Assembly (NCBI GenBank): GCA_947589015.1
Contig: CANPZF010000005.1
Location: forward strand, 4,341-68,340
From: an uncultured Clostridia bacterium
Lineage (GTDB): Bacteria; Bacillota; Clostridia; TANB77; CAG-508
Direction: 5' to 3'
Length of the DNA: 64,000 bases
Shown: one piece after another, positions 1 to 64,000 of the stretch
Position numbering within the stretch: the stretch's first letter is position 1
Layout of the letters: the number at the start of each line of letters is the position of its first letter
Notes under the pieces: generated by a model
The model's database searches: none
Told to the model about the DNA's origin: nothing
Seen by the model: the letters and a program-made list of their open reading frames with translations, nothing else
Position numbers and translations under genes: made by a program

Positions 1-314
1 CATATATTGGATCTAAAGCATGTTCTGCATCAATAAATGCTGCTTCTCCTCCTTCTTTTTGTGCTTCTGCAACTATATGTAAAGCTAGTGTTGTTTTTCC
101 TGATGATTCTGGTCCAAATACTTCTATAATTCTGCCTCTTGGTACTCCACCTATTCCTAATGCTATATCTAAGCTTAATGCTCCTGTTGGTATTGCTTCT
201 ACTTCCATAGCTTTAAATTCTCCGAAGTTTCATTACTGAACCTTTACCAAATTGTTTTTCTATTTGACTCATTGCCATTTCTAATGCTTTCTTTTTTTCT
301 GTGTTTTCACTCAT
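1..314 (-). CDS. recA: Recombinase RecA, N-terminal part. The gene continues past the window start. There is an apparent +1 frameshift near codon 35.
   Basis: The reverse complement reads [30 protein letters not shown], then the frame breaks (RRI, stop). The adjacent frame continues [72 protein letters not shown], which is typical RecA. The start codon is at 312-314. Confidence 0.8.
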
Positions 315-457
315 TTAAAATTCCTCCCAATCTTCTTGAACTTTTGTTTGATATTGTTATTATATACCAAATTTTTGTTTTGTCAATACTTTTTATAAAA
401 TTTTCATTTTTAATGTTATTCTTAAGTATTTAACCATAAAAAGTAAATATTAGTTTA

Positions 458-2039
458 TTATTTATACCATGTTTCTATTCCATAAAATGGCTGAAACCAA
501 TTAGGAGATATTTCTCCTACTAAAGACGTATTATATGCAATTGTCTGTTTATTGTTATATAAACTAATACATGGTATATCAGTTTTATATATTTCTGCTA
601 ATCTTTTATATTTTTCCTTAATAACATTGTCATCTGTTGTATTTTTTACCTCTTGCATAATTTCTTTAACTTCATCATTTTGATAATTAGATAAATTATT
701 ATCTCCAAAAAATGTAGTTAAGTCTGGACTCGTAGAAAGATACATACTACACAAAATCATGTCGTAATTCTTAGCTGTTAAAGCTGCATCATATTGTTGG
801 TCTGTATATTGCAAAATATTAATTCTTATACCTTGTGCCTCTAATTGGGTTTTTATATTTTCAGCCACTGCAATATGATTACTATTAGACGCTTTTACTA
901 CAAGATTCAATACTAGCCTTTGTGTTCTGTAGTTTTCTGTAATTTGCCAATATCCATTTCTATATGACCATTTATTATCTACCAGTAATTGTTTTGCTTG
1001 GTCCAAATTATATCCTGAACTTGCATCTTGTTCTTGATATACCCATGAACCATAATCCAAAGGAAAGCTTGAAGTATAATATTTATTTTGATAAACACTT
1101 GATATAATATTAGTTTTATCTATTGAATATGATATAGCTCTTCTAACTTCTTGTTTTGCTAAAAAATAATTTCCGCATATTTAATGCTATAAAATCATGT
1201 TCTCTTCCTTTTACTTCTTTAGGCGTATATCCTATTGTTCCTATATATTCTTGTATATTTATATTAGATGTATTTACTATATCTATGTTTCCAATTTTAA
1301 ATGCATTGTATAATTCTCCTACAGATGTATATATATTTATGTATATCTTATTCAAACTCAATTGTGTTTCTCTATTCCACCAGTTAGAGTTTTTACTTAG
1401 AGTAATATAATTGGATTGTACATCTGTTACTGTATACATTCCTATCCCTATTGGTACAATCCCTGTATCATTAAAGTCTTTGTCATCATAAAATGTCTTT
1501 GATAATATTGGAAAAGTTAAATTATATTCAAAAAATGGTACTTCTGTATCTAAAATGAGTCTTAAAGTATAATCATCTGTAATTTCTACATCAGTAACAT
1601 GTTGCACATTATATGAATAAATTGATGATACTTCTTTTAGTTTTTGAATTGTATAGAAAACATCTGCAGATGTAAACTTTTCACCATTAGACCATTTTAC
1701 ATTTTCTCTTAATTTTATAATATATGAATTATCATTTTGTTTAGCCCATTCCTTTGCTAAATCTGGCTCTGCTTTACAATCTGTAGATATTTTTACTAGT
1801 GGTTCATAAATTAAATTTGTTATATCTTGTATATTCTTATTTTTACTAAGTATTGGATTAATTGTATCAAATTCTGCAACTCCTACCCTTATTTCTGTTA
1901 TTTTTTCTTGTGTATTTGTAGTTGTATTAGATTGTGTTTCATTTTGTTCCTTTTCATCATTTTTTATTTTGAAAAATGAAAAAATCATAATTCCTATTAC
2001 AAATATTATAAATATATATTTAAAAAAATTAGACTTCAT
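458..2039 (-). pseudogene. ABC transporter substrate-binding lipoprotein, family 5 (oligopeptide/nickel OppA-like). It is interrupted by a single-base frameshift in an A6/T6 homopolymer at 1161-1166.
   Basis: Two ORFs (1143..2039 and 458..1060) carry the N- and C-terminal halves of one SBP5 protein. They share a signal peptide, a PLVK motif and EVRRAISYSIDK. Both frames are open across 1106-1183. Removing one T restores NMRKLFLAKQEVRRAISYS. Confidence 0.75.
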
Positions 2040-2267
2040 TTATCCACCTCTACCTTTTGTAATAATACATTATATTTATGTTTTTTTCAAGCTCTATTTG
2101 TAAAAATTTATTGTTTGAATTAATTTACATTTCGGTATTTTTTCACATAGTCTTATCATCTAGAATTTGTATATTATGTAGTAACAATAGCGAAATTTAA
2201 ATTTAATTGAATATTGATATATTAATATTTATATGATAATATATTAAATAAAAAAGGAGAATTTATC

Positions 2268-2846
2268 ATGAATATAGGAATAGATATAGATGATACTATA
2301 GCAAATACATATGAAACTTTTTTTGCATATGTTCAAAAATATATATTAGAAGATTTACATAAAGTCATAAAAGTGACAGATGAAGGAAATATTCCTCATT
2401 CTTATCACTATGCAAATATGAATAATTTAAGTGAAAATGAAAATATGGAATTTTTAAAAAAATATATAAGATCAATATTATCTGAAACAAAACCAAAAAC
2501 ATTTTGTAATTATTATATACAAAAGCTACACGATGAAAATAATAAAATATTTCTAATTACTTCAAGATTTGAACAAAATAGAGATATTACAGAAAACTGG
2601 CTAAAAGTTAATAATTTTATTTATGACAAATTAATTATGCATTGTGAAGATAAAGAAAAAGCATTTAAAGAAAATAATATAGATGTATTCATAGATGATA
2701 ATATAAATTATTGTAAACAAGCCTACAAGAATAATATTAAGACTTTTTTAATGGATACCAGACCTAATAGAAATATTTCTACTGATAATATAAAAAGAGT
2801 TTATTCTTGGCCACATCTTTATTATGAACTAAAAAATCCAACTTAA
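2268..2846 (+). CDS. HAD-superfamily 5'(3')-deoxyribonucleotidase-like hydrolase.
   Basis: IGIDIDDTI matches the DxDxT HAD motif I. Length is 192 aa. The RBS AAGGAGA lies 8 nt upstream of the ATG. A terminator hairpin overlaps the stop codon. Confidence 0.6.
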   Translation: MNIGIDIDDTIANTYETFFAYVQKYILEDLHKVIKVTDEGNIPHSYHYANMNNLSENENMEFLKKYIRSILSETKPKTFCNYYIQKLHDENNKIFLITSRFEQNRDITENWLKVNNFIYDKLIMHCEDKEKAFKENNIDVFIDDNINYCKQAYKNNIKTFLMDTRPNRNISTDNIKRVYSWPHLYYELKNPT

Positions 2847-2864
2847 TCTAAGTTGGATTTTTTA
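2831..2864. terminator. Bidirectional rho-independent terminator hairpin.
   Basis: aaaaaATCCAACTTaatctAAGTTGGATttttt: a 9-bp stem flanked by an A-run and a T-run. It overlaps the stop codon of the HAD gene. Confidence 0.6.
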
Positions 2865-2870
2865 TATATT

Positions 2871-3908
2871 TTAATGTTTTGATTTTTTAGCTTTTGATTT
2901 TATATATATTATTCCTAATGCCATTATTATCAAAACTACTAATAAACAAATTGCCCATAAATTTGAACGATTAGCTCCTGTTTTTATTGATGTTATTACT
3001 TTGTCTATTATTGAACCTCCAGATTTTTTATCCTCTGCTGTATTTGTATTTCCAGCTGCACCTGAATTTTGGGTATTTGAACTTCCTGAACCTCCAGCAT
3101 TAGTTGAACCTGAATTTCCTTGATTTGTATTTCCTTGCCCTGGATTTTCTTCTCCTGAGTCGCCTTGTCCTGGGTTTCCTTCTCCTGAGTCGCCCTGTCC
3201 TGGATTTCCTTCTCCTGAATCTCCTTGTCCTGGATTTTCTTCTTCTGAGTCTCCTTGTCCTGGATTCTCTGAACTAGTTCCTCCAACACTTGTTCTTAAT
3301 ATATCATCATCTTCTATTATAACTGGTGTTACCTCATGTGAAAGTGATACGGTTTTTGTAAATTCTTCGTCTGTTGATGTATCTTTGTTTCCATCACTTC
3401 CTACTGGTTGTATCAAAAGCGTTGAATTTTCATTTTCGTCTGTTTTATTAACAAGCGATATTGTTCCTACCTTAATATTATCTATATTTACAGTATCTGT
3501 TAGTTGATTCAATTCCTTAGTTCCAACGTAATATAAATTTATTCTTTCTAAATCTCTATTAGTTTGAACATCTGTACCTTCAAACATTCTAACATCTTTA
3601 AATTCTTCTGTTCCATCATTTAAATTAGTTGACCATTCGAATTTTGCATCGTAATTACTTGCTACATCTACATTTAATCCTATTTGGAAACTTGCTATAC
3701 TTGAATCATCAGCCATTCCTAAATATACATCAACTTTAGTAGGATCTTGTGATTGTTGTTGCAAAATTACACTTGTTTTATCTCTAGTTACAAGCATTTT
3801 AGATTTATTATTACTATTATTAGTAGCTAAAACAAAGGTCATAAGAGCAGCAAGAATTATAATAAGTATTATCATAAGTATAAATTTTGTTTTTTTATTT
3901 AATTTCAT
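2871..3908 (-). CDS. Surface-anchored protein: N-terminal signal/TM, a beta-rich (possibly cohesin-like) domain, five tandem ENPGQGDSGEG repeats, and a C-terminal hydrophobic segment with a KSKAKKSKH tail. The C-terminus resembles a cell-wall sorting signal with a degenerate SIKTG motif.
   Basis: Seen in the ORF translation. The RBS GGAGGA is upstream of the ATG at 3908. There is a 33-bp tandem DNA repeat at 3127-3270. Confidence 0.6.
   Translation of the reverse strand: MKLNKKTKFILMIILIIILAALMTFVLATNNSNNKSKMLVTRDKTSVILQQQSQDPTKVDVYLGMADDSSIASFQIGLNVDVASNYDAKFEWSTNLNDGTEEFKDVRMFEGTDVQTNRDLERINLYYVGTKELNQLTDTVNIDNIKVGTISLVNKTDENENSTLLIQPVGSDGNKDTSTDEEFTKTVSLSHEVTPVIIEDDDILRTSVGGTSSENPGQGDSEEENPGQGDSGEGNPGQGDSGEGNPGQGDSGEENPGQGNTNQGNSGSTNAGGSGSSNTQNSGAAGNTNTAEDKKSGGSIIDKVITSIKTGANRSNLWAICLLVVLIIMALGIIYIKSKAKKSKH
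3127..3270. repeat. 33-bp tandem repeat, about 4.3 copies, encoding the ENPGQGDSGEG stalk.
   Basis: The unit ttcttctcctgagtcgccttgtcctgggtttcc is repeated head-to-tail with few substitutions. Confidence 0.8.
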
Positions 3909-3958
3909 TTTGTCCTCCTTTCAGATTCTAAATTTTATTAATATGTGTATTTTTACTT

Positions 3959-3992
3959 CTGTAAAGTAATGTTAAACACATTACTTTACAGT
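3959..3992. terminator. Perfect 14-bp stem-loop between the M60 peptidase gene and the downstream surface-protein gene. It is followed by a T-run on the plus strand.
   Basis: CTGTAAAGTAATGT taaaca CATTACTTTACAG followed by tttttattttttac. It is canonical in the plus orientation only, although both flanking genes are on the minus strand. Confidence 0.5.
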
Positions 3993-4001
3993 TTTTATTT
4001 T

Positions 4002-7000
4002 TTACTTTGAGCTGTTATTTATGTTTGTTAATGTAATGTCTTGTAAACTACTTGGAAGAGTTGTGATTAAAGTATCACTAACTAGTCTTTCCCCTTCATT
4101 TGTTAAGGCATTATCTACACGATATAGCTCTACTCTTACTTTTCCTTTTCCTAGTGCTTCCTCAATACGTTTATAATCCTCGTTGTCTTTTTGTTCTCCA
4201 TTTTCCATTACATAATTTCCATCTAAACCAAGTTCTTTTTGTTCAACTACATATACCCATTTACCATCACTTGTTTCACCTAAGTTTGCTTCTCCTGGAT
4301 CTGGTGCTAATATAATTTGGTAACCATTTAACATTTTCCATTCACCTGTTGTTGCATCTTGATACCATAATTTTGCTACGTTATATGCTGGATTTCCTTT
4401 ATATGTACCTGTAAATATTATTGAACCTGCTGGTATTGAATAATCTTTTGATTCATCATAAGTAAATTCTGATGCGAGTTTACCTATTGAACCAGTTTCA
4501 TTAAATTCAACATTGTCTCCTGTTTGTCCTAATAAATCTATTTCACTTATATTAACTTGAGTATCATCAATTATAAGTTTAACATATGAGCAGTCATAAT
4601 CATAATTATATATTGTTTCTTTTCCATCTATTATTTGAGCAAATTCTATTACTTCTGGTTTTGTTATTTCTTCTTCAGAGCTTATCATATTTGCAAAGAA
4701 GTTACCTATTGCTGAGAATGTTCTCTTGATTACACCTGGTTTTTCTACTTTTTTAACTGTTGTCCAGTTATTTCCATCTGAACTTACTTGGATTTCATAA
4801 TAGTCAAATTTCTTTCCTGAATATTTAAGTCCAACTAATTTCTTAACTTCTGGTAATGATATTGTAATTTCTGCTTTTCCTTCTTTTACTTTTCCACTAA
4901 ATGCTGTTTCTAAATCTCCATCTGCTATAGTTGGAACTGCTGAAACTGTTTGTTCAAAGTCTGATGTTTCTACTGTATTGTTTTTGTTTTTATCTGTGTA
5001 TTTTGCAGTTGTATCACTATCTGATGTCATATTAGTTGTTACTTCCCAGCCTTTTTGAGATATTTCACCTAAATGACTTACTTTTACTTCATCTAACTCT
5101 TTTCTTGCTATTTCATATAAGAATTTATCATAAGCAACTACTGTGTAAGTAAATACTCTATTATTTATTGTATCTATTGTATCTGTATATGTAACATTTG
5201 CATTAACTGTTCCATCTGCATTTCTTGTAGGTTCAACAAATGCTATTGGTCTTGAGATTACTTGATCATTTGACCTATAACTTCTTATTATTTCATAACC
5301 TAGAACTCCATTTGGATCTATACCTTCACCTGTTATATTTAATGAGAAGTTTACTTTGTTTTCTGATACTCTATTATTTTGTGCATTTGTTATAGAAGCT
5401 TGTAAATTAATATTTTCTAAAGCATATAAAGGATAATTTCCTTCTAATATATAATTTCTTGATTCATCATTTACATACCAAATTGCCTTTTCTTCTTCGT
5501 CCCATTGTTCTGCATATTTAATTGTATCTTCATTTGGTATCATTCCCCATTTTTTAAAGAACTCTAATACATTCTTTTTGGTTGCTGCACATGCTAATCT
5601 CATTAAATTATTGTCAGAATCTGAATCTATTTTTAATGCCACTTTATTATCATGTGTTGGTGTTGGAGCTTTTGAAACTATTCTTGTTTTAGAATCTATA
5701 TTTCTTGCATAAGTATCCATTCTAGCATAAATTGAATTATTAAATTGATCTTTTTGTGTTGTATATTTCTTATAATTATATCCATCTGTATCATATGCTA
5801 AATGTAACTGCCAATATAATCCTAATTGTGTAAATACATTTTGTGCTTTTCCTGTTTTTCCTGATGTTACTTTATCATATACATCTTTATAGTTGAAACG
5901 TACTGTATTTCTTGTATTATCTGTTTGAGCTAAAATTGAGAAATAGTTATTTGTAACTTCTCCATGTACATATGCTTGTTGATTAATTACATGTCCAATT
6001 TCATGAGCAATTCCCCATCCAAAGTAGTTTCCTTGTGAGTCTGCTGTTTCCTTTCCATTACTATCTACTTTCATTGGAACACCTTTTGCTAAATCTTTTA
6101 CTTCGTTCCACTGAATTCCTATATGTAATCCTCCAGCATACATAAATGCTCTTCCTGTCATTCTCATACATCTAATATTTTGTCTTGTTCTTGGATATGT
6201 ATTATTTGAACCATAAGTATTTGTATCTTGACTAGCTCCTTGTTTTACTAATCCTTTTTGACTATAGAATAAATCCATCATCTGATCCATTGCTGTTAAT
6301 GAATCATATAGTGCATCTGCTCTTTGTTGAAGAGTTGGTTTTCCACCAATTTTTTCTGTCAAACCGTCATATATTTGTTTTGAAGAAACTGAATACATCA
6401 TTGGGTCTAATACAATTTCAGTTAATCCTAATAGACAGTCTGATATTCCTTCTTCATCTGCACCTTTGAATGCTTTACATTCATCTCCATTATGTCTTGT
6501 TTCTAATGAATTTACTACTTTATCTAATTCTGTTACATATGCTAATACTGCTGCTTTTTTCTCTGATTCTGTCATTGCTACTCTATTGCCTGTTGCTGGA
6601 TCTTCTTTACTACTTAAATCTAATACTGGTATTTCTATTCCACCAGATACTCTAACCGCATAGTTTCTATCAATATATCTAAATGGATCATCATCTTTTA
6701 AACCTGTATAGTTAATGTATAAAGAACCACCTTTTTCTCTACTTGTTGAAATCATTTCTGGAATTGTTACTTTATTTATACCAACTTGTAGATTTTGTAT
6801 TACTGTTTGTTGGAAATTTCCTGCTTCAGCACGCCATTGTGTTGCAATTAATTGTAATCTTGTAGATTCTCCGACATTTTTATATGGGTTTCCAACATAT
6901 ATTGTTATTTCTTCTCCTGGTACTGCTCTTGCTGCTACTCCTAATGGTTGGAATCCATTTAAGCTTCCTCTAAATTCTATATGTGAATCATACCAACTTG

Positions 7001-10000
7001 TAACTTGGCTATTTATTTTAGTTACTTTTCCTAAATCTGCATTTTCTAAAAGAAGTCTTGCTGTTTGTAATTCATCTAATAATGCTTGTTTATCTGGATG
7101 GTAATCTCTTTCTCCTGCACTTCCACCTATTTTTTCAATACCCGCATTTAACTCTGATTCTAATGCTGATATCTTATCTTCAACTTTTTTCTTAGCATCT
7201 GCTGTGCTTATATCATCAGCTAGTTCTAAATGCATTGCATCTTTAAATAATGCATTTATTCTTCCTTCTACATCATCATATTCATAGAATCCCATTTCTG
7301 CAATTGTTATATCTCTATTTCCTGTGCTTGCATTTCCTATTGAAACAACTATTCTATCTGTATAAATTGGTTGTTGTAGTTTTACAGCTGTATATTTATT
7401 TCCTTCAGCATCTTTTTTTGTAACAACTTGTGATGCATCCACTCTAACTTGTTTACCTTTATTAGCAGAACCTTCTCTACAATCATTATACCAAACTCTA
7501 GCATAACCAAAGTCACCATTCCATTGTACTTTTGCTAATGTTATATAATTCATTTCATAAGCTTTATCAAACTCTACTATTACACCTTTGTCTGGACCCA
7601 TGTAGAATCCACCGAAATCCCAGTCATCTACTTGTAAATATGAGCCAAAACTATTATCTGCTACACCTTTTGCTGAACCTACTATAACTTGTCCATCTTT
7701 AGTATCTAATGGGCTATCTTTCATATTTCTGTTATCTGCTTTGACAAAAGTTATATTTTTAATATGGGCTGATAATACACCTGCTCCATTAGATGTATTT
7801 ATTCTCTTATATGTTGGTAATTCAACTTCTTGTACAGCTAATGTACTTGCTGTAGCTGTTTGTGAAGGATCACTTATACCTAAACTGTTACATGCAAAAA
7901 CTCTTATTGAGTATTCTGTTGCTTCACTTGCTAATCCTGTAATTGTATAAGTTGTTTCTTTTATTCCTATTGTTTCATCTCTTTTTGTTACTGGATTATA
8001 TTTAACTTCTACTTGTGTTGCTCTCTTAAATTCTTCATTACTATTTGTTGGTTTATATTCTACTATATAACTTGTAGCTCTTGGGTCTGCATTCCATGAA
8101 ACTTTTATTTGTTGATATCCACCTTTTAGTGTTACTCCAGTAGGTGCATTTGGTTTGCTTGTTGGCATTGGTTTTACTGGATATTCTTCACTATATTGAC
8201 TATACCAATCTCCATTAACAGAACGTACACTTACATTATATACTGTATAATCATTATTTGGATCCTGATCTAATAAGTCTTTTATTGATTTGCCGTTAAA
8301 TTGTTCTATTTTTATTTCATGTCCATCTACATCAAATAATTCGCTTACTTTTCCCTTTCCTTTGAAGTTAGCTGTTACTAATACTTGATATCCTGTTACA
8401 TTTACTACATTGTTCCATTTTACCATAAAACTTTCTTCTGTTATAGATGCGTCTATATCAGCTTTTCTAAGTTCTGGTATACTTAATTCTGGTTCTGGGA
8501 TTTTATCTTCCATACCATTTAAAAATTCTACTTTTGATATATCTGCCAATTTGTTACTTGTTGTTCCTGTAACATTTATTATTACTCTTTTTACAGCTAT
8601 AGCATTTCCAAAGTCAACTACAATTGTTCCATCTTTTTCAATCTTGGCTGTTCCTCCAGATATTGGTTCGTAATTTATCTTTGTTGATTGTGTACTATCA
8701 TTAATTACAGTTTGTTGCTCTGCTACTTTATATATTGATTTTATTGATGCTGTTTCTTTTTCTGTTTCTCCTATTTTACATTCAATTTCTACATCTTTTC
8801 CTGTTTCATTATTATGTCCATCTACTATTATAGTTCCTTCTGTTATATTGTTATTTATATTTGAAGATGGTGCTATGCTTAATAATTGTGTTTCTGCTGT
8901 ATCTTCTTCTATATCTATTGCAATACTTATTGGGTTTGTATCTGATATATCTTCATTTTTTGCTGGTTTTAAAGTTACATGTTTATCATTGTTTTCAAGT
9001 ATATCATCTATAGTTCCTGAACTAGTTGAATCTACTGCTCCTGTTTGAGCTTTTGTTTCAACTTTAGTTGTATCTATATTTGTTAGAAATCTTGCTGATG
9101 CACCAATAAATGAATGTCCCTTATTTAATGCTGCATAAGATATATCAGCAATATCTACTACTCCATCTTTATTTAAGTCATATGTATAATCATATATATT
9201 ATGATTAGGTTCTGTATTTCTCTTTCCTTCAATATTATTTACTATATCTGTCACATCATCTAATGTAATATTTCCGTCTTTATTAACATCACCTATTCCA
9301 ATAACTCCTGTTCTTCCTTTTTTAGTTGTTTGTTCCCCTTCTGGACCTAACATTGAATTTCCATTGCTATCTACTATTCCTAATGCATCATAACCATTAG
9401 TTAAATGTAATTCAGAAGTTGTATTTCCCTTTATTTCTACATTTGCTTGGGTAAACGTCTGATATCCCTTTCCTGATATAGTTAATGTGTACATACCTGC
9501 TGGCAATTCATTAAATGTATAGAAAAGTTGTTTTTCTTTTTCTATTCCATTTGCTTTTGTTGGTGCTCCTTCGTCATATAGTCCACTTTTCTTTAAAGTA
9601 ACTGTTAGATCATTTGCTGACATATTTTTTTGAGGGAGTCTTAAATCTATACTAAGATTAAGTTTCCCCTTTAATTTTGATGTGTCAAGTTCTTGTGTTT
9701 CAGGTTCGCTTTCACCTTCACCATTGTCGTTGTCTTCATCTTTGCCATTGTTTTCACCCGCATTTACTTCAGTTGGTTGGTTGTTGTCTATTGTACTTGT
9801 CACACCTCTTACTTTTGCCTGTTCTTCTGATGCTGATTTTTTTGTTGCTTCATCTTTTTTCTCTTCTGATGTATTGTTTTCAGTTCCTAAAGTGTTTTGT
9901 TTTTCTTGATTTGTTTCTTCTTCAGGTTCTGCTTCTTTTTTTGGCTCTTCTGTTTTCTCTGAATTGTCTTTTGATGAAGCACTTTCTTCGTTAGTAATCT

Positions 10001-10094
10001 CATTTATTACTGATTCTGCTAATACTGCTGTATTTCCACCAAGTAGCGTAATTATAATGAACATTACAAGTACGAATTTCAATGTTTTTTTCAT
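4002..10094 (-). CDS. Giant secreted multidomain M60-like/enhancin-type zinc metallopeptidase (putative mucinase) with an internal type-I dockerin, FN3 and carbohydrate-binding-like modules.
   Basis: The HEXXH...E motif reads GWGIAHEIGHVINQQAYVHGEVTNNYF, preceded by MYAGGLHIG. The dockerin calcium-binding pair is DVNKDGNITLDD and DLNKDGVVDIAD. The signal peptide is MKKTLKFVLVMFIIITLLGGNTAVLA. The RBS GGGAGGA is 7 nt before the ATG at 10094; the ORF track starts 11 codons earlier. There is no LPXTG. Confidence 0.8.
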   Translation of the reverse strand: MKKTLKFVLVMFIIITLLGGNTAVLAESVINEITNEESASSKDNSEKTEEPKKEAEPEEETNQEKQNTLGTENNTSEEKKDEATKKSASEEQAKVRGVTSTIDNNQPTEVNAGENNGKDEDNDNGEGESEPETQELDTSKLKGKLNLSIDLRLPQKNMSANDLTVTLKKSGLYDEGAPTKANGIEKEKQLFYTFNELPAGMYTLTISGKGYQTFTQANVEIKGNTTSELHLTNGYDALGIVDSNGNSMLGPEGEQTTKKGRTGVIGIGDVNKDGNITLDDVTDIVNNIEGKRNTEPNHNIYDYTYDLNKDGVVDIADISYAALNKGHSFIGASARFLTNIDTTKVETKAQTGAVDSTSSGTIDDILENNDKHVTLKPAKNEDISDTNPISIAIDIEEDTAETQLLSIAPSSNINNNITEGTIIVDGHNNETGKDVEIECKIGETEKETASIKSIYKVAEQQTVINDSTQSTKINYEPISGGTAKIEKDGTIVVDFGNAIAVKRVIINVTGTTSNKLADISKVEFLNGMEDKIPEPELSIPELRKADIDASITEESFMVKWNNVVNVTGYQVLVTANFKGKGKVSELFDVDGHEIKIEQFNGKSIKDLLDQDPNNDYTVYNVSVRSVNGDWYSQYSEEYPVKPMPTSKPNAPTGVTLKGGYQQIKVSWNADPRATSYIVEYKPTNSNEEFKRATQVEVKYNPVTKRDETIGIKETTYTITGLASEATEYSIRVFACNSLGISDPSQTATASTLAVQEVELPTYKRINTSNGAGVLSAHIKNITFVKADNRNMKDSPLDTKDGQVIVGSAKGVADNSFGSYLQVDDWDFGGFYMGPDKGVIVEFDKAYEMNYITLAKVQWNGDFGYARVWYNDCREGSANKGKQVRVDASQVVTKKDAEGNKYTAVKLQQPIYTDRIVVSIGNASTGNRDITIAEMGFYEYDDVEGRINALFKDAMHLELADDISTADAKKKVEDKISALESELNAGIEKIGGSAGERDYHPDKQALLDELQTARLLLENADLGKVTKINSQVTSWYDSHIEFRGSLNGFQPLGVAARAVPGEEITIYVGNPYKNVGESTRLQLIATQWRAEAGNFQQTVIQNLQVGINKVTIPEMISTSREKGGSLYINYTGLKDDDPFRYIDRNYAVRVSGGIEIPVLDLSSKEDPATGNRVAMTESEKKAAVLAYVTELDKVVNSLETRHNGDECKAFKGADEEGISDCLLGLTEIVLDPMMYSVSSKQIYDGLTEKIGGKPTLQQRADALYDSLTAMDQMMDLFYSQKGLVKQGASQDTNTYGSNNTYPRTRQNIRCMRMTGRAFMYAGGLHIGIQWNEVKDLAKGVPMKVDSNGKETADSQGNYFGWGIAHEIGHVINQQAYVHGEVTNNYFSILAQTDNTRNTVRFNYKDVYDKVTSGKTGKAQNVFTQLGLYWQLHLAYDTDGYNYKKYTTQKDQFNNSIYARMDTYARNIDSKTRIVSKAPTPTHDNKVALKIDSDSDNNLMRLACAATKKNVLEFFKKWGMIPNEDTIKYAEQWDEEEKAIWYVNDESRNYILEGNYPLYALENINLQASITNAQNNRVSENKVNFSLNITGEGIDPNGVLGYEIIRSYRSNDQVISRPIAFVEPTRNADGTVNANVTYTDTIDTINNRVFTYTVVAYDKFLYEIARKELDEVKVSHLGEISQKGWEVTTNMTSDSDTTAKYTDKNKNNTVETSDFEQTVSAVPTIADGDLETAFSGKVKEGKAEITISLPEVKKLVGLKYSGKKFDYYEIQVSSDGNNWTTVKKVEKPGVIKRTFSAIGNFFANMISSEEEITKPEVIEFAQIIDGKETIYNYDYDCSYVKLIIDDTQVNISEIDLLGQTGDNVEFNETGSIGKLASEFTYDESKDYSIPAGSIIFTGTYKGNPAYNVAKLWYQDATTGEWKMLNGYQIILAPDPGEANLGETSDGKWVYVVEQKELGLDGNYVMENGEQKDNEDYKRIEEALGKGKVRVELYRVDNALTNEGERLVSDTLITTLPSSLQDITLTNINNSSK

Positions 10095-10217
10095 GTTTTC
10101 ATCCTCCCTTTTTTTCATATTTAACAAAACATCTTTATTATACCATTTATCATAAATTTTAACAATATTTTTCTATTTTTTAATCTAAAAAAGGTTACTG
10201 GATAAAAATAGAAATCC

Positions 10218-12164
10218 TTATATAAACAATTGATATATCAAATTTGTAAATATACACAATACAATTCCACAAACAGTTGGTATTATAAAACTAATTATTG
10301 CCCACTTCCATCCACCTGCTTCTTTTTTTATTGTAAGCAATGTAGTAGTACATGGAAAATGCAATACAGTAAATATCATCACATTAATTGCAGTTAAAAT
10401 AGTCCAACCATTTTGAATTAAAATCTGTCCAATAGTTAATGTATCTTCTATGTTTACCAATGCTCCACCTTTTAAATAACACATTAATATAATTGGTAAT
10501 ACAATTTCATTTGCCGGTATACCTAATATAAACGCTGTCAATATATATCCATCTAATCCCATTAATTTTGCAAATGGCTCTAAAAAATTTGCAACTATTG
10601 TAAGTAAACTATCCCCATTAATTCCAATATTAGCAAACAACCATATTACTAAACCTGCCGGTGCAGCTACTGCTACAGCCCTTCCCAATACAAATAGAGT
10701 TCTATCTAATATTGATCTTACAAATATTTTTCCAAATTGTGGTTTTCTATATGGAGGTAATTCTAAAATAAATGATGATGGCATCCCTTTAAGTATTGTT
10801 TTTGAAAGGATTTTTGATACCAATAGTGTTAAAAATATCCCTAATAATATTATTCCTATAACTACCAAAGTTGCTACAAATGAAGCCCCAATTCCTTGCA
10901 TCATTCCTGCCATAAATATAGTTGCAATTGTTATTAAAAATGGGAATCTTCCATTACACGGAACAAAATTATTTGTTAATATTGCTATTAGTCTTTCTCT
11001 TGGTGAATTAATTATTCTGCATCCTACTACCCCTGCTGCATTACAGCCAAATCCCATACACATAGTTATCATTTGTTTTCCTGTACAACAACACTTTTTA
11101 AATACTCCATCCATGTTAAAAGCAATTCTAGGCAAATACCCCAAATCTTCTAAAAAAGTAAATAAAGGGAAAAATATAGCCATAGGTGGTAACATAACCG
11201 ACACAACCCAAGTTAAAGTTTGATATACCCCATCTATTAGCAAATTAGATAGCCAGTGTGGTAAATTAATCCAATTAGCAAATACTAATAATTTATCTTG
11301 AATCCAATTAAACATTGTAAACAATAATTGTGAAGGATAATTTGCTCCTATTATCGTAAGCCAAAAAATTATTCCTAAAAATAATAGCATTATAGGTATT
11401 CCCCACTTTTTTGAGGTTACTATTTTATCTATTTTTCTATCTCTGTTACTGTAATTTTCATCTTCAAATGTACAAACTTCTTTACAAATTTTTTCAGCTT
11501 TTTTTATAGTTTTTTCCAATAATCCCTCTTGTTGTAAAATTTCTATTGGATTTTCTGTATTAGTTCTAACATTTTCTATTCTATTAGGCATAGGATTAAT
11601 TTCATTATCACAAACTTTTTTTAATACTTTTAATAAGTGATTTAACGTTTTTCTTTTTCTTGCAATAGTTCCTACTACTGGAACTCCTAATTTTTCTTGT
11701 AAAGCATCTAAATCTACATTTATTTTTTTCTTTTTTGCTTCATCCAATAAATTTACGCACACTATTACCTTTGTTGCAATCTGCATTATTTGAAACACCA
11801 AATTCAAATTTCTTTCCAAGCATGTAGCATCCACAACTACAATCACACAATCTGGATTTCCATTACATATATAATTTCTCGCAATCTCCTCTTCCTCTGA
11901 ATTTGATAAAATAGAATATGTACCTGGTATATCAACAAATAAAAATCCTGTGTCATTATATACACACTTTCCAGTTGCATTGGCTATTGTTTTCCCCGGC
12001 CAATTTCCTGTATGTTGATGCATTCCTGTCAAACTATTAAAAATAGTTGATTTACCTACATTCGGATTTCCAGCTAATGCAATTGTATATCCATTTTCTA
12101 TTTTTAAACTTTCAAAATCTTCTGTTAATAAATTTGTTCCTGTTGATGATTTGGTAAGACCCAT
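10218..12164 (-). CDS. feoB: Ferrous iron transporter FeoB.
   Basis: The GTPase G1 motif is AGNPNVGKST, followed by a polytopic C-terminal permease. Length is 648 aa. RBS AGGAGGAA. Confidence 0.9.
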   Translation of the reverse strand: MGLTKSSTGTNLLTEDFESLKIENGYTIALAGNPNVGKSTIFNSLTGMHQHTGNWPGKTIANATGKCVYNDTGFLFVDIPGTYSILSNSEEEEIARNYICNGNPDCVIVVVDATCLERNLNLVFQIMQIATKVIVCVNLLDEAKKKKINVDLDALQEKLGVPVVGTIARKRKTLNHLLKVLKKVCDNEINPMPNRIENVRTNTENPIEILQQEGLLEKTIKKAEKICKEVCTFEDENYSNRDRKIDKIVTSKKWGIPIMLLFLGIIFWLTIIGANYPSQLLFTMFNWIQDKLLVFANWINLPHWLSNLLIDGVYQTLTWVVSVMLPPMAIFFPLFTFLEDLGYLPRIAFNMDGVFKKCCCTGKQMITMCMGFGCNAAGVVGCRIINSPRERLIAILTNNFVPCNGRFPFLITIATIFMAGMMQGIGASFVATLVVIGIILLGIFLTLLVSKILSKTILKGMPSSFILELPPYRKPQFGKIFVRSILDRTLFVLGRAVAVAAPAGLVIWLFANIGINGDSLLTIVANFLEPFAKLMGLDGYILTAFILGIPANEIVLPIILMCYLKGGALVNIEDTLTIGQILIQNGWTILTAINVMIFTVLHFPCTTTLLTIKKEAGGWKWAIISFIIPTVCGIVLCIFTNLIYQLFI

Positions 12165-12226
12165 AATATTCCTCCTAAATTAGATATTATATAATATGTA
12201 ATCTAATTAAAAAGGTTCTAAATTGA

Positions 12227-12385
12227 CTAGAGTATTATATATAAAAATTACGTTCTTTACTGGCAAAACAAATCACATAATGAATTATATAAAAACTTCT
12301 AAAATAGAAAGTTAATCTAATTCTTTGTATAATTTGGGGTTTTGCCAAACTGCGCATCACTTCATTTTTATATATAATACTCTAG
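12227..12385. repeat. Palindromic insert in the feoA-feoB spacer: 17-bp perfect inverted repeats (CTAGAGTATTATATATA) 125 bp apart, with a nested second inverted repeat (TGGCAAAAC / GTTTTGCCA).
   Basis: 12227-12243 is the exact reverse complement of 12369-12385. The inner inverted repeat lies at 12260-12268 and 12339-12347. Confidence 0.6.
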
Positions 12386-12394
12386 CTATTTTAA

Positions 12395-12616
12395 CTAATT
12401 TAATTCTATTAATTCTGCATCTTCTTTTCTAATCACAATCAATGTACCTCTTATTTCAAAAGCTCGTGGTTCTTTAGTTGGATTTTCCAGTCTAGGAATT
12501 ATACATGTTCCTTTTACTAATCCCAAATCCATGAGTCTTCTTTTTATTGACTCATTACAGGATATTTTTCTTATATAACCTTTTTCATCTATTGGCAATT
12601 TGTCTAAAGTTTTCAT
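12395..12616 (-). CDS. feoA: Ferrous iron transport protein FeoA.
   Basis: 73-aa SH3-like FeoA (LMDLGLVKGTCI). It lies upstream of feoB on the same strand. RBS GGAGGA. Confidence 0.85.
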   Translation of the reverse strand: MKTLDKLPIDEKGYIRKISCNESIKRRLMDLGLVKGTCIIPRLENPTKEPRAFEIRGTLIVIRKEDAELIELN

Positions 12617-12749
12617 ATTCTTTATCTTCCTCCATTTATTGTTATACTATATTATATTTTGTCGAAAATTATATGTTTCCATATTAGTAATAAAACATTT
12701 ATTTTTTAATATATATTATATAATAATAATTTTTTATGGAGGTAAAAAT

Positions 12750-13760
12750 ATGCCAAAAAAATACAAAGTCGCCATTGTTGGTGCTACTGGGCTAGTTGGC
12801 AGAACTGTCCTTAAAGTCCTTGAAGAAAAAGATTATTTTCCTGCAAGTTATACATTGTTTTCTTCTTCAAAATCTGCTAATTCTAAAATAGAGTTTCAAG
12901 GAACCACATATATTATCCAGGAATTAAAAGAAACTTCATTTACTAATGGATTTGATTATGCTATTTTCTGCGCTGGTGGTGAAGTATCTAAAAAATTTAT
13001 TCCTATTGCTGTAAAATATGGTTGTATTGTCGTAGACAATAGTAGTGTTTATCGTATGGATCCAACTGTACCTTTAGTAGTTCCTGAAGTTAATCCAGAA
13101 GCAATTTTTAAACATAATGGTATAATTGCTAACCCTAATTGTTCAACAATTCAAGCAGTAGTACCACTAAAGCCTTTAGATGATAAATATCATATAAAAA
13201 GAATTGTATATTCCACATATCAAGCCGTTTCTGGTGCTGGAAGAGCTGGAATACAAGATTTAGAAAATGGAGCTAATGGTTTCGAACCTCAGAAATTTCC
13301 TTATCCAATTTTTAATAATTGTATTCCTCATATAGATGTTTTTTTAGACGATGGATATACTAAAGAAGAACACAAAATGATAAATGAAACTAGAAAAATT
13401 TTAGATAAACCTGATCTTCCTATCACTGCCACTGCAGTTAGAGTTCCAGTTTTAAATTGTCATAGTGAATCTATTAATATAGAATTTGAAGATAATATTG
13501 ACTTATATGATATAAAAATACTATTACAAAATTCTCCAGGAATTTTGGTTATTGATGATATTGAAAAAAATTATTATCCTCTAGCTACAAAGGCTAACGG
13601 TAATAACGATGTTTTTGTAGGTCGAATACGACGCGATTTCAGTGTAAAAAATGGTATTAACTTATGGGTTGTTGCTGATAATTTAAGAAAAGGAGCTGCC
13701 ACCAATGCAGTTCAGATATTAGAAAAATTAATTGAATTTAAAGGTTATTGTTCAGATTAA
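12750..13760 (+). CDS. asd: Aspartate-semialdehyde dehydrogenase.
   Basis: MPKKYKVAIVGATGLVGR is the Rossmann N-terminus, and ANPNCSTI holds the active-site Cys. The RBS GGAGGT is 8 nt upstream. The long N-terminal extension in the ORF track (start 12600) is rejected. Confidence 0.9.
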   Translation: MPKKYKVAIVGATGLVGRTVLKVLEEKDYFPASYTLFSSSKSANSKIEFQGTTYIIQELKETSFTNGFDYAIFCAGGEVSKKFIPIAVKYGCIVVDNSSVYRMDPTVPLVVPEVNPEAIFKHNGIIANPNCSTIQAVVPLKPLDDKYHIKRIVYSTYQAVSGAGRAGIQDLENGANGFEPQKFPYPIFNNCIPHIDVFLDDGYTKEEHKMINETRKILDKPDLPITATAVRVPVLNCHSESINIEFEDNIDLYDIKILLQNSPGILVIDDIEKNYYPLATKANGNNDVFVGRIRRDFSVKNGINLWVVADNLRKGAATNAVQILEKLIEFKGYCSD

Positions 13761-13848
13761 ATTTATAAAAAAATCACTTAAACTATACTCTTATTTTTAG
13801 GTATAGTTTATTTTATCTCACTCATAATTTCGATGCACAACAAAAAAA

Positions 13849-13890
13849 GTTGCCAAATAAGAACGTCCCTAATGGCAACTTCTATTTTTT
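13849..13890. terminator. Bidirectional terminator between the convergent asd and small membrane protein genes.
   Basis: caaaaaaAGTTGCCAaataagaacgtccctaaTGGCAACTtctatttttt. Confidence 0.55.
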
Positions 13891-14227
13891 AAACTTTTTT
13901 CCAAAACCAATCTAAGCTATTATCTATACTCTTTTTGCCTAGTTTTTTTGCTTCTATATCATCTACCCATAAATAAGAGAAGAATGTAATCAATATAAAT
14001 ACAAAATCTATTGCTAAGCATCTTGATAGTGCAGATATTAAATATCTATATTCTTCTGGTAAAGTCATCATCTGTGCTACATGTACAACTAACAAAATTA
14101 AATAAGCAAATAATGGTAAAGCTGTTATATAACTCTTTTTTATTTCTTGTGCTAAAAATATTAATAACACTGTTGCTGCTAACATTAATAGTAGTGTTAA
14201 TGGATTTGATATATCAAAAATAAACAT
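13889..14227 (-). CDS. Small hypothetical membrane protein (3 predicted TM segments).
   Basis: Hydrophobic 112-aa ORF with RBS GTGAGGAA. No recognisable family. Confidence 0.45.
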   Translation of the reverse strand: MFIFDISNPLTLLLMLAATVLLIFLAQEIKKSYITALPLFAYLILLVVHVAQMMTLPEEYRYLISALSRCLAIDFVFILITFFSYLWVDDIEAKKLGKKSIDNSLDWFWKKV

Positions 14228-14335
14228 TTTAATTTCCTCACTTTTTCTTCCGTTTTACTTATTTATATATTAACATTATTTAAATTATTTATCAACATTA
14301 TTTATATTACATTTATATTACATTTTAATTACATC

Positions 14336-15703
14336 TTAATTAGACTTAGTTTCAATTAATTTTGCAATTTCTTTCGCTTTTTGAGTAATATATTCTTGAT
14401 TTTCTCCCTCAATCATTACTCTTACTAATGGTTCAGTTCCAGATGGTCTTATTAATACTCTTCCATTTCCTGCAAATTCTCTTTCTAATTTTTCTATTTG
14501 TTTTTTTATTTCTTCGTCTTTTTGATAGTCATATTTCTTTTCATTACTTACTTTGCTATTTATTAATATTTGAGGATATAATTTTATTATATTTGCTAGC
14601 TCAGAAGCTTTTTTGTTCTCTTCTAGTATAGCTTGTATTAACATTAATGAGGTTAATATTCCATCTCCTGTTGGATTATAATCTAACATAATTATATGTC
14701 CAGATTTTTCTCCTCCTAAATTAAATCCATCTTTTAGCATTTCTTCTAAAACATATCTGTCTCCAACTTTTGTTTGTAAAAGCTCTAGTCCATTATCTCT
14801 TGCATATTTATTTAATCCCAAATTACTCATAACTGTTGCAACTATTGTATCTTTATTTAATTTGCTTTTCTTTCTTAAATTATTTGATATAATTGCTAAT
14901 AGTTTATCACCATCTATCTCGTTTCCCTTTTCATCTACTGCTAGGCATCTATCCCCATCTCCGTCATATGCTACACCTAAGCTTAACTTGTTTTCTACTA
15001 CAAATTTTTTTAATCCTTCTAAATGTGTAGAACCACAATTATCATTTATATTAATTCCATTTGGATGGTTGTTTATTATTTTGTATGGAATTCCTAAAGT
15101 TTTAAATATTTTTTCTGCTACATAAGAAGTTGCACCATTTGCAGTATCTATTCCAACAATAAAATTTTTTCTTAAGTTTTTTTCAATTACATCATCGAAA
15201 TTTTTCCTGAAAAAGTATACATATTCTTCTATTAATTCTTGACAATATTCTGAAACCCCTATTTTGTCACTTTGAGCAGTTAATTCCATTTTTATCTTAT
15301 CAGATTCCATTACTTCTTCTATTTCTTCTTCTAATTCATCTGGTATTTTCATACCTTTATTACTAAAATATTTTATTCCATTGAACTCATATGTATTATG
15401 TGAAGCTGAAATAACAACACTTGCATCTGCTTTTAACTTTCTTGTTAAATATGCAACTGCTGGTGTTGGAATTACTCCTAATAATTTAACATTTGCTCCA
15501 TAACTTAAAAAACCTGCCACCATAGCACTTTCTATCAACGTTCCTGAAATACGTGTATCTCTACCTATTAATATTGTTGGAGCGTGTTCTGAATGTTTTG
15601 ATAAAACATATGCTCCTGCTTTTGCTACTTTATATACTAATTCTGGAGATAGTTCTGTATTAGCAATCCTTCTAATCCCATCTGTACCAAAATATTTTCT
15701 CAT
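14336..15703 (-). CDS. glmM: Phosphoglucosamine mutase.
   Basis: MRKYFGTDGIRRIAN N-terminus; SASHNTYEFNGIKYF carries the active-site phosphoserine. Confidence 0.9.
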   Translation of the reverse strand: MRKYFGTDGIRRIANTELSPELVYKVAKAGAYVLSKHSEHAPTILIGRDTRISGTLIESAMVAGFLSYGANVKLLGVIPTPAVAYLTRKLKADASVVISASHNTYEFNGIKYFSNKGMKIPDELEEEIEEVMESDKIKMELTAQSDKIGVSEYCQELIEEYVYFFRKNFDDVIEKNLRKNFIVGIDTANGATSYVAEKIFKTLGIPYKIINNHPNGININDNCGSTHLEGLKKFVVENKLSLGVAYDGDGDRCLAVDEKGNEIDGDKLLAIISNNLRKKSKLNKDTIVATVMSNLGLNKYARDNGLELLQTKVGDRYVLEEMLKDGFNLGGEKSGHIIMLDYNPTGDGILTSLMLIQAILEENKKASELANIIKLYPQILINSKVSNEKKYDYQKDEEIKKQIEKLEREFAGNGRVLIRPSGTEPLVRVMIEGENQEYITQKAKEIAKLIETKSN

Positions 15704-15775
15704 TCTTATCTTCCTTTCTTTTTTGATAAAATTTTATTTTTAAAAGATGAATTCATTAAGTTTGTTTATTTTTTA

Positions 15776-16558
15776 TTATTTTTTTAACATTAATTTAATT
15801 TTTTCTTTTAAAGTAAATTCTATCTTACGTGGTTCTTCTATTTCTATCCTTTTGTTCTTCAATGCTAATTGGGGATTTGTTGTAGTCAGTTCTATTAATT
15901 TATCTTCTCCTATTAGTTCATCTATTTGAGGTAAAATTTGTGGTATCTTAGGATAAATTGTTTTTTGTCTATGCACATCACTTCCCAAAAAATGAACCAT
16001 ATTATTTTGTAAAAACTTCTTTACTAATAGCTGCGCCCTTTCTCCATACTGACCTATGATACTTCCATAATTACATTGCATTAATACGCCTGCTTTTATT
16101 AAATCATATACTAAATCCACATCTTTTTGAACAAAGCTATATCTTTCTGGATGTGCTAATACTGGAACTAGTTTATATTGCAACATTTCATATACAACTT
16201 GATATAAATTCATTGGTTCTATTTTTAATGGTAATTCAAATAACACATAATTTGTATCATTAATTGTAGATGCTCTTCCCTGTTCTAAAAGTTTTATTAA
16301 ATTTTCTGATATGTATACTTCATTTCCTAAATATAATTTTATATCTATATTTTTAGCTTGTAAATTTTCATAAATAGCATTTATCCATACTTCTCTTTCT
16401 GGCTGATCTGTTTCATAATATCCTTCAATATAATGTGAGGTTGATATTATAGCATCAAACCCCACATTTTTTGCCTCTCTTATTAAATTAAATGTTTCTT
16501 CTATACTCCTAGCTCCATCATCTATGTTAGGTAATATATGTGAGTGAAAGTCTATCAT
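15776..16558 (-). CDS. cpsB: Manganese-dependent protein-tyrosine phosphatase of the capsule loci (PHP family, CpsB/YwqE/Wzh).
   Basis: MIDFHSHILPNIDDGARS signature. Length is 260 aa. Confidence 0.85.
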   Translation of the reverse strand: MIDFHSHILPNIDDGARSIEETFNLIREAKNVGFDAIISTSHYIEGYYETDQPEREVWINAIYENLQAKNIDIKLYLGNEVYISENLIKLLEQGRASTINDTNYVLFELPLKIEPMNLYQVVYEMLQYKLVPVLAHPERYSFVQKDVDLVYDLIKAGVLMQCNYGSIIGQYGERAQLLVKKFLQNNMVHFLGSDVHRQKTIYPKIPQILPQIDELIGEDKLIELTTTNPQLALKNKRIEIEEPRKIEFTLKEKIKLMLKK

Positions 16559-16614
16559 TTCTGCTTTTCTCCTTTATAACAACATGTTTACCTTTACATT
16601 TTTGCTTTGCCAAT

Positions 16615-17679
16615 TTAAGTTTTTAAATTTTTTTTCTCTTGTTCTAAATATTCATTTACTTGCTTTAAAATGTCATTTGTCTTTTCTATTGATACTGTTC
16701 CTGTTTTATTTTCTACATTAATTTTTTTATTGCTTAAATTTTGAGCTGGTTGAAATGTTTTATTTTGTAAATTATTACTTTTTATTGTATTATTAGGTCT
16801 ATTAGGTGGTATCTGTTGTCTTACAGGTCCAGGTCCTGTTTTTCTTATATTATTATTCATTTTCATTTGATTATATTGCTGAGGTATATTTCTCTTAGGA
16901 TTATTTGGCATTCTGTCATTTCTTCCTACACTTACACTGTTTGCCATTTCATTAAAGTTTTTTCTTCTTGAACCTTTTAAAGATTCTGAACCATAATAAT
17001 ATGATTTTTCATATTCTTTGGCTGATATTGGAATTTTATTTAATACTACGCCTGATACTTTTCCCCCAACATGTTTAATACTATTTATAACTTGCCTTAA
17101 ATCATCTTTTTTAGTTTGTTTGCATGCAGTTACAATTATTGTAGAATCTACAATTCTTGTGAGAATCAATGAGTCTGCTACTAATAAGCTTGGTAGTCCA
17201 TCTATAATTACAATATCACTAATTTGTTTTAATTGTTTCAATAAGTTTACCATTTGTTCTGAAATTAGTAATTCTGATGGATTTGGTGGTATATTTCCTG
17301 CTGGAATTAAATATAAATTTGGTACTTTGGTTTCTTGTATATAATCTGCTAAATCTTTTGAGAATGATTTTCCTGAATTGTCACTTATTCCTGATAAATA
17401 ATTTGATAATCCAGGCATTGGTGTTGCTTCAAATATTTTGTATTGTCTTCCTTTTCTCATGTCAGCATCTACTAATATTACTTTTTTACCTGCTTGTGCG
17501 AATGTTATAGCTAAATTTGATGATACCCAACTTTTTCCTTCTCCTGGAAGTGTTGATGTTATAAGTATTGTTTTTAACTTTGATCTTGTATTCATAAATT
17601 GTATATTTGTTCTTAATGTTCTAAAAATTTCTGAAATTGGAGATTTAGGATCTTTAAATACTATTAGTTCTTTACTCAC
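16615..17679 (-). CDS. cpsD: Capsule tyrosine autokinase (CpsD/YwqD/Wze-type) with an unusual roughly 130-aa N/Q/P-rich C-terminal extension.
   Basis: Walker A is TSTLPGEGKS, with VLVDADMR. The tyrosine cluster EYEKSYYYGSES sits at about residue 225, followed by a low-complexity tail. Confidence 0.85.
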   Translation of the reverse strand: MSKELIVFKDPKSPISEIFRTLRTNIQFMNTRSKLKTILITSTLPGEGKSWVSSNLAITFAQAGKKVILVDADMRKGRQYKIFEATPMPGLSNYLSGISDNSGKSFSKDLADYIQETKVPNLYLIPAGNIPPNPSELLISEQMVNLLKQLKQISDIVIIDGLPSLLVADSLILTRIVDSTIIVTACKQTKKDDLRQVINSIKHVGGKVSGVVLNKIPISAKEYEKSYYYGSESLKGSRRKNFNEMANSVSVGRNDRMPNNPKRNIPQQYNQMKMNNNIRKTGPGPVRQQIPPNRPNNTIKSNNLQNKTFQPAQNLSNKKINVENKTGTVSIEKTNDILKQVNEYLEQEKKNLKT

Positions 17680-18389
17680 TATCTCTTACCTCCTTTTTTC
17701 TTCTTAGCTTCAGTATTACATACTGGTATTGCTGCTAGTACTGTTAAATCGAATTTATCTTCTAATTCTTCTGCTGTTTTTATAGTTGTATCTAGCATAT
17801 TAGCTACTAATACATAACCTATTGCTATTACTAATCCTATACATGCAAAAATTACAACATCTTTTTTATGATTTATATTAGATGGTGTTGTATCTACTTT
17901 TGCTTGGTCTACAACTTGTATATTTTCTATATGATATATTTCTTTTACATTCTCAATAAACACATTAGCTATTTCATTAGCTATTTTAGCAGCATTTTCT
18001 GGATTTTCATTTGTTACGGATATTTCTATTATTTCCGTGTTTGTTCTGGAACTAACTTTTACATTGTTTTTTATAACTTCTTCATTTATATTTTTTATAT
18101 CTAAATTGCTTACTACCCTTTTTAAAACTCTATCACTTCTAACTAATTCACTATATGTAGATACTAATTGTGAGTTTACTGTGATGTCACTTGCTGTAAT
18201 GGTATTAGCTTTATCTGATGTTCCTCCTGAGGATGCTAATACTAATGTTGTATATGAACTATATACTGGACTTGTGAATCCTGTTGTATATATTACACCT
18301 ATTATCATAAATATTAATACTATTAATATAACTTGTAATTTTTTACTCCAAAATATATTAAATAGTTCCATTAAATCTAATTCTTCCAT
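17679..18389 (-). CDS. cpsC: Polysaccharide chain-length determinant / tyrosine kinase modulator (CpsC/YwqC/Wzz).
   Basis: Two TM segments flank an extracellular domain. It overlaps the cpsD start codon. Confidence 0.8.
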   Translation of the reverse strand: MEELDLMELFNIFWSKKLQVILIVLIFMIIGVIYTTGFTSPVYSSYTTLVLASSGGTSDKANTITASDITVNSQLVSTYSELVRSDRVLKRVVSNLDIKNINEEVIKNNVKVSSRTNTEIIEISVTNENPENAAKIANEIANVFIENVKEIYHIENIQVVDQAKVDTTPSNINHKKDVVIFACIGLVIAIGYVLVANMLDTTIKTAEELEDKFDLTVLAAIPVCNTEAKKKKGGKR

Positions 18390-18721
18390 ATTTTCTCCTT
18401 TTTTTATTATACTATTTATGATTTAAATATTACAATAAATAAAGCAACTATTAAATTCTTTATAATAGTAGCTTTTATTTTTAACTATTTGTATTATAAC
18501 ATTTTTATTTTTAATATGCAATAGTTTTTATTTTTTTAACAGGAAACCTTAATTTTATTTTTAAAAGCCACTTTTTATCTATGTTGATTTTAGTTTTGTA
18601 CAAAAAAGTGTTAAAATATTAGTAAGATACTGTGTTTGGAAGGTTCGAAATGTATCTTATGAATGAAAATAAACAGAAGCACCCATATTATTACATCATT
18701 AATTTTTCCATATAAAAAATT

Positions 18722-18777
18722 AACTTCCAAATTTTACGACACTGTATCACAAAATCATTAAATTTGGAAGCATTTCT
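18722..18777. terminator. Candidate terminator after the polytopic membrane-protein gene (minus orientation).
   Basis: CTTCCAAATTT ... AAATTTGGAAG: an 11-bp stem with a long loop. On the minus strand it is followed by UUAAUUUUUUAUAU. Confidence 0.35.
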
Positions 18778-18851
18778 TCATATAATTTGCGTAAAAACCA
18801 AATTGTATTTAACTTTTTACTTGACGTAAATAAAATACATTCTTTCTTTTA

Positions 18852-20330
18852 TTATTCCTCTAGTTTAACCGACTCTTTATTAAAAAATTTTGTTGTGCCT
18901 TTGTTTACCCAAAAAGTTTCATCTTTTGTTATATCAGCTCCACAAAGTAAAGATGGTTTTTTAGTCAAAGGCTTTAGTACAGCATTTTTTACATCTTTGT
19001 TTTCATATATTTTGTATCTATCTACAATTTCGCTGTAATATTGTTTGGCATCTCCTGAGGTTAAATGGTTATATGCAACATAACTTAAAGTGCTTTTAAG
19101 TTCATTGTTAACTTTTACACTTGCAATCATTAAAATTCCTACAGTCAATATGTAAGCAAAAAAATTATTATTGATATTTTCTAAAATTTTTGAATCTCCA
19201 TATTTACTTTTTATCCATCCAATATAATAAAACATATTACTAATAACAAATAAAAAGTATGAATAATAGAATATATCTACTGTTCTTCCGCCACCTATAT
19301 TGTTCATTGCATAAAATGGTGGAACTATTTGTGAAGCGAAAATTCCAAAAGTTATAACTGTAAATAAAATAGGATATTTGAAAGTATATTTAGCATTTAC
19401 TATAAGTTTGTATATTGGCGGTATTAAAATTATAAACATTAATAAAGTAGGTAAATTAGTCCACCTTATAAAATATACCATAGAAGTCTTAATTGCAGTT
19501 AATATAGATTCTATTGCACCAATTCTTTGAGCGTAATTCGATTGCCTAATAGCATTTCCAGGAGCTAATATACTGATTATAAGTGCAATAAGACATACTA
19601 CAGTTATAACTAACATATTCCATTTCTTATTGTTCTTTTTTACAAGACAATAAATGGTAAGCAACGTCAAAATAATAATAAAAGATAAAGCTGTGCAGTA
19701 ATTTCCAGCACCTATTATTAAAGCCAAAATTACTATTATTATATTGTTTATAATTGTTGCTTTTCTTGATTCACTCTTTATAAGTTGTATTATTATCCCT
19801 AAAGCAATCAAAGCAAGTGAATAGAAGAATGTATAATATATTGCACCATTCCACCAAAATAAAGTTTCTCTGGGATTAGGAACAAATTCAATCGCAAACA
19901 TCGTTGGTAGTAAAGATAAAATTATAACTGTACTTTTTTTTGTATATCCAAATATTTTTTGTGATATGGTTTTTACTAGATATATATTTGAGCTAATAAG
20001 AAATGTTAATAGAATAGTTGTTGTTATCCAGTAGCAATTTAGTCCAAAAATACTTGGTTGTAATGCAAATAAAAATATTGCAGCAAATGTTCCTTGCCAA
20101 GTAAAATAGTATGTAACTATGGTTTCTACAACAGCATTCAATAAAGAAAAGATGTTATGTGTGTTGTTCCATGTTTGATATGTTAAATAACCATAGCTAT
20201 AGTCATCTGCGGAAGGTACATTATATTTAGAAACTATTAATATCGGTATCAATAACGCCAAAGAAACTATAACTATTAAAATTATAGTTATAACTTCTTG
20301 ATTCTTCATTAATTTACTAAAAATAGTCAT
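18852..20330 (-). CDS. Polytopic membrane protein of unknown function (roughly 12 TM), the last gene of the main capsule transcription unit.
   Basis: 492 aa, highly hydrophobic with a C-terminal soluble tail. No motif recognised by eye. Confidence 0.5.
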   Translation of the reverse strand: MTIFSKLMKNQEVITIILIVIVSLALLIPILIVSKYNVPSADDYSYGYLTYQTWNNTHNIFSLLNAVVETIVTYYFTWQGTFAAIFLFALQPSIFGLNCYWITTTILLTFLISSNIYLVKTISQKIFGYTKKSTVIILSLLPTMFAIEFVPNPRETLFWWNGAIYYTFFYSLALIALGIIIQLIKSESRKATIINNIIIVILALIIGAGNYCTALSFIIILTLLTIYCLVKKNNKKWNMLVITVVCLIALIISILAPGNAIRQSNYAQRIGAIESILTAIKTSMVYFIRWTNLPTLLMFIILIPPIYKLIVNAKYTFKYPILFTVITFGIFASQIVPPFYAMNNIGGGRTVDIFYYSYFLFVISNMFYYIGWIKSKYGDSKILENINNNFFAYILTVGILMIASVKVNNELKSTLSYVAYNHLTSGDAKQYYSEIVDRYKIYENKDVKNAVLKPLTKKPSLLCGADITKDETFWVNKGTTKFFNKESVKLEE

Positions 20331-20422
20331 TCGAAATTTCTCCTTATTATATATACAAAAAACTTCAAAAAGTGCAATAAATTAGCACTTATCTAAGTTA
20401 CTATTAATATCTAGTATTCTTA

Positions 20423-21445
20423 TTATTGTAATAAATTATTGAAATCTTTTCCCGTTATTTTAGTATAATCTGCTTTAAATCTTTTATATTCACTATTCCA
20501 TGAATCGTATTGGGTATCATTTCTATGGTCTGGTAAATTATAGTGTTCTTTTAAATATTTAGAAAAATATCTTGTATATTTTGTTGCTCCCCATACATTT
20601 AGATGTGCATAGTTATAAAAATCTTTATCAAAATCAACTTCAAAATCATCTAATGTATTAAAATTAAATACTTCATAACCATTTGCTTGTATAATATCTG
20701 TTGCAGTATTTATATATTCCATACCGTTATTTATATAACTTCTTTTAGGAACTACAAATAATACATTTAATTGGTTTGATTTTATATAATCAATTAAATC
20801 TTCTAATACTTCCTTATTTTCTTGCTTTAGCTCTATTCTTTTATTACTATCCCATTCATATGTTTCTTGTGGTTCTATTCCAACAGTTAATTTATAAAAT
20901 AGGTATCCTTTATATAAAGTTCTATTTCCAATTATATTTATACTACCAATATTTTTCCATTTGTTATGATATAATAAAAAGCTAAAGTAATAATTTATGT
21001 AGTCTTCTTTTTTTACATCTGTATATTTCAACATACCTTGAATTGCATCTATTCTATTTTTTGAATTTTTTAGAGAATCAATAACTTTTCTTTCCTGTCC
21101 ATCTTGTATATTTCCTAGATTATCACCTACCTTAGCTAGATCTATTATGTATAACTTAGGGTTTTGATATTTTTTTGACTCTTCTAACAAATATTTGACT
21201 GCTGACAAAGGCTGTGAATCAGTAGCTAACACACCTGTTGTAAACCCATACAAATTATACGCTAAAGTAGTATTGAAATGAGCATAACTGTTACTTCCAC
21301 CTATATTTATAATATCTAGTGTATTTTGGGGCTCACCATAGAAACAACCTATGGATGTTTGATCTAACCATAACACCTTAAAAACAATAATACATAAAAT
21401 GCAAAATATAATTAAAAATATTATACTTTTTATAATCTTTTTCAT
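20423..21445 (-). CDS. DltD/AlgJ-like (SGNH-type) single-pass membrane-anchored protein.
   Basis: N-terminal TM. An IGGSNSYAHFNTTLA-like motif follows the anchor (as in DltD). It sits immediately downstream of the MBOAT gene. Confidence 0.6.
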   Translation of the reverse strand: MKKIIKSIIFLIIFCILCIIVFKVLWLDQTSIGCFYGEPQNTLDIINIGGSNSYAHFNTTLAYNLYGFTTGVLATDSQPLSAVKYLLEESKKYQNPKLYIIDLAKVGDNLGNIQDGQERKVIDSLKNSKNRIDAIQGMLKYTDVKKEDYINYYFSFLLYHNKWKNIGSINIIGNRTLYKGYLFYKLTVGIEPQETYEWDSNKRIELKQENKEVLEDLIDYIKSNQLNVLFVVPKRSYINNGMEYINTATDIIQANGYEVFNFNTLDDFEVDFDKDFYNYAHLNVWGATKYTRYFSKYLKEHYNLPDHRNDTQYDSWNSEYKRFKADYTKITGKDFNNLLQ

Positions 21446-21457
21446 TCTCTCACCTCT

Positions 21458-23005
21458 TTAAAACTGTCTATATATAAAATTAGCTGGATTATATCCGGCA
21501 CCATAGCAACCAAATATTATAATCATAAATATTAATACATATAATACAGTCCATCTAAAAACAATATTTTGCTTAAATAACTTTTTTCTTACATTTCCTT
21601 TTAATGCTAGTTTTTCAACTATAAACAATATAAATATTGCCCCTGATAATACAATAAAGTCTTTTACATCTAATCCTATATTATTTAACAAATTACTCAA
21701 GTTACTTCTTCCTAGCAATGCTCCTATATTATTTAACATAAAACAACTTTTTATTGCATTGATAGCACCGCTTACACTTGGTGCTCTAAAAAATATCATT
21801 GAAAATGAAAATAATAGATATGTTCTTATTGTTTTATATAGTCTGTAACTAAAAACTTCTGTATTTATACCTAATTTATTGTTTATTCTCTTTGAAATTG
21901 GTTCTAAAACATCTTCTAAAAATATAAATAGAAACTGTAATAGCCCTGAACCAATTATATATGTATATGCCCCTCCATGCCATACTCCAATTGCAAACCA
22001 CATAATAAGCATAGAAATGTATAATGGTATTTTTTTGCCTACTTTTTTTCCAAATATTTTTTTACATTTTTTATTTAACTTTTGCATTATATCTGACTTT
22101 TGTAACGGATAAAAAATATAGTCTCTTAACCATGCACCTAATGTAATATGCCAATTTCTCCAAAATTCCGTCATTGTACTAGAAGCAAATGGTACTGTGA
22201 AGTTTTCTGGTAACCTAATACCCATAAATTCCGATATTCCCATAATAATATCTATTGAACCAGAAAAGTTTGTATATAATTGTAAAGGGAAAAATAGTAC
22301 AGCAGCTATTGTAAAAAATGCCCTATATGCATTTAAGTCAGCCCAAACTGTATCTACGAACATCCCAATTCTCTGCGAAATAACTAGTATTTTAAAAAGT
22401 CCCCATAAAATTCTAACCAATCCGCTACACATAAATTCATAACTAAATTTGTGTTCTCCGTATAGTTCTCCTTTTGTATCTTCATATCTAATGAATGGTC
22501 CTGATGATAGAATAGGGAAATATGACATAAACAAAGCACATTTAAATATATTCTTTTGTGCCTCCGTCACTCCCCTAAATATGTCTACAAGATATCCTAT
22601 CATAATTAGAGAATAGTAGCTTATACCAATTAATGAATTTCTTTGTACAAATTTAAATTGATAGTCTATATTAAATAAATTACATATATGGTTAGCTGTA
22701 GATAAAAATAGATTAGTATATTTTAAATAGACTAATTGTGTCAAAATCAAAAATATTCCTAATATTAAAAATGCTTTTGATTTTTTTGAATTTTCTTTAT
22801 ATTTATCTATTAATCTTCCACAAAAGTAAGAAGATAACAAAATAATTAATGCTTGTACAACTGTTTCTAAGTTTAAATTATCATAAAATAAAAATATAAT
22901 ACTTGATATCAGTAGTACAATCCACTGTATTTTTTTCGGAACAATAAAATATATTGCTACTGTTATTATACTAAATAAAGCAAAAACCAAAGATGTTAAT
23001 GCCAT
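21458..23005 (-). CDS. MBOAT family membrane-bound O-acyltransferase (DltB/AlgI-like).
   Basis: Polytopic. MBOAT signatures RNWHITLGAWLRDYIFYPL and VWHGGAYTYI. Confidence 0.8.
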   Translation of the reverse strand: MALTSLVFALFSIITVAIYFIVPKKIQWIVLLISSIIFLFYDNLNLETVVQALIILLSSYFCGRLIDKYKENSKKSKAFLILGIFLILTQLVYLKYTNLFLSTANHICNLFNIDYQFKFVQRNSLIGISYYSLIMIGYLVDIFRGVTEAQKNIFKCALFMSYFPILSSGPFIRYEDTKGELYGEHKFSYEFMCSGLVRILWGLFKILVISQRIGMFVDTVWADLNAYRAFFTIAAVLFFPLQLYTNFSGSIDIIMGISEFMGIRLPENFTVPFASSTMTEFWRNWHITLGAWLRDYIFYPLQKSDIMQKLNKKCKKIFGKKVGKKIPLYISMLIMWFAIGVWHGGAYTYIIGSGLLQFLFIFLEDVLEPISKRINNKLGINTEVFSYRLYKTIRTYLLFSFSMIFFRAPSVSGAINAIKSCFMLNNIGALLGRSNLSNLLNNIGLDVKDFIVLSGAIFILFIVEKLALKGNVRKKLFKQNIVFRWTVLYVLIFMIIIFGCYGAGYNPANFIYRQF

Positions 23006-23026
23006 AATTATTTCCTCCTTCTTTTA

Positions 23027-23761
23027 TTACATAATATTTCCATTTGTTATTGCAATATTTTGTCCAGTAATACTATTAGATTTTTCTGATAGTAAAAATT
23101 CAAACATTGGAATTACATCATCTATAGTTAAGTTACTACCTGTTGGACTGTTCATAGCATTTTGTTTTACAATGAGTTCTGGTATTGTTTGTAAAAATTT
23201 TGTTTCTATCATAGTTGGTGAAATCCCATTAATTTTTATTCCTTTATTAGCATACTCATTTGCAAGTGATTTCACTAATCCTAATAGTGCATATTTTGAA
23301 GTTACATAACTTGCTAAATATTTAGGAGGAATATTTATTGTGTATGAAGTCAACATAACAATTATTTTTCCATATTTATTCTTAGTCATAATTGGTAAAA
23401 AATTATTTAAAATAATAACTAACGAACGAAGTGCTATATCTAAATCGCTTTGAAATTTATTCCATGTTAATTTAGAAAATTTTAAATTTTCAATTTTTCC
23501 TGCTGGCAAATGCACAATATGAGTTGGAATTTTGCCAGTTTTCTTAATGTTTTCTACAAAATCATAAGTAGCACTTTCATCTTTAAAATTACCTTCTATT
23601 AAAATTAATTTTTCTTCTAGTTCCTTTTTTAATTCTACTAGATTGCTTTTGTTTCCATTATAATGTGCAATAATAAAATCAAAATCTTTATTTACTTTAC
23701 TTATTAGACCTAATCCTATATCAGAAGATGCACCTGTTATTAATAATATTTTTTCACTCAT
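23027..23761 (-). CDS. Short-chain dehydrogenase/reductase (SDR).
   Basis: ITGASSDIGLGL Rossmann motif. The catalytic YxxxK is present as YVTSKYALLGLVK. Confidence 0.75.
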   Translation of the reverse strand: MSEKILLITGASSDIGLGLISKVNKDFDFIIAHYNGNKSNLVELKKELEEKLILIEGNFKDESATYDFVENIKKTGKIPTHIVHLPAGKIENLKFSKLTWNKFQSDLDIALRSLVIILNNFLPIMTKNKYGKIIVMLTSYTINIPPKYLASYVTSKYALLGLVKSLANEYANKGIKINGISPTMIETKFLQTIPELIVKQNAMNSPTGSNLTIDDVIPMFEFLLSEKSNSITGQNIAITNGNIM

Positions 23762-24278
23762 TTATAACTCCTACTTTCATTTTTCCTCTTACTACTTTTT
23801 GTTGTTTACTGTTTAAAATTTCAAATTTTATTGTAAATTGCTTAAAAGTTTCATTTATTTCTATTACTTTACCATTTATTGTTAGTGGATTGTCCGAAAG
23901 ATACACTGGTTTCTTAAACAAAATTTCCACACTGTGAATGAGGCTATATTTTCCAGGCAGGTATACTCCTGCTAAAGTTGATACAAATGATGAAGTAAGC
24001 ATCCCATAAACCACTTTCTGGTTATAGCCTTTAGATTTTGCATACTCCAAATCATTATGTAAAGGGTTAATATCTCCTGTTATTTCACAAAATGACCCTA
24101 GCATTTTATCAGTAATAGAAACTTGGAATTGTTCTTCCAATCCAATTTTTATATCTTCAAATTTATATTCTTTTAAAATATTTTTTCCATGCTGTCCGCT
24201 AGTTTTATAAGAACTTATCTGTGTGTGTGTGTGTGTGTGTACAGTATCAAGGCTTTTAGCCTTTTTGATTTTTTTCAT
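23754..24278 (-). CDS. MaoC-like/hotdog-fold dehydratase. Its 5' coding region contains a (GT)10 repeat.
   Basis: Hotdog motifs GDINPLHNDLEYAKSKGY and VVYGML. The repeat at 24221-24240 encodes the HTHTHTQ stretch of the N-terminal extension. Confidence 0.7.
   Translation of the reverse strand: MKKIKKAKSLDTVHTHTHTQISSYKTSGQHGKNILKEYKFEDIKIGLEEQFQVSITDKMLGSFCEITGDINPLHNDLEYAKSKGYNQKVVYGMLTSSFVSTLAGVYLPGKYSLIHSVEILFKKPVYLSDNPLTINGKVIEINETFKQFTIKFEILNSKQQKVVRGKMKVGVINE
24221..24240. repeat. Dinucleotide microsatellite (GT)10, equal to (AC)10 on the coding strand, inside the dehydratase gene.
   Basis: ctGTGTGTGTGTGTGTGTGTGTac. This is a conspicuous repeat in an AT-rich genome. Confidence 0.9.
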
Positions 24279-24298
24279 TTTTTCTCCACCTTATATAC

Positions 24299-24541
24299 TT
24301 AGTTCATTCTAGAGATAATAATATCTACCATTTCTCCAACATTTTTCATTGTTGTTACTTCATTCATATTAAATTTAATTCCAAATTCTTGCTCAACAGC
24401 AACAATCAAATTGATATGTTCTAAGCTGTCCCAATCTTCAATATCATTAGCTGTTGTCTCTGGTTTTACAACTATACCTTCATCATCAAATACATCTCTA
24501 AAAACATTGTTTAATCTTTCATAAATTTCTTCTTTTTCCAT
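24299..24541 (-). CDS. Acyl/peptidyl carrier protein (DltC/ACP-like).
   Basis: 80 aa. The phosphopantetheine attachment motif is DWDSLEHINL. Confidence 0.8.
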   Translation of the reverse strand: MEKEEIYERLNNVFRDVFDDEGIVVKPETTANDIEDWDSLEHINLIVAVEQEFGIKFNMNEVTTMKNVGEMVDIIISRMN

Positions 24542-26322
24542 TATTCTTTCACCTCTATTACATTATTTTTATTAGTATATACATTTGATATATCTAATTT
24601 ATATATTTTATTTCCTTGCTCGTCACAAGATATTTCTTGAAAACCTTGCAAGTCATAAAAATCAATAACCATTTTATTTTTTACCGTTGGATAATAGTAG
24701 CCATATATTGTTTTAATATTTCTTTCTTTTGCCTTTTTTACTAACATATCCATCATTGCAAATTCCATATTTCTTTTTAAAACTCTACAGCTCATTATCC
24801 ATAAATCTATATGTAATTCATCATTATTTTTTATATTTCCAATTACAACAGATATAACACCATTATCTCCAAATATATCTTCTAATTTTCCATATATTTT
24901 TATATAATTATCATCATTATAAACATCTTCAATATCTGCTAAAGAATATCTTTTTGTTGTTAAATTAAATTGATTACTTTTGTTGCTTAGTTGTGATATT
25001 CTTTCTAAGTAAATTGGTTTGAATGTTGATATTTCTGCTTTCATTTGTAATGATTTTAAATAATCTTCATAGTTATCAAATGACATCATCATTTGACTTC
25101 TTTTTGCATTGTCTTTATATAACTCGTTTTTCTTTAGATCTTCGTTCGAAAAGTTCGTAACTTCAAAATATCCATTATGGTCAATTATTCTAATATAATT
25201 TTCAGGTACATCTATTTCAGGTGTTGCAATTCCTTCAACATAGTTTTGTACTATTTTTCTTTCTGCTGGGTTATCATCTACAAATACAAAACTGTCCGCT
25301 CCTAAATTAAGTTCTTCTGCAATATCTTTAATATTTAAATTTTTAGGATTCCAATTTGCTTTTATTATAATAAAATCTTCTGGTTTTAATGTTCCAGCTG
25401 GATGGTTTAGCCCTGCTATCGCATTTTCATATTCATTTTTAGAATTTATATTTAATATTATTCCTAGACTTTTATGTTCTTTTATATAGCTTTGCATTTC
25501 AGAATAAACTTGTCCACTTGGAACTTCTGGCCCTATTTTTAGGTTTTCTACTCCATCGTCTCCAACAATTCCTCCCCATAATGTGTTGTCTAAATCTAAT
25601 ACAAATGCTTTTTTATTTTTTCCATAAATAGATTTTATAATATTTGCTAAATTAAATGATAAATATGGTATTGCTGGTACTTCCATAGCATATTTATACA
25701 TATGCCAATAAAATTGATTTGCCCATTTATCTAATCCATAACAAGAGGATATGTAGTTTATATCATTTATGAAAAAATTTTTGGTACTGTTTGCATAATC
25801 ATGAAATTTTTGATTTAGTCTTGTTATAAAGTTTATTCTTCCATGAATATCTACTGCATCTTTATTTCCTAATAAACGATAGTAAGGATATTCAAAGTTA
25901 TTTTGTATTATTGTGCAATTAAATCTTTCACTTAAGCTTTTCCATATTTTTTTGAATTTTTCATACTCACTATTTAGCATATTTTCAATGTTTTTTTCAT
26001 CATCATACATTGTAGGATGTTGCATTATATTTCTATTTGTAGTATGTATGTATATAATATCTGGATTAAATTTATCTAATTCTTCATTTCCAAATATAGC
26101 ATCTTCATAATACTGATTATATTCAGATTCATAAAAAGTAGGTTTTATTCCATAGTTTAATAAGAATATTTCTAACATATTTTTTATTTCGCTAGTTGTA
26201 GAACCACCCAGTATTGCTATATTTTTTTCTATAAAATTATCATTTTGTAATAATTGTCTTTTTATTTTCTTTTTATTCTTCATTAAATATGTTACATCAA
26301 ATGGATATTCTAATTCTTTCAT
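24541..26322 (-). CDS. FkbH-like HAD-IIIC domain protein with a C-terminal acyltransferase-like (GNAT-like) region.
   Basis: FVLDLDNTLWGGIVGDDG matches the HAD-IIIC/FkbH motif; FVFVDDNPAERKIV matches motif III. Confidence 0.7.
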   Translation of the reverse strand: MKELEYPFDVTYLMKNKKKIKRQLLQNDNFIEKNIAILGGSTTSEIKNMLEIFLLNYGIKPTFYESEYNQYYEDAIFGNEELDKFNPDIIYIHTTNRNIMQHPTMYDDEKNIENMLNSEYEKFKKIWKSLSERFNCTIIQNNFEYPYYRLLGNKDAVDIHGRINFITRLNQKFHDYANSTKNFFINDINYISSCYGLDKWANQFYWHMYKYAMEVPAIPYLSFNLANIIKSIYGKNKKAFVLDLDNTLWGGIVGDDGVENLKIGPEVPSGQVYSEMQSYIKEHKSLGIILNINSKNEYENAIAGLNHPAGTLKPEDFIIIKANWNPKNLNIKDIAEELNLGADSFVFVDDNPAERKIVQNYVEGIATPEIDVPENYIRIIDHNGYFEVTNFSNEDLKKNELYKDNAKRSQMMMSFDNYEDYLKSLQMKAEISTFKPIYLERISQLSNKSNQFNLTTKRYSLADIEDVYNDDNYIKIYGKLEDIFGDNGVISVVIGNIKNNDELHIDLWIMSCRVLKRNMEFAMMDMLVKKAKERNIKTIYGYYYPTVKNKMVIDFYDLQGFQEISCDEQGNKIYKLDISNVYTNKNNVIEVKE

Positions 26323-26467
26323 CTAATACTCCTTTTTTATTCATTTAAATTATTTTATAATATATTTATATCATCTTTTAATGCTTTGTATACTAAAAAG
26401 AATATGCATTTCTTTAATTGCCTCTTAGGCACCCGCTACACTGACTAATTATAAGTCATTGTTCTTT

Positions 26468-28288
26468 CTACTTTTTTTCGCTTTTTATGGCTTTTCTACT
26501 CCAACCATTACAACCAGAAATAACTCTTCCATTTGATTCTCCTGCAATTATAGAATTTTCTGGAAATTTTTTTGTTACAACTGTTTTTGCCGATACAATT
26601 GAATCTCGACCTATCGTTGCTCCCTTTAGTACTGTAACATTTGTAGTTAGCCAAACGTGGTCTCCTATATTTACTTCTTTTGGATAATTGGTACCTTTCA
26701 TATTTTTATCAAATACTTGATGAAAATCACTATCATAAATTATAGCATTTCTACTCATCATTACATCTTCACCAATATTAATTTTCCTTGCACATACTAT
26801 CACTGCTCCGCAATTTGCAGTAAAAAATTTTGTGTTTAAAATAGCATTATTGTGAATTTCAATATAGCTATTATAATTAATTTGAGCTCCATTATTTACA
26901 TACCATTTAGCATTCCCATGCATCTTTAGATACATTTCGGTTTTAGATTTTCTTAACTTACAAGCACAAAGTTCCAAGTTTCTCCCCTTTATATAAATCC
27001 TCGAGTGCTTACTTAACTCTAATACTGTTCCTTTATGTGGTATTAAATATACTCCTTTATGTCTTATAACGTTTTCACTAAAAAAGTTATATTTGATAAA
27101 CTTTATAATGTCTAAATGTAATACAAAATTAATTTTTTTTAATACAGAATTTGCTTTTCTAAAAACTTTTTTTATTAGAGTTTCTTTATCTTCCTCAATA
27201 CATGCCTCTACTGCTTTACTAAATTTTTCTGTTTCTAGCATTTTAAAAAATTTATCTCTATTTTTATGTTTTTCAAGCTTACTTATTGCAGCTGGATTTC
27301 CTTCTAACATCTCATCTAAATTTCTTTGTTGAAAAACTATATCTTCTTTTATGTTTTCAAATAAATCTTTTCCTTTTTTAGAATTAATCATAATACAAGA
27401 AATTCCTTTAAACATATCCTCAGACTTCATTCCATGAATTCCCCAAAAATCTCCAATGGTTATATCACTTATTCTTGGTAATTCTCTGTATTTGCAATCA
27501 TAACACGAATTTCTCATAAAAAGTCCTTTGCATCCAATGAAGCCCCTTACCCATGGTGAAGTATTTTTATCTTTATGATAGGTGTCTCCATTTTCAAACT
27601 CTACATATGATGCTATACTTTGCCAACCTGTTTTTTTGTTTTTTAAATGTACTAATTTGACTTTTGAATTATGCTCCTCTTCTAATTCTTCTATACGCTT
27701 TTTATATGCTAATGGTGAGTTTACACCTCTACATATAAAATCTATAATATATAAGTTTTCATATTGTTTATCTAAAAATGATTGCAAGGCTGCACTTTGG
27801 CAAGGTGTACCACAAAATAGTACCTTTTTATCTCCTTCTAATAAATCTTTAACTTGTCCATAAATTCCTTCTGCATTACTTTGGAAATATTTGCTTCCCA
27901 TAATTTTTTTCAAATCTTCAATTGTATTCCCAACACTGTGATGTGCTCCTTTATAGTCTTTATCATAAACAGAACCAACTATATATCCACCATTTTTTAT
28001 AAAATTTTGTGCTAAGATGTAATATATCCCACCTGATGTGCTTTGTATCCTAATTTCATCATCTTTAGCCCATGCAGCATAAACTTTGGGTACATCTTTT
28101 TTATATCTATTTTCTATAAGTCTTGGACATCTTTTTACACACAGTCCACATTTTATACATTTATCATAATCTACCTTTGGTACAGAAAATCCTTCTTTGT
28201 CAGATTCATAATAAATAGCATTTCTAGGACATATACCTGCACACATATTGCATCCCGTACACTTTTCTTTTACAATTTTGTCTATCAT
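26468..28288 (-). CDS. Fusion of an FrhB-like (coenzyme F420 hydrogenase beta-like) 2x[4Fe-4S] domain with a hexapeptide-repeat acetyltransferase.
   Basis: N-terminus CTGCNMCAGICP ... CIKCGLCVKRCP. C-terminal LbH repeats IGDHVWLTTNVTVLKGATIGRDSIV. Confidence 0.65.
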   Translation of the reverse strand: MIDKIVKEKCTGCNMCAGICPRNAIYYESDKEGFSVPKVDYDKCIKCGLCVKRCPRLIENRYKKDVPKVYAAWAKDDEIRIQSTSGGIYYILAQNFIKNGGYIVGSVYDKDYKGAHHSVGNTIEDLKKIMGSKYFQSNAEGIYGQVKDLLEGDKKVLFCGTPCQSAALQSFLDKQYENLYIIDFICRGVNSPLAYKKRIEELEEEHNSKVKLVHLKNKKTGWQSIASYVEFENGDTYHKDKNTSPWVRGFIGCKGLFMRNSCYDCKYRELPRISDITIGDFWGIHGMKSEDMFKGISCIMINSKKGKDLFENIKEDIVFQQRNLDEMLEGNPAAISKLEKHKNRDKFFKMLETEKFSKAVEACIEEDKETLIKKVFRKANSVLKKINFVLHLDIIKFIKYNFFSENVIRHKGVYLIPHKGTVLELSKHSRIYIKGRNLELCACKLRKSKTEMYLKMHGNAKWYVNNGAQINYNSYIEIHNNAILNTKFFTANCGAVIVCARKINIGEDVMMSRNAIIYDSDFHQVFDKNMKGTNYPKEVNIGDHVWLTTNVTVLKGATIGRDSIVSAKTVVTKKFPENSIIAGESNGRVISGCNGWSRKAIKSEKK

Positions 28289-28289
28289 T

Positions 28290-29441
28290 TTATCCCCCCA
28301 AGTGTCTTTTTATAATTTTTCTTAAAATTCTTTTTACTGCTCTCAATCTTTGTTTAATATAAATTTTTAATATTACAATTTTATCTTTAATACTTATTTT
28401 TTTTATATAATTCTTAACAATTTCCTTTTCTTTTAGTTCTAATTTCCCTTTTAAATATGCATATATTAGAATCAAATCACAATTTAGCCACCATTCGTAA
28501 TCTATAGTATTATATCCCTTCTCGTTTTCAGTTCTTTGTACATCAATTGTTTTACTTATCCCCTTTGTTATATTTATCTTTTGCTCAAAATTTCCAATAA
28601 CTAATTTCAATTTTTTATCATCTACAAACATCTCAGTTGTTTTATTCCATTTTAATTCTTCATATAGATCATAAAATACTTTTCTAAATAATTCAACAGG
28701 TACATGAATAATATTTACTTTCTTATGTAAAACCTTTGCACTTACTTTTACCACATCATCCCAGAAAATTTCTTTTCCTGCTTCTGCAATGTGAAATGCT
28801 TCATTTTTTGCTTTCTCATTATTAAATAACTTTACTGTAGCATATGAAAAGTCATCAATATGAACAATTGGAATTTTGACATTTTTACACGCTACAATTG
28901 GGCAGTTTTGATTAATTCTCTCAAATATAGTCCATTGATTTTTTCTACTAATTACTGGAAATGGCACTCTATAATTTCCATATGTAACAAAAGGACGAAC
29001 AATAGTATAAAATTTATCATCAACATTTATGTAATACTGTCTAATAATTTTCTCGCACTCTATCTTTTCTCTGGTATATCTCCATTTCATCTGGTTTTGC
29101 TCTGCATTCTCATTTAATTTTTCTTTACTATAACTATATATAGCTGTTGTTGAAATAAAAACGTACTGTTTGCATCTTTTTGCAAAGTTTTCTAACGAAA
29201 TTTTTAACTGTTCTGGCGAATATACTAGACATTCAACAACAATGTCAATCTTTAATCCATCCATTATTTCTTTTATCTTTTTCTTATCCCACACATCAGC
29301 CATTATATAACTGGCTCCTTTAACATTTCTATAGTTATGAATCCCACGAGTTATAGCATAAACTGTATACCCTTGTTTTACAGCTTCTTCTACAATTCCT
29401 GAACTTATTATTCCAGTACCTCCTGTTACTAATACATTCAT
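28290..29441 (-). CDS. NAD-dependent epimerase/dehydratase family protein with a basic C-terminal extension.
   Basis: MNVLVTGGTGIISSGIV Rossmann motif. Length is 383 aa. Confidence 0.7.
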   Translation of the reverse strand: MNVLVTGGTGIISSGIVEEAVKQGYTVYAITRGIHNYRNVKGASYIMADVWDKKKIKEIMDGLKIDIVVECLVYSPEQLKISLENFAKRCKQYVFISTTAIYSYSKEKLNENAEQNQMKWRYTREKIECEKIIRQYYINVDDKFYTIVRPFVTYGNYRVPFPVISRKNQWTIFERINQNCPIVACKNVKIPIVHIDDFSYATVKLFNNEKAKNEAFHIAEAGKEIFWDDVVKVSAKVLHKKVNIIHVPVELFRKVFYDLYEELKWNKTTEMFVDDKKLKLVIGNFEQKINITKGISKTIDVQRTENEKGYNTIDYEWWLNCDLILIYAYLKGKLELKEKEIVKNYIKKISIKDKIVILKIYIKQRLRAVKRILRKIIKRHLGG

Positions 29442-30976
29442 GCGTTTTCTCCATTTCTTATTTTTAATATTTTAAAAATTAAATTTTTTGATTGTGCAAA
29501 TTCTTCTGATTTAAAAAAGCAAATATATTGTATAAAATTTGATATTATAAAGCATATTGTAATATAAATAACAATTGAATATATTCCATCTATTTTTAAA
29601 CAACCACAATACCAAACAGAAACAACTGTACAAATAATTATACATATTAGATGTTTTAATAAATATATACAATATTTAATCATTGAGCACTTATAAATAT
29701 ATTTAAATAAATTATGTAATATCCATGGAATAGCTATAAAAATTTCACTTAAAATAGTGGCTATTATTATTCCATATAATCCTATAATATTAACTAGTAA
29801 AATATTTAAAATCAAATTCACTATTCCTGTAATAAATGGTCTAAATCTATCATAATGCCATAAACCAGCCGCATCTTTTATTGTAGCCCACATTGTTGGT
29901 AAAACTAATACATAAAATAACATACAAAATAATATTATATAATTATCTTGTAACATTAAATCATTTCCTACCCATATTTTCATAAATGGTTGATACAAAC
30001 ATGCTAGACAACAAATACATATGCAACATATCCATTGAATAATAAATGTAAATTTTTTCAAATCTGTATAATTTTTTTCCTTTGTTTCAGTTATTAAGCT
30101 ATTACCAATGCCTGCAAGAACAGCATTAAATATCACCATCATAATTCCATATATAGCATTTAATACATAATAATAATTCTGATATATTGCAAGTTGTGCC
30201 AGACCTAAAAAAGTAGAAATCACTATAGAATCAGTAGAATTTACTGCTACAGTACCAATTTTAGTAATAAATAAATCCTTTATTTTTTGATTTAACTTTT
30301 TTATTTTGATTTTATCTAATTTCCCTTTTGGCACAAGGCTAGGATACATTTTGATAGAAATTATAGCTGTAACAACATTAATACAAATTTGCCCCAGAAG
30401 TGTTAAAACTATATAATAGTAATAATTCTTAAATATTATCAGTGCTATAGCTTGCAATACATACATTATTGTGTTTATTATAATTGTAATTTTACTGATT
30501 ATATCTACTCTTTGATATGCCTGTAATAGCGAATTTTTATAAGCAAACAACCAATATGAAAATACTGTAGCTAATAAATTAATTAGATATAAAATATAAG
30601 CATTAATATTGGATGGTAAATCACTTTTTATTAAATATGGTATAAATGGACATATTGCTAATCCTACAAGTAGTATAACTGTTCCAATAATTCTATAATA
30701 AATTTTGTATAATCTCATTAAAGCACATAATTCTTCTTCATTGTCATTTGCTATTGGCCTATACATACAAAAAACCATAGCATTGCCCACTCCTAGTTCC
30801 GCTAAATTAAGCACTTGTAATATAGATGTAAACAAACTATTTAATCCTAAATATTCTACTCCCAGGTAATAGATCATTAAAGTACGCATTAAAAATGGAA
30901 TAATTATTTGATATAACTTTAACATTGTTCCAAAAATTATGTTTTGCTTTGCTCTTTTAGTCCTTTCGATTTTCAT
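29438..30976 (-). CDS. wzx: Polysaccharide flippase (Wzx, MOP superfamily).
   Basis: 512 aa, about 12-14 TM, typical Wzx topology. It overlaps the downstream gene start by 4 nt. Confidence 0.75.
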   Translation of the reverse strand: MKIERTKRAKQNIIFGTMLKLYQIIIPFLMRTLMIYYLGVEYLGLNSLFTSILQVLNLAELGVGNAMVFCMYRPIANDNEEELCALMRLYKIYYRIIGTVILLVGLAICPFIPYLIKSDLPSNINAYILYLINLLATVFSYWLFAYKNSLLQAYQRVDIISKITIIINTIMYVLQAIALIIFKNYYYYIVLTLLGQICINVVTAIISIKMYPSLVPKGKLDKIKIKKLNQKIKDLFITKIGTVAVNSTDSIVISTFLGLAQLAIYQNYYYVLNAIYGIMMVIFNAVLAGIGNSLITETKEKNYTDLKKFTFIIQWICCICICCLACLYQPFMKIWVGNDLMLQDNYIILFCMLFYVLVLPTMWATIKDAAGLWHYDRFRPFITGIVNLILNILLVNIIGLYGIIIATILSEIFIAIPWILHNLFKYIYKCSMIKYCIYLLKHLICIIICTVVSVWYCGCLKIDGIYSIVIYITICFIISNFIQYICFFKSEEFAQSKNLIFKILKIRNGENA

Positions 30977-31007
30977 ACCTAGTACTCCTTTTTGCTATAA
31001 AATGTAT

Positions 31008-32084
31008 CTAATTTTTTAATGCTTTTTCTATAAACTCATTTGCTTTTTTTCTTTCTTCTTCTAAAATCTTATAATTTTCAAAATAATTACATTCCAACAT
31101 ATTTTTATCTATTTTTCCTGAATATTTTCTATCTTGTAAATTAAATGTTTCAAGTAACGTATCAATTCTAGACATCATGTCACATGCTTCACCTTCTCTG
31201 TCAAATATAAAAAATGGTTTTTCGTATAAAATTGCAAAAATGCATGCATGGAAAGAATCTGTACATATAAGAAACGCATTTTTTTCTAAATACAAAAACT
31301 CGCTTGGTCCAGTTGTATAAAACTTTGATTTTTTGTCTAATAAGTTTATAATTTTGCAGTTATTCTCTTTCGCTACTCTCTTTATTTCCCTTTTTCTCTC
31401 GTTTGACAAATCCCCTAAAAAATATGTTAAGATATACTTGTCCGTATTTAATACTTTAGGTCTTTTAACTATTTTGTCCCATTCTTCTATAGTAATTAAC
31501 ATTGTAGGATCCAACAATGTCATAACATCTTTTCTTCCTGTTAATTCTTCAATTATTTTTTCTGCATTTTTCTCTCTTACAGATATACTTTTAAATTTTT
31601 TTATTTCTTTTATAAATATTTCTTGCTTTTCCTTTGGTATTTCTCTTGCACCAATACTTGCTGAAAAGGCTATTCTTTTTCTTCCTTCTGCAAAAGATAG
31701 CAAATCAATATTTGTTAATCTCCAATTTGGATTCCATATTTGATCACTTCCAGCAACAAAGTAATCATAGTCGTTATTTAAATTTTGTTTTATATTATCT
31801 GGTGTAATACAAAAGTCTGTTTTTTTGATATATCTATTTGTAAAATATTCAAAGTTTCTTCTTCTTTTATTAACTATCCTAGTTTCAAATACTATTCGAT
31901 ATAGTTTTTTTATTCCTCTTTGAAAAAAATTACTTATTTTTAAATTTCTTTTTTGTTTTATAGAATCATTGACTATTGTTTCTACATCTACATTTTGCTT
32001 TTTTAAGATTTGCTGTACTGCATAATTTTGAAGTCTATTTCCATAATTATTATTATCATAGCATGTTACTATCCCAACTTTCAT
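31008..32084 (-). CDS. Polysaccharide pyruvyl transferase (CsaB/WcaK family).
   Basis: MKVGIVTCYDNNNYGNRLQNYA N-terminus and the conserved GSDQIWN motif. Confidence 0.75.
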   Translation of the reverse strand: MKVGIVTCYDNNNYGNRLQNYAVQQILKKQNVDVETIVNDSIKQKRNLKISNFFQRGIKKLYRIVFETRIVNKRRRNFEYFTNRYIKKTDFCITPDNIKQNLNNDYDYFVAGSDQIWNPNWRLTNIDLLSFAEGRKRIAFSASIGAREIPKEKQEIFIKEIKKFKSISVREKNAEKIIEELTGRKDVMTLLDPTMLITIEEWDKIVKRPKVLNTDKYILTYFLGDLSNERKREIKRVAKENNCKIINLLDKKSKFYTTGPSEFLYLEKNAFLICTDSFHACIFAILYEKPFFIFDREGEACDMMSRIDTLLETFNLQDRKYSGKIDKNMLECNYFENYKILEEERKKANEFIEKALKN

Positions 32085-32137
32085 AATTTCGTTCCTTTCT
32101 TATATTCACTTACTGTAAAAAAAATTAATTATTATTT

Positions 32138-33202
32138 TTACATGCTTAGTATTTTATTTATTTTTCTTAATAACTTCTTTATTTGTTGTTTCATTAAATA
32201 CGGTATTTTTATTTTTATTGTGCTATATATAACAATAGCATTATATTGTTTCTCTACAAATAATCTGTTCAGCCTATTCAATTTAAACTTTTCAATTTGT
32301 ACCTCTTTCTTTATCTGCTCTCTTGCATATTTTATTATTTCAATTTTTTCTTGTTTCTGCATTCCACTTACAAATACACTATTTAAAACTGTAACCATTT
32401 CATTTACTATTCTTTTACTAATTAAATCCCTATTTTCTTTTGTATCAACATTCCATACTTTTATTATATTATACAATTTACTATACACTTCATAAGTGTC
32501 TTTTATATTACTTTTTATCTTTTTTATATTTGTTGTAGTTGTTATGCTATCTTCTGTTTTTCTATAATGATAAAAATAATTTTTTGTAAATACTATACTG
32601 TTTATGTTATTGTATATTTCTAAATTTGTTAATAAGTCGTCTCCCATTTTTATATTGTTATTTTGTACTTTTACATTTTTTATAACTTCTTTTTTTATAA
32701 GTTGTCCACATATAGCATTACAACTATAACTATTTAAAATTACTGGATATAAATATTTTTCAAATTGTTCTCTAGATATATATTTTTCTTCTTTGTAAGG
32801 TCCCTCTATTTCCGTTTTTATTCCCTCTTCAACTTGTTCTCTTATCATATTAAATCTTACTACGTCTGCATTGTACATTTCTGAAATTTGCAAGTTTTTT
32901 TGAATAGTTTCTAAATCTAACCAATCATCTGAATCAACAAATATTACATATTTTCCTGTTGATTTTTGTATACCTTCTAACCTGCTATATATGGGACCTT
33001 TATTTTCTCTATCTATTACTATAATCCTATTATCATTGTGTTGATATTTTTTTAATATATTTATCGAATTATCACTTGAACCATCATTTATCACTATTAT
33101 TTCTAAATTGTTATATGTTTGATTTATAATACTGTCTAAGCATTTTCCAAGATACTTCTCGGTATTATATACTGGTATTACTACACTTACTTTCTCGTTC
33201 AT
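32138..33202 (-). CDS. Family-2 glycosyltransferase.
   Basis: VSVVIPVYNTEKYL ... DGSSD ... FVDSDD (DXD). The start is placed at MNEKV, behind RBS GGGTGA. Confidence 0.8.
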   Translation of the reverse strand: MNEKVSVVIPVYNTEKYLGKCLDSIINQTYNNLEIIVINDGSSDNSINILKKYQHNDNRIIVIDRENKGPIYSRLEGIQKSTGKYVIFVDSDDWLDLETIQKNLQISEMYNADVVRFNMIREQVEEGIKTEIEGPYKEEKYISREQFEKYLYPVILNSYSCNAICGQLIKKEVIKNVKVQNNNIKMGDDLLTNLEIYNNINSIVFTKNYFYHYRKTEDSITTTTNIKKIKSNIKDTYEVYSKLYNIIKVWNVDTKENRDLISKRIVNEMVTVLNSVFVSGMQKQEKIEIIKYAREQIKKEVQIEKFKLNRLNRLFVEKQYNAIVIYSTIKIKIPYLMKQQIKKLLRKINKILSM

Positions 33203-34445
33203 CTTTTTCACCCATATCATAAGATTTTATATAAATTATTGCATATCCTATTACAGACCAAAAAATTCTTAAATAAATCATATCTACAAACATACTTGCA
33301 ATAAGAATCCCTATAAATGCACAAAATGGAACTTTATTTTCTATCCTATATGATAATCTCCATATATTTTTGAGTAATAGACACATTATTGTGAATCCTA
33401 TAATTCCACCTTCTATTAAAATAGTAAAAAATATGTTATGACTATATACGTTATTATTAATGCTTCCTATTTTTTCAAATAATACTTGATTCCCTGCATT
33501 ATATCTAAATGTACCTATTCCATTTCCTAATAATTTTTTGTCGATTTCTGAATTTTCAAAATATTCAATAGCTGTTTTCCATATAGATGTTCTACCTGCT
33601 CCACCATCACTCAGCATACCTTCTATAGAAAATCTTTCTGTTGTTGTTTCAGGTACAAATGGAATTATAAAAGTTAATATAGCAATAACAATTAAAAATA
33701 TTTCAAATACTTTTGTAAATTTGTGTTGTTTCTTAGAGTAAAGAAACAAATATATAAATGTTGCTAATATAATTGCCATTAAACTACCTCTAGATCCTGA
33801 TAATAAAATAGAAAAAGACATATTTATAAGCACTATAGCAATCAGAATTTTTTTTCTCTCTTTATTAATTATTTTTTTTAATCCTATTAAAAAAGGTACT
33901 ATTAACGATGCTGAATATATATTAGGATCTATCAATCCATCAAAAAACTTTAGAGCTGATCTGTCTATTATGTATACATTAAAAATAGCTATAAATATGC
34001 TAAATAATCCCATTACTACTAGCCAAATATTTTCTATTTTTTTTATATCTTCCTTTTCTATAGTTTTGCTTAAAATTATAAATACAAATACCAAATTTTG
34101 TAAAAGTAATAAAATCATTTCTTGTGTTTTATCAAATTCATAGTCACTTATAATCATAGTAAAAAACATATATCCAAAAAACAATAATGTAATTTTTTCT
34201 ATTTTAATTGAATTTCTTTTATTTTTATGCTCAATCTTTATTTCTGTAATATTGTTTATAACAAAAAATAATATAATTACTAAAATTAGTATTTTAGTAA
34301 TATGACTATAAATGCCTAAATTTCTTATATAATCAAAAGGAGTTAATGCTAGATATAAACCTATAAATATAACCATTGATTTATATGCAAATGTTTTTCT
34401 TTGATTAGATATTAAATATTCATTCATTTGTTTTCCTTTCATCAT
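33165..34445 (-). CDS. wzy: Wzy-type polysaccharide polymerase / O-antigen ligase-like membrane protein.
   Basis: 426 aa, about 10-12 TM, with a large loop containing a SGSRG-like motif. Confidence 0.6.
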   Translation of the reverse strand: MMKGKQMNEYLISNQRKTFAYKSMVIFIGLYLALTPFDYIRNLGIYSHITKILILVIILFFVINNITEIKIEHKNKRNSIKIEKITLLFFGYMFFTMIISDYEFDKTQEMILLLLQNLVFVFIILSKTIEKEDIKKIENIWLVVMGLFSIFIAIFNVYIIDRSALKFFDGLIDPNIYSASLIVPFLIGLKKIINKERKKILIAIVLINMSFSILLSGSRGSLMAIILATFIYLFLYSKKQHKFTKVFEIFLIVIAILTFIIPFVPETTTERFSIEGMLSDGGAGRTSIWKTAIEYFENSEIDKKLLGNGIGTFRYNAGNQVLFEKIGSINNNVYSHNIFFTILIEGGIIGFTIMCLLLKNIWRLSYRIENKVPFCAFIGILIASMFVDMIYLRIFWSVIGYAIIYIKSYDMGEKDERESKCSNTSI

Positions 34446-35547
34446 AATATAGTTTTATATATCTTCTTTCTAATTTTTTTGCTTCGACCTTTATGTCATA
34501 TCCCATTTTTTTCAAATTATCCAAATCTATTTTTCTTTGTTTTCCTAAATATTCTTGTAATTTTTTTATCCATATATCAACATCTAATTTAGTAAAGCAA
34601 ACATTACTATTTATCTTTGTTTCCTTAGTAACACCCTCTGAAAATATACATGGCAAATTGTTTGCTTGTGCTTCTATTGCCACAAATGGTAATCCCTCAT
34701 ATAAAGATGGTAATATAAAGATATCAAACATATTTAAAATTTCATTTATATTGTTCGCTCTATCTATAATAATTATTGCATTTTCCAATTTTTCCCTTAC
34801 TATTTTATTTTTTATCTTATCTTTTAAAGGTCCTTCTCCTATTAAAACTAATTTGCTATTACTGTTTTGTTCATAATATTTTTTAAATAATTCTATAATA
34901 AATTCGTGATTCTTTTGCGCCGAAAATCTACCTATATTTCCAATTACTTTTTCATCTTTTAAATTATATAGTTTCCTTAATCTTTTTCTTTTTTCTTCAT
35001 TGAACTTATATTTTTCTAATTCTATAGCATTTTTTACTAAAATTACTTTTTGGTTTTGCTGATTTTTCTTTCCATATAGCCATTCTCCAGCAAGCCTTGA
35101 ACATGTCCAATATTCAGTTGCACATTTTTTTACTTTTTGTTTATATATATTAAATATTATTTTTTTCATTTTGTTATCATATACAAAATCTGCTGTGTGG
35201 CTATGTGATATTCTAACAGGTACATTACATCTTTTTGCTATACTTAGAAAAAGCCCATTTAAATGGTTTGCATGAGCATGAACTATTTTATATTTTCCTG
35301 TTTTTAATATTTTTTTTATTTCTTTTTTATGTTTAAAGAAATGTTTCCCCCTTTGTGGAACATTATAAATTTTTCCTCCCATAGATTTTATTTCATCATC
35401 ATATACTCCTTTTTCATAACCATTTACAATAAAATCTATTTGCACTTTTGTTTTATCTATATTTCTGTAATAGTTCATTATAAAAGTTTCTATTCCACCA
35501 TAATTTAATCTTCCGCCAACAATGTATAATACTCTAATTGGTTCCAT
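34420..35547 (-). CDS. Family-4 glycosyltransferase.
   Basis: EX7E motif EGLPFVAIEAQA. The start is placed at MEPIRVLYIVGG, behind RBS AGAGGAA. Confidence 0.75.
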   Translation of the reverse strand: MEPIRVLYIVGGRLNYGGIETFIMNYYRNIDKTKVQIDFIVNGYEKGVYDDEIKSMGGKIYNVPQRGKHFFKHKKEIKKILKTGKYKIVHAHANHLNGLFLSIAKRCNVPVRISHSHTADFVYDNKMKKIIFNIYKQKVKKCATEYWTCSRLAGEWLYGKKNQQNQKVILVKNAIELEKYKFNEEKRKRLRKLYNLKDEKVIGNIGRFSAQKNHEFIIELFKKYYEQNSNSKLVLIGEGPLKDKIKNKIVREKLENAIIIIDRANNINEILNMFDIFILPSLYEGLPFVAIEAQANNLPCIFSEGVTKETKINSNVCFTKLDVDIWIKKLQEYLGKQRKIDLDNLKKMGYDIKVEAKKLERRYIKLYYDERKTNE

Positions 35548-35563
35548 TTTTATTCCTCTTTCT

Positions 35564-36658
35564 TTAGTTGTCATCTATTATCATTTTTAATAATTCTTCC
35601 CAATTTTGTGCATAAGGTTTTTCAACATAAACTTCCTGTGTTTGAATATATGTATTTGTATTATTTATTTCTTTTAGCATTATTTCACTTAGTTGATTAT
35701 AATTTTCAATCTCAAAAAAGCTAGCTTTATTATACTGACCAACAGTTTCATGTGCATAAGGTAAATCTGCTAGAATTATAGGTTTTCCTGTTAGTTTATA
35801 TTCAGAAATCGGTAATCCCCATGTTTCGAGTTTAGATGGAAATATCATACAATTAGAAGAATTATACATATCAAATAATTTTTTTTGTTCTTGTAATCCC
35901 ACAAATTTAATATTTTCTATATATTTATATTTATCTACAATTTTCTTGGAATATTTATTTTCTGTGCCATCAATAGTTAAAATTACTTCAAAATTATTAA
36001 CATTTTTCTCTTTTAATATTTCACTCGCTTCGCATATGGTTTCAAAACTTTTATAAGCTCTTGAAAACGATGGAAATATAAACGTATATTTTTTGTTGTC
36101 TTCAGTTTTATCTTCTGGATGGAAATTGCTTGCTGTTTGATTTGGTCTTGCTACAATTACACTGTCTAAATTAAACATTTTTTTAAATTCTTTTCGTATC
36201 CAATCTTGTTGAACAATTATTCCATTGTTTTTATGAATATTTATTCTATATATGTACTTAAATAGCTTTGAAAAAAGGTAAAGTTTAAAACCTTCTTTTA
36301 TTTTTGCTTTATAAAATGGTGTTGGATTATGACAATATACAAATCTTTTTTTTGCTTTTACATTTGGTGTAATTTCATGTACTGAAAACCATATATCTAT
36401 ATCTTTGTCTTTTGAATATCTTTTGAAATAAATGTATTCATAGAATAATCTATTTACCCAATGTTTTCTTGACTTAGGTAGCTCAATAAAGTCAATATAT
36501 CTATCAAATTCCTTAAAAAGTTCCTTTTTGTGAACAAATGCTGTTATTTGGTTATATTTATGGTAATTAAGTCTAATCAATTCTGTTAAAATTTGTTTAT
36601 ATATGGTTAATGCTCCTGTATTATATATATTTATTCCTGATAAGACTATGTGTTTCAT
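35564..36658 (-). CDS. Glycosyltransferase (GT4-like).
   Basis: ETWGLPISEYKLTGKPII motif. Length is 364 aa. Confidence 0.65.
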   Translation of the reverse strand: MKHIVLSGINIYNTGALTIYKQILTELIRLNYHKYNQITAFVHKKELFKEFDRYIDFIELPKSRKHWVNRLFYEYIYFKRYSKDKDIDIWFSVHEITPNVKAKKRFVYCHNPTPFYKAKIKEGFKLYLFSKLFKYIYRINIHKNNGIIVQQDWIRKEFKKMFNLDSVIVARPNQTASNFHPEDKTEDNKKYTFIFPSFSRAYKSFETICEASEILKEKNVNNFEVILTIDGTENKYSKKIVDKYKYIENIKFVGLQEQKKLFDMYNSSNCMIFPSKLETWGLPISEYKLTGKPIILADLPYAHETVGQYNKASFFEIENYNQLSEIMLKEINNTNTYIQTQEVYVEKPYAQNWEELLKMIIDDN

Positions 36659-36755
36659 TTTTTATTTCCTTTCCATTAATTTGTTTTAAAAATTTATTAT
36701 TTTTACAGAACTCTCTAATACGATTGAGTAAATATGTCAGAAATATTGTTTAGCA

Positions 36756-37907
36756 TCATTCTATAATTTCTTCAAAAATTTTTTTAATTTTATTTTTTAA
36801 TATTTCTATTTCAAATTCTTTTTTGTACATTCGAGAAACATTTTCTCTTAATTTTATAAAATCTTCTTTTGATGTTGTTGCTATTTGTTTAATTATTTTC
36901 TCTAGGTTAACTTCTTCTACATTTACTCCTACACCATACTTTTCTACTAGCTTTATTGAATCTTCTTTTATGTTATTTAAAATGGGTAATCCAAACTTGA
37001 AATATTCTAATGACTTCATTGTTAGTCCCACACAGGTTGAACTTTTCATTATATTTATTCCAAATACACATCTATTAGTTATGTATTTTTTTACTTGGTC
37101 ATCATAGTTTTTTCCATAAAACTTGTATTCTATATTATTTGATTCTAATTTTTCTAGTAGTTCTTGTCGCTTTTCTCCTTCACCAACTATGTGTACTTTT
37201 ATTTTTTTATTTTTGTTTAACTCATATAACAAGTTAGCAATAAAATCTATATCTACTATATTGTTTATTGATCCTATATGGCAAACTTCAATTTTTTCAT
37301 CGCTAATATTTTCTTCATATCCTTTATAGTTATCTGCCAAATATATTGTTTTAGTTTTTTCAGGTAATTTGCCTACTAACATTTTTTGATACAAATTACA
37401 TTCTGTTACAACAAAGTCTGCCTTTTTTAAATTTTTATCTCTTAAGCTTCTCCAAAAATGTAATGGTAATGCTAAAACATTTTTTAATTTTCCAAATGGT
37501 AAAGTTTCTGGCCATAAATCTATTATGTCAAAAATAACCTTCACATCTTTGTTTTTTCTTTTATATTTAATAATGTATTTTGTTAAAAAATTTGGTGGTA
37601 TCATTGAATAGATAATATCTGGTTTTATTTTTTCTAACTCTTTTACTACTTTTTTTGCAAAGTCATAATGCGAATATATTCTTTGATAAGATAGATTTTT
37701 CTTATATTGTTTTGTATTTATATATATTACATTTTGTTTTTTTTCTTGTATTTTTGTTTTTAGTCTATGGTCAAAATCTGACAATATAACACTTACATTT
37801 TTTGTTTCTTCTTCTAATGCTTTAACAATATATTCGGTCCTATGTTCTAATGTAAAGCATGATATTATTGCAATTTTAACTTGTTTATTTTTTACATTTT
37901 TGCTCAT
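36756..37907 (-). CDS. Glycosyltransferase (GT4-like, WbuB-type).
   Basis: 383 aa, Rossmann-like GT-B features. It lies within the capsule locus. Confidence 0.6.
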   Translation of the reverse strand: MSKNVKNKQVKIAIISCFTLEHRTEYIVKALEEETKNVSVILSDFDHRLKTKIQEKKQNVIYINTKQYKKNLSYQRIYSHYDFAKKVVKELEKIKPDIIYSMIPPNFLTKYIIKYKRKNKDVKVIFDIIDLWPETLPFGKLKNVLALPLHFWRSLRDKNLKKADFVVTECNLYQKMLVGKLPEKTKTIYLADNYKGYEENISDEKIEVCHIGSINNIVDIDFIANLLYELNKNKKIKVHIVGEGEKRQELLEKLESNNIEYKFYGKNYDDQVKKYITNRCVFGINIMKSSTCVGLTMKSLEYFKFGLPILNNIKEDSIKLVEKYGVGVNVEEVNLEKIIKQIATTSKEDFIKLRENVSRMYKKEFEIEILKNKIKKIFEEIIE

Positions 37908-37912
37908 TTATT

Positions 37913-38222
37913 GTTTTCCTCTACTTTTTTACTATCAATATATTGTTTTACTTCGATATCTAATCCTTTCTCAAAAGGCATTGGGCTATATCCAAAAATC
38001 TTTTGAGGCTTTTTCATAATTAAATACTCTTGTTTCATTCATTCTTAGTACTTTTATTATTCTTCTAACTTTATTCTCTAATGCTACATTTAAAACATTT
38101 TTCCTTATAAAAAATCTTATTTTCTCTGTATAATCGTTTTTCTCTAATTCTTTTAAAAAATATCTTCCTGTATATCCAGTAATTCCTGTTACTAATATCA
38201 ATTTTATTTTTCCTTTCAGCAA
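37913..38222 (-). pseudogene. Remnant of an NAD-dependent sugar epimerase gene with a large internal deletion.
   Basis: The 5' part (38222-37986) encodes the Rossmann motif KLILVTGITGYTGRYF. In another frame, 38022-37913 encodes the typical C-terminus KIFGYSPMPFEKGLDIEVKQYI. About 250 codons between them are missing. Confidence 0.6.
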
Positions 38223-38225
38223 TTA

Positions 38226-38852
38226 TTATATAATAATCTTTTCTTTTTTATTTTCTTGTTTTCCTTCTACTATGCCTTCATGTTTGAATACATTTTTTAT
38301 CGTTTTAAAAAATATCTTTACATCTAATAAAAATGACATTTTCTCTATATATTGACCATCATACTTAGCTTTTTCTATTATAGAAAGCTCATCTCTACCA
38401 TTTATTTGTGCCAATCCAGTCAATCCCGGTCTAACATTATTTGCACCGTATTTTTCTCTTTCCTGTATTAAATCTTTTTGATTCCATAATGCTGGTCTTG
38501 GTCCTATAATAGACATATCGCCTTTTAGAATATTTATTAATTGTGGTAATTCATCTATGCTAGTTTTCCTCATGAAATTGCCAAATTTCGTTATATAATT
38601 TTGTGCTCCTTGTAACATATGCGTAGGTATGTCTTTAGGTGTATCTTCTTTCATTGTTCTGAATTTATATATTGTAAAAATTTTCTTGTTTTTCCCTATT
38701 CTTTTTTGCTTAAAAAAAACTGATCCATTTGACTCACATTTTATTATGATTGCAAATATGAAAAAAAAAGGAATTAATATTAATAGAATAATAAAAGATA
38801 AAATAACATCTATTAATCTTTTAAACATAAAATATGCTTTTTTATTTTTCAA
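38226..38852 (-). CDS. Initiating undecaprenyl-phosphate sugar phosphotransferase (bacterial sugar transferase, small WbaP/CpsE-type).
   Basis: One TM, then KRIGKNKKIFTIYKFRTM ... IGPRP ... PGLTGLAQI. Confidence 0.85.
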   Translation of the reverse strand: MKNKKAYFMFKRLIDVILSFIILLILIPFFFIFAIIIKCESNGSVFFKQKRIGKNKKIFTIYKFRTMKEDTPKDIPTHMLQGAQNYITKFGNFMRKTSIDELPQLINILKGDMSIIGPRPALWNQKDLIQEREKYGANNVRPGLTGLAQINGRDELSIIEKAKYDGQYIEKMSFLLDVKIFFKTIKNVFKHEGIVEGKQENKKEKIII

Positions 38853-39092
38853 ATTTTTGTCCTTCTTTCTTACTATTTAGTCTAGTTTCATATACTTTAA
38901 TTTGGTCTTGATTCAATATTACAATATTATATTGTCTTTTATATCTTTAAAGTATATAATATCTTTTTTACTTTATAGTTTTGTTTTTAATTCAATATGC
39001 GGATCCTAAACTTTATAATACGTTTTCTACCCAAACTAAGTCTTGTCTATTTTTTAATAATTTAGGATCCCTTTTCCATAATCCTTATTTAC

Positions 39093-40991
39093 TTATATTT
39101 CTACATATTTTTTTATTATTTGTTCTTTATACGTTGGTACCACTTGTTTCATTATGTCCTTAATTTTATCTTGTTGTTCATTATCGCTACTATTTAATAA
39201 ATTTTCTAATTTGTTTAACTTTTCACTTATATCATTCATATTTATGCTACTTGGTTCTGCTATATAAATTTTATCATGCTTTGTTTCTTCTAATCCTTCT
39301 TCTGCCATTAATAATTCTTCATATAGTTTTTCGCCTGGACGTAATCCTGTTATTTTTATTTGAATATCTACATTAGGTTCTAATCCAGATAATCTAATTA
39401 AATTTTCTGCCATATCATAAATTTTAACAGGTTCTCCCATATCTAATACAAAAATCTCTCCACCTTTTGCGCCAGACATAGCTTGCAATACTAAAGAAAC
39501 TGCTTCTGGAATTGTCATAAAAAATCTCGTGATTTCTTTGTGTGTAACAGTTACAGGGCCTCCTGCTGCTATTTGCTTTTTAAATAGTGGCACTACTGAA
39601 CCATTGCTTCCTAATACATTTCCAAACCTTACAGCTGCATACTCTGTATTACTTACTTTATCTTTTGCTTGAACTATCATTTCACATAAACGCTTTGTTG
39701 CTCCCATAATGTTAGTTGGGTTAACAGCCTTGTCTGTTGAAATTAATATAAACCTTTTTACATTATATTCATCAGCACAATTTACAACATTATATGTGCC
39801 AAAAACATTGTTTTTTATTGCTTCTAATGGGCTTGTTTCCATTAATGGCACATGTTTATGGGCTGCTGCATGAAATACTAAATATGGTCTAAATTTATCA
39901 AATATTTCATTTAGTCTTTCTTTATCCCTTACACTTGCTATAATTGCTTCTACTTTGATATTTGGATAATTCATCTTTATTTCTTGCTCTATATCATATA
40001 GATTATTTTCATAAATGTCCACTATAACTATTTTTTGTGGATTATATTTTACAATTTGTCTGCAAAGCTCTGAACCTATTGATCCTCCACCTCCAGTTAC
40101 TAGCACTGTTTTATTTTCTATTAAATTTCCTATTCCTGTATTATCTAGTTTTACTGAATCTCTTCCCAACAAGTCTTCTATTTCTATATCTCTAAAGCTA
40201 TCCATTAGACTTTTGTTTTTTATTAAATCTGTTGTTCCTGGTAATATTCTTACTTTGCATCCTGTTTCTTGGCATATTTTCAAAATATTTCTTTTATCTT
40301 CTTTTTTTATATTTGAAATAGTAAACAAAATCAATTCTACATTATTTTCTTTGCAAATCCTTGGTATATCATATCTAGTGCCTAATATTTTATTTCCTGA
40401 TATTGCATAATCTACTTTATTTATATTGTCATCTATTATGCCTACTACATTATACATTTCTTTCATTGTTGTCTTTAATGTTCCTAATACAGTTTTTGTA
40501 GCCTCTCCTGCACCAATTAATAATATATTCTTCTTATCTGGATTTGATTTACTTTTTGTATTAGTGTATTCTCCATTAAGTATCATCCTTAGTAAAACTC
40601 TATATCCTATAATACTAGTTACAATTATAAGTGCAGCTACCATATTAGCTCTTAGATTTACTATATCCATATTAAATATAATTTTCAACATTGCTATTAT
40701 CATATATGATATAAAACATGCTAAAACATATACTAAATAATCAGTTCCATTTTCATATCTAGTAATATTTTTATATGTTTTAAATATTTGTAATAATATG
40801 GAATATACTACTACTGCTATTATTATTGAATTTATAACAGTCATGTCTACGATGTATCTTAAATCAAATTGCCCATTTACTATTATTTCTGAAATATAGT
40901 AAGCTATGCTTATAACTATAATGTCTAATATCCTTAGAATTACATTTCTATGCTTTTTTACTAATTTCATCTTTTTCCCCTTATTATTCAA
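39093..40991 (-). CDS. Membrane-anchored UDP-sugar 4,6-dehydratase (CapD/PglF/WbpM family).
   Basis: N-terminal TM segments, then VLVTGGGGSIGSEL Rossmann and an extended SDR fold. Confidence 0.85.
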   Translation of the reverse strand: MNNKGKKMKLVKKHRNVILRILDIIVISIAYYISEIIVNGQFDLRYIVDMTVINSIIIAVVVYSILLQIFKTYKNITRYENGTDYLVYVLACFISYMIIAMLKIIFNMDIVNLRANMVAALIIVTSIIGYRVLLRMILNGEYTNTKSKSNPDKKNILLIGAGEATKTVLGTLKTTMKEMYNVVGIIDDNINKVDYAISGNKILGTRYDIPRICKENNVELILFTISNIKKEDKRNILKICQETGCKVRILPGTTDLIKNKSLMDSFRDIEIEDLLGRDSVKLDNTGIGNLIENKTVLVTGGGGSIGSELCRQIVKYNPQKIVIVDIYENNLYDIEQEIKMNYPNIKVEAIIASVRDKERLNEIFDKFRPYLVFHAAAHKHVPLMETSPLEAIKNNVFGTYNVVNCADEYNVKRFILISTDKAVNPTNIMGATKRLCEMIVQAKDKVSNTEYAAVRFGNVLGSNGSVVPLFKKQIAAGGPVTVTHKEITRFFMTIPEAVSLVLQAMSGAKGGEIFVLDMGEPVKIYDMAENLIRLSGLEPNVDIQIKITGLRPGEKLYEELLMAEEGLEETKHDKIYIAEPSSINMNDISEKLNKLENLLNSSDNEQQDKIKDIMKQVVPTYKEQIIKKYVEI

Positions 40992-41022
40992 TCTTTAATC
41001 ATTGTATTTTATTATAATACTA

Positions 41023-41526
41023 TCATTCTATTTTTTCAAGTTTTTTAGTCATTTTTTGTCGTTTTAATTTTTTCATTTTGTTAATTATTATTATAAAACA
41101 TATTCCTAAAGTAACTCCAATTGTGTCTATCATTATATCTGTTATTTGCATACTTCTTCCTGGTACAAAATATTGATGTATTTCATCTGATGTTGCATAT
41201 AGTATTCCAAATATTAAAGAATATATTATTTTATATTTTTCACATACATTATATGTATAAAATAAACTCATTAATAATAATCCCATTAAAGTATATATTG
41301 AAAGATGTGCTAACTTCCTTATAATTGTTTCAGCTGTTTCTAATATTTGTTGTTTTTCTTGCACACTTTTGCTTTGCACAAATAATATTTTAGATAAAAT
41401 TTTACGTGTTATTCCACCGCTTAAATTTCCAGATTCTTCCGCATTTTGACTGGAAAAGTTAAATATCATAACACAATTAAATATAAGTAATACTATTATA
41501 ATTGTCCTTTTTATGCAAATATTCAA
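41023..41526 (-). CDS. VanZ-family membrane protein.
   Basis: RKLAHLSIYTLMG ... YATSDEIHQYFVPGRS. Confidence 0.7.
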   Translation of the reverse strand: MNICIKRTIIIVLLIFNCVMIFNFSSQNAEESGNLSGGITRKILSKILFVQSKSVQEKQQILETAETIIRKLAHLSIYTLMGLLLMSLFYTYNVCEKYKIIYSLIFGILYATSDEIHQYFVPGRSMQITDIMIDTIGVTLGICFIIIINKMKKLKRQKMTKKLEKIE

Positions 41527-41556
41527 GTCTTTTCCTCTTTTCTTTATAATTAATTA

Positions 41557-42642
41557 TTATTTAGAATATCCTGTTTTATTAACTATTTGTGTACTTATAT
41601 TTTTTACTGTATCTGAAGGCTCATATCCTGCTTCTTCAAATAATTCTTGATGTAATCTTGTTACATTACTCTGTAATGTAATTGGTACTCCATACCATCT
41701 ATCTAGTGTTATTCCCTTTGTATCATATGGCCATCCTATACTATTTTCTATATTAAAGTTTTCAGCAATTGGCATTAATTCTAACATTTCTGATGTTGTA
41801 ATATTAGTATATATTTTGGGTGCTACTTTGTTTATAAAATTATTTAATTTAGTTACATTAAACGTTTTTACTTTATTTACTGCTGCAATTAAAACATCTC
41901 TCATTCTTTCTGTTCTTTTATAATCTCCTCCTGTTGCATATCTAATTCTTGAATATGCTAATGCTTGTTCTCCAGTTAAATTATATGCTCCTGCTTTTGT
42001 TATACCTGAAATATGACTTACTTCTTCTGATGTAATATTCATTGATACTCCACCAATTTCGTCTATAATGTCTTTAACAGCATCAAAATTTACTGCTACA
42101 AATTCTGTAATATTTAAATCTAGGTTTGTATTTAATGTCTTTATTGCTAATGGTGCTTCTCCATATGAATATGCATGTGTAATTTTATCTAATCCATGTC
42201 CTTCTATTTGTACATATGTGTCTCTATATACTGAGGCTAATTTTACTTTTTTAGTATCATTATTTATGCTTGCAATTATTATACAATCACTTCGATTTCC
42301 TTTGCTATAAGTATCTGCTCTTGCGTCAATTCCAAATATTGCTATGTTTCTATAATTTGATAAATTTTGACTTACTTCTACCGAAACTCCTAGTTCTTCT
42401 TCATCTAATTCTACATATTGCATTTTTCCAAATTTATTATCTATATACCACTTTGTTACTCCTATAATAATTGCTAATAATATCACTAATATTAACACAA
42501 TTTTACCAAAATATTTTCGTTTCTTTTTTTGTGTTTTTTTTGATTTGGTTGATTTTTGTTTTGCGTTTTTATCTACTTTTGTATCTTTTCTAAATGCTTT
42601 TGGTATTTCTTCATCTTCATCGTAAGATTTTTTTGCACTCAT
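41557..42642 (-). CDS. cpsA: LytR-CpsA-Psr (LCP) family protein, the first gene of the capsule unit.
   Basis: Basic N-terminus, one TM, LCP-like motifs (IAIFGIDAR, SDCIIIASI, LASVYRDTY). RBS AGGAGGAG. Confidence 0.8.
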   Translation of the reverse strand: MSAKKSYDEDEEIPKAFRKDTKVDKNAKQKSTKSKKTQKKKRKYFGKIVLILVILLAIIIGVTKWYIDNKFGKMQYVELDEEELGVSVEVSQNLSNYRNIAIFGIDARADTYSKGNRSDCIIIASINNDTKKVKLASVYRDTYVQIEGHGLDKITHAYSYGEAPLAIKTLNTNLDLNITEFVAVNFDAVKDIIDEIGGVSMNITSEEVSHISGITKAGAYNLTGEQALAYSRIRYATGGDYKRTERMRDVLIAAVNKVKTFNVTKLNNFINKVAPKIYTNITTSEMLELMPIAENFNIENSIGWPYDTKGITLDRWYGVPITLQSNVTRLHQELFEEAGYEPSDTVKNISTQIVNKTGYSK

Positions 42643-42668
42643 TTTCTCCTCCTAATATTCGCCTTATT

Positions 42669-44375
42669 TTACATTTTATTAGGCATTTGCATTCCTAATA
42701 GTTTGGCTCCTATTTTTAATACCTCTGCTGTTATATATGTTAATGTCATTCTAGCATTTTTTATTTGCTGATTGTCCACTATAATTTTATTTTCATTATA
42801 AAAGCTACTAAATGCCTTAGCCAAATCTATTAAATATCTTGACAATATGGATGGTTCATTTTTTTGTGTTACTTGAATTAATGTATCTTCAAAATTATAT
42901 ATTAATTTAAAAATTCTTTGAGAATATTCGTCAATTAAATTTTCTTCTATTTCTTTTATGTTAAAAATATATTTTTCTTTTTCTAATATACTTTTGCATC
43001 TTACATATGTATATTGTATATATGGTCCCGTCTCTCCTTGGAAATTTAATATAGTATTCCAGTCAAAGATTTCATCCTTTAGTCTACTATTGGCTAAATC
43101 ATTAAATATTATTGCTCCTATTCCAACCTTTTTTGCTATTTCATCTTTATCTTCTAGTTCTGGATTTTTTTCTTCAATAATATGTTTTGCCCTTTTAATA
43201 GATTCTGTTAATAAATCTTCTAGTTTTACTATCTTTCCTTCTCTTGTTGACATTTTTCCTTCTGGTAATAATACCATTCCAAATGGTACATGCTCTAACC
43301 CTTTTGTATATTTTTCATCTAGTCCTAATAATTTTGCTACTTCAAATACTTGTTTAAAGTGTAATATTTGTTCATATGACGTTACATATAATGCTTTATC
43401 AAAATTATAATTTCTTGCTCTGTATATAATTGCTGCTAAATCTCTTGTAGCATATGTTGTTGAACCATTCGTTTTTTCTATTATACATGGTGTATTTATA
43501 CCTGATTCTTCTAAATCTATGATTTTTGCTCCCTGTGATTCTGTTAATTTTCCTGATTTTTCAAGTATTTCTATTACTTCTGGCATTTTGTCTGAATAGA
43601 ATGCTTCTCCATCCCATGAATCAAAGCTACTTCCTAGTAAATCATATACTTTTTGAAATTCTTTCAAACTTAATTCTCTAAATTTTTGCCAAATTTCAAT
43701 ACAATATTTATCTCCATCTTCTAATTTTTTAAAATTATCTCTACATGAATTTAATACTTTTTCATCCTTCTTGCATAATTCATTAATTCTGATATATATT
43801 TTCGTTAATTCATCTATCGGATTTTCTTCTATATTGTATTCTTTGCCCCATAATTTATATCCTTCTATTAATTTTCCAAATTGTGTTCCATAATCTCCTA
43901 AATGATTAATACCTATTGTATTATATCCTAAATGCTTATATATGTTGTACAATGCTGCTCCTATTACTGTTGAACGTAAATGTCCTATGTGAAATGGCTT
44001 TGCTATATTAGGTGCAGAATAATCTATAACTATATTTTTTCCTTCTCCTATTTTTGATGTTCCATATTCTTGTTCTTTTTGCATCTCCTGTAATACTTCT
44101 TTTACTAATGTTTTTTTATTTATATAGAAATTTAAATATGGTCCTACTATTTTTACTTCTTCTATTATATTTATATCTAAATCTATTTTTTCTTTCAATT
44201 CTTGTGCAATTTCTTGTGGCGATTTTTTGAGTTTTTTTGCTAAAGAAAAACATGGAAATGCATAATCTCCATTTTTTTCCTCTTTTGGTTTTTCTATATA
44301 TTTTTGTATCTCTTGAATATCTATATTAGTTGCTTTCGCAAGTTGTTTAGCAATTTGCATTTTAAAACTCAACAT
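42669..44375 (-). CDS. argS: Arginine--tRNA ligase.
   Basis: HIGH motif PFHIGHLRS, KMSTR motif. Length is 568 aa. Confidence 0.9.
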   Translation of the reverse strand: MLSFKMQIAKQLAKATNIDIQEIQKYIEKPKEEKNGDYAFPCFSLAKKLKKSPQEIAQELKEKIDLDINIIEEVKIVGPYLNFYINKKTLVKEVLQEMQKEQEYGTSKIGEGKNIVIDYSAPNIAKPFHIGHLRSTVIGAALYNIYKHLGYNTIGINHLGDYGTQFGKLIEGYKLWGKEYNIEENPIDELTKIYIRINELCKKDEKVLNSCRDNFKKLEDGDKYCIEIWQKFRELSLKEFQKVYDLLGSSFDSWDGEAFYSDKMPEVIEILEKSGKLTESQGAKIIDLEESGINTPCIIEKTNGSTTYATRDLAAIIYRARNYNFDKALYVTSYEQILHFKQVFEVAKLLGLDEKYTKGLEHVPFGMVLLPEGKMSTREGKIVKLEDLLTESIKRAKHIIEEKNPELEDKDEIAKKVGIGAIIFNDLANSRLKDEIFDWNTILNFQGETGPYIQYTYVRCKSILEKEKYIFNIKEIEENLIDEYSQRIFKLIYNFEDTLIQVTQKNEPSILSRYLIDLAKAFSSFYNENKIIVDNQQIKNARMTLTYITAEVLKIGAKLLGMQMPNKM

Positions 44376-44648
44376 TTGTTATGTCACCTCTCTTAATTTT
44401 ACACTTTTATATTATAGTATTTTTTGACTTTATTGTCAATTTTTTTCATTAAAGATTATAACCCAAAAAAGGTTACAATGTTTATAAATTCTTAATGTTA
44501 CAGGATAATGGCTACAAATTTAGCTATTATCCTGTAACTTCTTAATTCTAAACTTTTACAATTTTTTTGATTTTTTTTTTATTTATTGTTACAATAAGTA
44601 TAGATTATTTTTAACTAATCAAAATATAATATTAAGGAGGAATTATAT

Positions 44649-45368
44649 ATGCCAACACCACATAATGAAGCTCAAGTAGATGATATTGCAAAAACTGTTA
44701 TAATGCCCGGTGATCCACTTCGTGCTAAATATATAGCCGAAAATTTTTTGAAAGATTATAAATTAGTAAATCAAATAAGAGGAATGTATGCATATACTGG
44801 ATTTTACAATGGTAAAAAAATAACAATAATGGCTCATGGAATGGGTATTCCTAGTATAGGAATTTATTCTTATGAATTATATAAATTCTATAATGTCGAT
44901 AATATTATTAGAATAGGTTCTTGTGGAGCATATATACCAGATTTAAAATTATTTGATATTGTTTTATCTGAATGTGTTTTTTCTGAAAGTAACTATGCTC
45001 TTACATTTAATAATGATAATTGTCATTTAGTTTATGCTAATAATGAATTGAATTCTATTATTAAGGAAACTTCAAAAAAAATTAACATTCCAATTCATAT
45101 AGGCAATACTGTGTGTATAGATTGTTTTGATCCATATGCACCTAATTTTGATAAGTTTATTGAAAGACTACCTAAAGATTTAAATCCTATCTCTGGCGAA
45201 ATGGAAGCCTTTTCTTTATTTTATAATGCTAAATATTTTAATAAAAAAGCTAGTTGCTTAATGACTGTTGTAGATTCAAAATATATAAAAGATATTGCTA
45301 CTTCTGAGCAAAGAGAAACAGGATTAAATAATATGATTAAATTGGCTTTAGAAAGTGCATGTAATTAA
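44649..45368 (+). CDS. deoD: Purine nucleoside phosphorylase (DeoD/PNP-UDP family).
   Basis: MPTPHNEAQ ... TVIMPGDPLRAKYIAE ... SGEMEA. RBS AAGGAGGA. Confidence 0.8.
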   Translation: MPTPHNEAQVDDIAKTVIMPGDPLRAKYIAENFLKDYKLVNQIRGMYAYTGFYNGKKITIMAHGMGIPSIGIYSYELYKFYNVDNIIRIGSCGAYIPDLKLFDIVLSECVFSESNYALTFNNDNCHLVYANNELNSIIKETSKKINIPIHIGNTVCIDCFDPYAPNFDKFIERLPKDLNPISGEMEAFSLFYNAKYFNKKASCLMTVVDSKYIKDIATSEQRETGLNNMIKLALESACN

Positions 45369-45373
45369 AATAA

Positions 45374-45412
45374 AAAATATCCCCAGCTGAATAACTGAGG
45401 ATATTTTTTATT
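45374..45412. terminator. Bidirectional terminator between the convergent deoD and greA.
   Basis: aaaaaATATCCCCAGctgaataaCTGAGGATATtttttattttttt. Confidence 0.6.
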
Positions 45413-45884
45413 TTTTTATTGATAAAATTTTATATTTCATTACACCTGCTGGTGCTTGAACTTCTACTATATGGTTCTTTTTTGCTCCTAATAATGCTTT
45501 TCCTAAAGGTGATTCATTTGATATTTTGTTTTCTGCTAGATTTACTTCTGTTGAACCTACAATAGTGTATTCTATTTTTTCGTCAAATTCAACATCTAGT
45601 ACTTTAACTATATTTCCTATTTGTACTGTTTCTGTGTCTATTTCTTTTTCATCTATTATTTTTGCATATCTTAATTTATTTTCTAATTCTGCTATTCTTA
45701 TTTCATTTTCTGCTTGTGCATTTTTGGCTTCATCATATTCTGAATTTTCTGACAAGTCTCCAAATCCTAAAGCTATTTTTATTCTATCTGCTACCTCTGC
45801 TCTTTTTTCTGTTCTTAAATAATTTAATTCCTTTTCTAACTTATCATATCCTTCTTGTGTTAATATTACTTCCTTTTCCTCCAT
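45408..45884 (-). CDS. greA: Transcription elongation factor GreA.
   Basis: [17 protein letters not shown] ... [11 protein letters not shown]. Length is 158 aa. Confidence 0.9.
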
Positions 45885-46164
45885 TGTAATTCTCCTTCCT
45901 TATCCTTTAAAATTATTCTCTATATTAAGGCACAAAATCAAATTTGTCAAGTATATTTTTCAAATTTTTAAAATTGACTGTTACAGTATAATGGTTACAA
46001 ACTTAGAATATTAAAAATGCTTATATATTAATATTTGCAGTCAAGACCCAGATTGTTACACCCCAGATATGTTTTGACAAAACATATTAATATATAAGCA
46101 TTTTCATAGCTGATTTTTAAATCATTATCTTGTAACAGCAGACTTTTTACTTGCAAAATATCAA

Positions 46165-46752
46165 TTATAATAACTCTTTTGCGCCTTTTAAATAATCTAC
46201 TCCTGAAAAAATAGTTGCAATCGTCTGTATTATCATCATAAATGTAACAATCACATTAAAAACTAAAAATCCATTTTCTAAATTACCACTAAAACATTGA
46301 CCAAAAGCATTTAAATCAATAAATGCCATTATTATAGCAATCATTTGTGTAACAGTCTTTAATTTTCCCCACTTAGAAGCTGCAATAACCTTTCCACCTT
46401 TTTCAACAGCAACTAGTCTATACCCTGATACTACAAATTCTCTTGCAAGCACTATAATTGGTATCCAGGCTGGTAATTTTGACATTTCAACTAACATTAC
46501 CATTGCTGCTAACACTAAAATTTTATCTGCAAGCGGATCTAAAAATTTACCAAATGTTGTTATTTGATTTCTACTTCTTGCTATATATCCATCTAATTTA
46601 TCTGTAATAGATGCTATTATAAAGATAACATCTATTATTATATATGAAATTGGTATTGTAAATATTTCTCCTTTTATATCTAAAAATGGTATTATAACCA
46701 TAATTGGAACTAATAAGATTCTAAAAACAGTTAGTTTATTTGGTAAATTCAT
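46165..46752 (-). CDS. pgsA: CDP-diacylglycerol--glycerol-3-phosphate 3-phosphatidyltransferase.
   Basis: NKLTVFRILLVP ... DKLDGYIARS ... GKFLDPLADK. Confidence 0.85.
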   Translation of the reverse strand: MNLPNKLTVFRILLVPIMVIIPFLDIKGEIFTIPISYIIIDVIFIIASITDKLDGYIARSRNQITTFGKFLDPLADKILVLAAMVMLVEMSKLPAWIPIIVLAREFVVSGYRLVAVEKGGKVIAASKWGKLKTVTQMIAIIMAFIDLNAFGQCFSGNLENGFLVFNVIVTFMMIIQTIATIFSGVDYLKGAKELL

Positions 46753-46767
46753 CTTCTCCTCCTTGTA

Positions 46768-47979
46768 TTATTTTAATAATTCTATTGCTTTTTGTAACTG
46801 AGTATCATCTTTTTCGTCTATATTTAATACATTTGTTATTTTATCTGGTAATTCTACTTTCTCATCTGGCTCTATACCAATCTTATTTATTTCTGTTCTA
46901 TTTGGAGTTAAATATTTTTCTGATGTTATTTTTAGTCCACTTCCATCACTTAAAGTTATAACCTGTTGTATAACACCTTTTCCATATGTTTTTGTTCCTA
47001 CTATTTTTGCTTTTCCTAATTCTTTTAATGCTCCTGCTAAAATTTCTGATGAACTTGCCGTATTTTCATTTGTTAAAATAACTATTGGCATGTTGATAAT
47101 TGGTTTATTTTCTGATTTTTTTACTTCTTCTTCTCCATTTTTATCTACTTCATATAATAAAACAGAATCTTTATCTGTTATATAATCTGCTATAGTTAAA
47201 GCTGAGTCAACAATTCCTCCACCATTATTTCTTAAATCTATTATTAATGATTTTATTCCTTGTTTTTCCAATTTTTCATATTCTGTTTTAAAATCTTCTG
47301 CTGTATTTTCATCAAATGCAGAAAATTCAATATATCCTATATTGTCTTGTAATTTCTTGCTTTCTACTGGATTTACCTTTATATTTTCTCTTTTTATTTC
47401 AAATTCAAGAGTTTCTTCACCTCTTTCAACTTTTACACGTACTACCGAACCTTCTTTTCCCTTGATTCTATTTGAGGCAACTGTCATATCTTCTCCCTTA
47501 TATTCTACACCATCTACTTCAATAATATAATCTCCTGGTAAAATTCCTGCTAATTCAGCTGGACTATTTTTTATAGGTGATAACACTTGTATTTTATTTT
47601 TTTCTGTATTTTCTACCATATAAATTCCTATTCCAACAAAATTTCCCATAGTATCACTCATATAATCTTCCATTTCATCTTTTGGAATATATTCTGTATA
47701 TGGGTCTTCTAATGCTTCAATATAACCTTTGATTGCACCTTCTTTTAATTTTTCCTCATCTACTTCTCCTAAATAATATTTATCAATCAATTGTCTAAAT
47801 TTACTAATATCACCTGTTATATCTTCTGCTTCTGATTTTACTAATATATATTTTTCACCATTTTCACCCTTTGTAAAATATTGATACATTACAATTGATG
47901 TCACTAAAAAAGTAACAAATATTGTTACTACTAATAGCATTAGTATCTTATAAATTTTAAATCTTTTTTTATCTTCCAT
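46768..47979 (-). CDS. ctpA: Carboxy-terminal processing peptidase (S41 family) with a PDZ domain.
   Basis: PDZ region GIGI...SPA..AGI..GD, and the S41 motifs NENTASSSEILAGAL and the downstream catalytic Lys region. The start is placed at MEDKKRF, behind RBS AAGGAAAGAG. Confidence 0.8.
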   Translation of the reverse strand: MEDKKRFKIYKILMLLVVTIFVTFLVTSIVMYQYFTKGENGEKYILVKSEAEDITGDISKFRQLIDKYYLGEVDEEKLKEGAIKGYIEALEDPYTEYIPKDEMEDYMSDTMGNFVGIGIYMVENTEKNKIQVLSPIKNSPAELAGILPGDYIIEVDGVEYKGEDMTVASNRIKGKEGSVVRVKVERGEETLEFEIKRENIKVNPVESKKLQDNIGYIEFSAFDENTAEDFKTEYEKLEKQGIKSLIIDLRNNGGGIVDSALTIADYITDKDSVLLYEVDKNGEEEVKKSENKPIINMPIVILTNENTASSSEILAGALKELGKAKIVGTKTYGKGVIQQVITLSDGSGLKITSEKYLTPNRTEINKIGIEPDEKVELPDKITNVLNIDEKDDTQLQKAIELLK

Positions 47980-48065
47980 TACAACTCTCTTTCCTTTCTT
48001 GCACAAATTTAGGGTAAAAAATCTCCTCATAAGATAGAAAATTTTGACATTAAAATTTGTAAACT

Positions 48066-48085
48066 GGGCGGAATATATCCCGCCC
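48066..48085. terminator. GC-rich hairpin downstream of the M23 peptidase gene (minus orientation).
   Basis: GGGCGGaatatatCCCGCCC, followed by a weak U-tract. Confidence 0.4.
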
Positions 48086-48126
48086 ATACAAAATTATATG
48101 ATATATAATTTAAATTTAATGCATTT

Positions 48127-49344
48127 CTATGGCAAATAATTACGTGGATTTACACAAGAACTATAGCCATAACTAGGTGTTCTAATCTCAAAATGTAGAT
48201 GAGCCCCTGTAACATTTCCAGATGCACCAGATAACATTATCTGTTGGCCTTTAGTTACTGTTTGACCTGCACTGACTTGCACACTAGAAGCATGTGCATA
48301 AAAACTATATACATTGTTTCCATGATATATTTCAACAAAGTTTCCATAAGCTGAATTATATCCTGTATCAAAAACTTGCCCATTTCCTACAGCATATACT
48401 GCTGTACCTTGTGGAACTGGGAAATCAACTCCTGTGTGATATCCTGAACTCCAATATTTTCCTGCTACACCATATCCTGTTCCAATACTATGATTTGATA
48501 CTGGCCATCCAAATCCATATGAACTTGTTGCATTACTGTTTAAATTATTTGATTGACCTGAGCTACTTGAATTATTTTTTTGACTTAGTTCTTTTTGCTT
48601 TCTATCATATTCTTCTTTCATTTTCTTAATTTTGCTACTAATTTGGCTTTCATAACTCTTCAATTCTTGTATCTCATTTGCTAACTCTTTTTCATCTTCT
48701 GATAATTGTGCTACTTGGTTGTCTTTCTCTTGCTTTGTAGCTTTTAATTGTGTTGATATACCTTGTTTGCTAGCTTTTGAAGTTGCTAGTTCTTGTTTAC
48801 TTGCTTCTAAACTTTGTTTTGCTTTTTCTATTTCTTGCTTTTGTTCTTGTATTTTCTTCATTAAATCTGTATCAGCTGTAGCAATTTCTGTTACAAGATA
48901 ATAGTTTGAAATCAAATCTACAATATTTTCTGATGAAAGTAAAACATCTAAATATGAAGTTTCTCCTGCTTCATAAGCTGCTACTAATCTTGCATTTAAA
49001 AGTTCCTCTTGTTTTTTATAATCTTCTTCTGATTTTTGTATATTTGCTTCAGCTTCTGAAATTTTAGAATTTAAGTCTGATATTTTTCCATCTAATTCAT
49101 TTATTTGATTTTCATATTGTGAAATTTGCGTAGATAATTCTTCTACTTGTTTCAACGTTTGTGATTTTTCATTTTGAACTTTTTCTAAGTTTTCTTGTGT
49201 CTCTTTAATTTTTGAATTGGTTTCACTTTGTTCATTCTCTAATTGCTTTTGCTCACTAGTATTAGCTATTACTATACTACTATTTTGCATTACAATTATT
49301 GATGTTATAATTGCTATTAATAAATTTCTACATATTTTTTTCAT
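48127..49344 (-). CDS. Coiled-coil M23 family peptidoglycan endopeptidase (EnvC/PcsB-like), paralog 1.
   Basis: Signal peptide, long heptad-rich N-terminal half, C-terminal M23 HxxxD and HLHFE motifs (GYHTGVDF, AHLHFEIR). Confidence 0.8.
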   Translation of the reverse strand: MKKICRNLLIAIITSIIVMQNSSIVIANTSEQKQLENEQSETNSKIKETQENLEKVQNEKSQTLKQVEELSTQISQYENQINELDGKISDLNSKISEAEANIQKSEEDYKKQEELLNARLVAAYEAGETSYLDVLLSSENIVDLISNYYLVTEIATADTDLMKKIQEQKQEIEKAKQSLEASKQELATSKASKQGISTQLKATKQEKDNQVAQLSEDEKELANEIQELKSYESQISSKIKKMKEEYDRKQKELSQKNNSSSSGQSNNLNSNATSSYGFGWPVSNHSIGTGYGVAGKYWSSGYHTGVDFPVPQGTAVYAVGNGQVFDTGYNSAYGNFVEIYHGNNVYSFYAHASSVQVSAGQTVTKGQQIMLSGASGNVTGAHLHFEIRTPSYGYSSCVNPRNYLP

Positions 49345-49369
49345 GAGTTCCTCCTAAAAATAATATACC

Positions 49370-50635
49370 TTATTGATTTAAAGTATTATTATTTTGATTT
49401 TCATTATTATTTTCACTTTGTTGATCTTCTTTAGTCTCATTATTATTTGAAGCTGGTATTACTCCATTTGTAATATATTCAATTGGATCTGTAACGACAC
49501 CATTTATTCTTACTTCAAAATGAGCATGTGGACCTGTTGAATATCCTGTGCTTCCAACTTTTAATATTGCTTCATTTCTTTTTACAGTTTGTCCTACTTG
49601 TACTAAAATTTCTGAACCATGTGCATATAACGTTGAAATTCCACCTCCATGGTCTATAATAACCATGTTTCCATAAGCTGAGTTATATCCTGCCTTTGTA
49701 ACAATTCCGTCATTTGCTGCTACAAAATTTGCTCCCATTGGGGCACTTATGTCTACTCCTGTATGTAATTTATTTACATGTAATATTGGATGATATCTCA
49801 TTCCATATTTAGATGATATTCTGGTATATCCAGGAACTGGCCATGCCAATTCTCCACCTATATACCTTGTATCTAATCCTTGTAATGCTAAAGCTAATAT
49901 TTCTGAATTTATTTCTTCATATTTTGCATTGTATTCATCTATTTTTTGTTGAGCTTCTTTTTCTTTGTCTGTTAGTTTAGATATGTAAGTTTCTCTAAGT
50001 GTTTTTGTATCTTGCATAACTTTTGCCATTTTTGTTTGCGTTTGAACTGCTATTGTCAAATCTTTTTTATTTTTTTCTAATTTTTGTTTTGCTAAGTCTA
50101 TTACATCTCTCTTTTCTTTCATATCTTCTAATAATTCTGTATCATAACTTGCAATTTCTGTAATTAGAAAGTAATTAGATAAAAAGTCTGATATGCTTTT
50201 TGATTGTAAAACTACATCTAAATATTGCGTATCTCCTGATTCGTAAATTGCTATTAGCCTATCTTCTAGTGATTCTTCTTGTCTATTATATTTTTTCTCG
50301 GCCTCTTCTAATTTGATTTCTACTTCTTTTATGGATTCTTTTAATTCCGTGGCTTTTGCAGTTAATTCTTCTATTTGTTTTTGTGCATTACTAATCTTTT
50401 CGTCTAATTTTTGTACTTGTTGTAAATTTTCACTTAGCTCTTCTTGAACAATATCAAGTTCTTGATTTGTATTATCTATTTGATTTTTTATTTGCTTTTG
50501 TTGCTCATATAAATCATCTGTTGTATTAGGCTGTGATATTGTATTTTGTGTATTATTTTCATTTTCTGCAAAAGAAATTGTAAAATAACTAAATATAATT
50601 ATCAAAGCTAAAACACTACATAAAATTTTACGCAT
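49370..50635 (-). CDS. Coiled-coil M23 family peptidoglycan endopeptidase, paralog 2.
   Basis: Same architecture as paralog 1; motifs HTGVDI and PHAHFEVR. Confidence 0.8.
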   Translation of the reverse strand: MRKILCSVLALIIIFSYFTISFAENENNTQNTISQPNTTDDLYEQQKQIKNQIDNTNQELDIVQEELSENLQQVQKLDEKISNAQKQIEELTAKATELKESIKEVEIKLEEAEKKYNRQEESLEDRLIAIYESGDTQYLDVVLQSKSISDFLSNYFLITEIASYDTELLEDMKEKRDVIDLAKQKLEKNKKDLTIAVQTQTKMAKVMQDTKTLRETYISKLTDKEKEAQQKIDEYNAKYEEINSEILALALQGLDTRYIGGELAWPVPGYTRISSKYGMRYHPILHVNKLHTGVDISAPMGANFVAANDGIVTKAGYNSAYGNMVIIDHGGGISTLYAHGSEILVQVGQTVKRNEAILKVGSTGYSTGPHAHFEVRINGVVTDPIEYITNGVIPASNNNETKEDQQSENNNENQNNNTLNQ

Positions 50636-50637
50636 CT

Positions 50638-51570
50638 CTAACTCCTTATACTTTTAAATATTTTCTCATAGATATAACACTTCCGTATTGCACCTATGCC
50701 TATTCCTAATAGCATGTACACAAATATTATTGAATTTAACATTTCTGAAAATCCTACTAAACTCATATTAATAAGTTTCATAAACTCAGAATTTACTACT
50801 CCTTGTGCTATATAATTATATGCTATGCCTACTAATACTATAGAAATAATACTAGCTACTATGCCTATTATCATACCTTCTACTATAAATGGCCATCTTA
50901 TAAAATTATTGGTAGCTCCTACATATTTCATTATTGATATCTCTTTTCTTCTTGCATGTACTGTTAATTTTATTGTATTGGCTATAATAAAAACAGAAAT
51001 AAGTACTAGTAATATTAAAATAGCTCCTGTAACTAGTTTTATTCCATTTGCTAAATTTATCAATGTTGTAACTGTTTCATCTTTACTTGTTATTTTCTTT
51101 ACGTTTTCTATTTTTAGTATTTCTTCTTGTACCGAACTGCTTAAATTTAAATCTGTTAATGTTACTACATATGAAGCTGGAAAAATATTATTTTCTTCAA
51201 ATCCTGCTAATAAGTCTTGTTGATCTTCAAATTTTTCTTTCATTTGGTCTAAGGCTGCTTGCTTTGATTTATATTCTGCATTGTTTACTCCTTGAACGGC
51301 TCTTATTTTATTTCCAACCTCCTGTATTTGTTGTTCTGTAGCATCATTATCTATAAAAACCTGTATTCCTTGAGCTTCTTCTACATCTTGCACAAAATGA
51401 TTTATGTTTTCTCCTAAAATTAAAAATATACCAAATATAATCATTGTTGCACACATAATCATTAAAGATGCACCTGTAGATTTTTTGTTCTTGAATACAT
51501 TGCTAAATCCTTCTCCTATTAAATAGCCTAATATATTATATTTCACAATCATACCCACCTTTTTTATCAT
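50638..51570 (-). CDS. ftsX: Cell division protein FtsX (permease-like).
   Basis: Four TM segments with a large first extracellular loop. It lies directly downstream of ftsE. Confidence 0.8.
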   Translation of the reverse strand: MIKKVGMIVKYNILGYLIGEGFSNVFKNKKSTGASLMIMCATMIIFGIFLILGENINHFVQDVEEAQGIQVFIDNDATEQQIQEVGNKIRAVQGVNNAEYKSKQAALDQMKEKFEDQQDLLAGFEENNIFPASYVVTLTDLNLSSSVQEEILKIENVKKITSKDETVTTLINLANGIKLVTGAILILLVLISVFIIANTIKLTVHARRKEISIMKYVGATNNFIRWPFIVEGMIIGIVASIISIVLVGIAYNYIAQGVVNSEFMKLINMSLVGFSEMLNSIIFVYMLLGIGIGAIRKCYIYEKIFKSIRS

Positions 51571-52222
51571 CTCTTACTATAGTGCCTTTATTTATATGTA
51601 TAACTCTTTTTTCCATTTTATCTACTATGTCTTTGGCATGTGTCGCTACAACTACTGTTGTTCCTCTCATATTAATATCATTTAATAAGTTCATTATATC
51701 CCATGCTGTATCTGGGTCTAAATTTCCTGTTGGTTCGTCTGCAATTAGCATAGATGGATTATTAACTAATGCCCTTGCTAATGCTACTCTTTGTTGTTCT
51801 CCTCCTGATAATTCATTGGGATACATTTTTGCTTTTCCACTTAAGCCTACTAATGAAAGTATCATTGGAACTTGTCTTCTTATATGTCTAGGAGTTGCTC
51901 TTACTATATACATTGCATACGCTACATTATCATATACAGTTTTATCTTGTAATAGCCTAAAATCCTGAAAAACTACTCCCATACTTCTCCTCAAAAAAGG
52001 AACTCTACTTGGTTTTAAAAAAGTAGTATCTTTTCCATTTATTATTATGTTTCCTGATGTGGGTTCTTCTTCTTTTAATATTAGTTTTATTAATGTTGAT
52101 TTCCCACTACCTGAAGAACCTACTAAAAATGCAAACTCTCCTTTGTCTATTACAAAGTTCGCATTTTTTACAGCTTTTGTCCCTGTATCATATGTTTTAG
52201 TTACATTTCTAAATTCTATCAT
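51536..52222 (-). CDS. ftsE: Cell division ATP-binding protein FtsE.
   Basis: Walker A GSSGSGKST, ABC signature LSGGEQQR, Walker B LIADEPTGNLD. Confidence 0.9.
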   Translation of the reverse strand: MIEFRNVTKTYDTGTKAVKNANFVIDKGEFAFLVGSSGSGKSTLIKLILKEEEPTSGNIIINGKDTTFLKPSRVPFLRRSMGVVFQDFRLLQDKTVYDNVAYAMYIVRATPRHIRRQVPMILSLVGLSGKAKMYPNELSGGEQQRVALARALVNNPSMLIADEPTGNLDPDTAWDIMNLLNDINMRGTTVVVATHAKDIVDKMEKRVIHINKGTIVRDDKKGGYDCEI

Positions 52223-52405
52223 TCTTTGGCTCTCCCTTACCTTTTGTTTTAAGTAGTATTTTCATTCCCTTCTATAATAACAATAAAGTCGATTTTTTGC
52301 AATAGTCTTTTGGCCGTTTTTAACAATATATTGTTGATTTTTTTGAGTTCTTTGTAGTTTATCTTGTATTTTCTCTTTTTTTAAAAATTCACAAAGAATT
52401 TACAA

Positions 52406-53446
52406 TTACCATTGTTGTTGTAGTTTATTTTTTATATCTCTTCTATAATTTCTTTTTGCTTCATCTCTAGTTCTATAAAAATCATTTGACGTCAATTCAA
52501 ATTCATTTATGGCTTCTTCATATATTCGCATGTATTTGAAAAATACATCATTATCATATAATGTTTCTTTAAATTTTTTATAATCTGCATCTATATATTT
52601 TTCATTACTTGGCTTGTGAAATTTTTTCAATGTTTTTAGTACCACTATTTTTAGTTCATTTTCTCCTTTTCGATTTATTAATTCTGAAAATGCTAATAAA
52701 TTTGTTAGATTTTTTATAGTTATATATTTTCCAGTATTATCATAATCACGCATTGGTGTTACTATAGATTTTCCATCCAAATATATATCTACTACTCCCA
52801 TTTTTGAATTAACAAAATAATTTTCTTCTTTTTCATCACTTAAATAAATTTTTTCTTCATTAACTATTCCATTATTGCCATTTTTTATATTTTTAATAAA
52901 ATCATATACTGGTTTTCTATAATCTTCTATAAATCCTCTTTGTATTGTTTCTCCACGATTTTTAGATATTATTGATGCTATTTGATTTATAGTTGGAGTA
53001 TTTTCTTCTATACTTGATATTTCAATAACTGGCTTTTTCTTTTTGAATATTTGAGCTATTTTTTCTTTTATTATAGCTATAATTCCTCTTATTTCTTTCT
53101 TCCTTTGTGGTACATAAATTTGCATAGCTGTATCATGACTTAAATTTCCTTCTGACGGATATTGTAAATGTTGTTGTACTTTCATTGATTTTTGTTTGTA
53201 CTCATCTGTATCTAAAAATTCAATCAATTCATTTTGAAGTTTCATAAAACCATCTATCATCTCAAATGCATCCATTTTTTGCTCTTTTAAATCTTCTATC
53301 AAAATTTTTAATTTTTCTTTCATTTCTTCTGTCTTTTTTTCATCTACATCATTTATCTTCTGTAATTTATCAATAATAATTTCAACAGTTTCTCCAATTC
53401 TTTCATTTATAATATTCACAGTATTTTTTGTATTTACTTGTTCCAT
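52406..53446 (-). CDS. Hypothetical soluble protein (346 aa).
   Basis: Long ORF with coding-like composition, acidic N-terminal helical region. No recognisable motif. Confidence 0.45.
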   Translation of the reverse strand: MEQVNTKNTVNIINERIGETVEIIIDKLQKINDVDEKKTEEMKEKLKILIEDLKEQKMDAFEMIDGFMKLQNELIEFLDTDEYKQKSMKVQQHLQYPSEGNLSHDTAMQIYVPQRKKEIRGIIAIIKEKIAQIFKKKKPVIEISSIEENTPTINQIASIISKNRGETIQRGFIEDYRKPVYDFIKNIKNGNNGIVNEEKIYLSDEKEENYFVNSKMGVVDIYLDGKSIVTPMRDYDNTGKYITIKNLTNLLAFSELINRKGENELKIVVLKTLKKFHKPSNEKYIDADYKKFKETLYDNDVFFKYMRIYEEAINEFELTSNDFYRTRDEAKRNYRRDIKNKLQQQW

Positions 53447-53462
53447 TATATTTTTATCCCCT

Positions 53463-54395
53463 TTAATTTTTTATATTTTTAATTATATCTTCTGATGTAA
53501 TTCCAAAGTATTTCATTAAATCTTGTGCTTTTCCAGATTTTCCAAATGTATCTTTTATTCCTATTCTAACTAACTTTGTTCCACATTTATCTGTCAGTAC
53601 TTCTGAAATTGCAGAACCTAATCCTCCTATAATACTATGGTCTTCAATGCTAATTAATTTTTTAGTTTCTTTAGCACTTTTTATTATTATTTCTTCATCA
53701 ATTGGCTTTATTGTGTGAATATCTACAACTCTAATATTTATTCCTTGTTTTTCTAATAACTCCTTAGCTTTTAACGCTTCTGCCACAGTTACTCCTGTTG
53801 CAAATACTGTTGCATCTGTTCCTTCTCCTATTTGAATAGCTTTTCCTATTTCAAATTTTTGATTTTCCTCATAAATAATTGGTGTATCTAACCTACATAA
53901 CCTTAAATATACTGGTCCATTAATTTTACTTGCTTCTTTTACTGCCCACTTTGTTTGAATATCATCTGATGGACATATAACTGTCATATTAGGTAAAGTT
54001 CTCATTAATGATATATCTTCTAGCATTTGATGTGTTGCTCCATCTTCACCAACTGTAATTCCACTATGTGTTGCTCCAATTTTCACATTCAAATTTGGAT
54101 AGCATATGCTATTTCTTATTTGATCATAACTTCTGCCAGCTGCAAACATTGCAAATGTACTTATAAATGGTATTTTACCACATGTTGCCATTCCTGCTGC
54201 TGTACTTGCCATATTTGCTTCTGCTATTCCCATATCAAAAAATCTTTCTGGATATTTTTTAGCAAATATATTAGTTTTTGTTGCTGACGATAAATCAGCA
54301 TCTAATACTACAACATTCTCATTTTCTTCACCTAATTTTTCTAAAACTTCTCCATAGCTTTGTCTAGTTGCTTTTTTTTCTTCTTTCATAAACAT
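53463..54395 (-). CDS. Transketolase, C-terminal (pyrimidine-binding and C-terminal domain) subunit.
   Basis: GIAEANMASTAAGMA ... typical split-transketolase TktB. The N-terminal partner subunit is not adjacent. Confidence 0.8.
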   Translation of the reverse strand: MFMKEEKKATRQSYGEVLEKLGEENENVVVLDADLSSATKTNIFAKKYPERFFDMGIAEANMASTAAGMATCGKIPFISTFAMFAAGRSYDQIRNSICYPNLNVKIGATHSGITVGEDGATHQMLEDISLMRTLPNMTVICPSDDIQTKWAVKEASKINGPVYLRLCRLDTPIIYEENQKFEIGKAIQIGEGTDATVFATGVTVAEALKAKELLEKQGINIRVVDIHTIKPIDEEIIIKSAKETKKLISIEDHSIIGGLGSAISEVLTDKCGTKLVRIGIKDTFGKSGKAQDLMKYFGITSEDIIKNIKN

Positions 54396-54429
54396 TCCTC
54401 TCTTTTTTTATTTCTATATGTTGATATAT

Positions 54430-55332
54430 TTAGTTTACACTTCCTATTATTCCTGCGTCATTATTTAAAATAGCTGTTTCTATAACAATTTCTTTCCTAT
54501 TGTTAAATAACAAATTTCCTTTTAATATTTTTTGTTTTAATTTTTCCAATAAAACATCTTCAAAAAATACAAAACTTCCCCCTATTCCTATTGCTTCTGG
54601 TTCAAAAATATTAATAAGGTTAGAAATTCCTATGCTTAGATAATCTATATATTCATCTATAACTTTATTTATTTTTTCATAATTCTTATCTTCTTTTTTA
54701 TTTTTTCTTATAAGGTCTAATAATTCTTGTCCTCTTGTTGTTTCATTTAATCCTAATTGTTTTCTCAAATTATCTTTTAGAACTTTCATAGAAGCATATC
54801 TTTCAAAACATCCATTTTTCCCACATTTACAAGGTTCTCCATCTTTTTGAATAATCATATGTCCAAATTCACATCCTGGCAAATCTCCAGTATTTAATAG
54901 TTTTCCATCAATAATAACTGCTCCTCCTATGCCTGTTCCTAATGTTAAAAATAAACTTCTGCTATAAGACTTTAAAACTCCATATTTACTCTCTGCAATT
55001 GCTGCACATTTTGCATCATTTCTTATTTTTATTGGTAATTTTAATCTTTCTTCTAAATTATCAACTATATTATAGTTTTCTAAACCTAAATTAACTGATT
55101 TTTTAACAATTCTATCTGTAACTGTTCCTGGAATTGCTATTCCTATACTAGTAATTTCATATTTTTGTCTAAAATTATTAGTGTTTTGCACAATATAATT
55201 TTCGATTACATTTATAATATCTTTCTTTTCTTTGTCTAAAATCCTCTTTTCAACTTTTTCTAAAATAACTCCTTTATTATCTACTACTCCAATGGCAATG
55301 TGACTACCACCTAAATCAATTCCAATCTTCAT
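54430..55332 (-). CDS. glcK: ROK family glucokinase.
   Basis: MKIGIDLGGSHIAIGVV, and CxCGxxGCxE zinc motif CKCGKNGCFE. The start is placed at MKIGID, behind RBS AAGGA. The 32-codon extension in the ORF track is rejected. Confidence 0.8.
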   Translation of the reverse strand: MKIGIDLGGSHIAIGVVDNKGVILEKVEKRILDKEKKDIINVIENYIVQNTNNFRQKYEITSIGIAIPGTVTDRIVKKSVNLGLENYNIVDNLEERLKLPIKIRNDAKCAAIAESKYGVLKSYSRSLFLTLGTGIGGAVIIDGKLLNTGDLPGCEFGHMIIQKDGEPCKCGKNGCFERYASMKVLKDNLRKQLGLNETTRGQELLDLIRKNKKEDKNYEKINKVIDEYIDYLSIGISNLINIFEPEAIGIGGSFVFFEDVLLEKLKQKILKGNLLFNNRKEIVIETAILNNDAGIIGSVN

Positions 55333-55358
55333 ATTTCTCATCCTTTTTTCATAAACTA

Positions 55359-55496
55359 CCAAGGTTGCCGATGGTCGCCAAAGGTTGCCAAAGGGGACGT
55401 TCTTAAATGGCAACTTATAAGTTGCCATTTAAGAACGTCCCCTTTGGCAACCTTTGGCGACCCCTTGGGCAACTCCTTTGGCGACCTTAATTCAAT
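55359..55496. repeat. GC-rich composite palindrome: a 74-bp perfect palindrome (55381-55454) flanked by imperfect tandem copies of an 11-12-bp unit CCTTTGGC(A/G)ACC.
   Basis: 55381-55417 is the exact reverse complement of 55418-55454. The flanks are ccaaggttgccgatggtcgcc on the left and tggcgaccccttgggcaactcctttggcgacc on the right. GC is near 50% in a roughly 27% GC background. Confidence 0.9.
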
Positions 55497-55498
55497 CC

Positions 55499-56836
55499 TT
55501 AAACTCCATATGCTGAGAACAAGAATTGACCCATATAAACTTGAACACATGGTACCAACACAACCAATACGAAGAATATTAAAACAACACCCACTATTGC
55601 ATAAACAACTTGTGGTAAAGCTTTCATTATTTTTGTCATAATATTATCTATATCAATTTCCATATATTCTACTAATTTTTCAATCATTTCTGTCAAGTCT
55701 GTTTGCATACCTATTTTCAACATCTCTGTAGTCATTGGCGAACCAAGTTGAGCTTTTTCAAATGGCTCAATCCAAGAAGAACCTATTAAAATATTATTTA
55801 TTGAAGTTTCTATCATTGATAACATAACATAATTTTGAACTACATTTCTACTTACTTCTAAAGAGTCTTGAATTCTCATTCCATTTTTTAAGTTCAACAA
55901 TAATGCTTTCATTAATCTTGAAAAGTCTAAAGCATAAATTAATTCTCCAAATATAGGCATTGTATATTTAAAGTAATGATAATTATATTTTCCTTTTGGT
56001 GTGTGAACATAAAATACAATCACCCCTGCTATTGCCGCTATCACAATAACTGGTATATACCAACACTGGGCAAGTCGATCAACTACTCCTGCAAACCACA
56101 TTGTAATTGCTGGCAATTTTTCTTTTGTTCCTAATTCATCAAAAATTCCTTGAATTGCTGGAATTGCAACTAAAGTTCCTACGAATAACATTACTAAAAG
56201 TAATACAAACTGTACAAGATTAGGTATTAATATTGATTTTAATTTTCTATTTAAACTATCTGTATCATCTAAATATTTTACTGCCTGTTGTAAAGAATTT
56301 GTCAATGAACCTGAAAGTTCACCTACTTTTATCATATTTACATATATATATGGGAATACATTTGAATAATATTCCATTGTAGTATACATATACTCTCCTG
56401 CTTCTACTCCTGCTAATATATCTTCTAGAATTCCTCTAAATGACATATTTTCTGTACTTTGTATTATAGTATTTAAAGCATGTATATTATTAAAATTAGC
56501 CTTTTTTAATAAATAAAAGTTTTGTGTAAATACTACTATATCCCTTGGTGTTATTTTTTCAAAATATAAATTAATTTTTTCAATCGGTGTAAGACTTTTT
56601 ATTTTTTGTTGTCCTATTCTTGTTGTATTTACATTTTTCATTACATCATTAATATCAACAATATTCTTCTTTTTTGTCTTTTTATTATTAGATGAATATC
56701 TTAGTTGTATTATGTCTATTGGGATTAAGTCACTTCCCTTTAACGATTTAACTAAGTTTAATTTATTAGCTGCTTCTACTTTATTTCGAACTAATAGTCC
56801 ATTTTTCGTTACAGCTCTATACATATATGTAGGCAT
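55499..56836 (-). CDS. pilC: Type IV pilus platform protein PilC (GspF family).
   Basis: 445 aa, three TM segments and two cytoplasmic GspF domains. Confidence 0.8.
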   Translation of the reverse strand: MPTYMYRAVTKNGLLVRNKVEAANKLNLVKSLKGSDLIPIDIIQLRYSSNNKKTKKKNIVDINDVMKNVNTTRIGQQKIKSLTPIEKINLYFEKITPRDIVVFTQNFYLLKKANFNNIHALNTIIQSTENMSFRGILEDILAGVEAGEYMYTTMEYYSNVFPYIYVNMIKVGELSGSLTNSLQQAVKYLDDTDSLNRKLKSILIPNLVQFVLLLVMLFVGTLVAIPAIQGIFDELGTKEKLPAITMWFAGVVDRLAQCWYIPVIVIAAIAGVIVFYVHTPKGKYNYHYFKYTMPIFGELIYALDFSRLMKALLLNLKNGMRIQDSLEVSRNVVQNYVMLSMIETSINNILIGSSWIEPFEKAQLGSPMTTEMLKIGMQTDLTEMIEKLVEYMEIDIDNIMTKIMKALPQVVYAIVGVVLIFFVLVVLVPCVQVYMGQFLFSAYGV

Positions 56837-56846
56837 TTCTTACCTC

Positions 56847-57953
56847 CTATCTTTTACTACTATCTCTTTTTATTTTTAATTGCATAATTGTTCTGTTTAA
56901 AGTTTCTATGTTTTTCTCTTCTATTTGGGCTTTTGCTTGCTCTAATGTGATTTTGCCCTTTACAAAAAGTTCTGCAATAGAATTTATTAATCCTATACTT
57001 CCTTTTTCTGAATTACTTTGTATTGCATCTTCTATTTCAGATACACTTAATTTTTCTTTTCTAATAATTCCTGATACAATATTATCTACTACCATTACTT
57101 CTGGAATTAATACTAATTTTCCGTCTGTTCCTTTTAATAACCTTTGTGATACTACTAGTTTCAATAAAGATGATAATAAATATTTTATACTCGCTTGATC
57201 TCTTACTTCATAAAAATTTATCATTCTGTCTATAGCTTCTGCACAAGATTTTGTATGTAATGTTCCTATTACTAAGTGTCCTGATTCTGCCATTTCTATT
57301 GCTGCTTCCATTGTGACTTTATCACGAATCTCTCCTATTACTAGAATATCACAGTCTTCTCTTAAAGAGTTTTTAACACCGTCACTAAATGTTAATACAT
57401 CTCTTCCTTTTCCTATTTCCTTTTGTACAATTAATGATTTTTTAGAGTGATGTTTATATTCTACCGGATTTTCTAATGTTAATATTTTTTTATTTTGATT
57501 TTCATTAATATGATTCACCAATGCATTTAATGTAGTACTTTTACCAGAGTTTGTTTTTCCAGTAACTAGAATTAGTCCTTGTGGTTGATATGTCATTCTC
57601 CTTACTATGTCTGGTACTCCCAAAGATTCATATGTTGGCAATTCATTTTTTATTAACCTTAATGTGCATAAAGGAATATCATCTGACAATGATATATTTA
57701 CCCTCAAACGTATATCCCTATATACATATGATATGTCTAATTTTCTAGTTTGCCTAAATACTTCATCTTTATCTAAGTTTCCTCTAACCAAAAAGTCATA
57801 TATTTCACTCATGTCTTCTGCTGTTAATTCTTCCATTTCTTCTATTGGTACTAAATCTCTAGCAATTCTTAGTATCGGTTTATTTTGACATATTAAATGA
57901 ACATCTGACGCATCTTTTTCCATTGCCATATCTAATACTTTTTCTATATTCAT
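56847..57953 (-). CDS. pilT: Type IV pilus retraction ATPase PilT.
   Basis: Walker A GKTNSGKSTT, Asp box, His box GTLHT. Length is 368 aa (PilT size). Confidence 0.8.
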   Translation of the reverse strand: MNIEKVLDMAMEKDASDVHLICQNKPILRIARDLVPIEEMEELTAEDMSEIYDFLVRGNLDKDEVFRQTRKLDISYVYRDIRLRVNISLSDDIPLCTLRLIKNELPTYESLGVPDIVRRMTYQPQGLILVTGKTNSGKSTTLNALVNHINENQNKKILTLENPVEYKHHSKKSLIVQKEIGKGRDVLTFSDGVKNSLREDCDILVIGEIRDKVTMEAAIEMAESGHLVIGTLHTKSCAEAIDRMINFYEVRDQASIKYLLSSLLKLVVSQRLLKGTDGKLVLIPEVMVVDNIVSGIIRKEKLSVSEIEDAIQSNSEKGSIGLINSIAELFVKGKITLEQAKAQIEEKNIETLNRTIMQLKIKRDSSKR

Positions 57954-57978
57954 ATTTAATTTTCCCCCTTTGTTTTAA

Positions 57979-59634
57979 TTAAAAGAATAACAACTTCTTA
58001 TTTAATTCTTCTAATGTTGTATATCCTTGTAGAACTTTTTTAATACCATCCACAATTAATGGCCTATAAGTTCCTTCAAGAGCTTTTCTTCTAATTTCAA
58101 TACTAGATGCCCCTTTTACTATTAATTCTTTTAATTCTTCTGTAATATCTAATACTTCAAAAACACCAATTCTATCATAATATCCAGTATTATTACAATT
58201 TTTACATCCTACTGCATCATAGGTTTTAAATTCATCTATATTAACATTTTCACCATATTTTCCTAATATATTTTCTATAATATGTTTTTCTTCTTGTGTG
58301 AATTTTCTTTCTTTTCTACAATTAGGACAGATTCTTCTTACTAGTCTTTGAGAAATTGTCGTTGCTAATGTACTTGCTATATCATAGTCTGAAACTCCAA
58401 TTTTTCTCAATCTATTAATTACTTCTATACTATCTATAGTATGTATTGTAGACAAAACATAATGTCCTGTTTGTCCAGCTTGTATTGCTATTTCTGCTGT
58501 TTCTGTATCACGTATTTCTCCAACTAAGATTATATCTGGATCTTGTCTTAAAACTGTTCTTAATGCACTAGAAAATGTTGATTTATTATCTATTTCAATT
58601 TGATTTAATCCTGGTATTCGTATTTCAACTGGGTCTTCAATAGTAGTAATATTAATTTCTTGTCTATTTAAATAATCTATTATACTATATAGTGATGTTG
58701 TTTTACCTTCTCCTGTTGGTGCCGCAACTATAGTAATACTATTTTTCTTTTTAACACTTCTTTTTAAATCTTCTTCTGTTCCACTATATCCTAAATCAAA
58801 TATATTTTTTATATTTGTATTTTTCTTTAATAGCCTCAAAACAAATTTTTCTCCATATACATTAGGTTGTGATGATACACGTATATTATAATCTTCATAT
58901 AATAAGATTCTACCATCTTGAGCTTCTTGTTTTTCTTGGTGCATATTAGAAATTGCTTTTAATCTACCTATAATTTGGCTTTGCTTTTCTTTATCTATAT
59001 TAGCTGCTGTGTATAGTTCACCATCTATTCTATACCTAACTCTTACATTATTTTCCAATGGTTCTATATGTATATCACTTGCTCTTTTTTCTATACCTGT
59101 TTTTATAATACTATCCACCAAATTAGTAATAGTTCCTGTTAGGCTTGTATTGCTTATATTGTCACTTGCTTTTCCTTCTAAAGATGCTAATATTTTATCT
59201 ATATCACTTTCAAAAGTTATATAAGTTTCCATTATTAGACCTTTATTTAATAATAGCAACCTTATGTTTTCCATACTTCTTCTATTTACAGTATTAGCAA
59301 AGCATACTTTTATTTTTCCATTGTTTATTTCAAATGGTACTACTTTATTTTTCTTGGCTACATCAATAGCAATATAATCAGTTACTCTTATTTTTATAGT
59401 ATTTTGGTTTAATATTATACCTTTTTCTCCTAAAATTTCACCTATTGCTGTAATTAGTTTTTCTGGTTCACATAATTTTAGTGCATATAAACAATCACCT
59501 AATTTGACGTTTGGATGTTCTCTTTGATATTCTACAGCTCTTTCTATATCTTCTTGCCTTACAATTTCTCTTCTAACCAATTCAACACCCATTGGTTGTC
59601 TTTTTCTTAAATCCATTTTTATCACTTCTTTCAT
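57979..59634 (-). CDS. pilB: Type IV pilus assembly ATPase PilB (GspE family) with a C-terminal tetracysteine zinc motif.
   Basis: N-terminal GspII_E domain, Walker A APTGEGKTT, His box STIHT, C-terminal CPNC...CKNC. The true start may be the Met 6 codons downstream (59616). Confidence 0.8.
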   Translation of the reverse strand: MKEVIKMDLRKRQPMGVELVRREIVRQEDIERAVEYQREHPNVKLGDCLYALKLCEPEKLITAIGEILGEKGIILNQNTIKIRVTDYIAIDVAKKNKVVPFEINNGKIKVCFANTVNRRSMENIRLLLLNKGLIMETYITFESDIDKILASLEGKASDNISNTSLTGTITNLVDSIIKTGIEKRASDIHIEPLENNVRVRYRIDGELYTAANIDKEKQSQIIGRLKAISNMHQEKQEAQDGRILLYEDYNIRVSSQPNVYGEKFVLRLLKKNTNIKNIFDLGYSGTEEDLKRSVKKKNSITIVAAPTGEGKTTSLYSIIDYLNRQEINITTIEDPVEIRIPGLNQIEIDNKSTFSSALRTVLRQDPDIILVGEIRDTETAEIAIQAGQTGHYVLSTIHTIDSIEVINRLRKIGVSDYDIASTLATTISQRLVRRICPNCRKERKFTQEEKHIIENILGKYGENVNIDEFKTYDAVGCKNCNNTGYYDRIGVFEVLDITEELKELIVKGASSIEIRRKALEGTYRPLIVDGIKKVLQGYTTLEELNKKLLFF

Positions 59635-59700
59635 TTACATATTTAATTATACAATAATTTTTATATTTTTTGTTGATTTTTTTGAAATTTCCTATAATTA

Positions 59701-60126
59701 CTAATTATTAAAATAATATGAATGTTCTGGATATCCACTAATTTGTACAGTAAAGCCTTGTTTTCCGTTTTTTGAAGTTGTTTCTATATTAAACTTTTCT
59801 ATTTTTTTTGCTATTTTTACATTGTTTTTATATAAAGATTTGTTTTCTTCTATATATGTGTATTGATTTCCACTACTAAAAGCTACCCACTTTTGATAAC
59901 CATCATTATCATTTATTTCAATTATTTTATTATCTTGTAAATTTGCTTCTTCAGTAAAAAATACATTAATATCTGTATATTGCTTGTCTAATTCAACATA
60001 ATTTCTAGAATTATTTATATTTCTATAAAAATATCGACTTAAAACAGCAACAATAGAAACTACTATTACCATGGCAATTACATATATTATTATAGAAATA
60101 AGTGTTATCCCTTTTTCAGATTTCAT
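59701..60126 (-). CDS. Minor pilin / pseudopilin-like protein.
   Basis: Prepilin-type N-terminus MKSEKGITLISIIIYVIAMVI, with Ser in place of Glu+5. Confidence 0.55.
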   Translation of the reverse strand: MKSEKGITLISIIIYVIAMVIVVSIVAVLSRYFYRNINNSRNYVELDKQYTDINVFFTEEANLQDNKIIEINDNDGYQKWVAFSSGNQYTYIEENKSLYKNNVKIAKKIEKFNIETTSKNGKQGFTVQISGYPEHSYYFNN

Positions 60127-60127
60127 T

Positions 60128-60535
60128 CTAATTCTCCTTTGTTCTTATTATTGAAATTTCCACACTTTTATCTTGATTTTGTGATTTATAGCTTACTTTC
60201 ACAACAACTTCTTTCACCACGCCACGTTCTTTATCACTATTTCCTTGCATGTCCGCATAATCTGTTACGATTATTTGTATATAATATGATGTATCTGTAC
60301 TATTTTCTTTATTATAGTATTCTTCTTTAGATTCTAAATCATCAAAATCGACTGTTTTTAAATCTTCTATTGTTGAAATGGCAATTTCTGTTGCTTTTTT
60401 CTTTCTGTCTATGTCTGTTGCAGTTACTCTTATTGAGTAAAATAACACTGCAATAATTGCTAAAAACATTGCAATTATAATTATAGATATTGTTATATCT
60501 ATTAAAGTGATTCCTTTTTCACTTTTTAAATTCAT
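60128..60535 (-). CDS. Minor pilin / pseudopilin-like protein.
   Basis: MNLKSEKGITLIDITISIIIIAMF prepilin-type leader and hydrophobic helix. Confidence 0.55.
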   Translation of the reverse strand: MNLKSEKGITLIDITISIIIIAMFLAIIAVLFYSIRVTATDIDRKKKATEIAISTIEDLKTVDFDDLESKEEYYNKENSTDTSYYIQIIVTDYADMQGNSDKERGVVKEVVVKVSYKSQNQDKSVEISIIRTKEN

Positions 60536-60547
60536 CAGTTATCCCCC

Positions 60548-61363
60548 TTATATAAAAAACTTATAATAGCTTAAAACAAAAATTAAATTTAATATATTAC
60601 AAATTGCCATTATAAATCCTACTCTTATATCCTTATAAACTTTTTTATCTGTCTTTTTACTTCTATTTTTTAAATTTTTTAATTTATATATAAGAATATA
60701 TATAGCTATAGATAATAATGTTAGAATTATTGTATTAAACATTATATATTGTCCTGTGAAAACTAACATCACTACTCCTGATAACGCAATATTATTTATG
60801 TAACTATTTTTAGCATATTTTCTAAGTGTTATTGTATCTAATATTAAGAAAATAATACAATATATTATATATATACCATATCTATATATATTAGCTTTTT
60901 CTACTATGCATAGATATATTATATATGCTAATGATATTATTATTCCATACATTACTACTGACTTTTCTATTTGTCTATTTTCATTATCTATTCCTGCTAT
61001 TATAAATATGAAACACAAATAAAGTGCTAAAAATGCACTGTTTGCAATTATTGATATATTTAAATTTTCTATACTTACATTCATTAAATATGCTATTAAT
61101 GTAAATATAATACCTGACATTATTTCTAAAATAAAATATCTTGGTCTTATTTTTTCTTTGCAGTATCTGCATTTTCCTCCTAGTATTATATAACTAAATA
61201 CAGGTATTAAATCTAATGTTCCTAATTTATGATTACAATTAGGACAATATGAATGGGTATGTACTATATCTTGCTTTTTTGGTATTCTATAAACAGCAAG
61301 TGTAAAAAAGCTCCCAAAAAATGTTCCCATTATAAATATTAATATATATAGAAATATATCCAT
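60548..61363 (-). CDS. pilD: Prepilin peptidase (A24 family).
   Basis: N-terminal tetracysteine CPNC...CRYC, eight TM segments, conserved Asp residues. Confidence 0.8.
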   Translation of the reverse strand: MDIFLYILIFIMGTFFGSFFTLAVYRIPKKQDIVHTHSYCPNCNHKLGTLDLIPVFSYIILGGKCRYCKEKIRPRYFILEIMSGIIFTLIAYLMNVSIENLNISIIANSAFLALYLCFIFIIAGIDNENRQIEKSVVMYGIIISLAYIIYLCIVEKANIYRYGIYIIYCIIFLILDTITLRKYAKNSYINNIALSGVVMLVFTGQYIMFNTIILTLLSIAIYILIYKLKNLKNRSKKTDKKVYKDIRVGFIMAICNILNLIFVLSYYKFFI

Positions 61364-61388
61364 ATGTTTTGGTTTTCCTTTACTATTT

Positions 61389-61419
61389 TAAAATTTTAGC
61401 CATACACACTATGTGTGCG
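61389..61419. terminator. Hairpin downstream of the major pilin gene.
   Basis: AGCCATACACACtatGTGTGCGTATGGCT, followed by an A/U-rich tract on the minus strand. Confidence 0.45.
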
Positions 61420-61453
61420 TATGGCTTATCATATATTCACTGTATAACGTTAT

Positions 61454-61879
61454 CTAGTCCGTTGTCATAGAAGCAGCAGGAACTGGATCAGACCAATCTA
61501 TACTTCCTGATGTACCAATTGTACCAATAACTCCTGTCCCATCTTTATATTTTGGCTCAATAACAATCTTAGTTTTACCAACATAATATAATCCCTCAAC
61601 TGATACTAATTTTGATTTAACATAGTCAGATATAGTTTTATCATCAAAGTCACTATTAGTATATTTTTCCTCGTAATAATCTCCTATAATTTCATCTACT
61701 TTTAAATCTGCTTGTTCTTTTGCTTCTTTAACTTTTGTATTAGAACCAGCTCTTGCAGCTTGATTTAATATTCCATTATCTCCTGAAAGCATTGCAATGC
61801 TTACTCCAGCTAAAATTAATAATACTATAATTGTGATAACTAATGCTATCAATGTAATACCTTTTTGATTTTTCATCAT
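61454..61879 (-). CDS. pilA: Type IV major pilin.
   Basis: MMKNQKGITLIALVITIIVLLILAGVSIAML class-III signal and hydrophobic alpha1 helix. A terminator hairpin follows. Confidence 0.7.
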   Translation of the reverse strand: MMKNQKGITLIALVITIIVLLILAGVSIAMLSGDNGILNQAARAGSNTKVKEAKEQADLKVDEIIGDYYEEKYTNSDFDDKTISDYVKSKLVSVEGLYYVGKTKIVIEPKYKDGTGVIGTIGTSGSIDWSDPVPAASMTTD

Positions 61880-62002
61880 TTTAAATCCTCCTAAATTTAT
61901 TTTCTTTTATAATTTCTACATCCTAATTTTATACATTCTTCTTAAGTTTTCTTTCTTATTCCTCCTTTTCTTTAGAATTATATATAAATGTTAATAACAA
62001 AA

Positions 62003-62434
62003 TTATTTAGTTCCCTTATCATTAAACAAACGTCCTTCTGAATTATTAGTTGTTGGATTGTTTGGTATTGTTGTTCCTGCTGAACTACTAGCAGAACCAG
62101 AAGAACCTGAGCTAGCATTTCCAGAACTTGCTCCTGAATTACCTGCTTCATATGTTGAAAAAGGGTTTTTCTTTCCTGGAACATAATTATTTATTCTTTT
62201 ATAATTATTTAAATCTGTAGAATCTACTTGATAAGTTAGAATAACTTGTGTTGTATCTACTTCTTCAGATTTACTTAATTCTGATTTTACTTCTTCTGAC
62301 GTGGTATATGAAACTTTTTCTGGAACCAATTGATTACTTGGTACATATTCATATAATAATACACCTAGTATTAATATTATAGCCAAACATAATAATAATA
62401 CTATAATAATTTCCTTTATTACTTTTTTAGCCAT
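62003..62434 (-). CDS. Small single-pass membrane protein, part of the pilus operon (PilP-like?).
   Basis: N-terminal TM, S/G-rich C-terminal low-complexity segment. Confidence 0.45.
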   Translation of the reverse strand: MAKKVIKEIIIVLLLCLAIILILGVLLYEYVPSNQLVPEKVSYTTSEEVKSELSKSEEVDTTQVILTYQVDSTDLNNYKRINNYVPGKKNPFSTYEAGNSGASSGNASSGSSGSASSSAGTTIPNNPTTNNSEGRLFNDKGTK

Positions 62435-62452
62435 AAAACTTTCTCCTTTTTA

Positions 62453-63175
62453 TTATTCACTAGTATTTGTTGTATTTTCCTTTGATGTATTTGAAGTATT
62501 AGTTGATGTTGTATTTGTCGTATTAGTTGTGTTTGTTGTATTTGTATCATCTGAATCACTTGATGAACTTGTAGCAGCTTTAGAAGCGCTTTGTGAAACA
62601 TCTACTATTTCTATATTTCTACAAGTAAAAGTAGTATATAAAGTATTTGTTGTTATACCTGGTTCCATTTTAAAATCTTCAATTTTAAAACCTAAAGATG
62701 AATCATTTTCTATATTATATATATAATTAGTTATGCCCACATAATCACCAGTAACTGTGAAATTCAAATTATACATTCCTTCTGCATTCCCATTTGCTAA
62801 ATCAATTTTAATTTCTACACCTTCTGAAGTAGCATGATTTCCTAGTTGTACCCATAGACGTTCAATTTCATATTTTTCAAATTGATTTGCTGATTGTACT
62901 TCTTCACTTGAACTAACACTTGTCATTTGTTCATAATTTTGTTTTTCACTAGTTAATTTTTTTAAATTTGTATTTATTTCATCGTTCTTTTTTGGATAAT
63001 CTATTGTTTTCAATTTAGTAGCTACATCTACTGTATCTTGTAGTTGCTTGCTCTTATCTCTAATGCCTTGAATTCCTAATATTACAAAATTACCAATTTG
63101 AACACCTTTAACTGCCGTATATGCAGTCAAAATGAAAATCAAAGTTATTAAAATTAGTATTAATAATTTTTTCAT
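62453..63175 (-). CDS. PilO-like pilus assembly membrane protein with a C-terminal T/N/S-rich tail.
   Basis: N-terminal TM, coiled segment, C-terminal TNTTNTTNTTNTTS repeats. Its position after pilMN matches pilO. Confidence 0.5.
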   Translation of the reverse strand: MKKLLILILITLIFILTAYTAVKGVQIGNFVILGIQGIRDKSKQLQDTVDVATKLKTIDYPKKNDEINTNLKKLTSEKQNYEQMTSVSSSEEVQSANQFEKYEIERLWVQLGNHATSEGVEIKIDLANGNAEGMYNLNFTVTGDYVGITNYIYNIENDSSLGFKIEDFKMEPGITTNTLYTTFTCRNIEIVDVSQSASKAATSSSSDSDDTNTTNTTNTTNTTSTNTSNTSKENTTNTSE

Positions 63176-64000
63176 GGTAAATCTCCTTCTATTTTTACAC
63201 TAATAACGTTATTTTCTTTTTCTCCAGCTGTTGATATTACATTGTTTAATATTACATCTGTCTTAATTTGAGCTTTTAAATATCCTAATGGTTCATATTT
63301 ATTTGATTGTGCATATATCTCTATATGTCTATTATTTGTATTTTGAATAGAAGTTAATTGAACATTTTCAGGTATAATTGTCATTAATTGGTTTAATAAA
63401 TTAGGAATTGCATTTCTCGTTTTATTTGCATCTGTAATTCTATCATTAATTTCTTGTAAATTTTCAATTAATGCAGTATATTCGCTAGTTTTTTTCTTTA
63501 TTTTTGAATTATCTGCTTCTGCAAGTGCAATTTGTGAATTTGTATAATTTATATAATCATTTGCTTCTTCTTCTTTTTTATCAATTTGTTTATTTAATAG
63601 TGCCGAAAATCCACTATATATTATAAATAATAGTAATAAGCCTACTGCTGTTCTTAATAATCCAATTTCTGTTGCATCTAATTTTTGTCCTAAGTCGTTT
63701 GTAAAAAAGCCTCCTAAATTCTTTTTTTGATTTGGTGTTTTGTCTGGATTAACTTCTATTTTTAACCAATCTGGAATTTTATCTGTAAAAAGTTGTTTTT
63801 TAAAGTTCATGCCTGGAATTCCTTCTCCAAGTCCATCCATTGCTAAAGCTAATGCGGAATTAACTTCAATATAATCTCTTATGCTTATATTTTCTGTTGG
63901 CTGTATAAAATATGGTTTTAATATTTCGCAGTCTACTTCTGATAAATATTCCTGAAAATATAAATCTATATTATTAATTACTGTTGCAGTTCCTGTAAGA
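63172..64000 (-). CDS. pilMN: PilM-PilN fusion protein. The C-terminal (PilN) part and the end of PilM lie within the window; the rest is cut off at the window end.
   Basis: The reading frame stays open from the window edge through ...EVNSALALAMDGLGEGIPGMNFKKQLF into the PilN-like single-TM protein. There is no stop between the PilM-like and PilN-like parts. Confidence 0.6.
   Translation of the reverse strand, partial: LTGTATVINNIDLYFQEYLSEVDCEILKPYFIQPTENISIRDYIEVNSALALAMDGLGEGIPGMNFKKQLFTDKIPDWLKIEVNPDKTPNQKKNLGGFFTNDLGQKLDATEIGLLRTAVGLLLLFIIYSGFSALLNKQIDKKEEEANDYINYTNSQIALAEADNSKIKKKTSEYTALIENLQEINDRITDANKTRNAIPNLLNQLMTIIPENVQLTSIQNTNNRHIEIYAQSNKYEPLGYLKAQIKTDVILNNVISTAGEKENNVISVKIEGDLP

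Follow-up and report, generated by a model that had tools for sequence, protein, structure and literature searches.

The window analysed here, a stretch of 64,000 nucleotides of DNA from an uncultured Clostridia bacterium, carries two adjacent genes which, judging from their sequences and conservation, probably serve to display a protease on the cell surface of uncultured gut Clostridia. The upstream gene (positions 4002–10094; all coordinates are given on the reverse strand unless stated otherwise) encodes a secreted, multidomain M60-like metallopeptidase of 2030 aa without an envelope anchor of its own, and the downstream gene (2871–3908) encodes a partner protein of 345 aa with a signal peptide, a cohesin-like beta domain, a repeat stalk and a C-terminal sorting signal, as predicted from the open reading frame and its translation. 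In every relative examined, the peptidase gene lies directly upstream of the gene for the anchored small protein, and it is this arrangement that makes surface display of the protease probable. More specifically, we consider it rather likely that the two genes constitute a dedicated surface-display cassette, in which a cohesin-like receptor on the partner holds the dockerin-bearing peptidase.

Conservation of the Gene Pair

A functional pairing of the two genes had been put forward in a preliminary description of this DNA, with conservation of the arrangement named as a test, and the arrangement was found to be maintained. The peptidase gene is located directly upstream, and on the same strand, in 35 out of 35 genome loci encoding a relative of the small protein, with conservation of gene order extending to peptidases of as little as 37% sequence identity and small proteins of 27%, and the same order is seen around two remote small-protein relatives (L040 and L041). 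Four more distant peptidase homologues are also followed, 1–48 nt downstream, by an abutting small gene, two of which are recognised by the profile of the family, with E values of 6e-12 and 6e-9, while the other two are linked to the family by BLAST. Moreover, in one natural fusion, P0083, a single polypeptide contains PEGA, dockerin, fn3, M60 and F5/8C domains, a domain of the small family (aa ~1762–1904) and SLH. A dockerin and the small partner were found together in every context examined, without exception, and the adjacency lies far beyond chance because it is kept in all these related contexts. All of the relatives originate from gut samples of rabbit and mouse.

In the window, the two genes are separated by a spacer of 93 nt (3909–4001) which carries a 14 bp hairpin (3959–3991), with no U-run following the hairpin in the gene direction, and a GGAGG ribosome-binding site is located 8 nt before the ATG of the small gene. 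A further hairpin, not assigned to a strand, lies between the small gene and a convergent HAD-like gene (2830–2864) and is likely to be a bidirectional terminator.

The Peptidase

The public gene call for the peptidase likewise yields 2030 aa, starting from the ATG at 10094, and corrects the length of 2031 aa given originally. A signal peptide (aa 1–26; 10017–10094) extends from MKKTLKF to NTAVLA and is followed by ES; it was assigned by eye from the translation, the cleavage site being placed on the basis of the K-rich n-region, the hydrophobic core and the VLA sequence. Pfam searches revealed CarboxypepD_reg, Dockerin_1, fn3, Peptidase_M60 and F5_F8_type_C domains. The catalytic part (aa 1359–1517; 5544–6020) contains HEIGH at aa 1364–1368 and a downstream Glu in GEVTNN, within the motif GWGIAHEIGHV...GEVTNNYF, and it matches Peptidase_M60 (PF13402) with 43.3 bits against a cutoff of 25.8 in an alignment that spans only model positions 126–275, the C-terminal half. 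The active site HE[IV]GH...E is retained in 31 of 31 orthologues, and the PDB sequence matches of the peptidase, 7sci_A and 7yx8_A, are both M60 proteins. A secreted, anchor-less peptidase with the M60 zinc motif had been proposed previously, and this assignment is borne out by the open reading frame, the Pfam matches and the conserved motif.

The accessory domains include a fibronectin type III domain (aa 650–748; 7851–8147; PF00041, 37.5 bits) and an F5/8 type C, CBM32-like domain (aa 1720–1787; 4734–4937; PF00754, 28.7 bits against a cutoff of 28.2). Mucin is suggested as a substrate by the membership of the M60 family, the presence of CBM32-like domains and the fact that the relatives come from gut samples. 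In addition, the core of a CarboxypepD_reg-like, Ig-type beta domain was located just upstream of the dockerin (aa 192–231; 9402–9521), with a PF13620 score of 28.4 bits that is below the cutoff of 32.3, and in distant homologues a PEGA domain occurs at this site. By analogy, this domain is a possible counterpart of the X-module that precedes some dockerins.

Type I dockerins consist of a duplicated 12-residue, EF-hand-like calcium loop (DxNxDGxIxxxD), each copy being followed by a helix. Such a module occupies aa 268–336 of the peptidase (9087–9293), as judged by Pfam Dockerin_1 and a PDB profile search, and its calcium loops are DVNKDGNITLDD (aa 269–280) and, 37 residues away, DLNKDGVVDIAD (aa 306–317). 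Both loops had been recognised in the preliminary description, where the residue numbers were about 9 too high. With the full-length peptidase, Dockerin_1 (PF00404) scores 22.8 bits against a cutoff of 22.9, while an isolated segment of 111 aa exceeds this cutoff with 29.9 bits (E 6.5e-7) and 20 of 24 orthologous segments also match, the best with an E value of 8.4e-10. The PDB profile search with the dockerin segment gave 5lxv_B as the best match, with 2jnk/2ozn also found, and all of the top matches were dockerins; EF-hand models of Pfam match the peptidase weakly. Furthermore, a dockerin was found in every one of the peptidase homologues P0061–P0087. The type I dockerin claimed earlier is confirmed, at the sequence level, as genuine.

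The two repeats of the module are not equally conserved. Key positions of the second, DLNxDxxxxIxDLSYxxxN, are invariant across the orthologues and the first is degenerate in some of them, and strict conservation of the second repeat alone suggests that there is a single binding orientation. No second double calcium loop of the dockerin kind was detected in any open reading frame of the 64-kb window.

The Partner Protein and Its Anchors

The N-terminal 28 residues of the partner (3825–3908), which end with VLA before a T, were first described as a signal anchor. This reading was abandoned, and a cleaved signal peptide is more likely, because remote relatives carry canonical AxA signal peptides at this position. 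There follows an all-beta domain (aa 40–207; 3288–3791), defined from an AF2 model and Foldseek searches, which is the candidate dockerin receptor. The stalk (3133–3270) consists of NPGQGDSGE(G/E) repeats followed by further G/S/N/T-rich linker. Tandem Repeats Finder identified a 30-nt unit in 4.6 copies with 88% matches, and the protein repeat is therefore a 10-aa unit (NPGQGDSGEG/E), so that the repeats themselves stand, although not as five copies of 11 aa as was initially stated.

The C-terminus (2874–2990) comprises SIKTGANRS, a hydrophobic helix of about 21 residues and KSKAKKSKH. A sorting-signal-like end with a motif close to known ones had been described, and the tripartite layout of a sorting signal is indeed present, but the assignment to a known motif class does not hold. 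SIKTG has Ile in place of the Pro of the known motifs (LPXTG, class B NP(Q/K)T(N/G) and (S/P)PXTG), with SPKTG, TPKTG or IPKTG occurring in some relatives only, and searches with Pfam and anchor HMMs yielded no match of the partner to PF00746 or TIGR01167. In alignments, the LPQTGE and xPKTGD signals of relatives occupy the same position as the KTG motif of the partner, and KTG(A/G)N(R/H)S is conserved within its subfamily. In four loci of relatives (L005, L006, L018 and L019), the small gene is immediately followed by one for a class B sortase, assigned with TIGR03064 at 164 and 169 bits (cutoff, 153.75), while no open reading frame containing TLxTC was found within the 64-kb window.

Throughout the family the N-terminal domain is constant and the C-terminal module varies with lineage, being xxKTG(A/G)N(R/H)S, xPKTGD, LPQTGE, SLH (in P0042, P0049 and L029) or a transmembrane segment only, and some members carry Big_2 stalks. 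With anchors that vary in this way and a fusion that occurs in nature, the family illustrates clearly how surface attachment evolves by exchange of modules. The predicted architecture supports the view that the small protein is an envelope-anchored display protein: as in anchoring scaffoldins of the ScaE and OlpA/OlpC type, it has a signal peptide, a linker and a predicted anchor, with a candidate cohesin at the position of the binding domain.

Possible Relationship of the Partner Domain to Cohesins

Cohesins fold as a nine-stranded beta-sandwich, or jelly-roll. The partner domain had been described as a beta-rich region of roughly 200 aa that could be a cohesin, and the AF2 model (pLDDT 89.1, pTM 0.85) is all-beta, but the cohesin identity was not recovered from sequence and receives weak matches from the fold. 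The preliminary description had recommended structure prediction and profile searches against cohesins, and the two approaches gave different answers. In Foldseek searches against the PDB, cohesins rank first but weakly, with E values of 2e-4 to 1e-3, rmsd values of 7–8 Å and TM scores of 0.35–0.46, all below 0.5. The list is headed by cohesins of C. perfringens (X82; 2jh2) and R. flavefaciens (ScaC; 5lxv_A/C), type II cohesins are also present and, for the better of the models, the four best matches are all cohesins. Of these, 5lxv_A/C is the crystallised partner of 5lxv_B, the best match of the dockerin, and 2jh2 and 2jnk/2ozn belong to a single C. perfringens cohesin-dockerin system.

The profile searches were negative. 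The cohesin model PF00963 gave no match at E <= 1 in about 36 members of the partner family, distant ones included, and no cohesin was found in the PDB by hmmsearch with the partner-family profiles. Alignment by hhalign of the partner family with one CipA cohesin, and with a CipA-type profile of 5 sequences, gave probabilities below 1%, a result that is confined to type I, CipA-like cohesins because the CipA query used to build the cohesin profile returned just 11 close relatives. A transitive route to cohesins was also attempted and rejected: the family closed at 39 cluster representatives from a profile search of 1.84 billion proteins, none of which carries an annotation, as cohesin or otherwise. 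Overall, the cohesin-dockerin pairing proposed originally is partly supported.

The lack of sequence similarity to cohesins would also be expected if the two proteins cooperated without a cohesin-dockerin contact. The partner could then be an anchored CNA/Ig-like adhesin or substrate-capture protein, or could bind to another part of the peptidase, with the dockerin binding a canonical cohesin encoded elsewhere or acting merely as a structural calcium module. In the fold search, CNA-type collagen-binding domains (N2) and CBM3 modules score almost as well as cohesins. A distance-correlation analysis (mirror-tree and partial correlation) with the small domain also pointed to aa 150–255 and 341–640 of the peptidase and not to the dockerin (partial r of 0.18 for the dockerin against 0.53 for aa 341–640), but we judged this test to be uninformative because the signal from so short a segment as the dockerin is noisy and one phylogeny underlies all regions. 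Finally, the fusion P0083 retains its dockerin although it is anchored in cis, which indicates that tethering may not be the only role of the dockerin. We nevertheless regard an explanation without such contact as unlikely, given that the dockerin and small partner stand together in all contexts examined, that cohesins take the four top places for the better model, and that no further protein-protein interaction module can be recognised in the peptidase.

The tight adjacency of the genes, which are probably cotranscribed, and the small protein having no annotated function are also compatible with the partner being a tethered inhibitor, chaperone or self-protection factor that keeps the M60 peptidase masked close to the producing cell, in the manner of adjacent protease-inhibitor gene pairs, and the P0083 fusion can be read as a prodomain-like arrangement. 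This is improbable in our view since the family's long stalks, whether flexible or built of Big_2, and its exchange of wall anchors between SLH and sortase signals typify display proteins and not inhibitors, the domain resembles binding modules (cohesin, CNA and CBM3) rather than known metalloprotease inhibitors, and both the lack of an anchor on the peptidase and its conserved dockerin would be left unexplained. A chance adjacency, with the dockerin-like segment being an EF-hand-like calcium site without a partner, could draw on the shortfall of 0.1 bit for the full-length protein and the weak EF-hand matches, and it was rejected on the synteny and profile evidence, namely gene order kept everywhere over deep divergence, one natural fusion, an isolated segment that scores above the cutoff, matches of most orthologues to the dockerin model, and top PDB profile matches to dockerins and not to EF-hand proteins.

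Proposed Mode of Surface Display

Display through a dockerin receptor on the partner would proceed as follows. The signal peptide would export the 2030-aa metallopeptidase, which has no anchor in its sequence, and the 345-aa partner would also be exported and, as its architecture indicates, be fixed to the envelope through its C-terminus. This would most likely involve processing at the xxKTG motif by a class-B-type sortase; otherwise the C-terminal helix would stay in the membrane. The Gly/Ser/Asn/Pro-rich repeat stalk would push the N-terminal beta domain of the partner outwards, and this domain, as a highly diverged cohesin or cohesin-like receptor, would bind the N-proximal dockerin in a calcium-dependent manner, with one protease per anchor. 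The Ig-like CarboxypepD_reg/PEGA module before the dockerin would resemble the first part of an X-module-dockerin pair, and contact would be made in a single orientation, as suggested by the second repeat being the only strictly conserved one. In the animal gut, mucins and other O-glycoproteins may then be cleaved by the tethered enzyme in the vicinity of the cell.

A broader reading, which we advance tentatively and hold a little short of even, is that the partner domain founds an unrecognised class of dockerin receptor, either a cohesin that has diverged too far for any sequence model to detect or a convergent beta-sandwich, matched one-to-one with the Ig-module and dockerin of giant M60 peptidases in a minimal, vertically co-inherited display system of one enzyme and one anchor.

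If correct, cohesin-dockerin-style display would extend beyond cellulosomes, amylosomes and the proposed mucinolysomes to single-enzyme cassettes for mucinase-type proteases. Surveys based on Pfam cohesins would miss such systems because the receptor is invisible to the Pfam cohesin model, and this type of display would be more widespread than Pfam-based surveys, including the mucinolysome work, can detect. Moreover, a new family of 39 unannotated representatives would gain a testable function, it would become clear how an anchor-less protease of 2030 aa stays on the surface of cells within the mucus layer of the gut, and the pair would provide a compact, orthogonal plug-and-socket system for protein engineering. 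Even if the partner domain proved not to be a dockerin receptor, the strict conservation of the two genes as a pair would have to be accounted for.

Comparison with Known Systems

The gene pair is probably a variant of a display principle already known from anchoring scaffoldins and the mucinolysome. We know of no neighbouring anchor partner described for characterised M60 enzymes. The M60-like (PF13402) O-glycopeptidases, for example Akkermansia AM0627 (PDB 7SCI; PMC9325726), share with the peptidase of the window a HEXXH...E gluzincin site, CBM32-like and fn3 accessory domains and an animal gut habitat, and Dockerin_1 was listed in two M60-like proteins by Nakjang et al. 2012 (PMC3267712). 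Unlike these enzymes, the window peptidase is far larger (2030 aa), with an N-proximal dockerin and an obligatory neighbouring anchor gene.

Outside cellulosomes, C. perfringens reportedly forms complexes of a non-cellulosomal cohesin (X82) with a FIVAR-dockerin between glycoside hydrolase toxins (PDB 2jh2 and 2ozn; Adams et al. 2008, also cited in PMC12997984). As is proposed for the window, cohesin-dockerin pairs there serve host-glycan-degrading enzymes of an animal-associated Clostridium, and the structural matches also lead to this system, with 2jh2 as the top fold match of the small protein and 2jnk/2ozn among the top dockerin matches. The C. perfringens cohesins are located inside enzymes and link enzyme to enzyme, whereas the putative receptor in the window is a dedicated, non-catalytic anchor protein.

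In Clostridium thermocellum, ScaD and ScaG (OlpA and OlpC) are anchors with a single type I cohesin that fix individual dockerin-bearing enzymes directly to the surface (PMC5141474). Here too a single anchor domain is proposed to tether single enzymes without an intervening scaffoldin, and the SLH anchors of P0042, P0049 and L029 add to the resemblance. ScaD and ScaG bear canonical cohesins that accommodate many cellulosomal enzymes, whereas the window pairing is apparently of one enzyme with one anchor, the enzyme being a protease and the anchor a sortase-like signal.

In Ruminococcus flavefaciens, the XMod-Doc of ScaB is bound by ScaE. This protein carries a single cohesin, is anchored to the wall via a C-terminal sortase motif, and also binds the XMod-Doc of CttA (PMC4266597). 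The partner similarly begins with a signal peptide and has a single candidate binding domain towards its N-terminus, followed by a linker and a C-terminal signal of the sortase type. Its proposed ligand, the peptidase, bears an Ig-like module just before the dockerin, and the cohesin and dockerin of 5lxv, from the same species, figure among the top PDB matches of the two window proteins. Unlike ScaE, the receptor domain is unrecognisable as a cohesin by sequence and the motif is xxKTG and not LPXTG; moreover, one enzyme, an M60 peptidase with an N-proximal dockerin, takes the place of a scaffoldin or adhesin as the proposed ligand, and the genes for receptor and ligand form a fixed pair.

The mucinolysome of Limousia comprises dockerin-bearing, mucin-degrading glycoside hydrolases and peptidases, together with an LPxTG-anchored single-cohesin scaffoldin, cSca5, and M60 is absent from the main text of the paper describing it (PMC12997984). 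Both systems belong to gut Clostridia in a context of mucin degradation and have a dockerin-bearing peptidase predicted to dock on a wall-anchored receptor. The mucinolysome employs multiple scaffoldins, multiple enzymes and cohesins detectable by Pfam, whereas the gene pair described here would be a minimal two-gene cassette, with a sequence-divergent receptor, in different uncultured Clostridia of very low GC content (26–27%).

Organisation and conservation of the gene pair

The peptidase gene (4002-10094, minus strand; 2030 aa counted from the ATG) and the gene for its small partner (2871-3908, minus strand; 345 aa) are co-directional, and the public gene call for an identical metagenomic contig yields the same two products. 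ORFs and translation bore out the two-gene arrangement of the preliminary description, save for small details of numbering and repeat length. The 93-nt spacer between the genes carries a strong GGAGG site and a hairpin lacking a U-run in the sense direction, features which are compatible with co-transcription, and in distant relatives the gaps measure 1-48 nt. The hairpin, a perfect stem of 14 bp (3959-3991), comes after an A-run when read in the direction of the genes and lacks a U-tail, a T-run following on the plus (antisense) strand only. It could serve in RNA processing or stability, or terminate antisense transcription. Just 5' of the peptidase start, positions 10165-10137 form a promoter-like sequence (TTGTTA-17-TATAAT with a TG).

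A FeoA/FeoB ferrous iron transporter adjoins the peptidase gene upstream on the same strand, both here (10218-12164) and at the related locus L001 (1293-3691). Elsewhere in the window, an SBP_bac_5 gene for a family-5 solute-binding protein of the nickel/oligopeptide type is broken up on the minus strand into one ORF of 298 aa (1143-2039) and one of 200 aa (458-1060). As public contigs show the same split, the gene has probably been frameshifted or interrupted; a sequencing error of a single assembly is less likely.

The adjacency on which the pairing was originally proposed proved to be deeply conserved. All 35 genome loci carrying a relative of the small protein come from MAGs of uncultured Clostridia, mostly of the rabbit gut and in some cases of the mouse gut; at each of them a peptidase orthologue lies immediately upstream on the same strand, with an identity to the window peptidase of between 37% and 73%. 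For P0042 (SLH-anchored) and P0047 (LPQTG-anchored), remote relatives of the small protein that were looked up directly, the gene begins 36 nt and 11 nt, respectively, 3' of a gene for a dockerin-bearing M60 protein. Each of the peptidase homologues at the greatest distance (30-34% identity) has an abutting gene 3' of it, whose product of 279-421 aa is built alike; the family profile matches two of these genes, at E 6e-12 and 6e-9, and BLAST links another two to them. Moreover, P0083, a natural fusion of 2168 aa (locus L042, 2281-8787; JGI metagenome 3300010163), contains in order PEGA, dockerin, fn3, M60 and F5/8C domains, a small-family-like region (aa ~1762-1904) and SLH repeats. The small-family-like region aligns with P0042 (E 2e-6), with L046d (E 1e-9) and with a core family member (E 2e-7). 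Gene order conserved at this depth, together with the Rosetta-stone fusion, argues strongly that the two products act together.

P0083 retains dockerin and receptor-like domain alike within one chain. At locus L043, which encodes the peptidase relative P0085, the downstream gene is incomplete at the contig end; its layout is comparable and includes a Thr-rich stalk, but it shows no detectable similarity to the small-protein family.

The M60 peptidase and its dockerin

The peptidase starts with a signal peptide (MKKTLKF...AVLA/ES), and its C-terminal end carries neither a transmembrane segment nor a wall-binding module. Pfam models match a CarboxypepD_reg-like region (aa 192-231; 28.4 bits, cutoff 32.3), Dockerin_1 (aa 268-319; 22.8 bits in the full-length protein, cutoff 22.9), fn3 (aa 650-748; 37.5 bits, cutoff 25), Peptidase_M60 (aa 1359-1517; 43.3 bits, cutoff 25.8) and F5/8 type C (aa 1720-1787; 28.7 bits, cutoff 28.2). 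The zinc site comprises HEIGH (aa 1364) and GEVTNN, and HE[IV]GH...E is kept in all 31 aligned orthologues. The only sequence relatives in the PDB, 7sci and 7yx8, are M60 proteins; both codes appear in an article about AM0627, a mucinase of Akkermansia (PMC9325726).

The internal dockerin recognised earlier was confirmed. Its loops, DVNKDGNITLDD and DLNKDGVVDIAD, fit the dockerin/EF-hand loop pattern and constitute the sole loop pair of this type among all ORFs of the window. When isolated as a 111-aa segment, it exceeds the Dockerin_1 cutoff (29.9 bits, E 6.5e-7), and a match to the model is also found for 20 of 24 orthologous segments. Dockerins are the top matches when a profile of these segments is compared with PDB sequences, the best being 5lxv_B, a Ruminococcus flavefaciens dockerin crystallised together with the ScaC cohesin; the NagH dockerin of Clostridium perfringens (2jnk/2ozn) is also among them. 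A dockerin is present in every peptidase homologue retrieved. Its second repeat and helix are near-invariant (D-L-N-x-D, I-x-D-L-S-Y-x-x-x-N) and the first loop is degenerate in several lineages, a pattern from which we infer a single binding face. An Ig-like CarboxypepD_reg or PEGA domain always precedes the dockerin, an arrangement that may be analogous to X-module-dockerin units, the ligands of anchoring cohesins.

In P0085 (L043, 254-6361; Ruminococcus sp. MAG GCA_029052815.1), a charged, coiled-coil-like insert of ~70 aa lies between the repeats GDVDG... and DLNRDGVINLAD, and its dockerin is therefore missed by Pfam and the family profile. The unannotated region after the window dockerin (aa 341-640) is probably a discoidin-like domain. 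In a partial-correlation test on pairwise distances, this region and the Ig-like domain before the dockerin track the divergence of the small protein better than the dockerin does; this may simply be an effect of segment length, or the contact surface could be larger than the dockerin.

The small-protein family and its anchors

In the small protein, the signal peptide is followed by a domain of ~170 aa, a repeat stalk (a 30-nt unit, 4.6 copies) and a C-terminal segment with SIKTGANRS, a hydrophobic helix and KSKAKKSKH. Its domain has no sequence match in Pfam, NCBIfam or the PDB. A word-indexed search yielded 21 relatives; when 1.84 billion cluster representatives were searched exhaustively with a HMMER profile, no more than 39 matched. 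The family is genuinely unannotated. In all members the domain is N-terminal, directly after the signal peptide. Depending on lineage, it is followed by low-complexity stalks or Big_2 domains and then by one of several anchors: xxKTG(A/G)N(R/H)S with a TM segment and basic tail in the window's clade, xPKTGD with TM, canonical LPQTGE with TM, DUF11 with SLH domains, or a plain TM helix. On domain architecture, a fixed N-terminal domain with swappable envelope anchors is what one would expect of an anchoring or display protein.

The family members P0014, P0018 and P0020 (e.g., L014, 9881-11569) carry several Big_2 Ig-like domains in place of the low-complexity stalk and P0012 carries a FlgD_ig-like domain with PT repeats; the spacer between binding domain and anchor is therefore freely exchangeable.

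The KTG motif had been likened to a sortase signal, and the neighbourhood of related genes supports a signal akin to the class B type. A class B sortase is encoded by the next gene 3' of the small gene in four related loci (L005, 10827-11578; L006, 8312-9085; L018, 11399-12187; L019, 11393-12181), assigned by TIGR03064 at 164 and 169 bits (cutoff 153.75). As the 64-kb window encodes no sortase and SIKTG lacks the usual proline, processing of the window protein is only presumed; a candidate substrate peptide for the cognate class B sortase is ...VITSIKTGANRS....

At all four loci, peptidase, small protein and sortase genes form a three-gene cassette. The small proteins of L005 and L006, which are closest to the window protein, stop right after ...ETPKTGM and lack a hydrophobic tail; this ending is found in independent assemblies.

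Is the partner domain a cohesin?

The preliminary description proposed a cohesin as dockerin receptor. Pfam Cohesin gave no match in ~36 family members, even at E <= 1, family profiles found nothing in the PDB, and hhalign against CipA-type cohesins, using a narrow cohesin profile, was negative. AF2 models of the domain, from 20 sequences (pLDDT 77.6) and from a deeper alignment of 35 (pLDDT 89.1, pTM 0.85), are both all-beta. With each model, Foldseek ranked cohesins first in the PDB, namely 2jh2 (a C. perfringens cohesin-like module), 5lxv (R. flavefaciens ScaC) and then type II cohesins. E-values lie between 7e-5 and 1e-3 and the probability is 1.0, but TM-scores are just 0.32-0.48, and CNA-type collagen-binding domains and CBM3 modules come close behind. 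The best cohesin and dockerin matches are themselves related: chains A/C of 5lxv are the crystallised partner of 5lxv_B, and 2jh2 and 2ozn belong to the same C. perfringens system. This correspondence is suggestive. The predicted structures lean weakly towards a cohesin; since the sequence tests were negative and the structural support weak, we use the term cohesin-like for the domain and refrain from classing it as a cohesin.

Proposed mechanism and alternatives

The peptidase would be secreted, as would its partner, which would then be fixed to the envelope via its C-terminal signal, with the stalk projecting the beta domain. The dockerin would plug into this domain in a calcium-dependent manner, so that every anchor would hold one protease close to the cell surface, and O-glycoproteins of gut mucus may be attacked there. 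This interpretation, as first advanced, is partly supported as a whole: domain content, secretion signals, anchor modules and genetic linkage are established, and the calcium-dependent binding, the sortase processing and the mucin substrate are predicted.

The missing cohesin sequence signal, the CNA-like fold matches, the dockerin still kept in the cis-anchored fusion and the co-variation test, itself uninformative, could also fit two cooperating proteins of which the dockerin binds something else, the small protein being an adhesin or contacting another peptidase region; we consider this rather unlikely, given that dockerin and partner co-occur invariably. A role for the small protein as tethered inhibitor or chaperone is less likely in view of the stalks and swappable wall anchors. 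Chance adjacency is excluded by synteny.

Comparison with known systems

The principle of such display is established and has lately been extended to mucin degraders. In architecture, the small protein resembles the single-cohesin anchoring proteins ScaE of R. flavefaciens, which is sortase-anchored and binds XMod-Doc (PMC4266597), and ScaD/ScaG of C. thermocellum, which fix individual enzymes straight onto the cell (PMC5141474). Dockerin_1 was listed in two M60-like proteins already in 2012 (PMC3267712), and for the Limousia "mucinolysome" it was recently proposed that dockerin-bearing peptidases dock on an LPxTG-anchored cohesin (PMC12997984). In strict pairing, fusion and an "invisible" receptor domain, the present system offers a clean, testable case. 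It differs from ScaE, ScaD/ScaG and the mucinolysome in being a fixed one-enzyme/one-anchor gene pair with an N-proximal dockerin, a receptor domain recognised by no sequence model and a non-canonical xxKTG signal, in a lineage of uncultured gut Clostridia of very low GC content (~27%).

Follow-up and report, generated by a model that had tools for sequence, protein, structure and literature searches.

Six minus-strand genes at positions 20423-26322 of the DNA analysed here probably form a cassette that uses a carrier protein to O-acylate a cell-surface glycan, with a lactyl group supplied through FkbH, MaoC and SDR enzymes. The window (the whole stretch of 64,000 nucleotides) comes from an uncultured rabbit-gut bacterium, and the cassette lies inside a capsule gene cluster. 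The acceptor in the window is most likely the Wzy-dependent capsule of the surrounding locus. The product would be an O-lactyl ester here and an O-glyceryl ester from related cassettes containing only the core genes. In the literature that we searched, the combination of a carrier-fed C3 hydroxy acid, an MBOAT and a surface polymer is not described. The features discussed below are:

24541..26322, minus strand: FkbH-type loader, 593 aa, with FkbH_N, HAD-IIIC phosphatase and C-terminal acyl-transfer domains
24299..24541, minus strand: dedicated ACP, 80 aa, with the phosphopantetheine-site Ser39 in DSL
23754..24278, minus strand: MaoC/hotdog (R)-hydratase/dehydratase, 174 aa (Pfam MaoC_dehydratas, 39.4 bits)
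24220..24240, minus strand: (AC)10 dinucleotide tract, codons 13-20 of the MaoC gene, a candidate phase-variation switch
23027..23761, minus strand: classical FabG-like SDR, 244 aa (adh_short_C2, 113 bits)
21458..23005, minus strand: MBOAT, 515 aa; His286 (WRNWH) and His343 (WHG) are conserved
21461..21478, minus strand: codons for FIYRQF (MBOAT residues 510-515), an FxYxxF acyl-shuttle motif in which Tyr512 is predicted to carry the acyl group
20423..21445, minus strand: P6, 340 aa, a single-pass membrane protein whose N-terminal TM segment (residues 2-25) anchors an extracytoplasmic SGNH-fold domain

Gene organization of the locus

An earlier note on this DNA had grouped seven consecutive minus-strand genes into one module. 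An ORF check of the window recovered all seven at exactly the same coordinates, and the calls for the FkbH, ACP, MaoC, SDR and MBOAT families were borne out with Pfam and NCBIfam profiles. The membership of the seventh gene was not. Its product, described as a 12-TM protein of unknown function, belongs to DUF6056 (PF19528, listed as GT_STM0557_N) and accompanied the module in none of 68 related loci; the module therefore consists of six genes rather than seven. The stop codon of FkbH and the start codon of ACP both use base 24541, 8 nt are common to the SDR start and the MaoC stop, and gaps of 12-93 nt separate the remaining genes. The capsule setting proposed for these genes is present, as are the pyruvyl transferase and acetyltransferase genes, the latter encoding a hexapeptide-type enzyme fused to an FrhB-like domain. 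Genes for Wzx, the pyruvyl transferase and the acetyltransferase flank the cassette on one side and genes for Wzz, CpsD and CpsB on the other, all on the same strand, and no terminator-like site was found on this strand.

The loader and its carrier protein

The FkbH protein scored 255 bits against TIGR01686 (cutoff 146.65) and also matched FkbH_N (Pfam) and HAD-IIIC; its residues 18-393 matched BF1531 (PDB 3slr, 1.7e-49). We aligned it with a set that included a Streptomyces FkbH from an FkbG/K/J/I-type methoxymalonyl operon, an FkbH from a zwittermicin cluster, and a long tetronate-type FkbH encoded beside FabH-like and ACP genes. The protein retains the catalytic residues of FkbH enzymes that load glyceryl units. 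These include Asp243/Asp245 in the HAD-IIIC motif DLDNT, Ser294/Asn296, Lys327 and Asp349/Asp350, as well as an invariant Ser511-Cys512-Arg513 in the C-terminal acyl-transfer domain, with Cys512 being the sole invariant cysteine. The HAD motifs, the invariant cysteine and the stand-alone ACP partner are shared with FkbH, OzmB, ZmaN and tetronate-type loaders, and the three-domain length with the long tetronate-type proteins. By contrast, the cassette FkbH is only 24-28% identical to the three aligned PKS/NRPS-linked proteins, has no downstream FkbK/I/G, FabH-like or PKS genes, and its acyl-ACP appears to be used by the MBOAT.

The ACP scored 25.3 bits against PP-binding (cutoff 20.8). Generic ACP models in NCBIfam matched it, all below cutoff, and no DltC model was among these matches; its best PDB match was 2lml, a 'putative acyl carrier protein' (8e-20). 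Thus, the carrier is ACP-like and does not mirror DltC as had been suggested. Glyceryl-ACP is known to be made from 1,3-bisphosphoglycerate (PMC7489565). In the proposed pathway, FkbH would take this compound from glycolysis, its HAD domain would remove the 3-phosphate, and the glyceryl group would be held on Cys512 before moving to the phosphopantetheine arm on Ser39 of ACP.

The tailoring enzymes

The MaoC protein has a conserved domain from about residue 35 with the hydratase-2 motif GDINPLH at residues 68-74. Its top PDB matches were human 3-hydroxyacyl-thioester dehydratase 2, PhaJ and HadB. These relatives use 3-hydroxyacyl thioesters and glyceryl-ACP is such a thioester, which supports a role for MaoC in acting on glyceryl-ACP. 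The SDR contains TGASSDIG at residues 9-16, Ser139, Tyr152 and Lys156, and scored approximately 100 bits against 3-oxoacyl-ACP reductase models, under their equivalog cutoffs. We propose that MaoC would eliminate the 3-hydroxyl of glyceryl-S-ACP to give 2-hydroxyacryloyl-S-ACP, which would tautomerise to pyruvoyl-S-ACP, and that the SDR would reduce this to lactyl-S-ACP. The order and direction of these steps are suggested by the chemistry and by a non-homologous PKS precedent. Trans-AT PKS loading modules of the type DH*-KR*-FkbH-ACP (FR901464, bryostatin) make lactyl-ACP. The proposed route from glyceryl-ACP through pyruvoyl-ACP to lactyl-ACP by a dehydratase and a ketoreductase is the same, but the cassette encodes a stand-alone, single-hotdog MaoC and a stand-alone FabG-like SDR rather than DH and KR domains, and the acyl group it makes would go onto a glycan instead of starting a polyketide chain. 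The family and motif calls thus fit the earlier proposal that the two enzymes take glyceryl-ACP towards lactyl-ACP; the product itself we infer.

The MBOAT and P6

The MBOAT only barely passed the Pfam threshold (28.5 versus 27). Its best NCBIfam match was DltB, at 131.7 bits against an equivalog cutoff of 375, and its top PDB match was DltB 6bug (1e-16). Hydropathy revealed two added C-terminal TM-like segments, at residues 443-470 and 479-508, ahead of FIYRQF. An FxYxxF motif ends 69 of the 74 MBOAT ORFs in related loci, among them the Sinorhizobium meliloti protein with FLYQGF. The tyrosine of this motif is an acyl shuttle in DltX and PatA and hands the acyl group on to the SGNH partner (PMC12148441). 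No DltX occurs with the cassette. The earlier view that this MBOAT mirrors DltB is therefore replaced by one of a PatA/AlgI-like architecture with two added TM segments and a fused motif. Because the MBOAT ends in a PatA/AlgI-type FIYRQF and DltX is missing, we read the system from its sequences as a hybrid of a Dlt-style carrier-protein donor and a PatA-style MBOAT–SGNH machine. The MBOAT, using His343, would move the acyl group from ACP at the cytoplasmic face to its own Tyr512 at the outer face. P6 would then take it, probably on Ser51, and esterify a sugar hydroxyl of the polymer.

A confident AF2 model indicates that P6 carries an SGNH fold, with Ser51 after strand 1 as the candidate nucleophile and an invariant His281 before the last long helix. 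P6 had zero matches in Pfam and NCBIfam and so fits no DltD model, and a P6 profile found nothing among PDB sequences; DltD was, however, among its fold matches. The P6 domain occurs elsewhere fused behind an AT3 domain, in the slot of the SGNH domain in OatA-type transferases. By contrast with OatA/OafA-type AT3-SGNH proteins, P6 of the window is encoded on its own and has an MBOAT as its partner. Of the earlier description as an SGNH/DltD-like protein, the fold stands; the protein is not DltD and belongs to a separate, large SGNH-like family.

The resemblance to the Dlt system (DltA, DltC, DltB, DltX, DltD) lies in an operon that pairs a dedicated carrier with an MBOAT, whose closest solved relative is DltB, and a single-pass SGNH-fold protein. 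It extends to the predicted sequence of events, in which the carrier is loaded in the cytoplasm, the acyl group crosses through the MBOAT and an acyl-Tyr, and an SGNH transferase acts last (PMC12148441). The loader is an FkbH/HAD enzyme whereas that of Dlt is the adenylating DltA, and the acyl group would be a hydroxy acid rather than an amino acid (D-alanine). PatA/PatB, AlgI/AlgJ/AlgX and WssH/WssI likewise combine an MBOAT carrying a fused C-terminal FxYxxF with a separate extracytoplasmic SGNH-type partner. They use acetyl-CoA and no carrier, whereas the cassette operon keeps an ACP and a loader, and its partner is P6 rather than a DHHW/AlgX or PatB-type protein. Some of the related loci also contain a second, shorter MBOAT with a DHHW/AlgX protein. 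The coexistence of such canonical pairs with the cassette argues that the ACP-linked MBOAT and P6 are a distinct system and not a generic acetylation pair.

Conservation of the cassette

We counted genes in the 68 related loci, each with at least 5 kb downstream. Adjacent FkbH and ACP genes are present in all 68, an MBOAT in 64 and P6 in 60, and these form the conserved core. In 64 of the 68, no more than 8 kb separates the MBOAT from FkbH, and the MBOAT mostly comes directly after ACP or the tailoring genes. MaoC (29 loci) and SDR (30 loci) mostly co-occur, usually adjacent and with overlapping stop and start codons; both are present in about 27 loci and one alone is detectable in 5. They are thus optional, not fixed parts of the module as first described. 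A VOC/glyoxalase-family gene occurs in 28 loci, and more than half of the cassettes have this gene or nothing where MaoC and SDR would be. MaoC with SDR and the VOC-family gene are alternative optional tailoring genes. Cassettes lacking MaoC and SDR would install glyceryl, and those with the VOC-family gene may install epimerised glyceryl.

The core also occurs in Lachnospiraceae, Hungatella, Butyrivibrio and Ruminococcus (FkbH identity 54-63%). The pSymB replicon of S. meliloti carries, in this order, MBOAT, a gene for an unknown protein of 409 aa, ACP and FkbH, adjoining rkpR and ABC-transporter capsule-export genes. The gene set is thus kept across genomes. Ketosynthase and FabH genes were each found in none of the 68 loci, PKS/NRPS families were absent from the 25 commonest Pfam families of 234 neighbouring ORFs scanned, and the neighbours are glycan or housekeeping genes. 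With its catalytic residues kept, its gene set conserved and no PKS context, the central claim of the earlier note, a self-contained, carrier-dependent, Dlt-like acylation module with FkbH in the place of DltA, stands in all the computational checks suggested there.

Alternative explanations

The acyl group in the window might be another C3 unit on the same pathway: glyceryl, with MaoC and SDR acting elsewhere, pyruvoyl, or for example a 3-oxidised glyceryl if the SDR works as a dehydrogenase. The optional nature of both genes, the SDR scores, which stay below cutoff for the many models of reductases and dehydrogenases that it matches, and an (AC)9 variant without full-length MaoC (see below) are consistent with this. 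We nevertheless consider it somewhat unlikely given how much more often MaoC and SDR occur together than singly, and given that MaoC enzymes canonically beta-eliminate 3-hydroxyacyl thioesters. Free 2-oxoacyl thioesters are also reactive, and reduction to lactyl has a precedent in FkbH loading modules, which are listed as forming D-lactate-ACP in PKS systems (PMC7901079). Quite unlikely is a chance neighbourhood in which the MBOAT and P6 are an acetyl-CoA O-acetylation pair and FkbH-ACP-MaoC-SDR feeds a different, cytoplasmic acceptor, such as an N-acylated amino sugar (compare Campylobacter flagellin, whose glycans carry glyceroyl groups). According to PMC12148441 (2025), MBOAT/SGNH pathways other than Dlt draw on acyl-CoA and have no carrier protein, so the cassette MBOAT could use acyl-CoA too. 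FkbH-ACP(-MaoC-SDR) genes lack an MBOAT and P6 at L089 and L086, and the flagellar glycosylation locus of C. jejuni contains the FkbH-domain gene cj1302. FkbH-ACP pairs with no detectable MBOAT occur on plasmids of C. perfringens and on one replicon of Subdoligranulum, so the acyl-ACP generator can serve other acceptors. Against chance stand the proximity of the MBOAT to FkbH in nearly all loci, its recurrence in S. meliloti, and the separate MBOAT-DHHW/AlgX pair of loci needing acetylation. In core-only cassettes (e.g., L067 and L059), moreover, the MBOAT is the sole acyltransferase available to unload ACP.

Where the acyl group ends up is a further point. The acceptor could be another envelope polymer, teichoic-acid-like or a lipid-anchored glycopolymer, with the cassette being a dlt analogue that landed in a capsule locus. 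At least 24 related loci have a divergent acpS upstream of FkbH, which also speaks for the ACP-dependent pathway itself, and at L090 the cassette adjoins acpS among the housekeeping genes rpsP, uppS, cdsA and rseP with no polysaccharide genes nearby. Polysaccharide genes are a minority of neighbours in 8 sampled rabbit-gut loci, and numerous related cassettes sit outside recognisable polysaccharide loci. With so many relatives beside acpS and housekeeping genes, the acceptor is not necessarily capsule. In the window, however, the cassette lies between Wzx-side and Wzz/CpsD/CpsB genes on one strand, and glycosyltransferases and sugar-nucleotide enzymes dominate the neighbours in seven distant loci; we regard another polymer as unlikely here and capsule as the favoured acceptor, as the earlier note had it. 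FkbH, ACP, a dehydratase and a reductase are also classic PKS-associated functions, and FkbH relatives on plasmids of Streptomyces and Bacillus sit in PKS/NRPS clusters. A small-molecule pathway, polyketide or tetronate-like, is nonetheless highly improbable, with no ketosynthase or FabH-like hit in the 68 loci, no PKS/NRPS family among the commonest of the neighbouring ORFs scanned, and an MBOAT and a SGNH-fold protein outside the cytoplasm as the conserved partners.

A repeat tract in the MaoC gene

Apart from the (AC)10 tract, the window has no perfect dinucleotide array. L001, the same locus from a different sample, has (AC)9, leading to a truncated MaoC product of 23 aa. This difference of one repeat unit suggests that the tract is a phase-variation switch of MaoC. 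The (AC)9 variant lacks full-length MaoC, so its system must at a minimum accept the transfer of glyceryl. The related loci contain 18 such tracts at the 5' ends of genes, all on the coding strand.

The cassette and its capsule locus

The seven open reading frames that an earlier note had joined in one Dlt-like module were recovered, to the base, on the minus strand. Dlt here denotes teichoic-acid D-alanylation. Profile searches with each protein upheld six of the seven assignments; the exception is a 340-aa membrane-anchored protein that we call P6.

Genes of the module as described in the earlier note
24541-26322, minus: FkbH protein; TIGR01686, FkbH_N and HAD-IIIC
24299-24541, minus: ACP, 80 aa; PP-binding, DSL with Ser39
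23754-24278, minus: MaoC hotdog protein; GDINPLH
23027-23761, minus: classical SDR; Ser139, Tyr152, Lys156
21458-23005, minus: MBOAT; Pfam MBOAT, WRNWH and WHG motifs
20423-21445, minus: P6, 340 aa; no match in Pfam or NCBIfam
18852-20330, minus: DUF6056 protein; PF19528, shown as GT_STM0557_N

The genes are tightly packed: base 24541 is common to the stop of FkbH and the start of the ACP gene, the MaoC and SDR genes have 8 nt in common, and 12-93 nt separate the other neighbours. A terminator scan showed no terminator-like site on the coding strand of the gene set, and the promoter and terminator scan counts were at or below shuffled expectation in this AT-rich DNA (about 26% G+C).

The flanks form a complete Wzy-dependent capsule locus with every gene on the same strand as the module. 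The order is LCP, VanZ, CapD, the initiating transferase, three GT1 enzymes, Wzy, GT2, a pyruvyl transferase, Wzx, an epimerase-like protein and an FrhB-like/hexapeptide-acetyltransferase fusion, then the module, and past it Wzz, the CpsD kinase, the CpsB phosphatase and GlmM. The fusion gene (26468-28288) encodes one 606-aa protein that combines a 2x[4Fe-4S]/FrhB-FdhB-like domain with a WbbJ/WcaF-like hexapeptide O-acetyltransferase; it is near the pyruvyl transferase gene (31008-32084), with the Wzx and epimerase-like genes between them.

Conservation of a four-gene core

Relatives of the window's FkbH protein number more than 8,000. Two ENA assemblies contain an identical copy of the locus, and a scan of one genome per species gave 80 loci, mostly in rabbit-gut MAGs labelled Clostridia or Bacilli. 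Further FkbH loci at 54-63% identity occur in Lachnospiraceae, Hungatella, Butyrivibrio, Ruminococcus and Acetatifactor. Synteny was counted by tblastn of the window proteins against 68 loci whose sequence continues for 5 kb or more downstream of FkbH. ACP was present in all 68, MBOAT in 64 and P6 in 60, so the set of FkbH, ACP, MBOAT and P6 is kept across genomes. MaoC was found in 29 of these loci, SDR in 30 and a 127-aa VOC/Glyoxalase_4 protein in 28; eight complete cassettes contained neither MaoC and SDR nor VOC. From these counts, the module is best described as a four-gene core (FkbH, ACP, MBOAT, P6) with alternative optional tailoring sets, MaoC and SDR as in the window or VOC. The DUF6056 gene, the seventh in the earlier description, was found by tblastn in none of the 68 loci and is excluded from the module. 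Because PF19528 is displayed as GT_STM0557_N in the gene table, its product is probably a membrane glycosyltransferase that adds a side-branch sugar outside the cytoplasm.

The earlier note had raised the possibility that such gene sets usually sit in polyketide clusters. This context is ruled out: tblastn found neither ketosynthase nor FabH-like proteins in any of the 68 loci, and no PKS/NRPS family was among the 25 commonest Pfam families in a census of seven distant loci or in one of eight rabbit-gut loci. The seven distant loci (107 ORFs) were dominated by glycosyltransferases, sugar-nucleotide enzymes and Acyl_transf_3, and the rabbit-gut loci had mixed surroundings. Many cassettes lie outside recognisable polysaccharide loci. 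In one fully annotated locus, L090, the cassette is located among the housekeeping genes rpsP, uppS, cdsA and rseP, not capsule genes. In this locus (9605-9952) and in at least 24 others (e.g. L027 9615-9917), acpS, the gene for holo-ACP synthase, is the divergent neighbour immediately upstream of FkbH; these acpS-flanked loci belong to the MAG group labelled 'Bacilli'. The cassette is thus self-contained and portable: some copies, that of the window included, are inside capsule loci, and others stand alone like dlt.

Other gene combinations occur in the related loci. Where P6 is missing, a DHHW/AlgX-type partner adjoins the MBOAT gene, and in several loci the ACP-linked MBOAT-P6 pair is accompanied by another MBOAT, shorter and about 29% identical, with a DHHW/AlgX protein. 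The MBOAT-P6 and MBOAT-DHHW/AlgX pairs are two distinct systems. FkbH and ACP are also found without MBOAT, on C. perfringens plasmids and a Subdoligranulum replicon. In the latter, no recognisable acceptor transferase was found after the FkbH-ACP-MaoC-SDR genes. It seems that FkbH and ACP, as a generator of acyl-ACP, are reused with other acceptor enzymes.

Other gene combinations in related loci
L007 3794-7698: second MBOAT with DHHW/AlgX-type proteins
L008 4646-7434: second MBOAT with DHHW/AlgX-type proteins
L009 14981-17707: second MBOAT (465-493 aa across these three loci, ending FIYFRF or FIYFNF) with DHHW/AlgX-type proteins
L086 1558-5769, C. perfringens plasmid: nucleotidyltransferase, VOC, ACP, FkbH, unknown 328-aa protein
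L089 9001-12418, Subdoligranulum replicon: FkbH, ACP, MaoC, SDR, then an unknown ORF

On pSymB of S. meliloti (L085 6681-11716), genes for an MBOAT, a 409-aa protein, an ACP and a 628-aa full-length FkbH homologue (31% identity) lie beside rkpR and capsule export genes, and S. meliloti is a tractable organism for the pathway. The 409-aa protein (annotated 'TonB-dependent receptor') had no Pfam match and showed no similarity to P6, with an hhalign probability of 0.7% against the P6 profile.

The loader, the carrier protein and the tailoring enzymes

The FkbH protein scored 255 bits against TIGR01686 (cutoff 146.65), covering model positions 3-320 of 323, and 60.6 bits against HAD-IIIC (cutoff 35.75). 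We aligned it with three references: a Streptomyces FkbH of the methoxymalonyl type, from an operon with genes for an FkbM-type methyltransferase, a 3-hydroxyacyl-CoA dehydrogenase, an ACP and an acyl-CoA dehydrogenase; the FkbH of an NRPS/PKS cluster on a B. thuringiensis plasmid, which we take to be of the zwittermicin type; and a long tetronate-type FkbH adjoining FabH-like and ACP genes. The window protein has the three-domain length of the tetronate-type form. The HAD residues Asp243 and Asp245 (DxDxT), Ser294, Asn296, Lys327, Asp349 and Asp350 are invariant with all three references, as is Ser511-Cys512-Arg513 (SCR) of the C-terminal acyl-transfer domain, where Cys512 is the sole invariant cysteine across the alignment. 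With these HAD residues and Cys512 kept, there is therefore none of the loss of catalytic residues that the earlier note had named as grounds for giving up its reading. The window loader is an FkbH-family protein and is predicted to load a glyceryl unit from 1,3-bisphosphoglycerate onto the ACP.

The carrier protein matched PP-binding with 25.3 bits (threshold 20.8) and has DSL at residues 38-40. Its 13 matches in NCBIfam were all ACP models, with no DltC among them, and none of its 46 PDB matches was a D-alanyl carrier protein by name. The MaoC protein (39.4 bits, threshold 27) contains the hydratase-2 motif GDINPLH at residues 68-74, and its best PDB relatives are HTD2, PhaJ and HadB. The SDR scored 113 bits against adh_short_C2 and has the catalytic residues Ser139, Tyr152 and Lys156; its Rossmann motif, TGASSDIG, carries Asp in place of the middle Gly of the TGxxxGxG type.

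An MBOAT with a fused acyl-shuttle motif

The MBOAT protein scored 28.5 bits against the Pfam family (threshold 27). Its WRNWH (His286) and WHG (His343) motifs align with the His motifs of DltB, which is its best solved relative (1e-16). It is about 100 residues longer than DltB, with two extra TM-like segments and the end FIYRQF (residues 510-515). The pattern FxYxxF forms the C-terminal end in 69 of 74 related MBOAT ORFs, and the S. meliloti MBOAT ends in FLYQGF. This hexapeptide has been shown to be an acyl shuttle (PMC12148441, J Biol Chem 2025): the MBOAT acylates its Tyr, and the acyl group then passes to the SGNH partner. In Dlt the hexapeptide is on the microprotein DltX, and in PatA-type MBOATs it is C-terminally fused through two additional TM helices (PMC12148441).

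That this protein is DltB is ruled out, since it scored 131.7 bits against the DltB equivalog TIGR04091 (cutoff 375), carries the shuttle motif as a fusion and has no DltX. The fused shuttle is that of the PatA type, one of the O-acetylation MBOATs, and an acyl-CoA donor could be considered on this account; the conservation of a carrier protein (68 of 68 related loci, with MBOAT in 64) and a loader argues against acyl-CoA as the donor. The window system is a hybrid of the Dlt and PatA types: the shuttle is fused and no DltX-like small ORF was found in the module, yet the system has a dedicated ACP and loader.

P6, an SGNH-fold protein of a large family

P6 had no match in Pfam or NCBIfam at E up to 0.01. 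A word-indexed search gave 180 homologues, none with a Pfam domain. With a profile built from 43 homologues, nothing was found among PDB sequences at E up to 10, and 7,762 cluster representatives were found at E up to 0.001 among 1.84 billion proteins. The AF2 model (pLDDT 93.9, pTM 0.91) has an alpha/beta domain behind a single N-terminal TM helix, and this extracytoplasmic domain matched the SGNH fold. Ser51 (at least 90% conserved) comes after strand 1 and the invariant His281 before the last long helix. These positions fit SGNH blocks I and V and make Ser51 and His281 candidate catalytic residues, but Asn278 stands three residues ahead of the His, where Asp would be expected. In other family members an Acyl_transf_3 domain is directly followed by the fused P6 domain, which is then in the slot that the SGNH domain holds in OatA-type enzymes. 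These features describe an extracytoplasmic protein with an SGNH fold, one of a large unnamed family and DltD-like in fold and topology. Membership of the DltD family is ruled out on sequence, and DltD is retained solely as an SGNH-fold relative.

Tandem P6 paralogues, up to five per cassette and 45-54% identical to the window P6, occur in L025 (12027-19965), L005 (13974-17975) and L044 (12067-17095). These may give several acceptor-site specificities.

AC repeat tracts at gene starts

Across the 64-kb window just one perfect dinucleotide array exists, an (AC)10 tract at 24220-24240. It occupies MaoC codons 13-20, upstream of the conserved domain, which begins near residue 35. In L002 (12083-12102) the tract is likewise (AC)10. 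A contig from another sample that is otherwise identical (L001, 12083-12100) has (AC)9, and there the MaoC ORF ends after 23 codons to give a 23-aa product. Tracts of at least seven AC units numbered 18, in 12 of the 89 fetched loci; all are on the coding strand and lie between about 170 nt ahead of a gene start and about 40 nt past it. Five belong to MaoC, three to P6, three to FkbH and one to a second MBOAT, and the remainder to neighbouring genes. In L011 and L020, (AC)n tracts mark the start of at least three P6 genes.

The tracts have the look of phase variation by repeats, in which acyl identity and acceptor specificity would vary. The change in length comes from a single contig pair, and it is possible that the difference between (AC)10 and (AC)9 is an assembly error.

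Proposed pathway

The following route is inferred throughout, from substrate and product to acceptor and to the donor that the MBOAT uses. FkbH would divert 1,3-bisphosphoglycerate to glyceryl-S-ACP. MaoC could then remove the 3-hydroxyl to give pyruvoyl-S-ACP, a step proposed because its closest solved relatives, HTD2, PhaJ and HadB, dehydrate 3-hydroxyacyl thioesters, and SDR could reduce the product to lactyl-S-ACP. The MBOAT would move the acyl group onto its own Tyr512, and P6 would esterify the polymer with it. Core-only cassettes would deliver glyceryl. Since Glyoxalase_4 is the family of methylmalonyl-CoA epimerase, we speculate that VOC cassettes might epimerise glyceryl. The strongest argument for a hand-off from ACP to MBOAT is that core-only cassettes contain no other protein that could unload the ACP.

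The proposed MaoC and SDR route has a chemical parallel in FkbH-containing PKS loading modules, and the DH*-KR* details of lactate loading are known from FR901464 and bryostatin. Such loading modules are listed as yielding D-lactate-ACP (PMC7901079).

Relation to known systems and significance

The cassette resembles Dlt in its donor logic, PatAB/AlgIJ in its membrane machinery and the glycerate or lactate loaders of PKSs in its first steps. By family membership its proteins are FkbH, ACP, an MBOAT with fused shuttle, an SGNH-fold protein, MaoC and SDR; none is DltB, DltC or DltD. Of the Dlt parallel drawn in the earlier note, the proposed carrier-protein donor logic thus stands, and the one-to-one correspondence falls: by sequence the MBOAT is not DltB, the carrier is not DltC and P6 is not DltD. 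Full-text searches, which covered few subscription journals, found no paper tying FkbH or HAD-IIIC to an MBOAT in glycan modification. FkbH and MBOAT appear together in the literature on aeruginosins, as enzymes acting on different moieties, and the sole glycan-related mention of FkbH found was the FkbH-domain gene cj1302 in the flagellar glycosylation locus of C. jejuni.

MBOAT-SGNH systems decorate peptidoglycan, teichoic acids, alginate and cellulose, and such decorations control how bacteria resist lysozyme and cationic peptides, how phages adsorb and how the immune system recognises the cell. To our knowledge, Dlt is the one carrier-protein system in the current picture and all others use acetyl-CoA. 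It is conceivable, and we put it forward tentatively as somewhat less than probable, that in the cassette a second and widespread class of MBOAT-SGNH envelope acylation dependent on carrier proteins has its first example. Such a class would join Dlt-like donor logic to the fused shuttle of PatA/AlgI, be fed from glycolysis by FkbH and place C3 hydroxy-acyl (glyceryl, lactyl) esters on surface glycans. Dinucleotide-repeat phase variation would switch acyl identity (MaoC ON/OFF), and arrays of P6 paralogues, some with repeats at their starts, would switch the acceptor site.

If this is true, the use of carrier-protein donors would extend beyond Dlt and be wider than is currently assumed, and non-acetyl hydroxy-acyl esters would be exportable by the MBOAT-SGNH route. 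It would also provide a genetic handle on the placement of glycerate and lactate esters on polysaccharides, and the P6 family (about 7,800 sequence clusters, no Pfam model) would gain a function. Hydroxy-acyl esters are predicted on gut-commensal and rhizobial glycans, and the AC tracts suggest that gut commensals vary their surface decorations stochastically. The hypothesis is directly testable with four or five purified proteins.

Other features of the window

Two further repeats were observed. A G+C-rich 24-nt tandem repeat, CCCCTTGGGCAACCCTTTGGCGA, is present in two copies in an intergenic gap at 55439-55486, where the DNA is otherwise 26% G+C, and a 15/30-nt coding repeat lies at 3109-3270 inside an ORF at 2871-3908. 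The window also contains an ORF of 2041 aa at 4002-10127.

Follow-up and report, generated by a model that had tools for sequence, protein, structure and literature searches.

A (CA)n tract as a candidate phase-variation switch in the MaoC dehydratase gene of a putative capsule-acylation cassette

Phase variation by repeat slippage is a textbook mechanism of a few Gram-negative pathogens and of mycoplasmas. In gut Firmicutes it is, to our knowledge, poorly documented, the mechanism known there being DNA inversion. In Helicobacter pylori, the genes oipA/hopH, sabA and hopZ carry CT repeats in the 5' region that encodes the signal peptide, and capsule and LOS modification genes of Campylobacter jejuni are reportedly polyG contingency genes (Parkhill 2000). 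According to the account in PMC5266551, the 15B/15C switch of Streptococcus pneumoniae is a (TA)n repeat in wciZ, which encodes an O-acetyltransferase of the capsule (van Selm et al. 2003). Repeats of this kind are described from phages as well, as polyG tracts in the receptor-binding genes of Campylobacter phages (Sorensen et al. 2021, Cell Rep 35:109214, as reported in PMC10877375) and as slippage-prone repeats that act as bet-hedging contingency loci in T2 and T4 (bioRxiv 10.1101/2025.10.21.683753).

Here, we analysed a 64-kb stretch of DNA (the window) from an uncultured low-GC rabbit-gut Firmicute, in which a (CA)10 tract lies near the start of a gene for a MaoC-like dehydratase. Related MAGs are labelled Clostridia or Bacilli. 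As far as that account describes wciZ, both genes have a dinucleotide repeat within the ORF and act, or in the window would act, in O-acyl modification of a Gram-positive capsule, where a frameshift would toggle a decoration and not the whole capsule. The unit is CA here and TA there, the target is an acyl-ACP-processing dehydratase here and an acyltransferase there, and the wciZ repeat is described without the conserved leader module that is grafted onto the gene of the window. We know of no phage-shared module in the pneumococcal switch.

The H. pylori outer membrane protein genes resemble the locus in having a dinucleotide tract only a few codons into a surface-related gene with three-frame ON/OFF logic, where it encodes part of an N-terminal segment that is not catalytic; they differ in the repeat unit and the phylum, and their tract lies in a functional signal peptide and not in a portable leader of box plus tract. 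With Campylobacter polyG the locus shares the occurrence of tracts on both the phage and the host side, in surface-glycan modification and phage tail genes, but the tracts there, as far as reported, are homopolymers in ORFs, with neither a leader module common to host and phage nor a uORF or stop-start layout. Slippage-prone phage repeats are likewise the subject of the T2/T4 study (10.1101/2025.10.21.683753), which, however, concerns only homopolymers of at least 6 bp in coliphages, finds tail-fibre genes depleted in SSRs and has no dinucleotide leader module.

The acylation cassette and its dehydratase

The tract belongs to a cassette with the gene order FkbH-ACP-MaoC-SDR-MBOAT-340 aa (Table 1), surrounded by cps-type genes of the Wzx/Wzy type. 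The FkbH protein matches TIGR01686 with 255 bits (cutoff 146.65), and the ACP is encoded by a discrete gene that overlaps the FkbH stop. Together, the two presumably load a glyceryl unit, as is known for these families. The MBOAT matches the DltB model TIGR04091 with E = 3.9e-38, which is under the (equivalog) cutoff, and its C-terminus, ...FIYRQF, fits the acyl-shuttle motif FXYXXF, defined as part of DltX or of a C-terminal fusion to the MBOAT (PMC12148441). As in the Dlt and MBOAT/SGNH systems treated in the same paper, a carrier protein would donate the acyl group to a DltB-like MBOAT, with FXYXXF fused to the C-terminus as in the PatA type. Unlike in Dlt, the loader is of the FkbH type (glycolysis-derived glyceryl) and not DltA with D-Ala, additional dehydratase and reductase steps are encoded, and the cassette lies within a cps locus. 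Neither Pfam nor NCBIfam gave a match for the 340-aa partner, which is not recognisably SGNH/DltD; the name "DltD-like" was dropped for it, and the Dlt analogy is incomplete, as this partner could be placed in no family. The cps-type locus and the combination of carrier protein and MBOAT are good grounds for assigning the cassette a putative role in capsule acylation. A description of an FkbH+MBOAT cassette was not found in the open-access literature.

Table 1. Features of the cassette and of the putative switch, with positions counted in the window.
Feature	Position	Strand	Remarks
FkbH-type loader (HAD-IIIC), first gene of the cassette	24541..26322	-	TIGR01686, PF21211
Acyl carrier protein, 80 aa	24299..24541	-	PF00550; NCBIfam ACP models match below cutoff
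Shine-Dalgarno GGTGGAG	24284..24290	-	5 nt 5' of the ATG at 24278; read from sequence
MaoC-like (R)-specific hydratase/dehydratase, 174 aa	23754..24278	-	leader 1-34, hotdog ~35-174; PF01575
Leader coding sequence, ATG to tract	24241..24278	-	encodes MKKIKKAKSLDTV
Conserved leader box AAAAGCCTTGATACTGTA	24240..24257	-	directly 5' of tract
Hypermutable tract, putative switch	24220..24240	-	A(CA)10 on coding strand, (TG)10.5 on + strand; read from sequence
OFF-frame stop TAA	24215-24217	-	used at n = 8, 11, 14
OFF-frame stop TAA	24205-24207	-	used at n = 6, 9, 12
MaoC stop / SDR start overlap, 8 nt, ATGAGTGA	23754..23761	-	coordinates and sequence
SDR / 3-oxoacyl-ACP-reductase-like, 244 aa	23027..23761	-	PF13561, PF00106; FabG-like matches
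DltB-like MBOAT, 515 aa	21458..23005	-	PF03062; C-terminal FIYRQF
Membrane-anchored cassette partner, 340 aa	20423..21445	-	N-terminal TM segment

The dehydratase itself is an ordinary member of its family. It matches PF01575 with 39.4 bits against a cutoff of 27, and it contains the hydratase-2 motif as F63-CE-I-T-G-D69-I-N71-P72-L-H74 (pattern [YF]-x(1,2)-[LVIG]-[STGC]-G-D-x-N-P-[LIV]-H, with catalytic Asp and His), of which F63, D69, N71, P72 and H74 are invariant across 49 homologues. Residues 35-174 are modelled by AF2 with pLDDT ~90, and the top Foldseek matches are PhaJ (1iq6; E = 1e-10, TM 0.88) and HadB. Residues 1-32, in comparison, have pLDDT <50 while the hotdog domain is intact, and according to the model the leader is dispensable for the fold. 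Most homologues (140 aa) have no such 34-residue leader and start at an internal ATG (MNEYKF...). This ancestral start is gone from every extension-bearing allele: at codon 35, the window has TTA, and all the others likewise have a codon other than ATG.

Tract, reading frames and length variation

The tract alternates without interruption over 21 nt (10.5 units). It opens with the last base of codon 13 (GTA), closes with the middle base of codon 20 (CAG) and encodes H14-T-H-T-H-T-Q20. Among non-AT dinucleotides, no second run of at least 4 units occurs in the window, and a first-order Markov model gives a chance expectation for (TG)10 of ~1e-7 per window, by which a chance origin is ruled out. 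In the initial annotation, a perfect repeat in the dehydratase ORF had been noted that encodes HTHTHTQ and is very unlikely by chance at ~27% GC. These points are borne out (residues 14-20; GC of the window 26.7%), while the extent given there, 24215-24245, takes in flanking bases, the exact one being 24220-24240. Since the tract begins at the last base of codon 13 and encodes H14-Q20, the earlier numbering of codons 13-19 was one off and should read 14-20. Near the tract, no Rfam family matched with E <= 1, and at the gathering score the window as a whole had no Rfam match either.

The ATG is led by GGTGGAG at a spacing of 5 nt and lies 20 nt past the ACP stop; other alleles have AGAGGAG or AAGGAG in place of this Shine-Dalgarno (SD) sequence. 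Homologous leaders are seen in sister alleles and in phage modules, and the distance from ATG to tract is about 38-39 nt. Only n = 7, 10, 13... are in frame with the SD-led ATG, with a full-length product of 172-176 aa. In the remaining two frames, TAA stops follow 2-5 codons beyond the tract (they end 5 and 15 nt past it), and the ATG-initiated peptides comprise 17-27 aa and terminate in ...HR or ...DKFL. Gain or loss of one unit from (CA)10 would cut the ATG-initiated product to 21-23 aa, so the truncation by frameshift that had been predicted for such a change is reproduced by computation, and the tract does lie, as had been proposed, in an N-terminal extension ahead of the hotdog fold, namely within the disordered 34-residue leader. 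The further statement that no in-frame restart exists downstream needs to be narrowed: neither ATG, GTG or TTG nor an SD was found between the tract and codon 47 in the window sequence, but two canonical in-frame starts, a TTG (codon 47) and an ATG (codon 59), are present inside the hotdog domain and are the only ones 3' of the tract. As to the concern that the real start might lie 3' of the repeat, the SD-led ATG is upstream of it, and no SD-led start occurs from the tract to the fold.

Natural variation was assessed in rabbit-gut metagenome contigs, the assemblies being one consensus per sample. Contigs identical to the window have tracts of 21 nt, (CA)10, or 19 nt, (CA)9. L002 is identical to the window over 6525 nt, and the tract length is equal in the window, L001 and L002; L003/L410, compared with the window over 20.5 kb, differs by 2 nt in the tract, a single SNP and a single 1-nt indel. 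Coverage of the window-lineage contigs is ~4.7x, and for the single (CA)9 contig of this lineage a consensus error is possible in principle at that depth. A sister allele, with 0 mismatches over its 6.5-kb flank, has tracts of 32 nt (L004), 22 nt (L005) and 16 nt (L006) in contigs covered ~12x, and these differences of 6-16 nt cannot be consensus errors. The same length series is repeated by protein clusters P0121/P0001 and P0123/P0126/P0002. A long tract (16-32 nt) occupies the equal site in four diverged MaoC allele lineages, and the remaining MaoC alleles have CACAC seeds only. The repeat is therefore not invariant, an outcome that would have spoken against the phase-variation reading of the initial annotation: it varies in the window lineage (19 vs 21 nt) and in the sister allele (16/22/32 nt), and both this variation and the frame logic lend support to that reading. 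None of the short homologues P0053, P0063, P0087 and P0088 could be classed as an OFF variant. A metagenome scan with the window flank plus tract gave no additional copies of the dehydratase gene and uncovered the leader module in front of other genes.

A recurring leader module in hosts and phages

The module consists of an SD-ATG, then ...AAGCCTTGnnnCTGTA, then (CA)n; for this analysis it was defined as an SD-ATG, a 27-45-nt leader, a box, (CA)n, and stops in two frames soon after. The box (16-18 nt) has the family consensus ..AA(G/C)CCTTGnn(G/A)CTGTA. All elements are found in the window copy, namely the SD-led ATG, the leader, the box AAAAGCCTTGATACTGTA, (CA)10 and the TAA stops. An unbiased scan for (CA)10 found the box before 10/10 low-GC tracts and before 0 higher-GC tracts. 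In the 56 unique modules that were gathered, column -16 of the box is A in 56/56, column -15 A in 55/56 and column -13 C in 46/56.

Dozens of low-GC phage contigs of ~35 kb, from many datasets, contain the module, which there precedes small hypervariable proteins at the junction of tail-fibre and lysis genes; at one such phage locus the tract lengths are 22, 22, 22, 28, 28, 30, 34 and 36 nt. It is also present 5' of other genes in low-GC metagenome contigs (host or phage), among them a DNA methyltransferase to which it is fused and pilin-like proteins, upstream of which it lies. On its 3' side the module either continues into an ORF as a fusion or is a uORF, one frame of which stops on the next start (TAATG/ATGA), and such an overlap of one frame's stop with the start of the next gene is seen in 27/56 unique modules. 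Decay products are rare. The productive frame was observed in 24/64 instances (37.5%; p = 0.28 against one third), a proportion compatible with an equilibrating three-frame switch and equally with weak or no selection on the state; the non-productive instances comprise 19 in the TTG frame and 21 in the third frame.

The box is kept across the ATG frames (36/6/9) and even before an (AG)19 tract; it would thus act at the DNA or RNA level. A hairpin formed by the box (AGCC-UUGA-GGCU, with AGUA...UACU variants) was rejected, as the sequence of the window box does not allow it and pairing in the column counts is inconsistent. In promoter-spacer SSR switches, such as (TA)n of H. influenzae hif, the ~17-bp spacer between -35 and -10 consists of the repeat. 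A switch of this type, with TTGATA of the box as the -35 element, was rejected too: with tracts of 15-37 nt the spacer would be 21-45 nt, as opposed to ~17 bp.

Classical leader-peptide control is represented by trp-type attenuators and by ATGA/TAATG stop-start coupling. The short leader ORF of the relatives resembles these, in that the stopping point of the ribosome relative to a hairpin (L008, L009) or to the next start (phages) should set downstream expression. Unlike in attenuators, the stop would be set by a heritable repeat length and not by the supply of charged tRNA, and the window copy is a direct fusion.

A description of the (CA)n leader module was not found in the open-access literature. 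Tentatively, and with somewhat less than even confidence, we propose that it is a self-contained, horizontally portable phase-variation cassette used by low-GC gut Firmicutes and by temperate or virulent phages, and maybe exchanged between them. Hosts would use it to randomise capsule decoration, and phages to randomise the small hypervariable proteins beside their tail fibres, with three kinds of output, i.e., N-terminal fusion, stop/start coupling, and a leader ORF before a terminator. The box could influence, e.g., slippage behaviour or initiation efficiency, or serve as a recombination handle. The switch of the window itself is very probably one copy of a reusable module that these bacteria and their phages have in common. 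Being compact and of natural origin, it could be used to engineer heritable stochastic switching in Gram-positive hosts. An SD-ATG followed by the box and (CA)n also offers a simple signature for contingency genes in metagenomes, in the form SD-ATG-N(20-40)-CCTTGNNNCTGTA-(CA)>=6.

The proposed switch and competing explanations

On the evidence of the sequence, the (CA)10 tract is very probably a contingency (phase-variation) switch in the MaoC gene of the putative capsule-acylation cassette. Replication slippage would add or remove CA units in a leader grafted onto an otherwise ordinary hotdog dehydratase, and the enzyme would be made (ON) at n = 7, 10, 13..., a short peptide (OFF) at any other n. 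Since the MaoC gene is part of an acylation cassette within a Wzx/Wzy cps-type locus, switching most likely varies acyl decoration, and the ON and OFF states would most likely give rise to subpopulations in which the polysaccharide of the capsule or cell wall has a different acyl decoration. In OFF cells this decoration would be lost, or another acyl group would be attached if unprocessed glyceryl-ACP is still transferred. The sequences directly show the tract, its effect on the frame, its length polymorphism in nature, the conserved module and the independent tracts in the cassette, whereas we infer the rate and reversibility of slippage, the capsule phenotype, the chemistry of the cassette and the agent of selection, be it phage or host immunity. 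The sequence evidence would then present an uncultured rabbit-gut Firmicute with a (CA)n repeat toggling a putative capsule-acylation enzyme, and it suggests that the acyl decoration of the capsule is a main site of conflict with phages or host immunity.

A polarity effect, which we consider rather doubtful, would refine this explanation and not replace it: OFF would uncouple the SDR and lower the expression of the MBOAT and the 340-aa protein, and would thereby silence the distal half of the cassette in full and not the dehydratase alone. Translational coupling or polarity between MaoC and SDR is possible given the 8 nt shared by their stop and start (ATGAGTGA), and the stop/start overlap in the phage modules (27/56) suggests that the module frequently acts via coupling. 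The SDR, however, has its own GGAG ~7 nt 5' of its ATG, so that independent initiation is possible. Appreciably less probable is a switch with three states, in which the TTG of the box (invariant, 9 nt 5' of the tract, +1 frame) acts as a weak second start, with n = 9, 12, 15 giving low levels of enzyme (164-168 aa) and n = 8, 11, 14 none. Gene callers do begin P0001 and P0002 at this TTG (MILYTH...), and the TTG frame is shared by the four cassette fusions that are out of the ATG frame (L003, L004, L030, L013) and by the fixed remnant L020. Yet 4/4 fusions in that frame is not significant (p ~0.06), most modules have no SD before the TTG, and the split of the non-productive instances (19 vs 21) reveals no preference.

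A neutral microsatellite in a dispensable linker, whose length varies without an adaptive role, is improbable. The leader is disordered and missing in most homologues, and the productive frame does not exceed one third, both of which fit such a microsatellite; it would hardly explain, however, why a long perfect tract is kept at one site in four diverged alleles, why independent SSRs of other types recur in the cassette, or why 56 modules have a conserved 16-18-nt box and a consistent stop/start layout with decay products rare. We see still less reason to place the true start downstream, which would make the tract part of a 5' UTR or uORF, with quantitative tuning of expression by tract length. 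Most homologues do begin at the position of codon 35, and in relatives the module is a separate uORF, but that codon has lost its ATG in the window and in all extension-bearing alleles, the window offers no start codon or SD between the tract and codon 47, and initiation at codon 47 or 59 would delete the first strand region of the domain. That the length differences arose as artefacts of sequencing or assembly is the least credible of all these possibilities: against the low coverage of the window-lineage contigs (only ~4.7x) and the stutter of dinucleotide runs in PCR-based libraries stand differences of 6, 10 and 16 nt at ~12x, equal lengths in independent assemblies (window = L001 = L002) and similar variation in phage contigs, which number in the dozens and come from many datasets. 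The phase-variable MaoC switch thus is the reading that we prefer.

Other, independent switch-like tracts are present in the same cassette of related lineages. In another MAG, an orthologue of the 340-aa protein (L013; 54% identical, E = 3e-56) is fused to a (CA)n leader module, and in L008 and L009 FkbH is preceded by a (CA)n uORF and a terminator-like hairpin of 22 bp (z = -6.3). Two paralogues of the 340-aa protein in L029 contain (TA)8/10 tracts, MaoC of L027 contains a G10 tract, and O-acyltransferase genes contain (AG)19 in L014 and (AC)11 in L010. Judging from these tracts, the acylation pathway appears to have been made switchable in at least 7 separate ways in related lineages.

A translated CA tract in the leader of the dehydratase gene

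The dehydratase gene encodes a MaoC-like hotdog protein (PF01575, above cutoff) whose hydratase-2 residues F63, D69, N71, P72 and H74 are invariant across 49 homologues. In structure it comes closest to the (R)-hydratase PhaJ (1iq6, TM 0.88) and to HadB-type (3R)-hydroxyacyl-ACP dehydratases. The initial annotation had reported a perfect dinucleotide repeat at codons 13-19 of this ORF. The repeat itself was confirmed, and its position had to be corrected slightly, to 24220-24240 and residues H14-Q20: the coding strand reads A(CA)10, within the codons GAT ACT GTA CAC ACA CAC ACA CAC ACA CAG ATA (D-T-V-H-T-H-T-H-T-Q-I). Under a first-order Markov model such a tract is expected about 1e-7 times per window (window GC 26.7%), and no other non-AT dinucleotide run of at least 4 units is present within the 64 kb.

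Most of the best 120 homologues are 140 aa long, and 15 of 15 inspected 140-aa homologues start with M-N-[EKQ]-Y-K-F at the codon-35 position. The N-terminal extension is confined to a small clade of homologues, throughout which the internal ATG is absent; in the AlphaFold2 model, pLDDT is about 90 for residues 35-174 and below 50 for residues 1-32. An SD sequence (GGTGGAG) lies 5 nt 5' of the ATG at 24278, 20 nt past the ACP gene stop, and the first canonical in-frame starts 3' of the tract are a TTG at codon 47 and an ATG at codon 59. Since the upstream ATG is SD-led, the extension clade has lost the internal ATG and the downstream starts lie inside the fold, the tract is translated and sited in a dispensable leader. 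Thus, both the start upstream of the repeat and the placing of the repeat ahead of the hotdog fold were annotated correctly.

With n as the number of CA units, computed translation from the ATG gives the full enzyme at n = 7, 10, 13 or 16; the product terminates in ...HR* at n = 8, 11 or 14 and in ...DKFL* at n = 6, 9, 12 or 15. Judged from the sequence, the tract would in function be a classical SSR contingency switch, its nearest analogue being the pneumococcal 15B/15C wciZ switch, with (TA)n as the unit (PMC5266551). An 8-nt overlap joins the end of the MaoC gene, stop codon included, to the beginning of the SDR gene downstream, and therefore a polar or coupling effect of frame switching on distal cassette genes is possible.

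Natural variation of tract length

All compared sequences are metagenome consensus assemblies, and between their contigs the repeat length differs, as a switch of the kind initially proposed would have it. In the window lineage, the tract spans 21 nt in two contigs (L001 and L002) and 19 nt in a third (L003), the OFF state being represented by one contig of low coverage. Apart from the 2-nt tract change, a single SNP and a 1-nt indel within an A/T run are all that separate the (CA)9 contig from the window across 20.5 kb. A sister allele at 82% nucleotide identity has tracts of 16, 22 and 32 nt in three contigs (L006, L005 and L004, respectively) with 0 mismatches across 6.5 kb at about 12x coverage. 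Tracts of 28-29 nt occupy the identical codon position in another two lineages (L007/L023; L030), and the remaining extension-bearing alleles have CACAC-type seeds only. At the protein level, the window's exact product (P0121) and a 99% identical variant (P0001, MILYTHTHTQISS...) fall in one 90% cluster.

The SNP and the indel are the differences at 32210 and 34184; the indel, in AAAAATAAAAAT, lies near the 3' end of a GT2 gene and alters the C-terminus (360 vs 335 aa). In the FkbH gene, at about 25540, the window has A5 (CCTAAAAATAGGG) and L001 has A4, which splits FkbH into 262 + 345 aa; this could be a genuine frameshift or a consensus error at low coverage (4.7x).

A portable leader-(CA)n module in gut bacteria and phages

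The SD-ATG, the short leader, the conserved box directly 5' of the tract and (CA)n form a module that is found ahead of other genes. A metagenome scan with the window flank plus tract returned no additional dehydratase genes and 10 low-GC contigs of identical layout, in which the module stands ahead of a DNA methyltransferase (phrog_67, 2e-57), an HNH/NUMOD4-like protein, pilin-like proteins and small ORFs without known function. Another module target is a tail-collar-type protein (phrog_6465). In an unbiased scan of viral contigs with (CA)10 alone, SD-ATG-...AAGCCTTGnnnCTGTA preceded 10/10 tracts at GC <= 0.31 and none of the higher-GC tracts. An additional scan yielded 56 unique modules, in which the box positions outside the filter are nearly invariant (-16 A in 56/56, -15 A in 55/56, -13 C in 46/56). 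In high-GC contigs the box alone arises by chance and the repeat never follows (104/104); in low-GC leader context the box is followed by (CA)n, rarely by decayed remnants. Conservation of the box purely at the peptide level seems unlikely, because the leader ATG occurs in all three frames relative to it (36/6/9) and because the box is likewise found ahead of an (AG)19 tract.

The tract is fused directly to an ORF in 8 of the 56 modules, the window included. In 27, exactly one frame stops on the start codon of the next gene (TAATG/ATGA); the majority of the others have a frame that stops a few to 20 nt into that gene. The productive frame was found in 24 of 64 distinct instances (37.5%), which does not differ from one third (p = 0.28), and the non-productive instances divide 19:21 between the other two frames. 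This distribution agrees with three-frame switching that is fast and roughly at equilibrium. A conserved TTG within the box was considered as a second start and is unsupported, the non-productive instances showing no frame preference. In three contigs the module seems to have decayed or become locked: L020 (protein P0041) has GTGCACACACGG, with the hotdog domain locked in a non-ATG frame, L343 has ATATATACAC behind an intact box, and L312 has (CA)3-4 only.

At individual phage loci tracts range from 22 to 36 nt between identical flanks. Some phage contigs of about 35 kb (L271, L212, L252, L246) carry paired modules about 1 kb apart; in L271 they lie between tail-fibre genes and endolysin, each preceding a protein of about 120 aa whose N-terminus (MIPQ...) is conserved and whose other residues vary. 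The proteins behind the paired modules gave no PHROG match.

CA repeats behind the start codon were reported to stimulate E. coli translation (Martin-Farmer & Janssen 1999, as cited in PMC3879156), which may explain the choice of unit. PolyG tracts are used by Campylobacter hosts and phages alike (PMC10877375), and a preprint from 2025 that deals with contingency loci of phages is restricted to homopolymers in coliphages (bioRxiv 10.1101/2025.10.21.683753). The mechanism is already familiar, and its portable packaging with fusion, coupling and attenuator outputs appears new, since our search of open-access literature found neither an FkbH-MBOAT cassette nor any conserved leader-(CA)n module described. 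A module common to gut Firmicutes and their phages likewise appears new.

The putative acylation cassette and its other tracts

The cassette (FkbH, ACP, MaoC, SDR, MBOAT and a 340-aa membrane protein matching no known family) is embedded in a cps-type locus with genes for an LCP/CpsA protein, a CapD-like protein, the initiating sugar transferase, glycosyltransferases, Wzy, pyruvyl transferase, Wzx, CpsC, CpsD and CpsB. FkbH scores 255 bits against a TIGR01686 cutoff of 146.65, and the MBOAT protein is DltB-like (E = 3.9e-38). By analogy with Dlt, an ACP-built acyl group would cross the membrane and be attached to a polymer at the surface. As a guess at the chemistry, FkbH would load a glyceryl unit and the dehydratase and reductase would turn it into a lactyl-type unit. 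A similar proposal has reportedly been made for polyketide loading modules. The MBOAT C-terminus, FIYRQF, fits the FXYXXF acyl-shuttle motif described for MBOAT acyltransferases without DltX (PMC12148441).

Related rabbit-gut MAGs carry further tracts in this cassette (see the table). Upstream of FkbH in L008 and L009 stands a uORF with the (CA)n leader (MKNAKTVGTV...); behind it come a 22-bp hairpin and U-run (z = -6.3), with the FkbH SD close 3'. One frame of the uORF stops within the hairpin's 5' arm. The arrangement looks like a repeat-length-controlled transcription attenuator. Such a uORF is absent from the window at 26323-26467. The strongest argument that variability of acyl decoration may be under selection is convergence, because the cassette carries several different tracts in related MAGs. 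G8-G15 homopolymers at many 'uncultured Bacilli' MAG loci (~27% GC genomes) are probably further contingency tracts. The inverted repeat of the window had no Rfam match.

Coordinates of the tracts, genes and repeats in the window and compared contigs
Sequence	Position	Feature	Context
Window	14.3-42.6 kb	Gram-positive Wzx/Wzy cps-type locus	
Window	20423-21445	340-aa gene	cassette
Window	23754-24278 (minus)	MaoC ORF	174 aa
Window	24220-24240 (plus)	perfect TG alternation, 21 nt	MaoC ORF
L013	7937-7962	box + (CA)n leader	fused to 340-aa orthologue (54% identity, E = 3e-56); leader start presently out of frame
L008	1832-1851	(CA)n leader uORF	upstream of FkbH
L009	1779-1804	(CA)n leader uORF	upstream of FkbH
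L029	6731-6746; 7793-7812	(TA)8; (TA)10	5' ends of two 340-aa paralogues
L027	4039-4048	G10	dehydratase homologue itself, codons 11-14
L014	6891-6928	(AG)19 after AAGCCTT..GGCTGT box	fused to acyltransferase-3-like ORF
L010	871-892	(AC)11	5' part of another acyltransferase-3 gene
L033	4173-4180	G homopolymer	'uncultured Bacilli' MAG
L271	11797; 12794	two modules	phage contig
Window	38761-38769 (plus)	A9 run, could slip	near 5' end of initiating sugar-transferase ORF 38226-38852 (minus)
Window	44571-44580	T10 run, could be slippage-prone	intergenic, before 44649
Window	55361-55486	GC-rich, nearly perfect inverted repeat, ~45-bp arms about TTATAA, internal GGCAACC/TTGCC repeats	gap between ORFs 54430-55428 and 55499-56836; unusual for a 27% GC genome
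Window	3109-3270	tandem repeat, 30-nt period, 4.6 copies, 88% match	within ORF 2871-3908
Window	62462-62547	9/24/33-nt periodic repeat	near 62.5 kb

Follow-up and report, generated by a model that had tools for sequence, protein, structure and literature searches.

The spacer under study lies in a 64-kb window (the whole stretch of DNA that was analysed), where a compact GC-rich element separates a pilC-like gene from a ROK-family, glucokinase-like gene, glcK. All genes around this spacer are on the minus strand, and the gene context given in the initial annotation, with the element between the two genes and directly past the pilC stop codon, is correct (Table 1). On the other side, about 28 nt lie between the element and the ribosome-binding site (RBS) of glcK, and no promoter-like site was called in between. 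According to the inverted-repeat analysis, the core of the element is a perfect palindrome of 90 bp, consisting of two 45-nt arms without a loop. The initial annotation had rightly described it as perfect and loop-free; the arm length of 37 nt that it gave is too short. The raised GC content noted at the same time is real, with values of 0.49 (55359-55496) and 0.51 (55361-55488) against 0.267 for the whole window. Taken as RNA, the element strand has a folding energy of -100.5 kcal/mol (z = -14.4), and taken as DNA one of -64.7 kcal/mol (z = -15.9). No U-tract of the kind found at terminators was called at 55361-55488, and the 3' flank reads GGUAGUUUAUGAAAAAAGG. For lack of this tract, the element cannot count as a canonical terminator, as had been concluded before.

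The 64-kb window holds no second perfect long inverted repeat. Two imperfect, AT-rich inverted repeats occur in intergenic positions at 12219-12393 and 46014-46104; they have, in this order, arms of 35 nt and 34 nt that are 86% and 85% complementary and lie 105 nt and 23 nt apart.

As the palindrome is free of stop codons, it gives rise to misleading reading frames. The two spurious ORFs pointed out earlier, 55356-55550(-) and 55444-55641(+), are joined by a third artefact: the longest ROK ORF, 54430-55428(-), has a false N-terminal extension of 32 codons that runs into the palindrome, so that its product counts 332 aa versus 300 aa. Close ROK homologues are mostly 300-302 aa long, with some annotated up to 313, and the 310-313 aa annotations of several of them possibly have a similar upstream cause.

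Table 1. Features of the pilC-glcK spacer and of the further hairpin unit in the window.
Feature	Position	Strand	Remarks
Whole compound element	55361..55488	.	128 bp, 51% GC; perfect palindrome plus imperfect outer units
Left palindrome arm	55373..55417	+	45 nt, 100% complementary to right arm, 0-nt spacer
Right palindrome arm	55418..55462	+	centre TTATAA at 55415-55420
H unit, copy 1	55383..55415	+	GGTTGCCAAAGGGGACGTTCTTAAATGGCAACT; core GGGGACG at 55393-55399; covariance model R1, 44.6 bits, E = 4e-10
H unit, copy 2	55420..55452	-	identical to copy 1, convergent; core at 55436-55442; R1 match
Three tandem 10-nt units	55363..55392	+	GGTTGCCGAT, GGTCGCCAAA, GGTTGCCAAA; last is the 5' stem half of H copy 1
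Four opposite-orientation units	55443..55486	+	TTTGGCAACC, TTTGGCGACC, CCTTGGGCAACT (degenerate 12-mer), CCTTTGGCGACC; first is the stem half of H copy 2
pilC-like gene (T2SSF family)	55499..56836	-	PF00482; stop codon 10 nt from the element
ROK-family (glucokinase-like) gene, glcK	54430..55332	-	start ATG at 55332; RBS AAAGGATGAG at 55337-55346
Single H, third window copy	13848..13880	-	AAGTTGCCATTAGGGACGTTCTTATTTGGCAACTTTTTTT; R1, 47.3 bits; 8 nt past a stop codon, between convergent genes

Each arm of the palindrome contains one 33-nt hairpin unit, hereafter H, and the two identical units stand tail to tail with a spacer of 0; copy 2 is in sense orientation relative to the pilC transcript. 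H combines a stem of 7-9 bp (here GTTGCCA/TGGCAAC) with an apical segment of the form WW-GGGGACG-NNNN-WWWW, in which GGGACG is invariant and the positions next to it vary. Species-representative genomes were scanned for two tandem units, which returned three loci of like architecture in metagenome-assembled genomes (MAGs) of low-GC Clostridia, with an AT-rich spacer between the arms. A scan of metagenomes with the outer 20 nt of the arm added five complete copies, likewise low in GC. Whether further copies exist had been raised as a question by the initial annotation, and they do: the covariance model R1 finds exactly three H units in the 64-kb window, at 44-47 bits with everything else at or below 17 bits, and, in 217 kb of contigs from related, uncultured low-GC Clostridia, 37 of them. 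The same search of high-GC contigs returned zero H units. The density amounts to three units in 64 kb of this genome and one to four strong matches per 21 kb in the relatives.

The GGGACG motif is invariant across 31 distinct H sequences. In the same set, the stem is 88.6% paired, with both sides changed in all eight pairs, and 0 of 500 shuffles reach the covariation score; these statistics are biased upward, since the presence of a stem was one of the grounds for choosing the seed sequences, and the second alignment was fitted to the model. The stem types comprise GTTGCCA, GTGCCA, TCGCCA, TGTCC, TTGGCA and GAGGGA, and subfamilies are common to different genomes. Rfam scans of the element, of a single H and of related loci gave only sub-threshold matches to generic hairpins (miRNA precursors), and BLAST of the element against plasmid and phage collections gave no match. 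Scans of viral contigs yielded chance coding matches in high-GC contigs and one single H beside a tRNA. Literature searches found no description of H; the family therefore appears undescribed, while the class of element is familiar. The earlier idea of a MITE-like insert of foreign origin is thus half right: the element belongs to a family of repeats, but one that is native to a clade of low-GC Clostridia.

Several other identities for the core motif and the palindrome were discarded. A DNA uptake sequence would have to be far more frequent than GGGGACG, which occurs just twice in 64 kb, both times within the element. A sigma-54 promoter, an integron attC site, a CRISPR repeat, a cre/CcpA box and an inverton were compared by eye with their consensus or architecture, and misfit in spacing, orientation or consensus.

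H occurs both singly and in pairs. The third copy in the window is a single one, preceded by an A-run and followed by a T-run (T7), with an apical part of 15-17 nt. It looks like a bidirectional terminator, given its place between convergent genes and the T-runs on both strands; the 112-aa ORF upstream (13889-14227) has no Pfam match. Singles in general lie mostly 0-8 nt past a stop codon, in sense orientation and followed by 4-7 T; nine of about 12 are sense to the nearest upstream gene, with three or four running antisense. The genes on either side are housekeeping genes unrelated to one another, namely spoVAC, gerA, a PP-loop ATPase, phosphoglucomutase, uridine kinase, a dehydrogenase, a tRNA synthetase, pgi and queA/tgt.

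The doublets are without exception convergent (H+ then H-, 10 of 10), with perfect arms of 21-45 nt. Their spacers measure 23-46 nt, the window copy being the sole doublet with a spacer of 0, and additional pairs of H are spaced 106 and about 240 nt apart. Within one doublet, the two H differ on average at 0.5 of 31 columns (at none in 8 of 10), versus a mean of 5.3 between doublets. Identical arms are nevertheless found at unrelated loci of different genomes (L016 = L021 = L031, with L010 close to L029). No homology was detected between the spacers of different doublets, even where the arms are identical (all z < 2). This combination of identical arms with unalignable spacers poorly fits the simple descent of whole doublets and hints at some other copying process. 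Capture of phage DNA as a source of the spacers was considered and dropped, as the two spacers searched gave chance-level matches only. At eight doublets the inverted arms are present and no target-site duplication is visible. A filled-versus-empty comparison at queA|tgt met close relatives with a different downstream gene, that is, with different synteny.

The outer parts of the element consist of short tandem units. At up to two mismatches, CCTTTGGCRACC has eight matches in the window, 1.55 being expected; 0 of 100 shuffles reach eight, and seven of the eight lie at 55363-55486, which bears out the flanking units described in the initial annotation. The 10-nt unit, GGTYGCCAAA, corresponds to the 5' half of the H stem followed by AAA, and an AAAGG microhomology brackets it on both sides (AAAGG-TTGCC-AAAGG-GGACG). 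The number of units per side is one in L021, L024, L025, L029 and L031, one and two in L016, two and two in L019, and three and four in the window. The microhomology, together with this variation from one to four, speaks for slippage rather than iterons, and the differences in unit number are minisatellite-like variation, not a fixed binding array. A T-to-C variant of the unit (GGTCGCC) is mirrored in both arms of the window copy, which indicates that the arms were copied from one another after the units had expanded.

The orthologous pilC-glcK spacer can be followed in relatives by the identity of their ROK proteins. L043 (81%) has four tandem sense H-like units there, and L034 (79%) has one H downstream of a canonical terminator. 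In L044 (72%) a split H pair lies about 240 nt apart. L035 and L041 (71%) carry one H plus a degenerate one, with further H at glcK|tkt and tkt|ftsE, while L037, L038 and L045 (70-71%) have one H located 7 nt past the pilC stop. In several relatives, H units are concentrated around glcK-tkt. Since the spacer is already occupied by H in relatives with 70-81% ROK identity, in other arrangements and within a clade to which the family is native, a recent foreign insertion in the window is contradicted, and with it the foreign origin proposed before. Judged from these sequences, the window element is one local state of a spacer in which H units would duplicate, invert and decay.

Two further observations concern this spacer in the relatives. 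A conserved glcK promoter (TTGTYS-N17-TATGATATAAT) abuts an antisense H remnant (CGTCCCTATTGTCC) in L044 (9905-9950), L039 (2422-2470) and L037 (about 2470-2500), so that the -35 region overlaps an old H stem; the window is without the promoter seen in these three relatives. In L038 (2229-2364), and also in L045 (about 9690-9825), the pilC-glcK spacer has an AT-rich terminator palindrome whose loop carries an insertion of 136 bp, with inverted ends that match imperfectly (TTAATATTCTCGGT... / ...ACATTCGAATAAT). The otherwise near-identical L037 is without the insertion, which makes this a clean case of presence/absence polymorphism for a MITE-like element of another kind.

The pilC-glcK palindrome belongs to a REP-like repeat, of which it is an unusual copy, and is neither a protein-binding array nor a foreign insert. 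We consider it probable that it represents a locally rearranged compound copy of the short dispersed hairpin repeat H. In this scenario the H doublet would have arisen in situ, the 10-nt units would have been expanded by replication slippage between the bracketing AAAGG microhomologies, and the spacer of the doublet would have been deleted, leaving TTATAA at the centre. Intrastrand template switching, perhaps joined by selection for pairing, may keep the arms identical. Template switching turns quasipalindromes into perfect ones, and the arms of its products are perfect even at positions that vary between copies, as they are in H (PMC7202029). It is a process and H a family of elements, on which it would presumably act.

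The gap between the element and the glcK RBS is too short for a promoter, so the element is most likely transcribed within the pil-glcK mRNA, and we infer that its likely role is that of a very stable hairpin in this transcript. The transcribed element would fold into a stem of about 45-55 bp, which could serve as a strong barrier to 3' exonucleases, as a weak terminator or as a likely target of RNase III. Termination at the element would be inefficient because of the missing U-tract. Such a stem could uncouple the expression of pilC and glcK without a dedicated binding protein. Co-transcribed intergenic repeats whose hairpins can be cut by RNases or can stabilise the mRNA are a known class (PMC1590033). 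The Correia/NEMIS repeats of Neisseria, the ERIC repeats of Yersinia and the Efa and Ype repeats likewise measure about 100-130 bp, have inverted ends and form long RNA hairpins upon co-transcription (PMC1590033), which in the case of the window element would be expected from its position. In these families, however, the internal sequence is conserved, and Correia elements have target-site duplications, whereas in H the arms alone are conserved and no duplication was seen. With intrinsic terminators, H singles have in common a GC-rich stem 0-8 nt past the stop codon and a subsequent T-run; they differ in the apical part, which is 15-17 nt long and conserved in sequence, and the window doublet, devoid of a U-tract, was not called as a terminator.

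Among the alternatives to be weighed, an assembly product, either a fold-back chimera or a collapsed spacer, is the least credible and can hardly be maintained. In its favour, every assembly is based on short reads, possibly from one study, and five contigs (L003-L006 and L008) stop within the arms, overlapping by k-1. Such ends are what a true inverted repeat produces, since de Bruijn graphs break there, and the break points match its outer edge. Several other metagenome assemblies also have contigs that encode the exact ROK and PilC proteins. In two samples, contigs (L001/L007, which are one contig, and L002) span the spacer with an identical 165-nt sequence, crossing the centre of the palindrome with unique flanks on either side; the comparison of independent assemblies, named by the initial annotation as a way to expose an artefact, thus turned out in favour of a genuine palindrome. 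Related doublets occur, moreover, in many unrelated assemblies. A perfect 90-bp palindrome without a spacer is expected to be prone to deletion, as in E. coli, and the persistence of this one in several samples may point to selection or to a very recent origin. Also very improbable is a DNA array of iteron or centromere-like type, whose helix-phased units of 10-12 bp would bind a protein cooperatively around a cruciform. The 10-bp period and the mirror-image arrangement of the units would suit such a function, which goes back to the protein-binding or iteron-like site proposed by the initial annotation. Iteron and partition-site arrays, though, consist of repeats of fixed number beside a rep or par gene, whereas here the units are the outer half of the H stem, vary from one to three or four depending on the copy (one per side in most family members) and have pilC and a ROK kinase as neighbours, with no replication or partition gene nearby. 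The window contains no other array. Tandem CTTTGGCRAC arrays found in high-GC phyla (Frigoriglobus, two Proteobacteria MAGs, Streptomyces and RUG194) have the 10-mer in common with the element, but they do not match the H model and are treated as unrelated.

Closer to the evidence, and still rather doubtful, is the view that H is a REPIN-like non-autonomous mobile element, copied as a single-stranded hairpin by an HUH/Y1 transposase acting in trans (a RAYT or an IS200-type TnpA), with a window doublet that lost its spacer. In the outline given in PMC3337134 and PMC3116915, a REPIN is formed by two inverted REPs around a spacer and is mobilised by RAYTs; an inverted pair of short palindromes accompanied by singlets falls under the definition as outlined in PMC3337134. 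H, with its ten convergent doublets and about 12 singles, has this architecture. Like the REP/BIME/REPIN sequences of Proteobacteria (E. coli, Pseudomonas), it consists of short, GC-rich palindromic units that are intergenic and prefer the 3' ends of genes, that occur as singlets, clusters and inverted long-hairpin doublets, and that form subfamilies, here shared between genomes, with arms conserved far above the spacer. The occurrence of identical arms at unrelated loci in different genomes would also be expected from mobility. There are differences, however. REP/REPIN sequences are conserved at a GTAG-type 5' tetranucleotide, whereas H is conserved at the apical GGGACG and has an A/G-rich 5' flank (AAAGG) that varies across subfamilies. 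Genomes with a REP/REPIN system have tens to hundreds of copies and a cognate RAYT gene, typically flanked by REPs. A crude motif scan of 316 kb for HUH/Y1 transposases gave no candidate, no RAYT is known from the H clade, and RAYT-type subclasses are sparse and not listed for Clostridia (PMC6006769). Neither a target-site duplication nor a clean filled/empty site was found, the queA relatives differing in synteny, and occupation of the orthologous site predates the split of the species. In addition, H is hosted by a low-GC Firmicute, its doublets have unrelated spacers even when their arms are identical, and in the window copy the spacer is missing. Since the GTAG signature is absent and no RAYT was found in the 316 kb scanned, H is not filed here as a member of the REPIN-RAYT system, though it is REP-like in appearance and presumably in its workings. 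We regard it as unlikely that H is instead a cis-acting RNA motif whose GGGACG tip is bound by a termination, antitermination or stability factor, the palindrome displaying the motif on both strands. An invariant tip on a stem that covaries, G-U pairs included, the prevalence of sense singles and the clusters around glcK-tkt would agree with this; the antisense singles, the lack of a common function among flanking genes and of any matching Rfam family, and the burial of the tip in a long duplex within the doublet do not. Unlikely to the same degree is a broader proposal, in which H would be an undescribed, RAYT-free, self-propagating hairpin repeat system of low-GC Clostridia, its doublets being made de novo around arbitrary host DNA by fold-back or template-switch copying and the window palindrome being the end product. 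Copying of this type would explain identical arms around unrelated spacers.

Read as a rearranged copy of H, the palindrome also has a bearing on genome analysis. The H model (33 nt, invariant GGGACG) provides a searchable family of GC-rich hairpins for the AT-rich Clostridia of gut and rumen type; low-GC Firmicutes had come out of an earlier survey without any large repeat family (PMC1590033). H loci account for three practical problems, namely assembly breaks, over-extended starts, as in the ROK gene, and spurious ORFs. Perfect arms around unrelated spacers, together with a natural 90-bp palindrome, offer a test case for the homogenisation and tolerance of inverted repeats in bacteria.

Some minor observations were made at other loci. 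In high-GC genomes, multi-copy elements consist of tandem 10-mers around a hairpin (TTGGCAATCT/TTGGCAACCT or degenerate NNGGCGACC), with the 10-mer in common with the window element but no match to the H model; they are located in L012, L014, L017 and L020 (Frigoriglobus MAG) and in L009, L011 and L015 (Proteobacteria MAGs). The contig L023 (VOFC01003342.1), with an H at 7204-7235, encodes four tRNAs and has very little coding sequence under genetic codes 11 and 4; it may be a degraded region, use an unusual code or be organelle-like. Finally, at 591-738 in L025, modules containing GGGACG make up a further long composite palindrome (GGGACGTGCTAAAACGGTC...AAAAGGGACAGACC, then a loop and the mirror image), which suggests that more than one hairpin family may share the GGGACG core.
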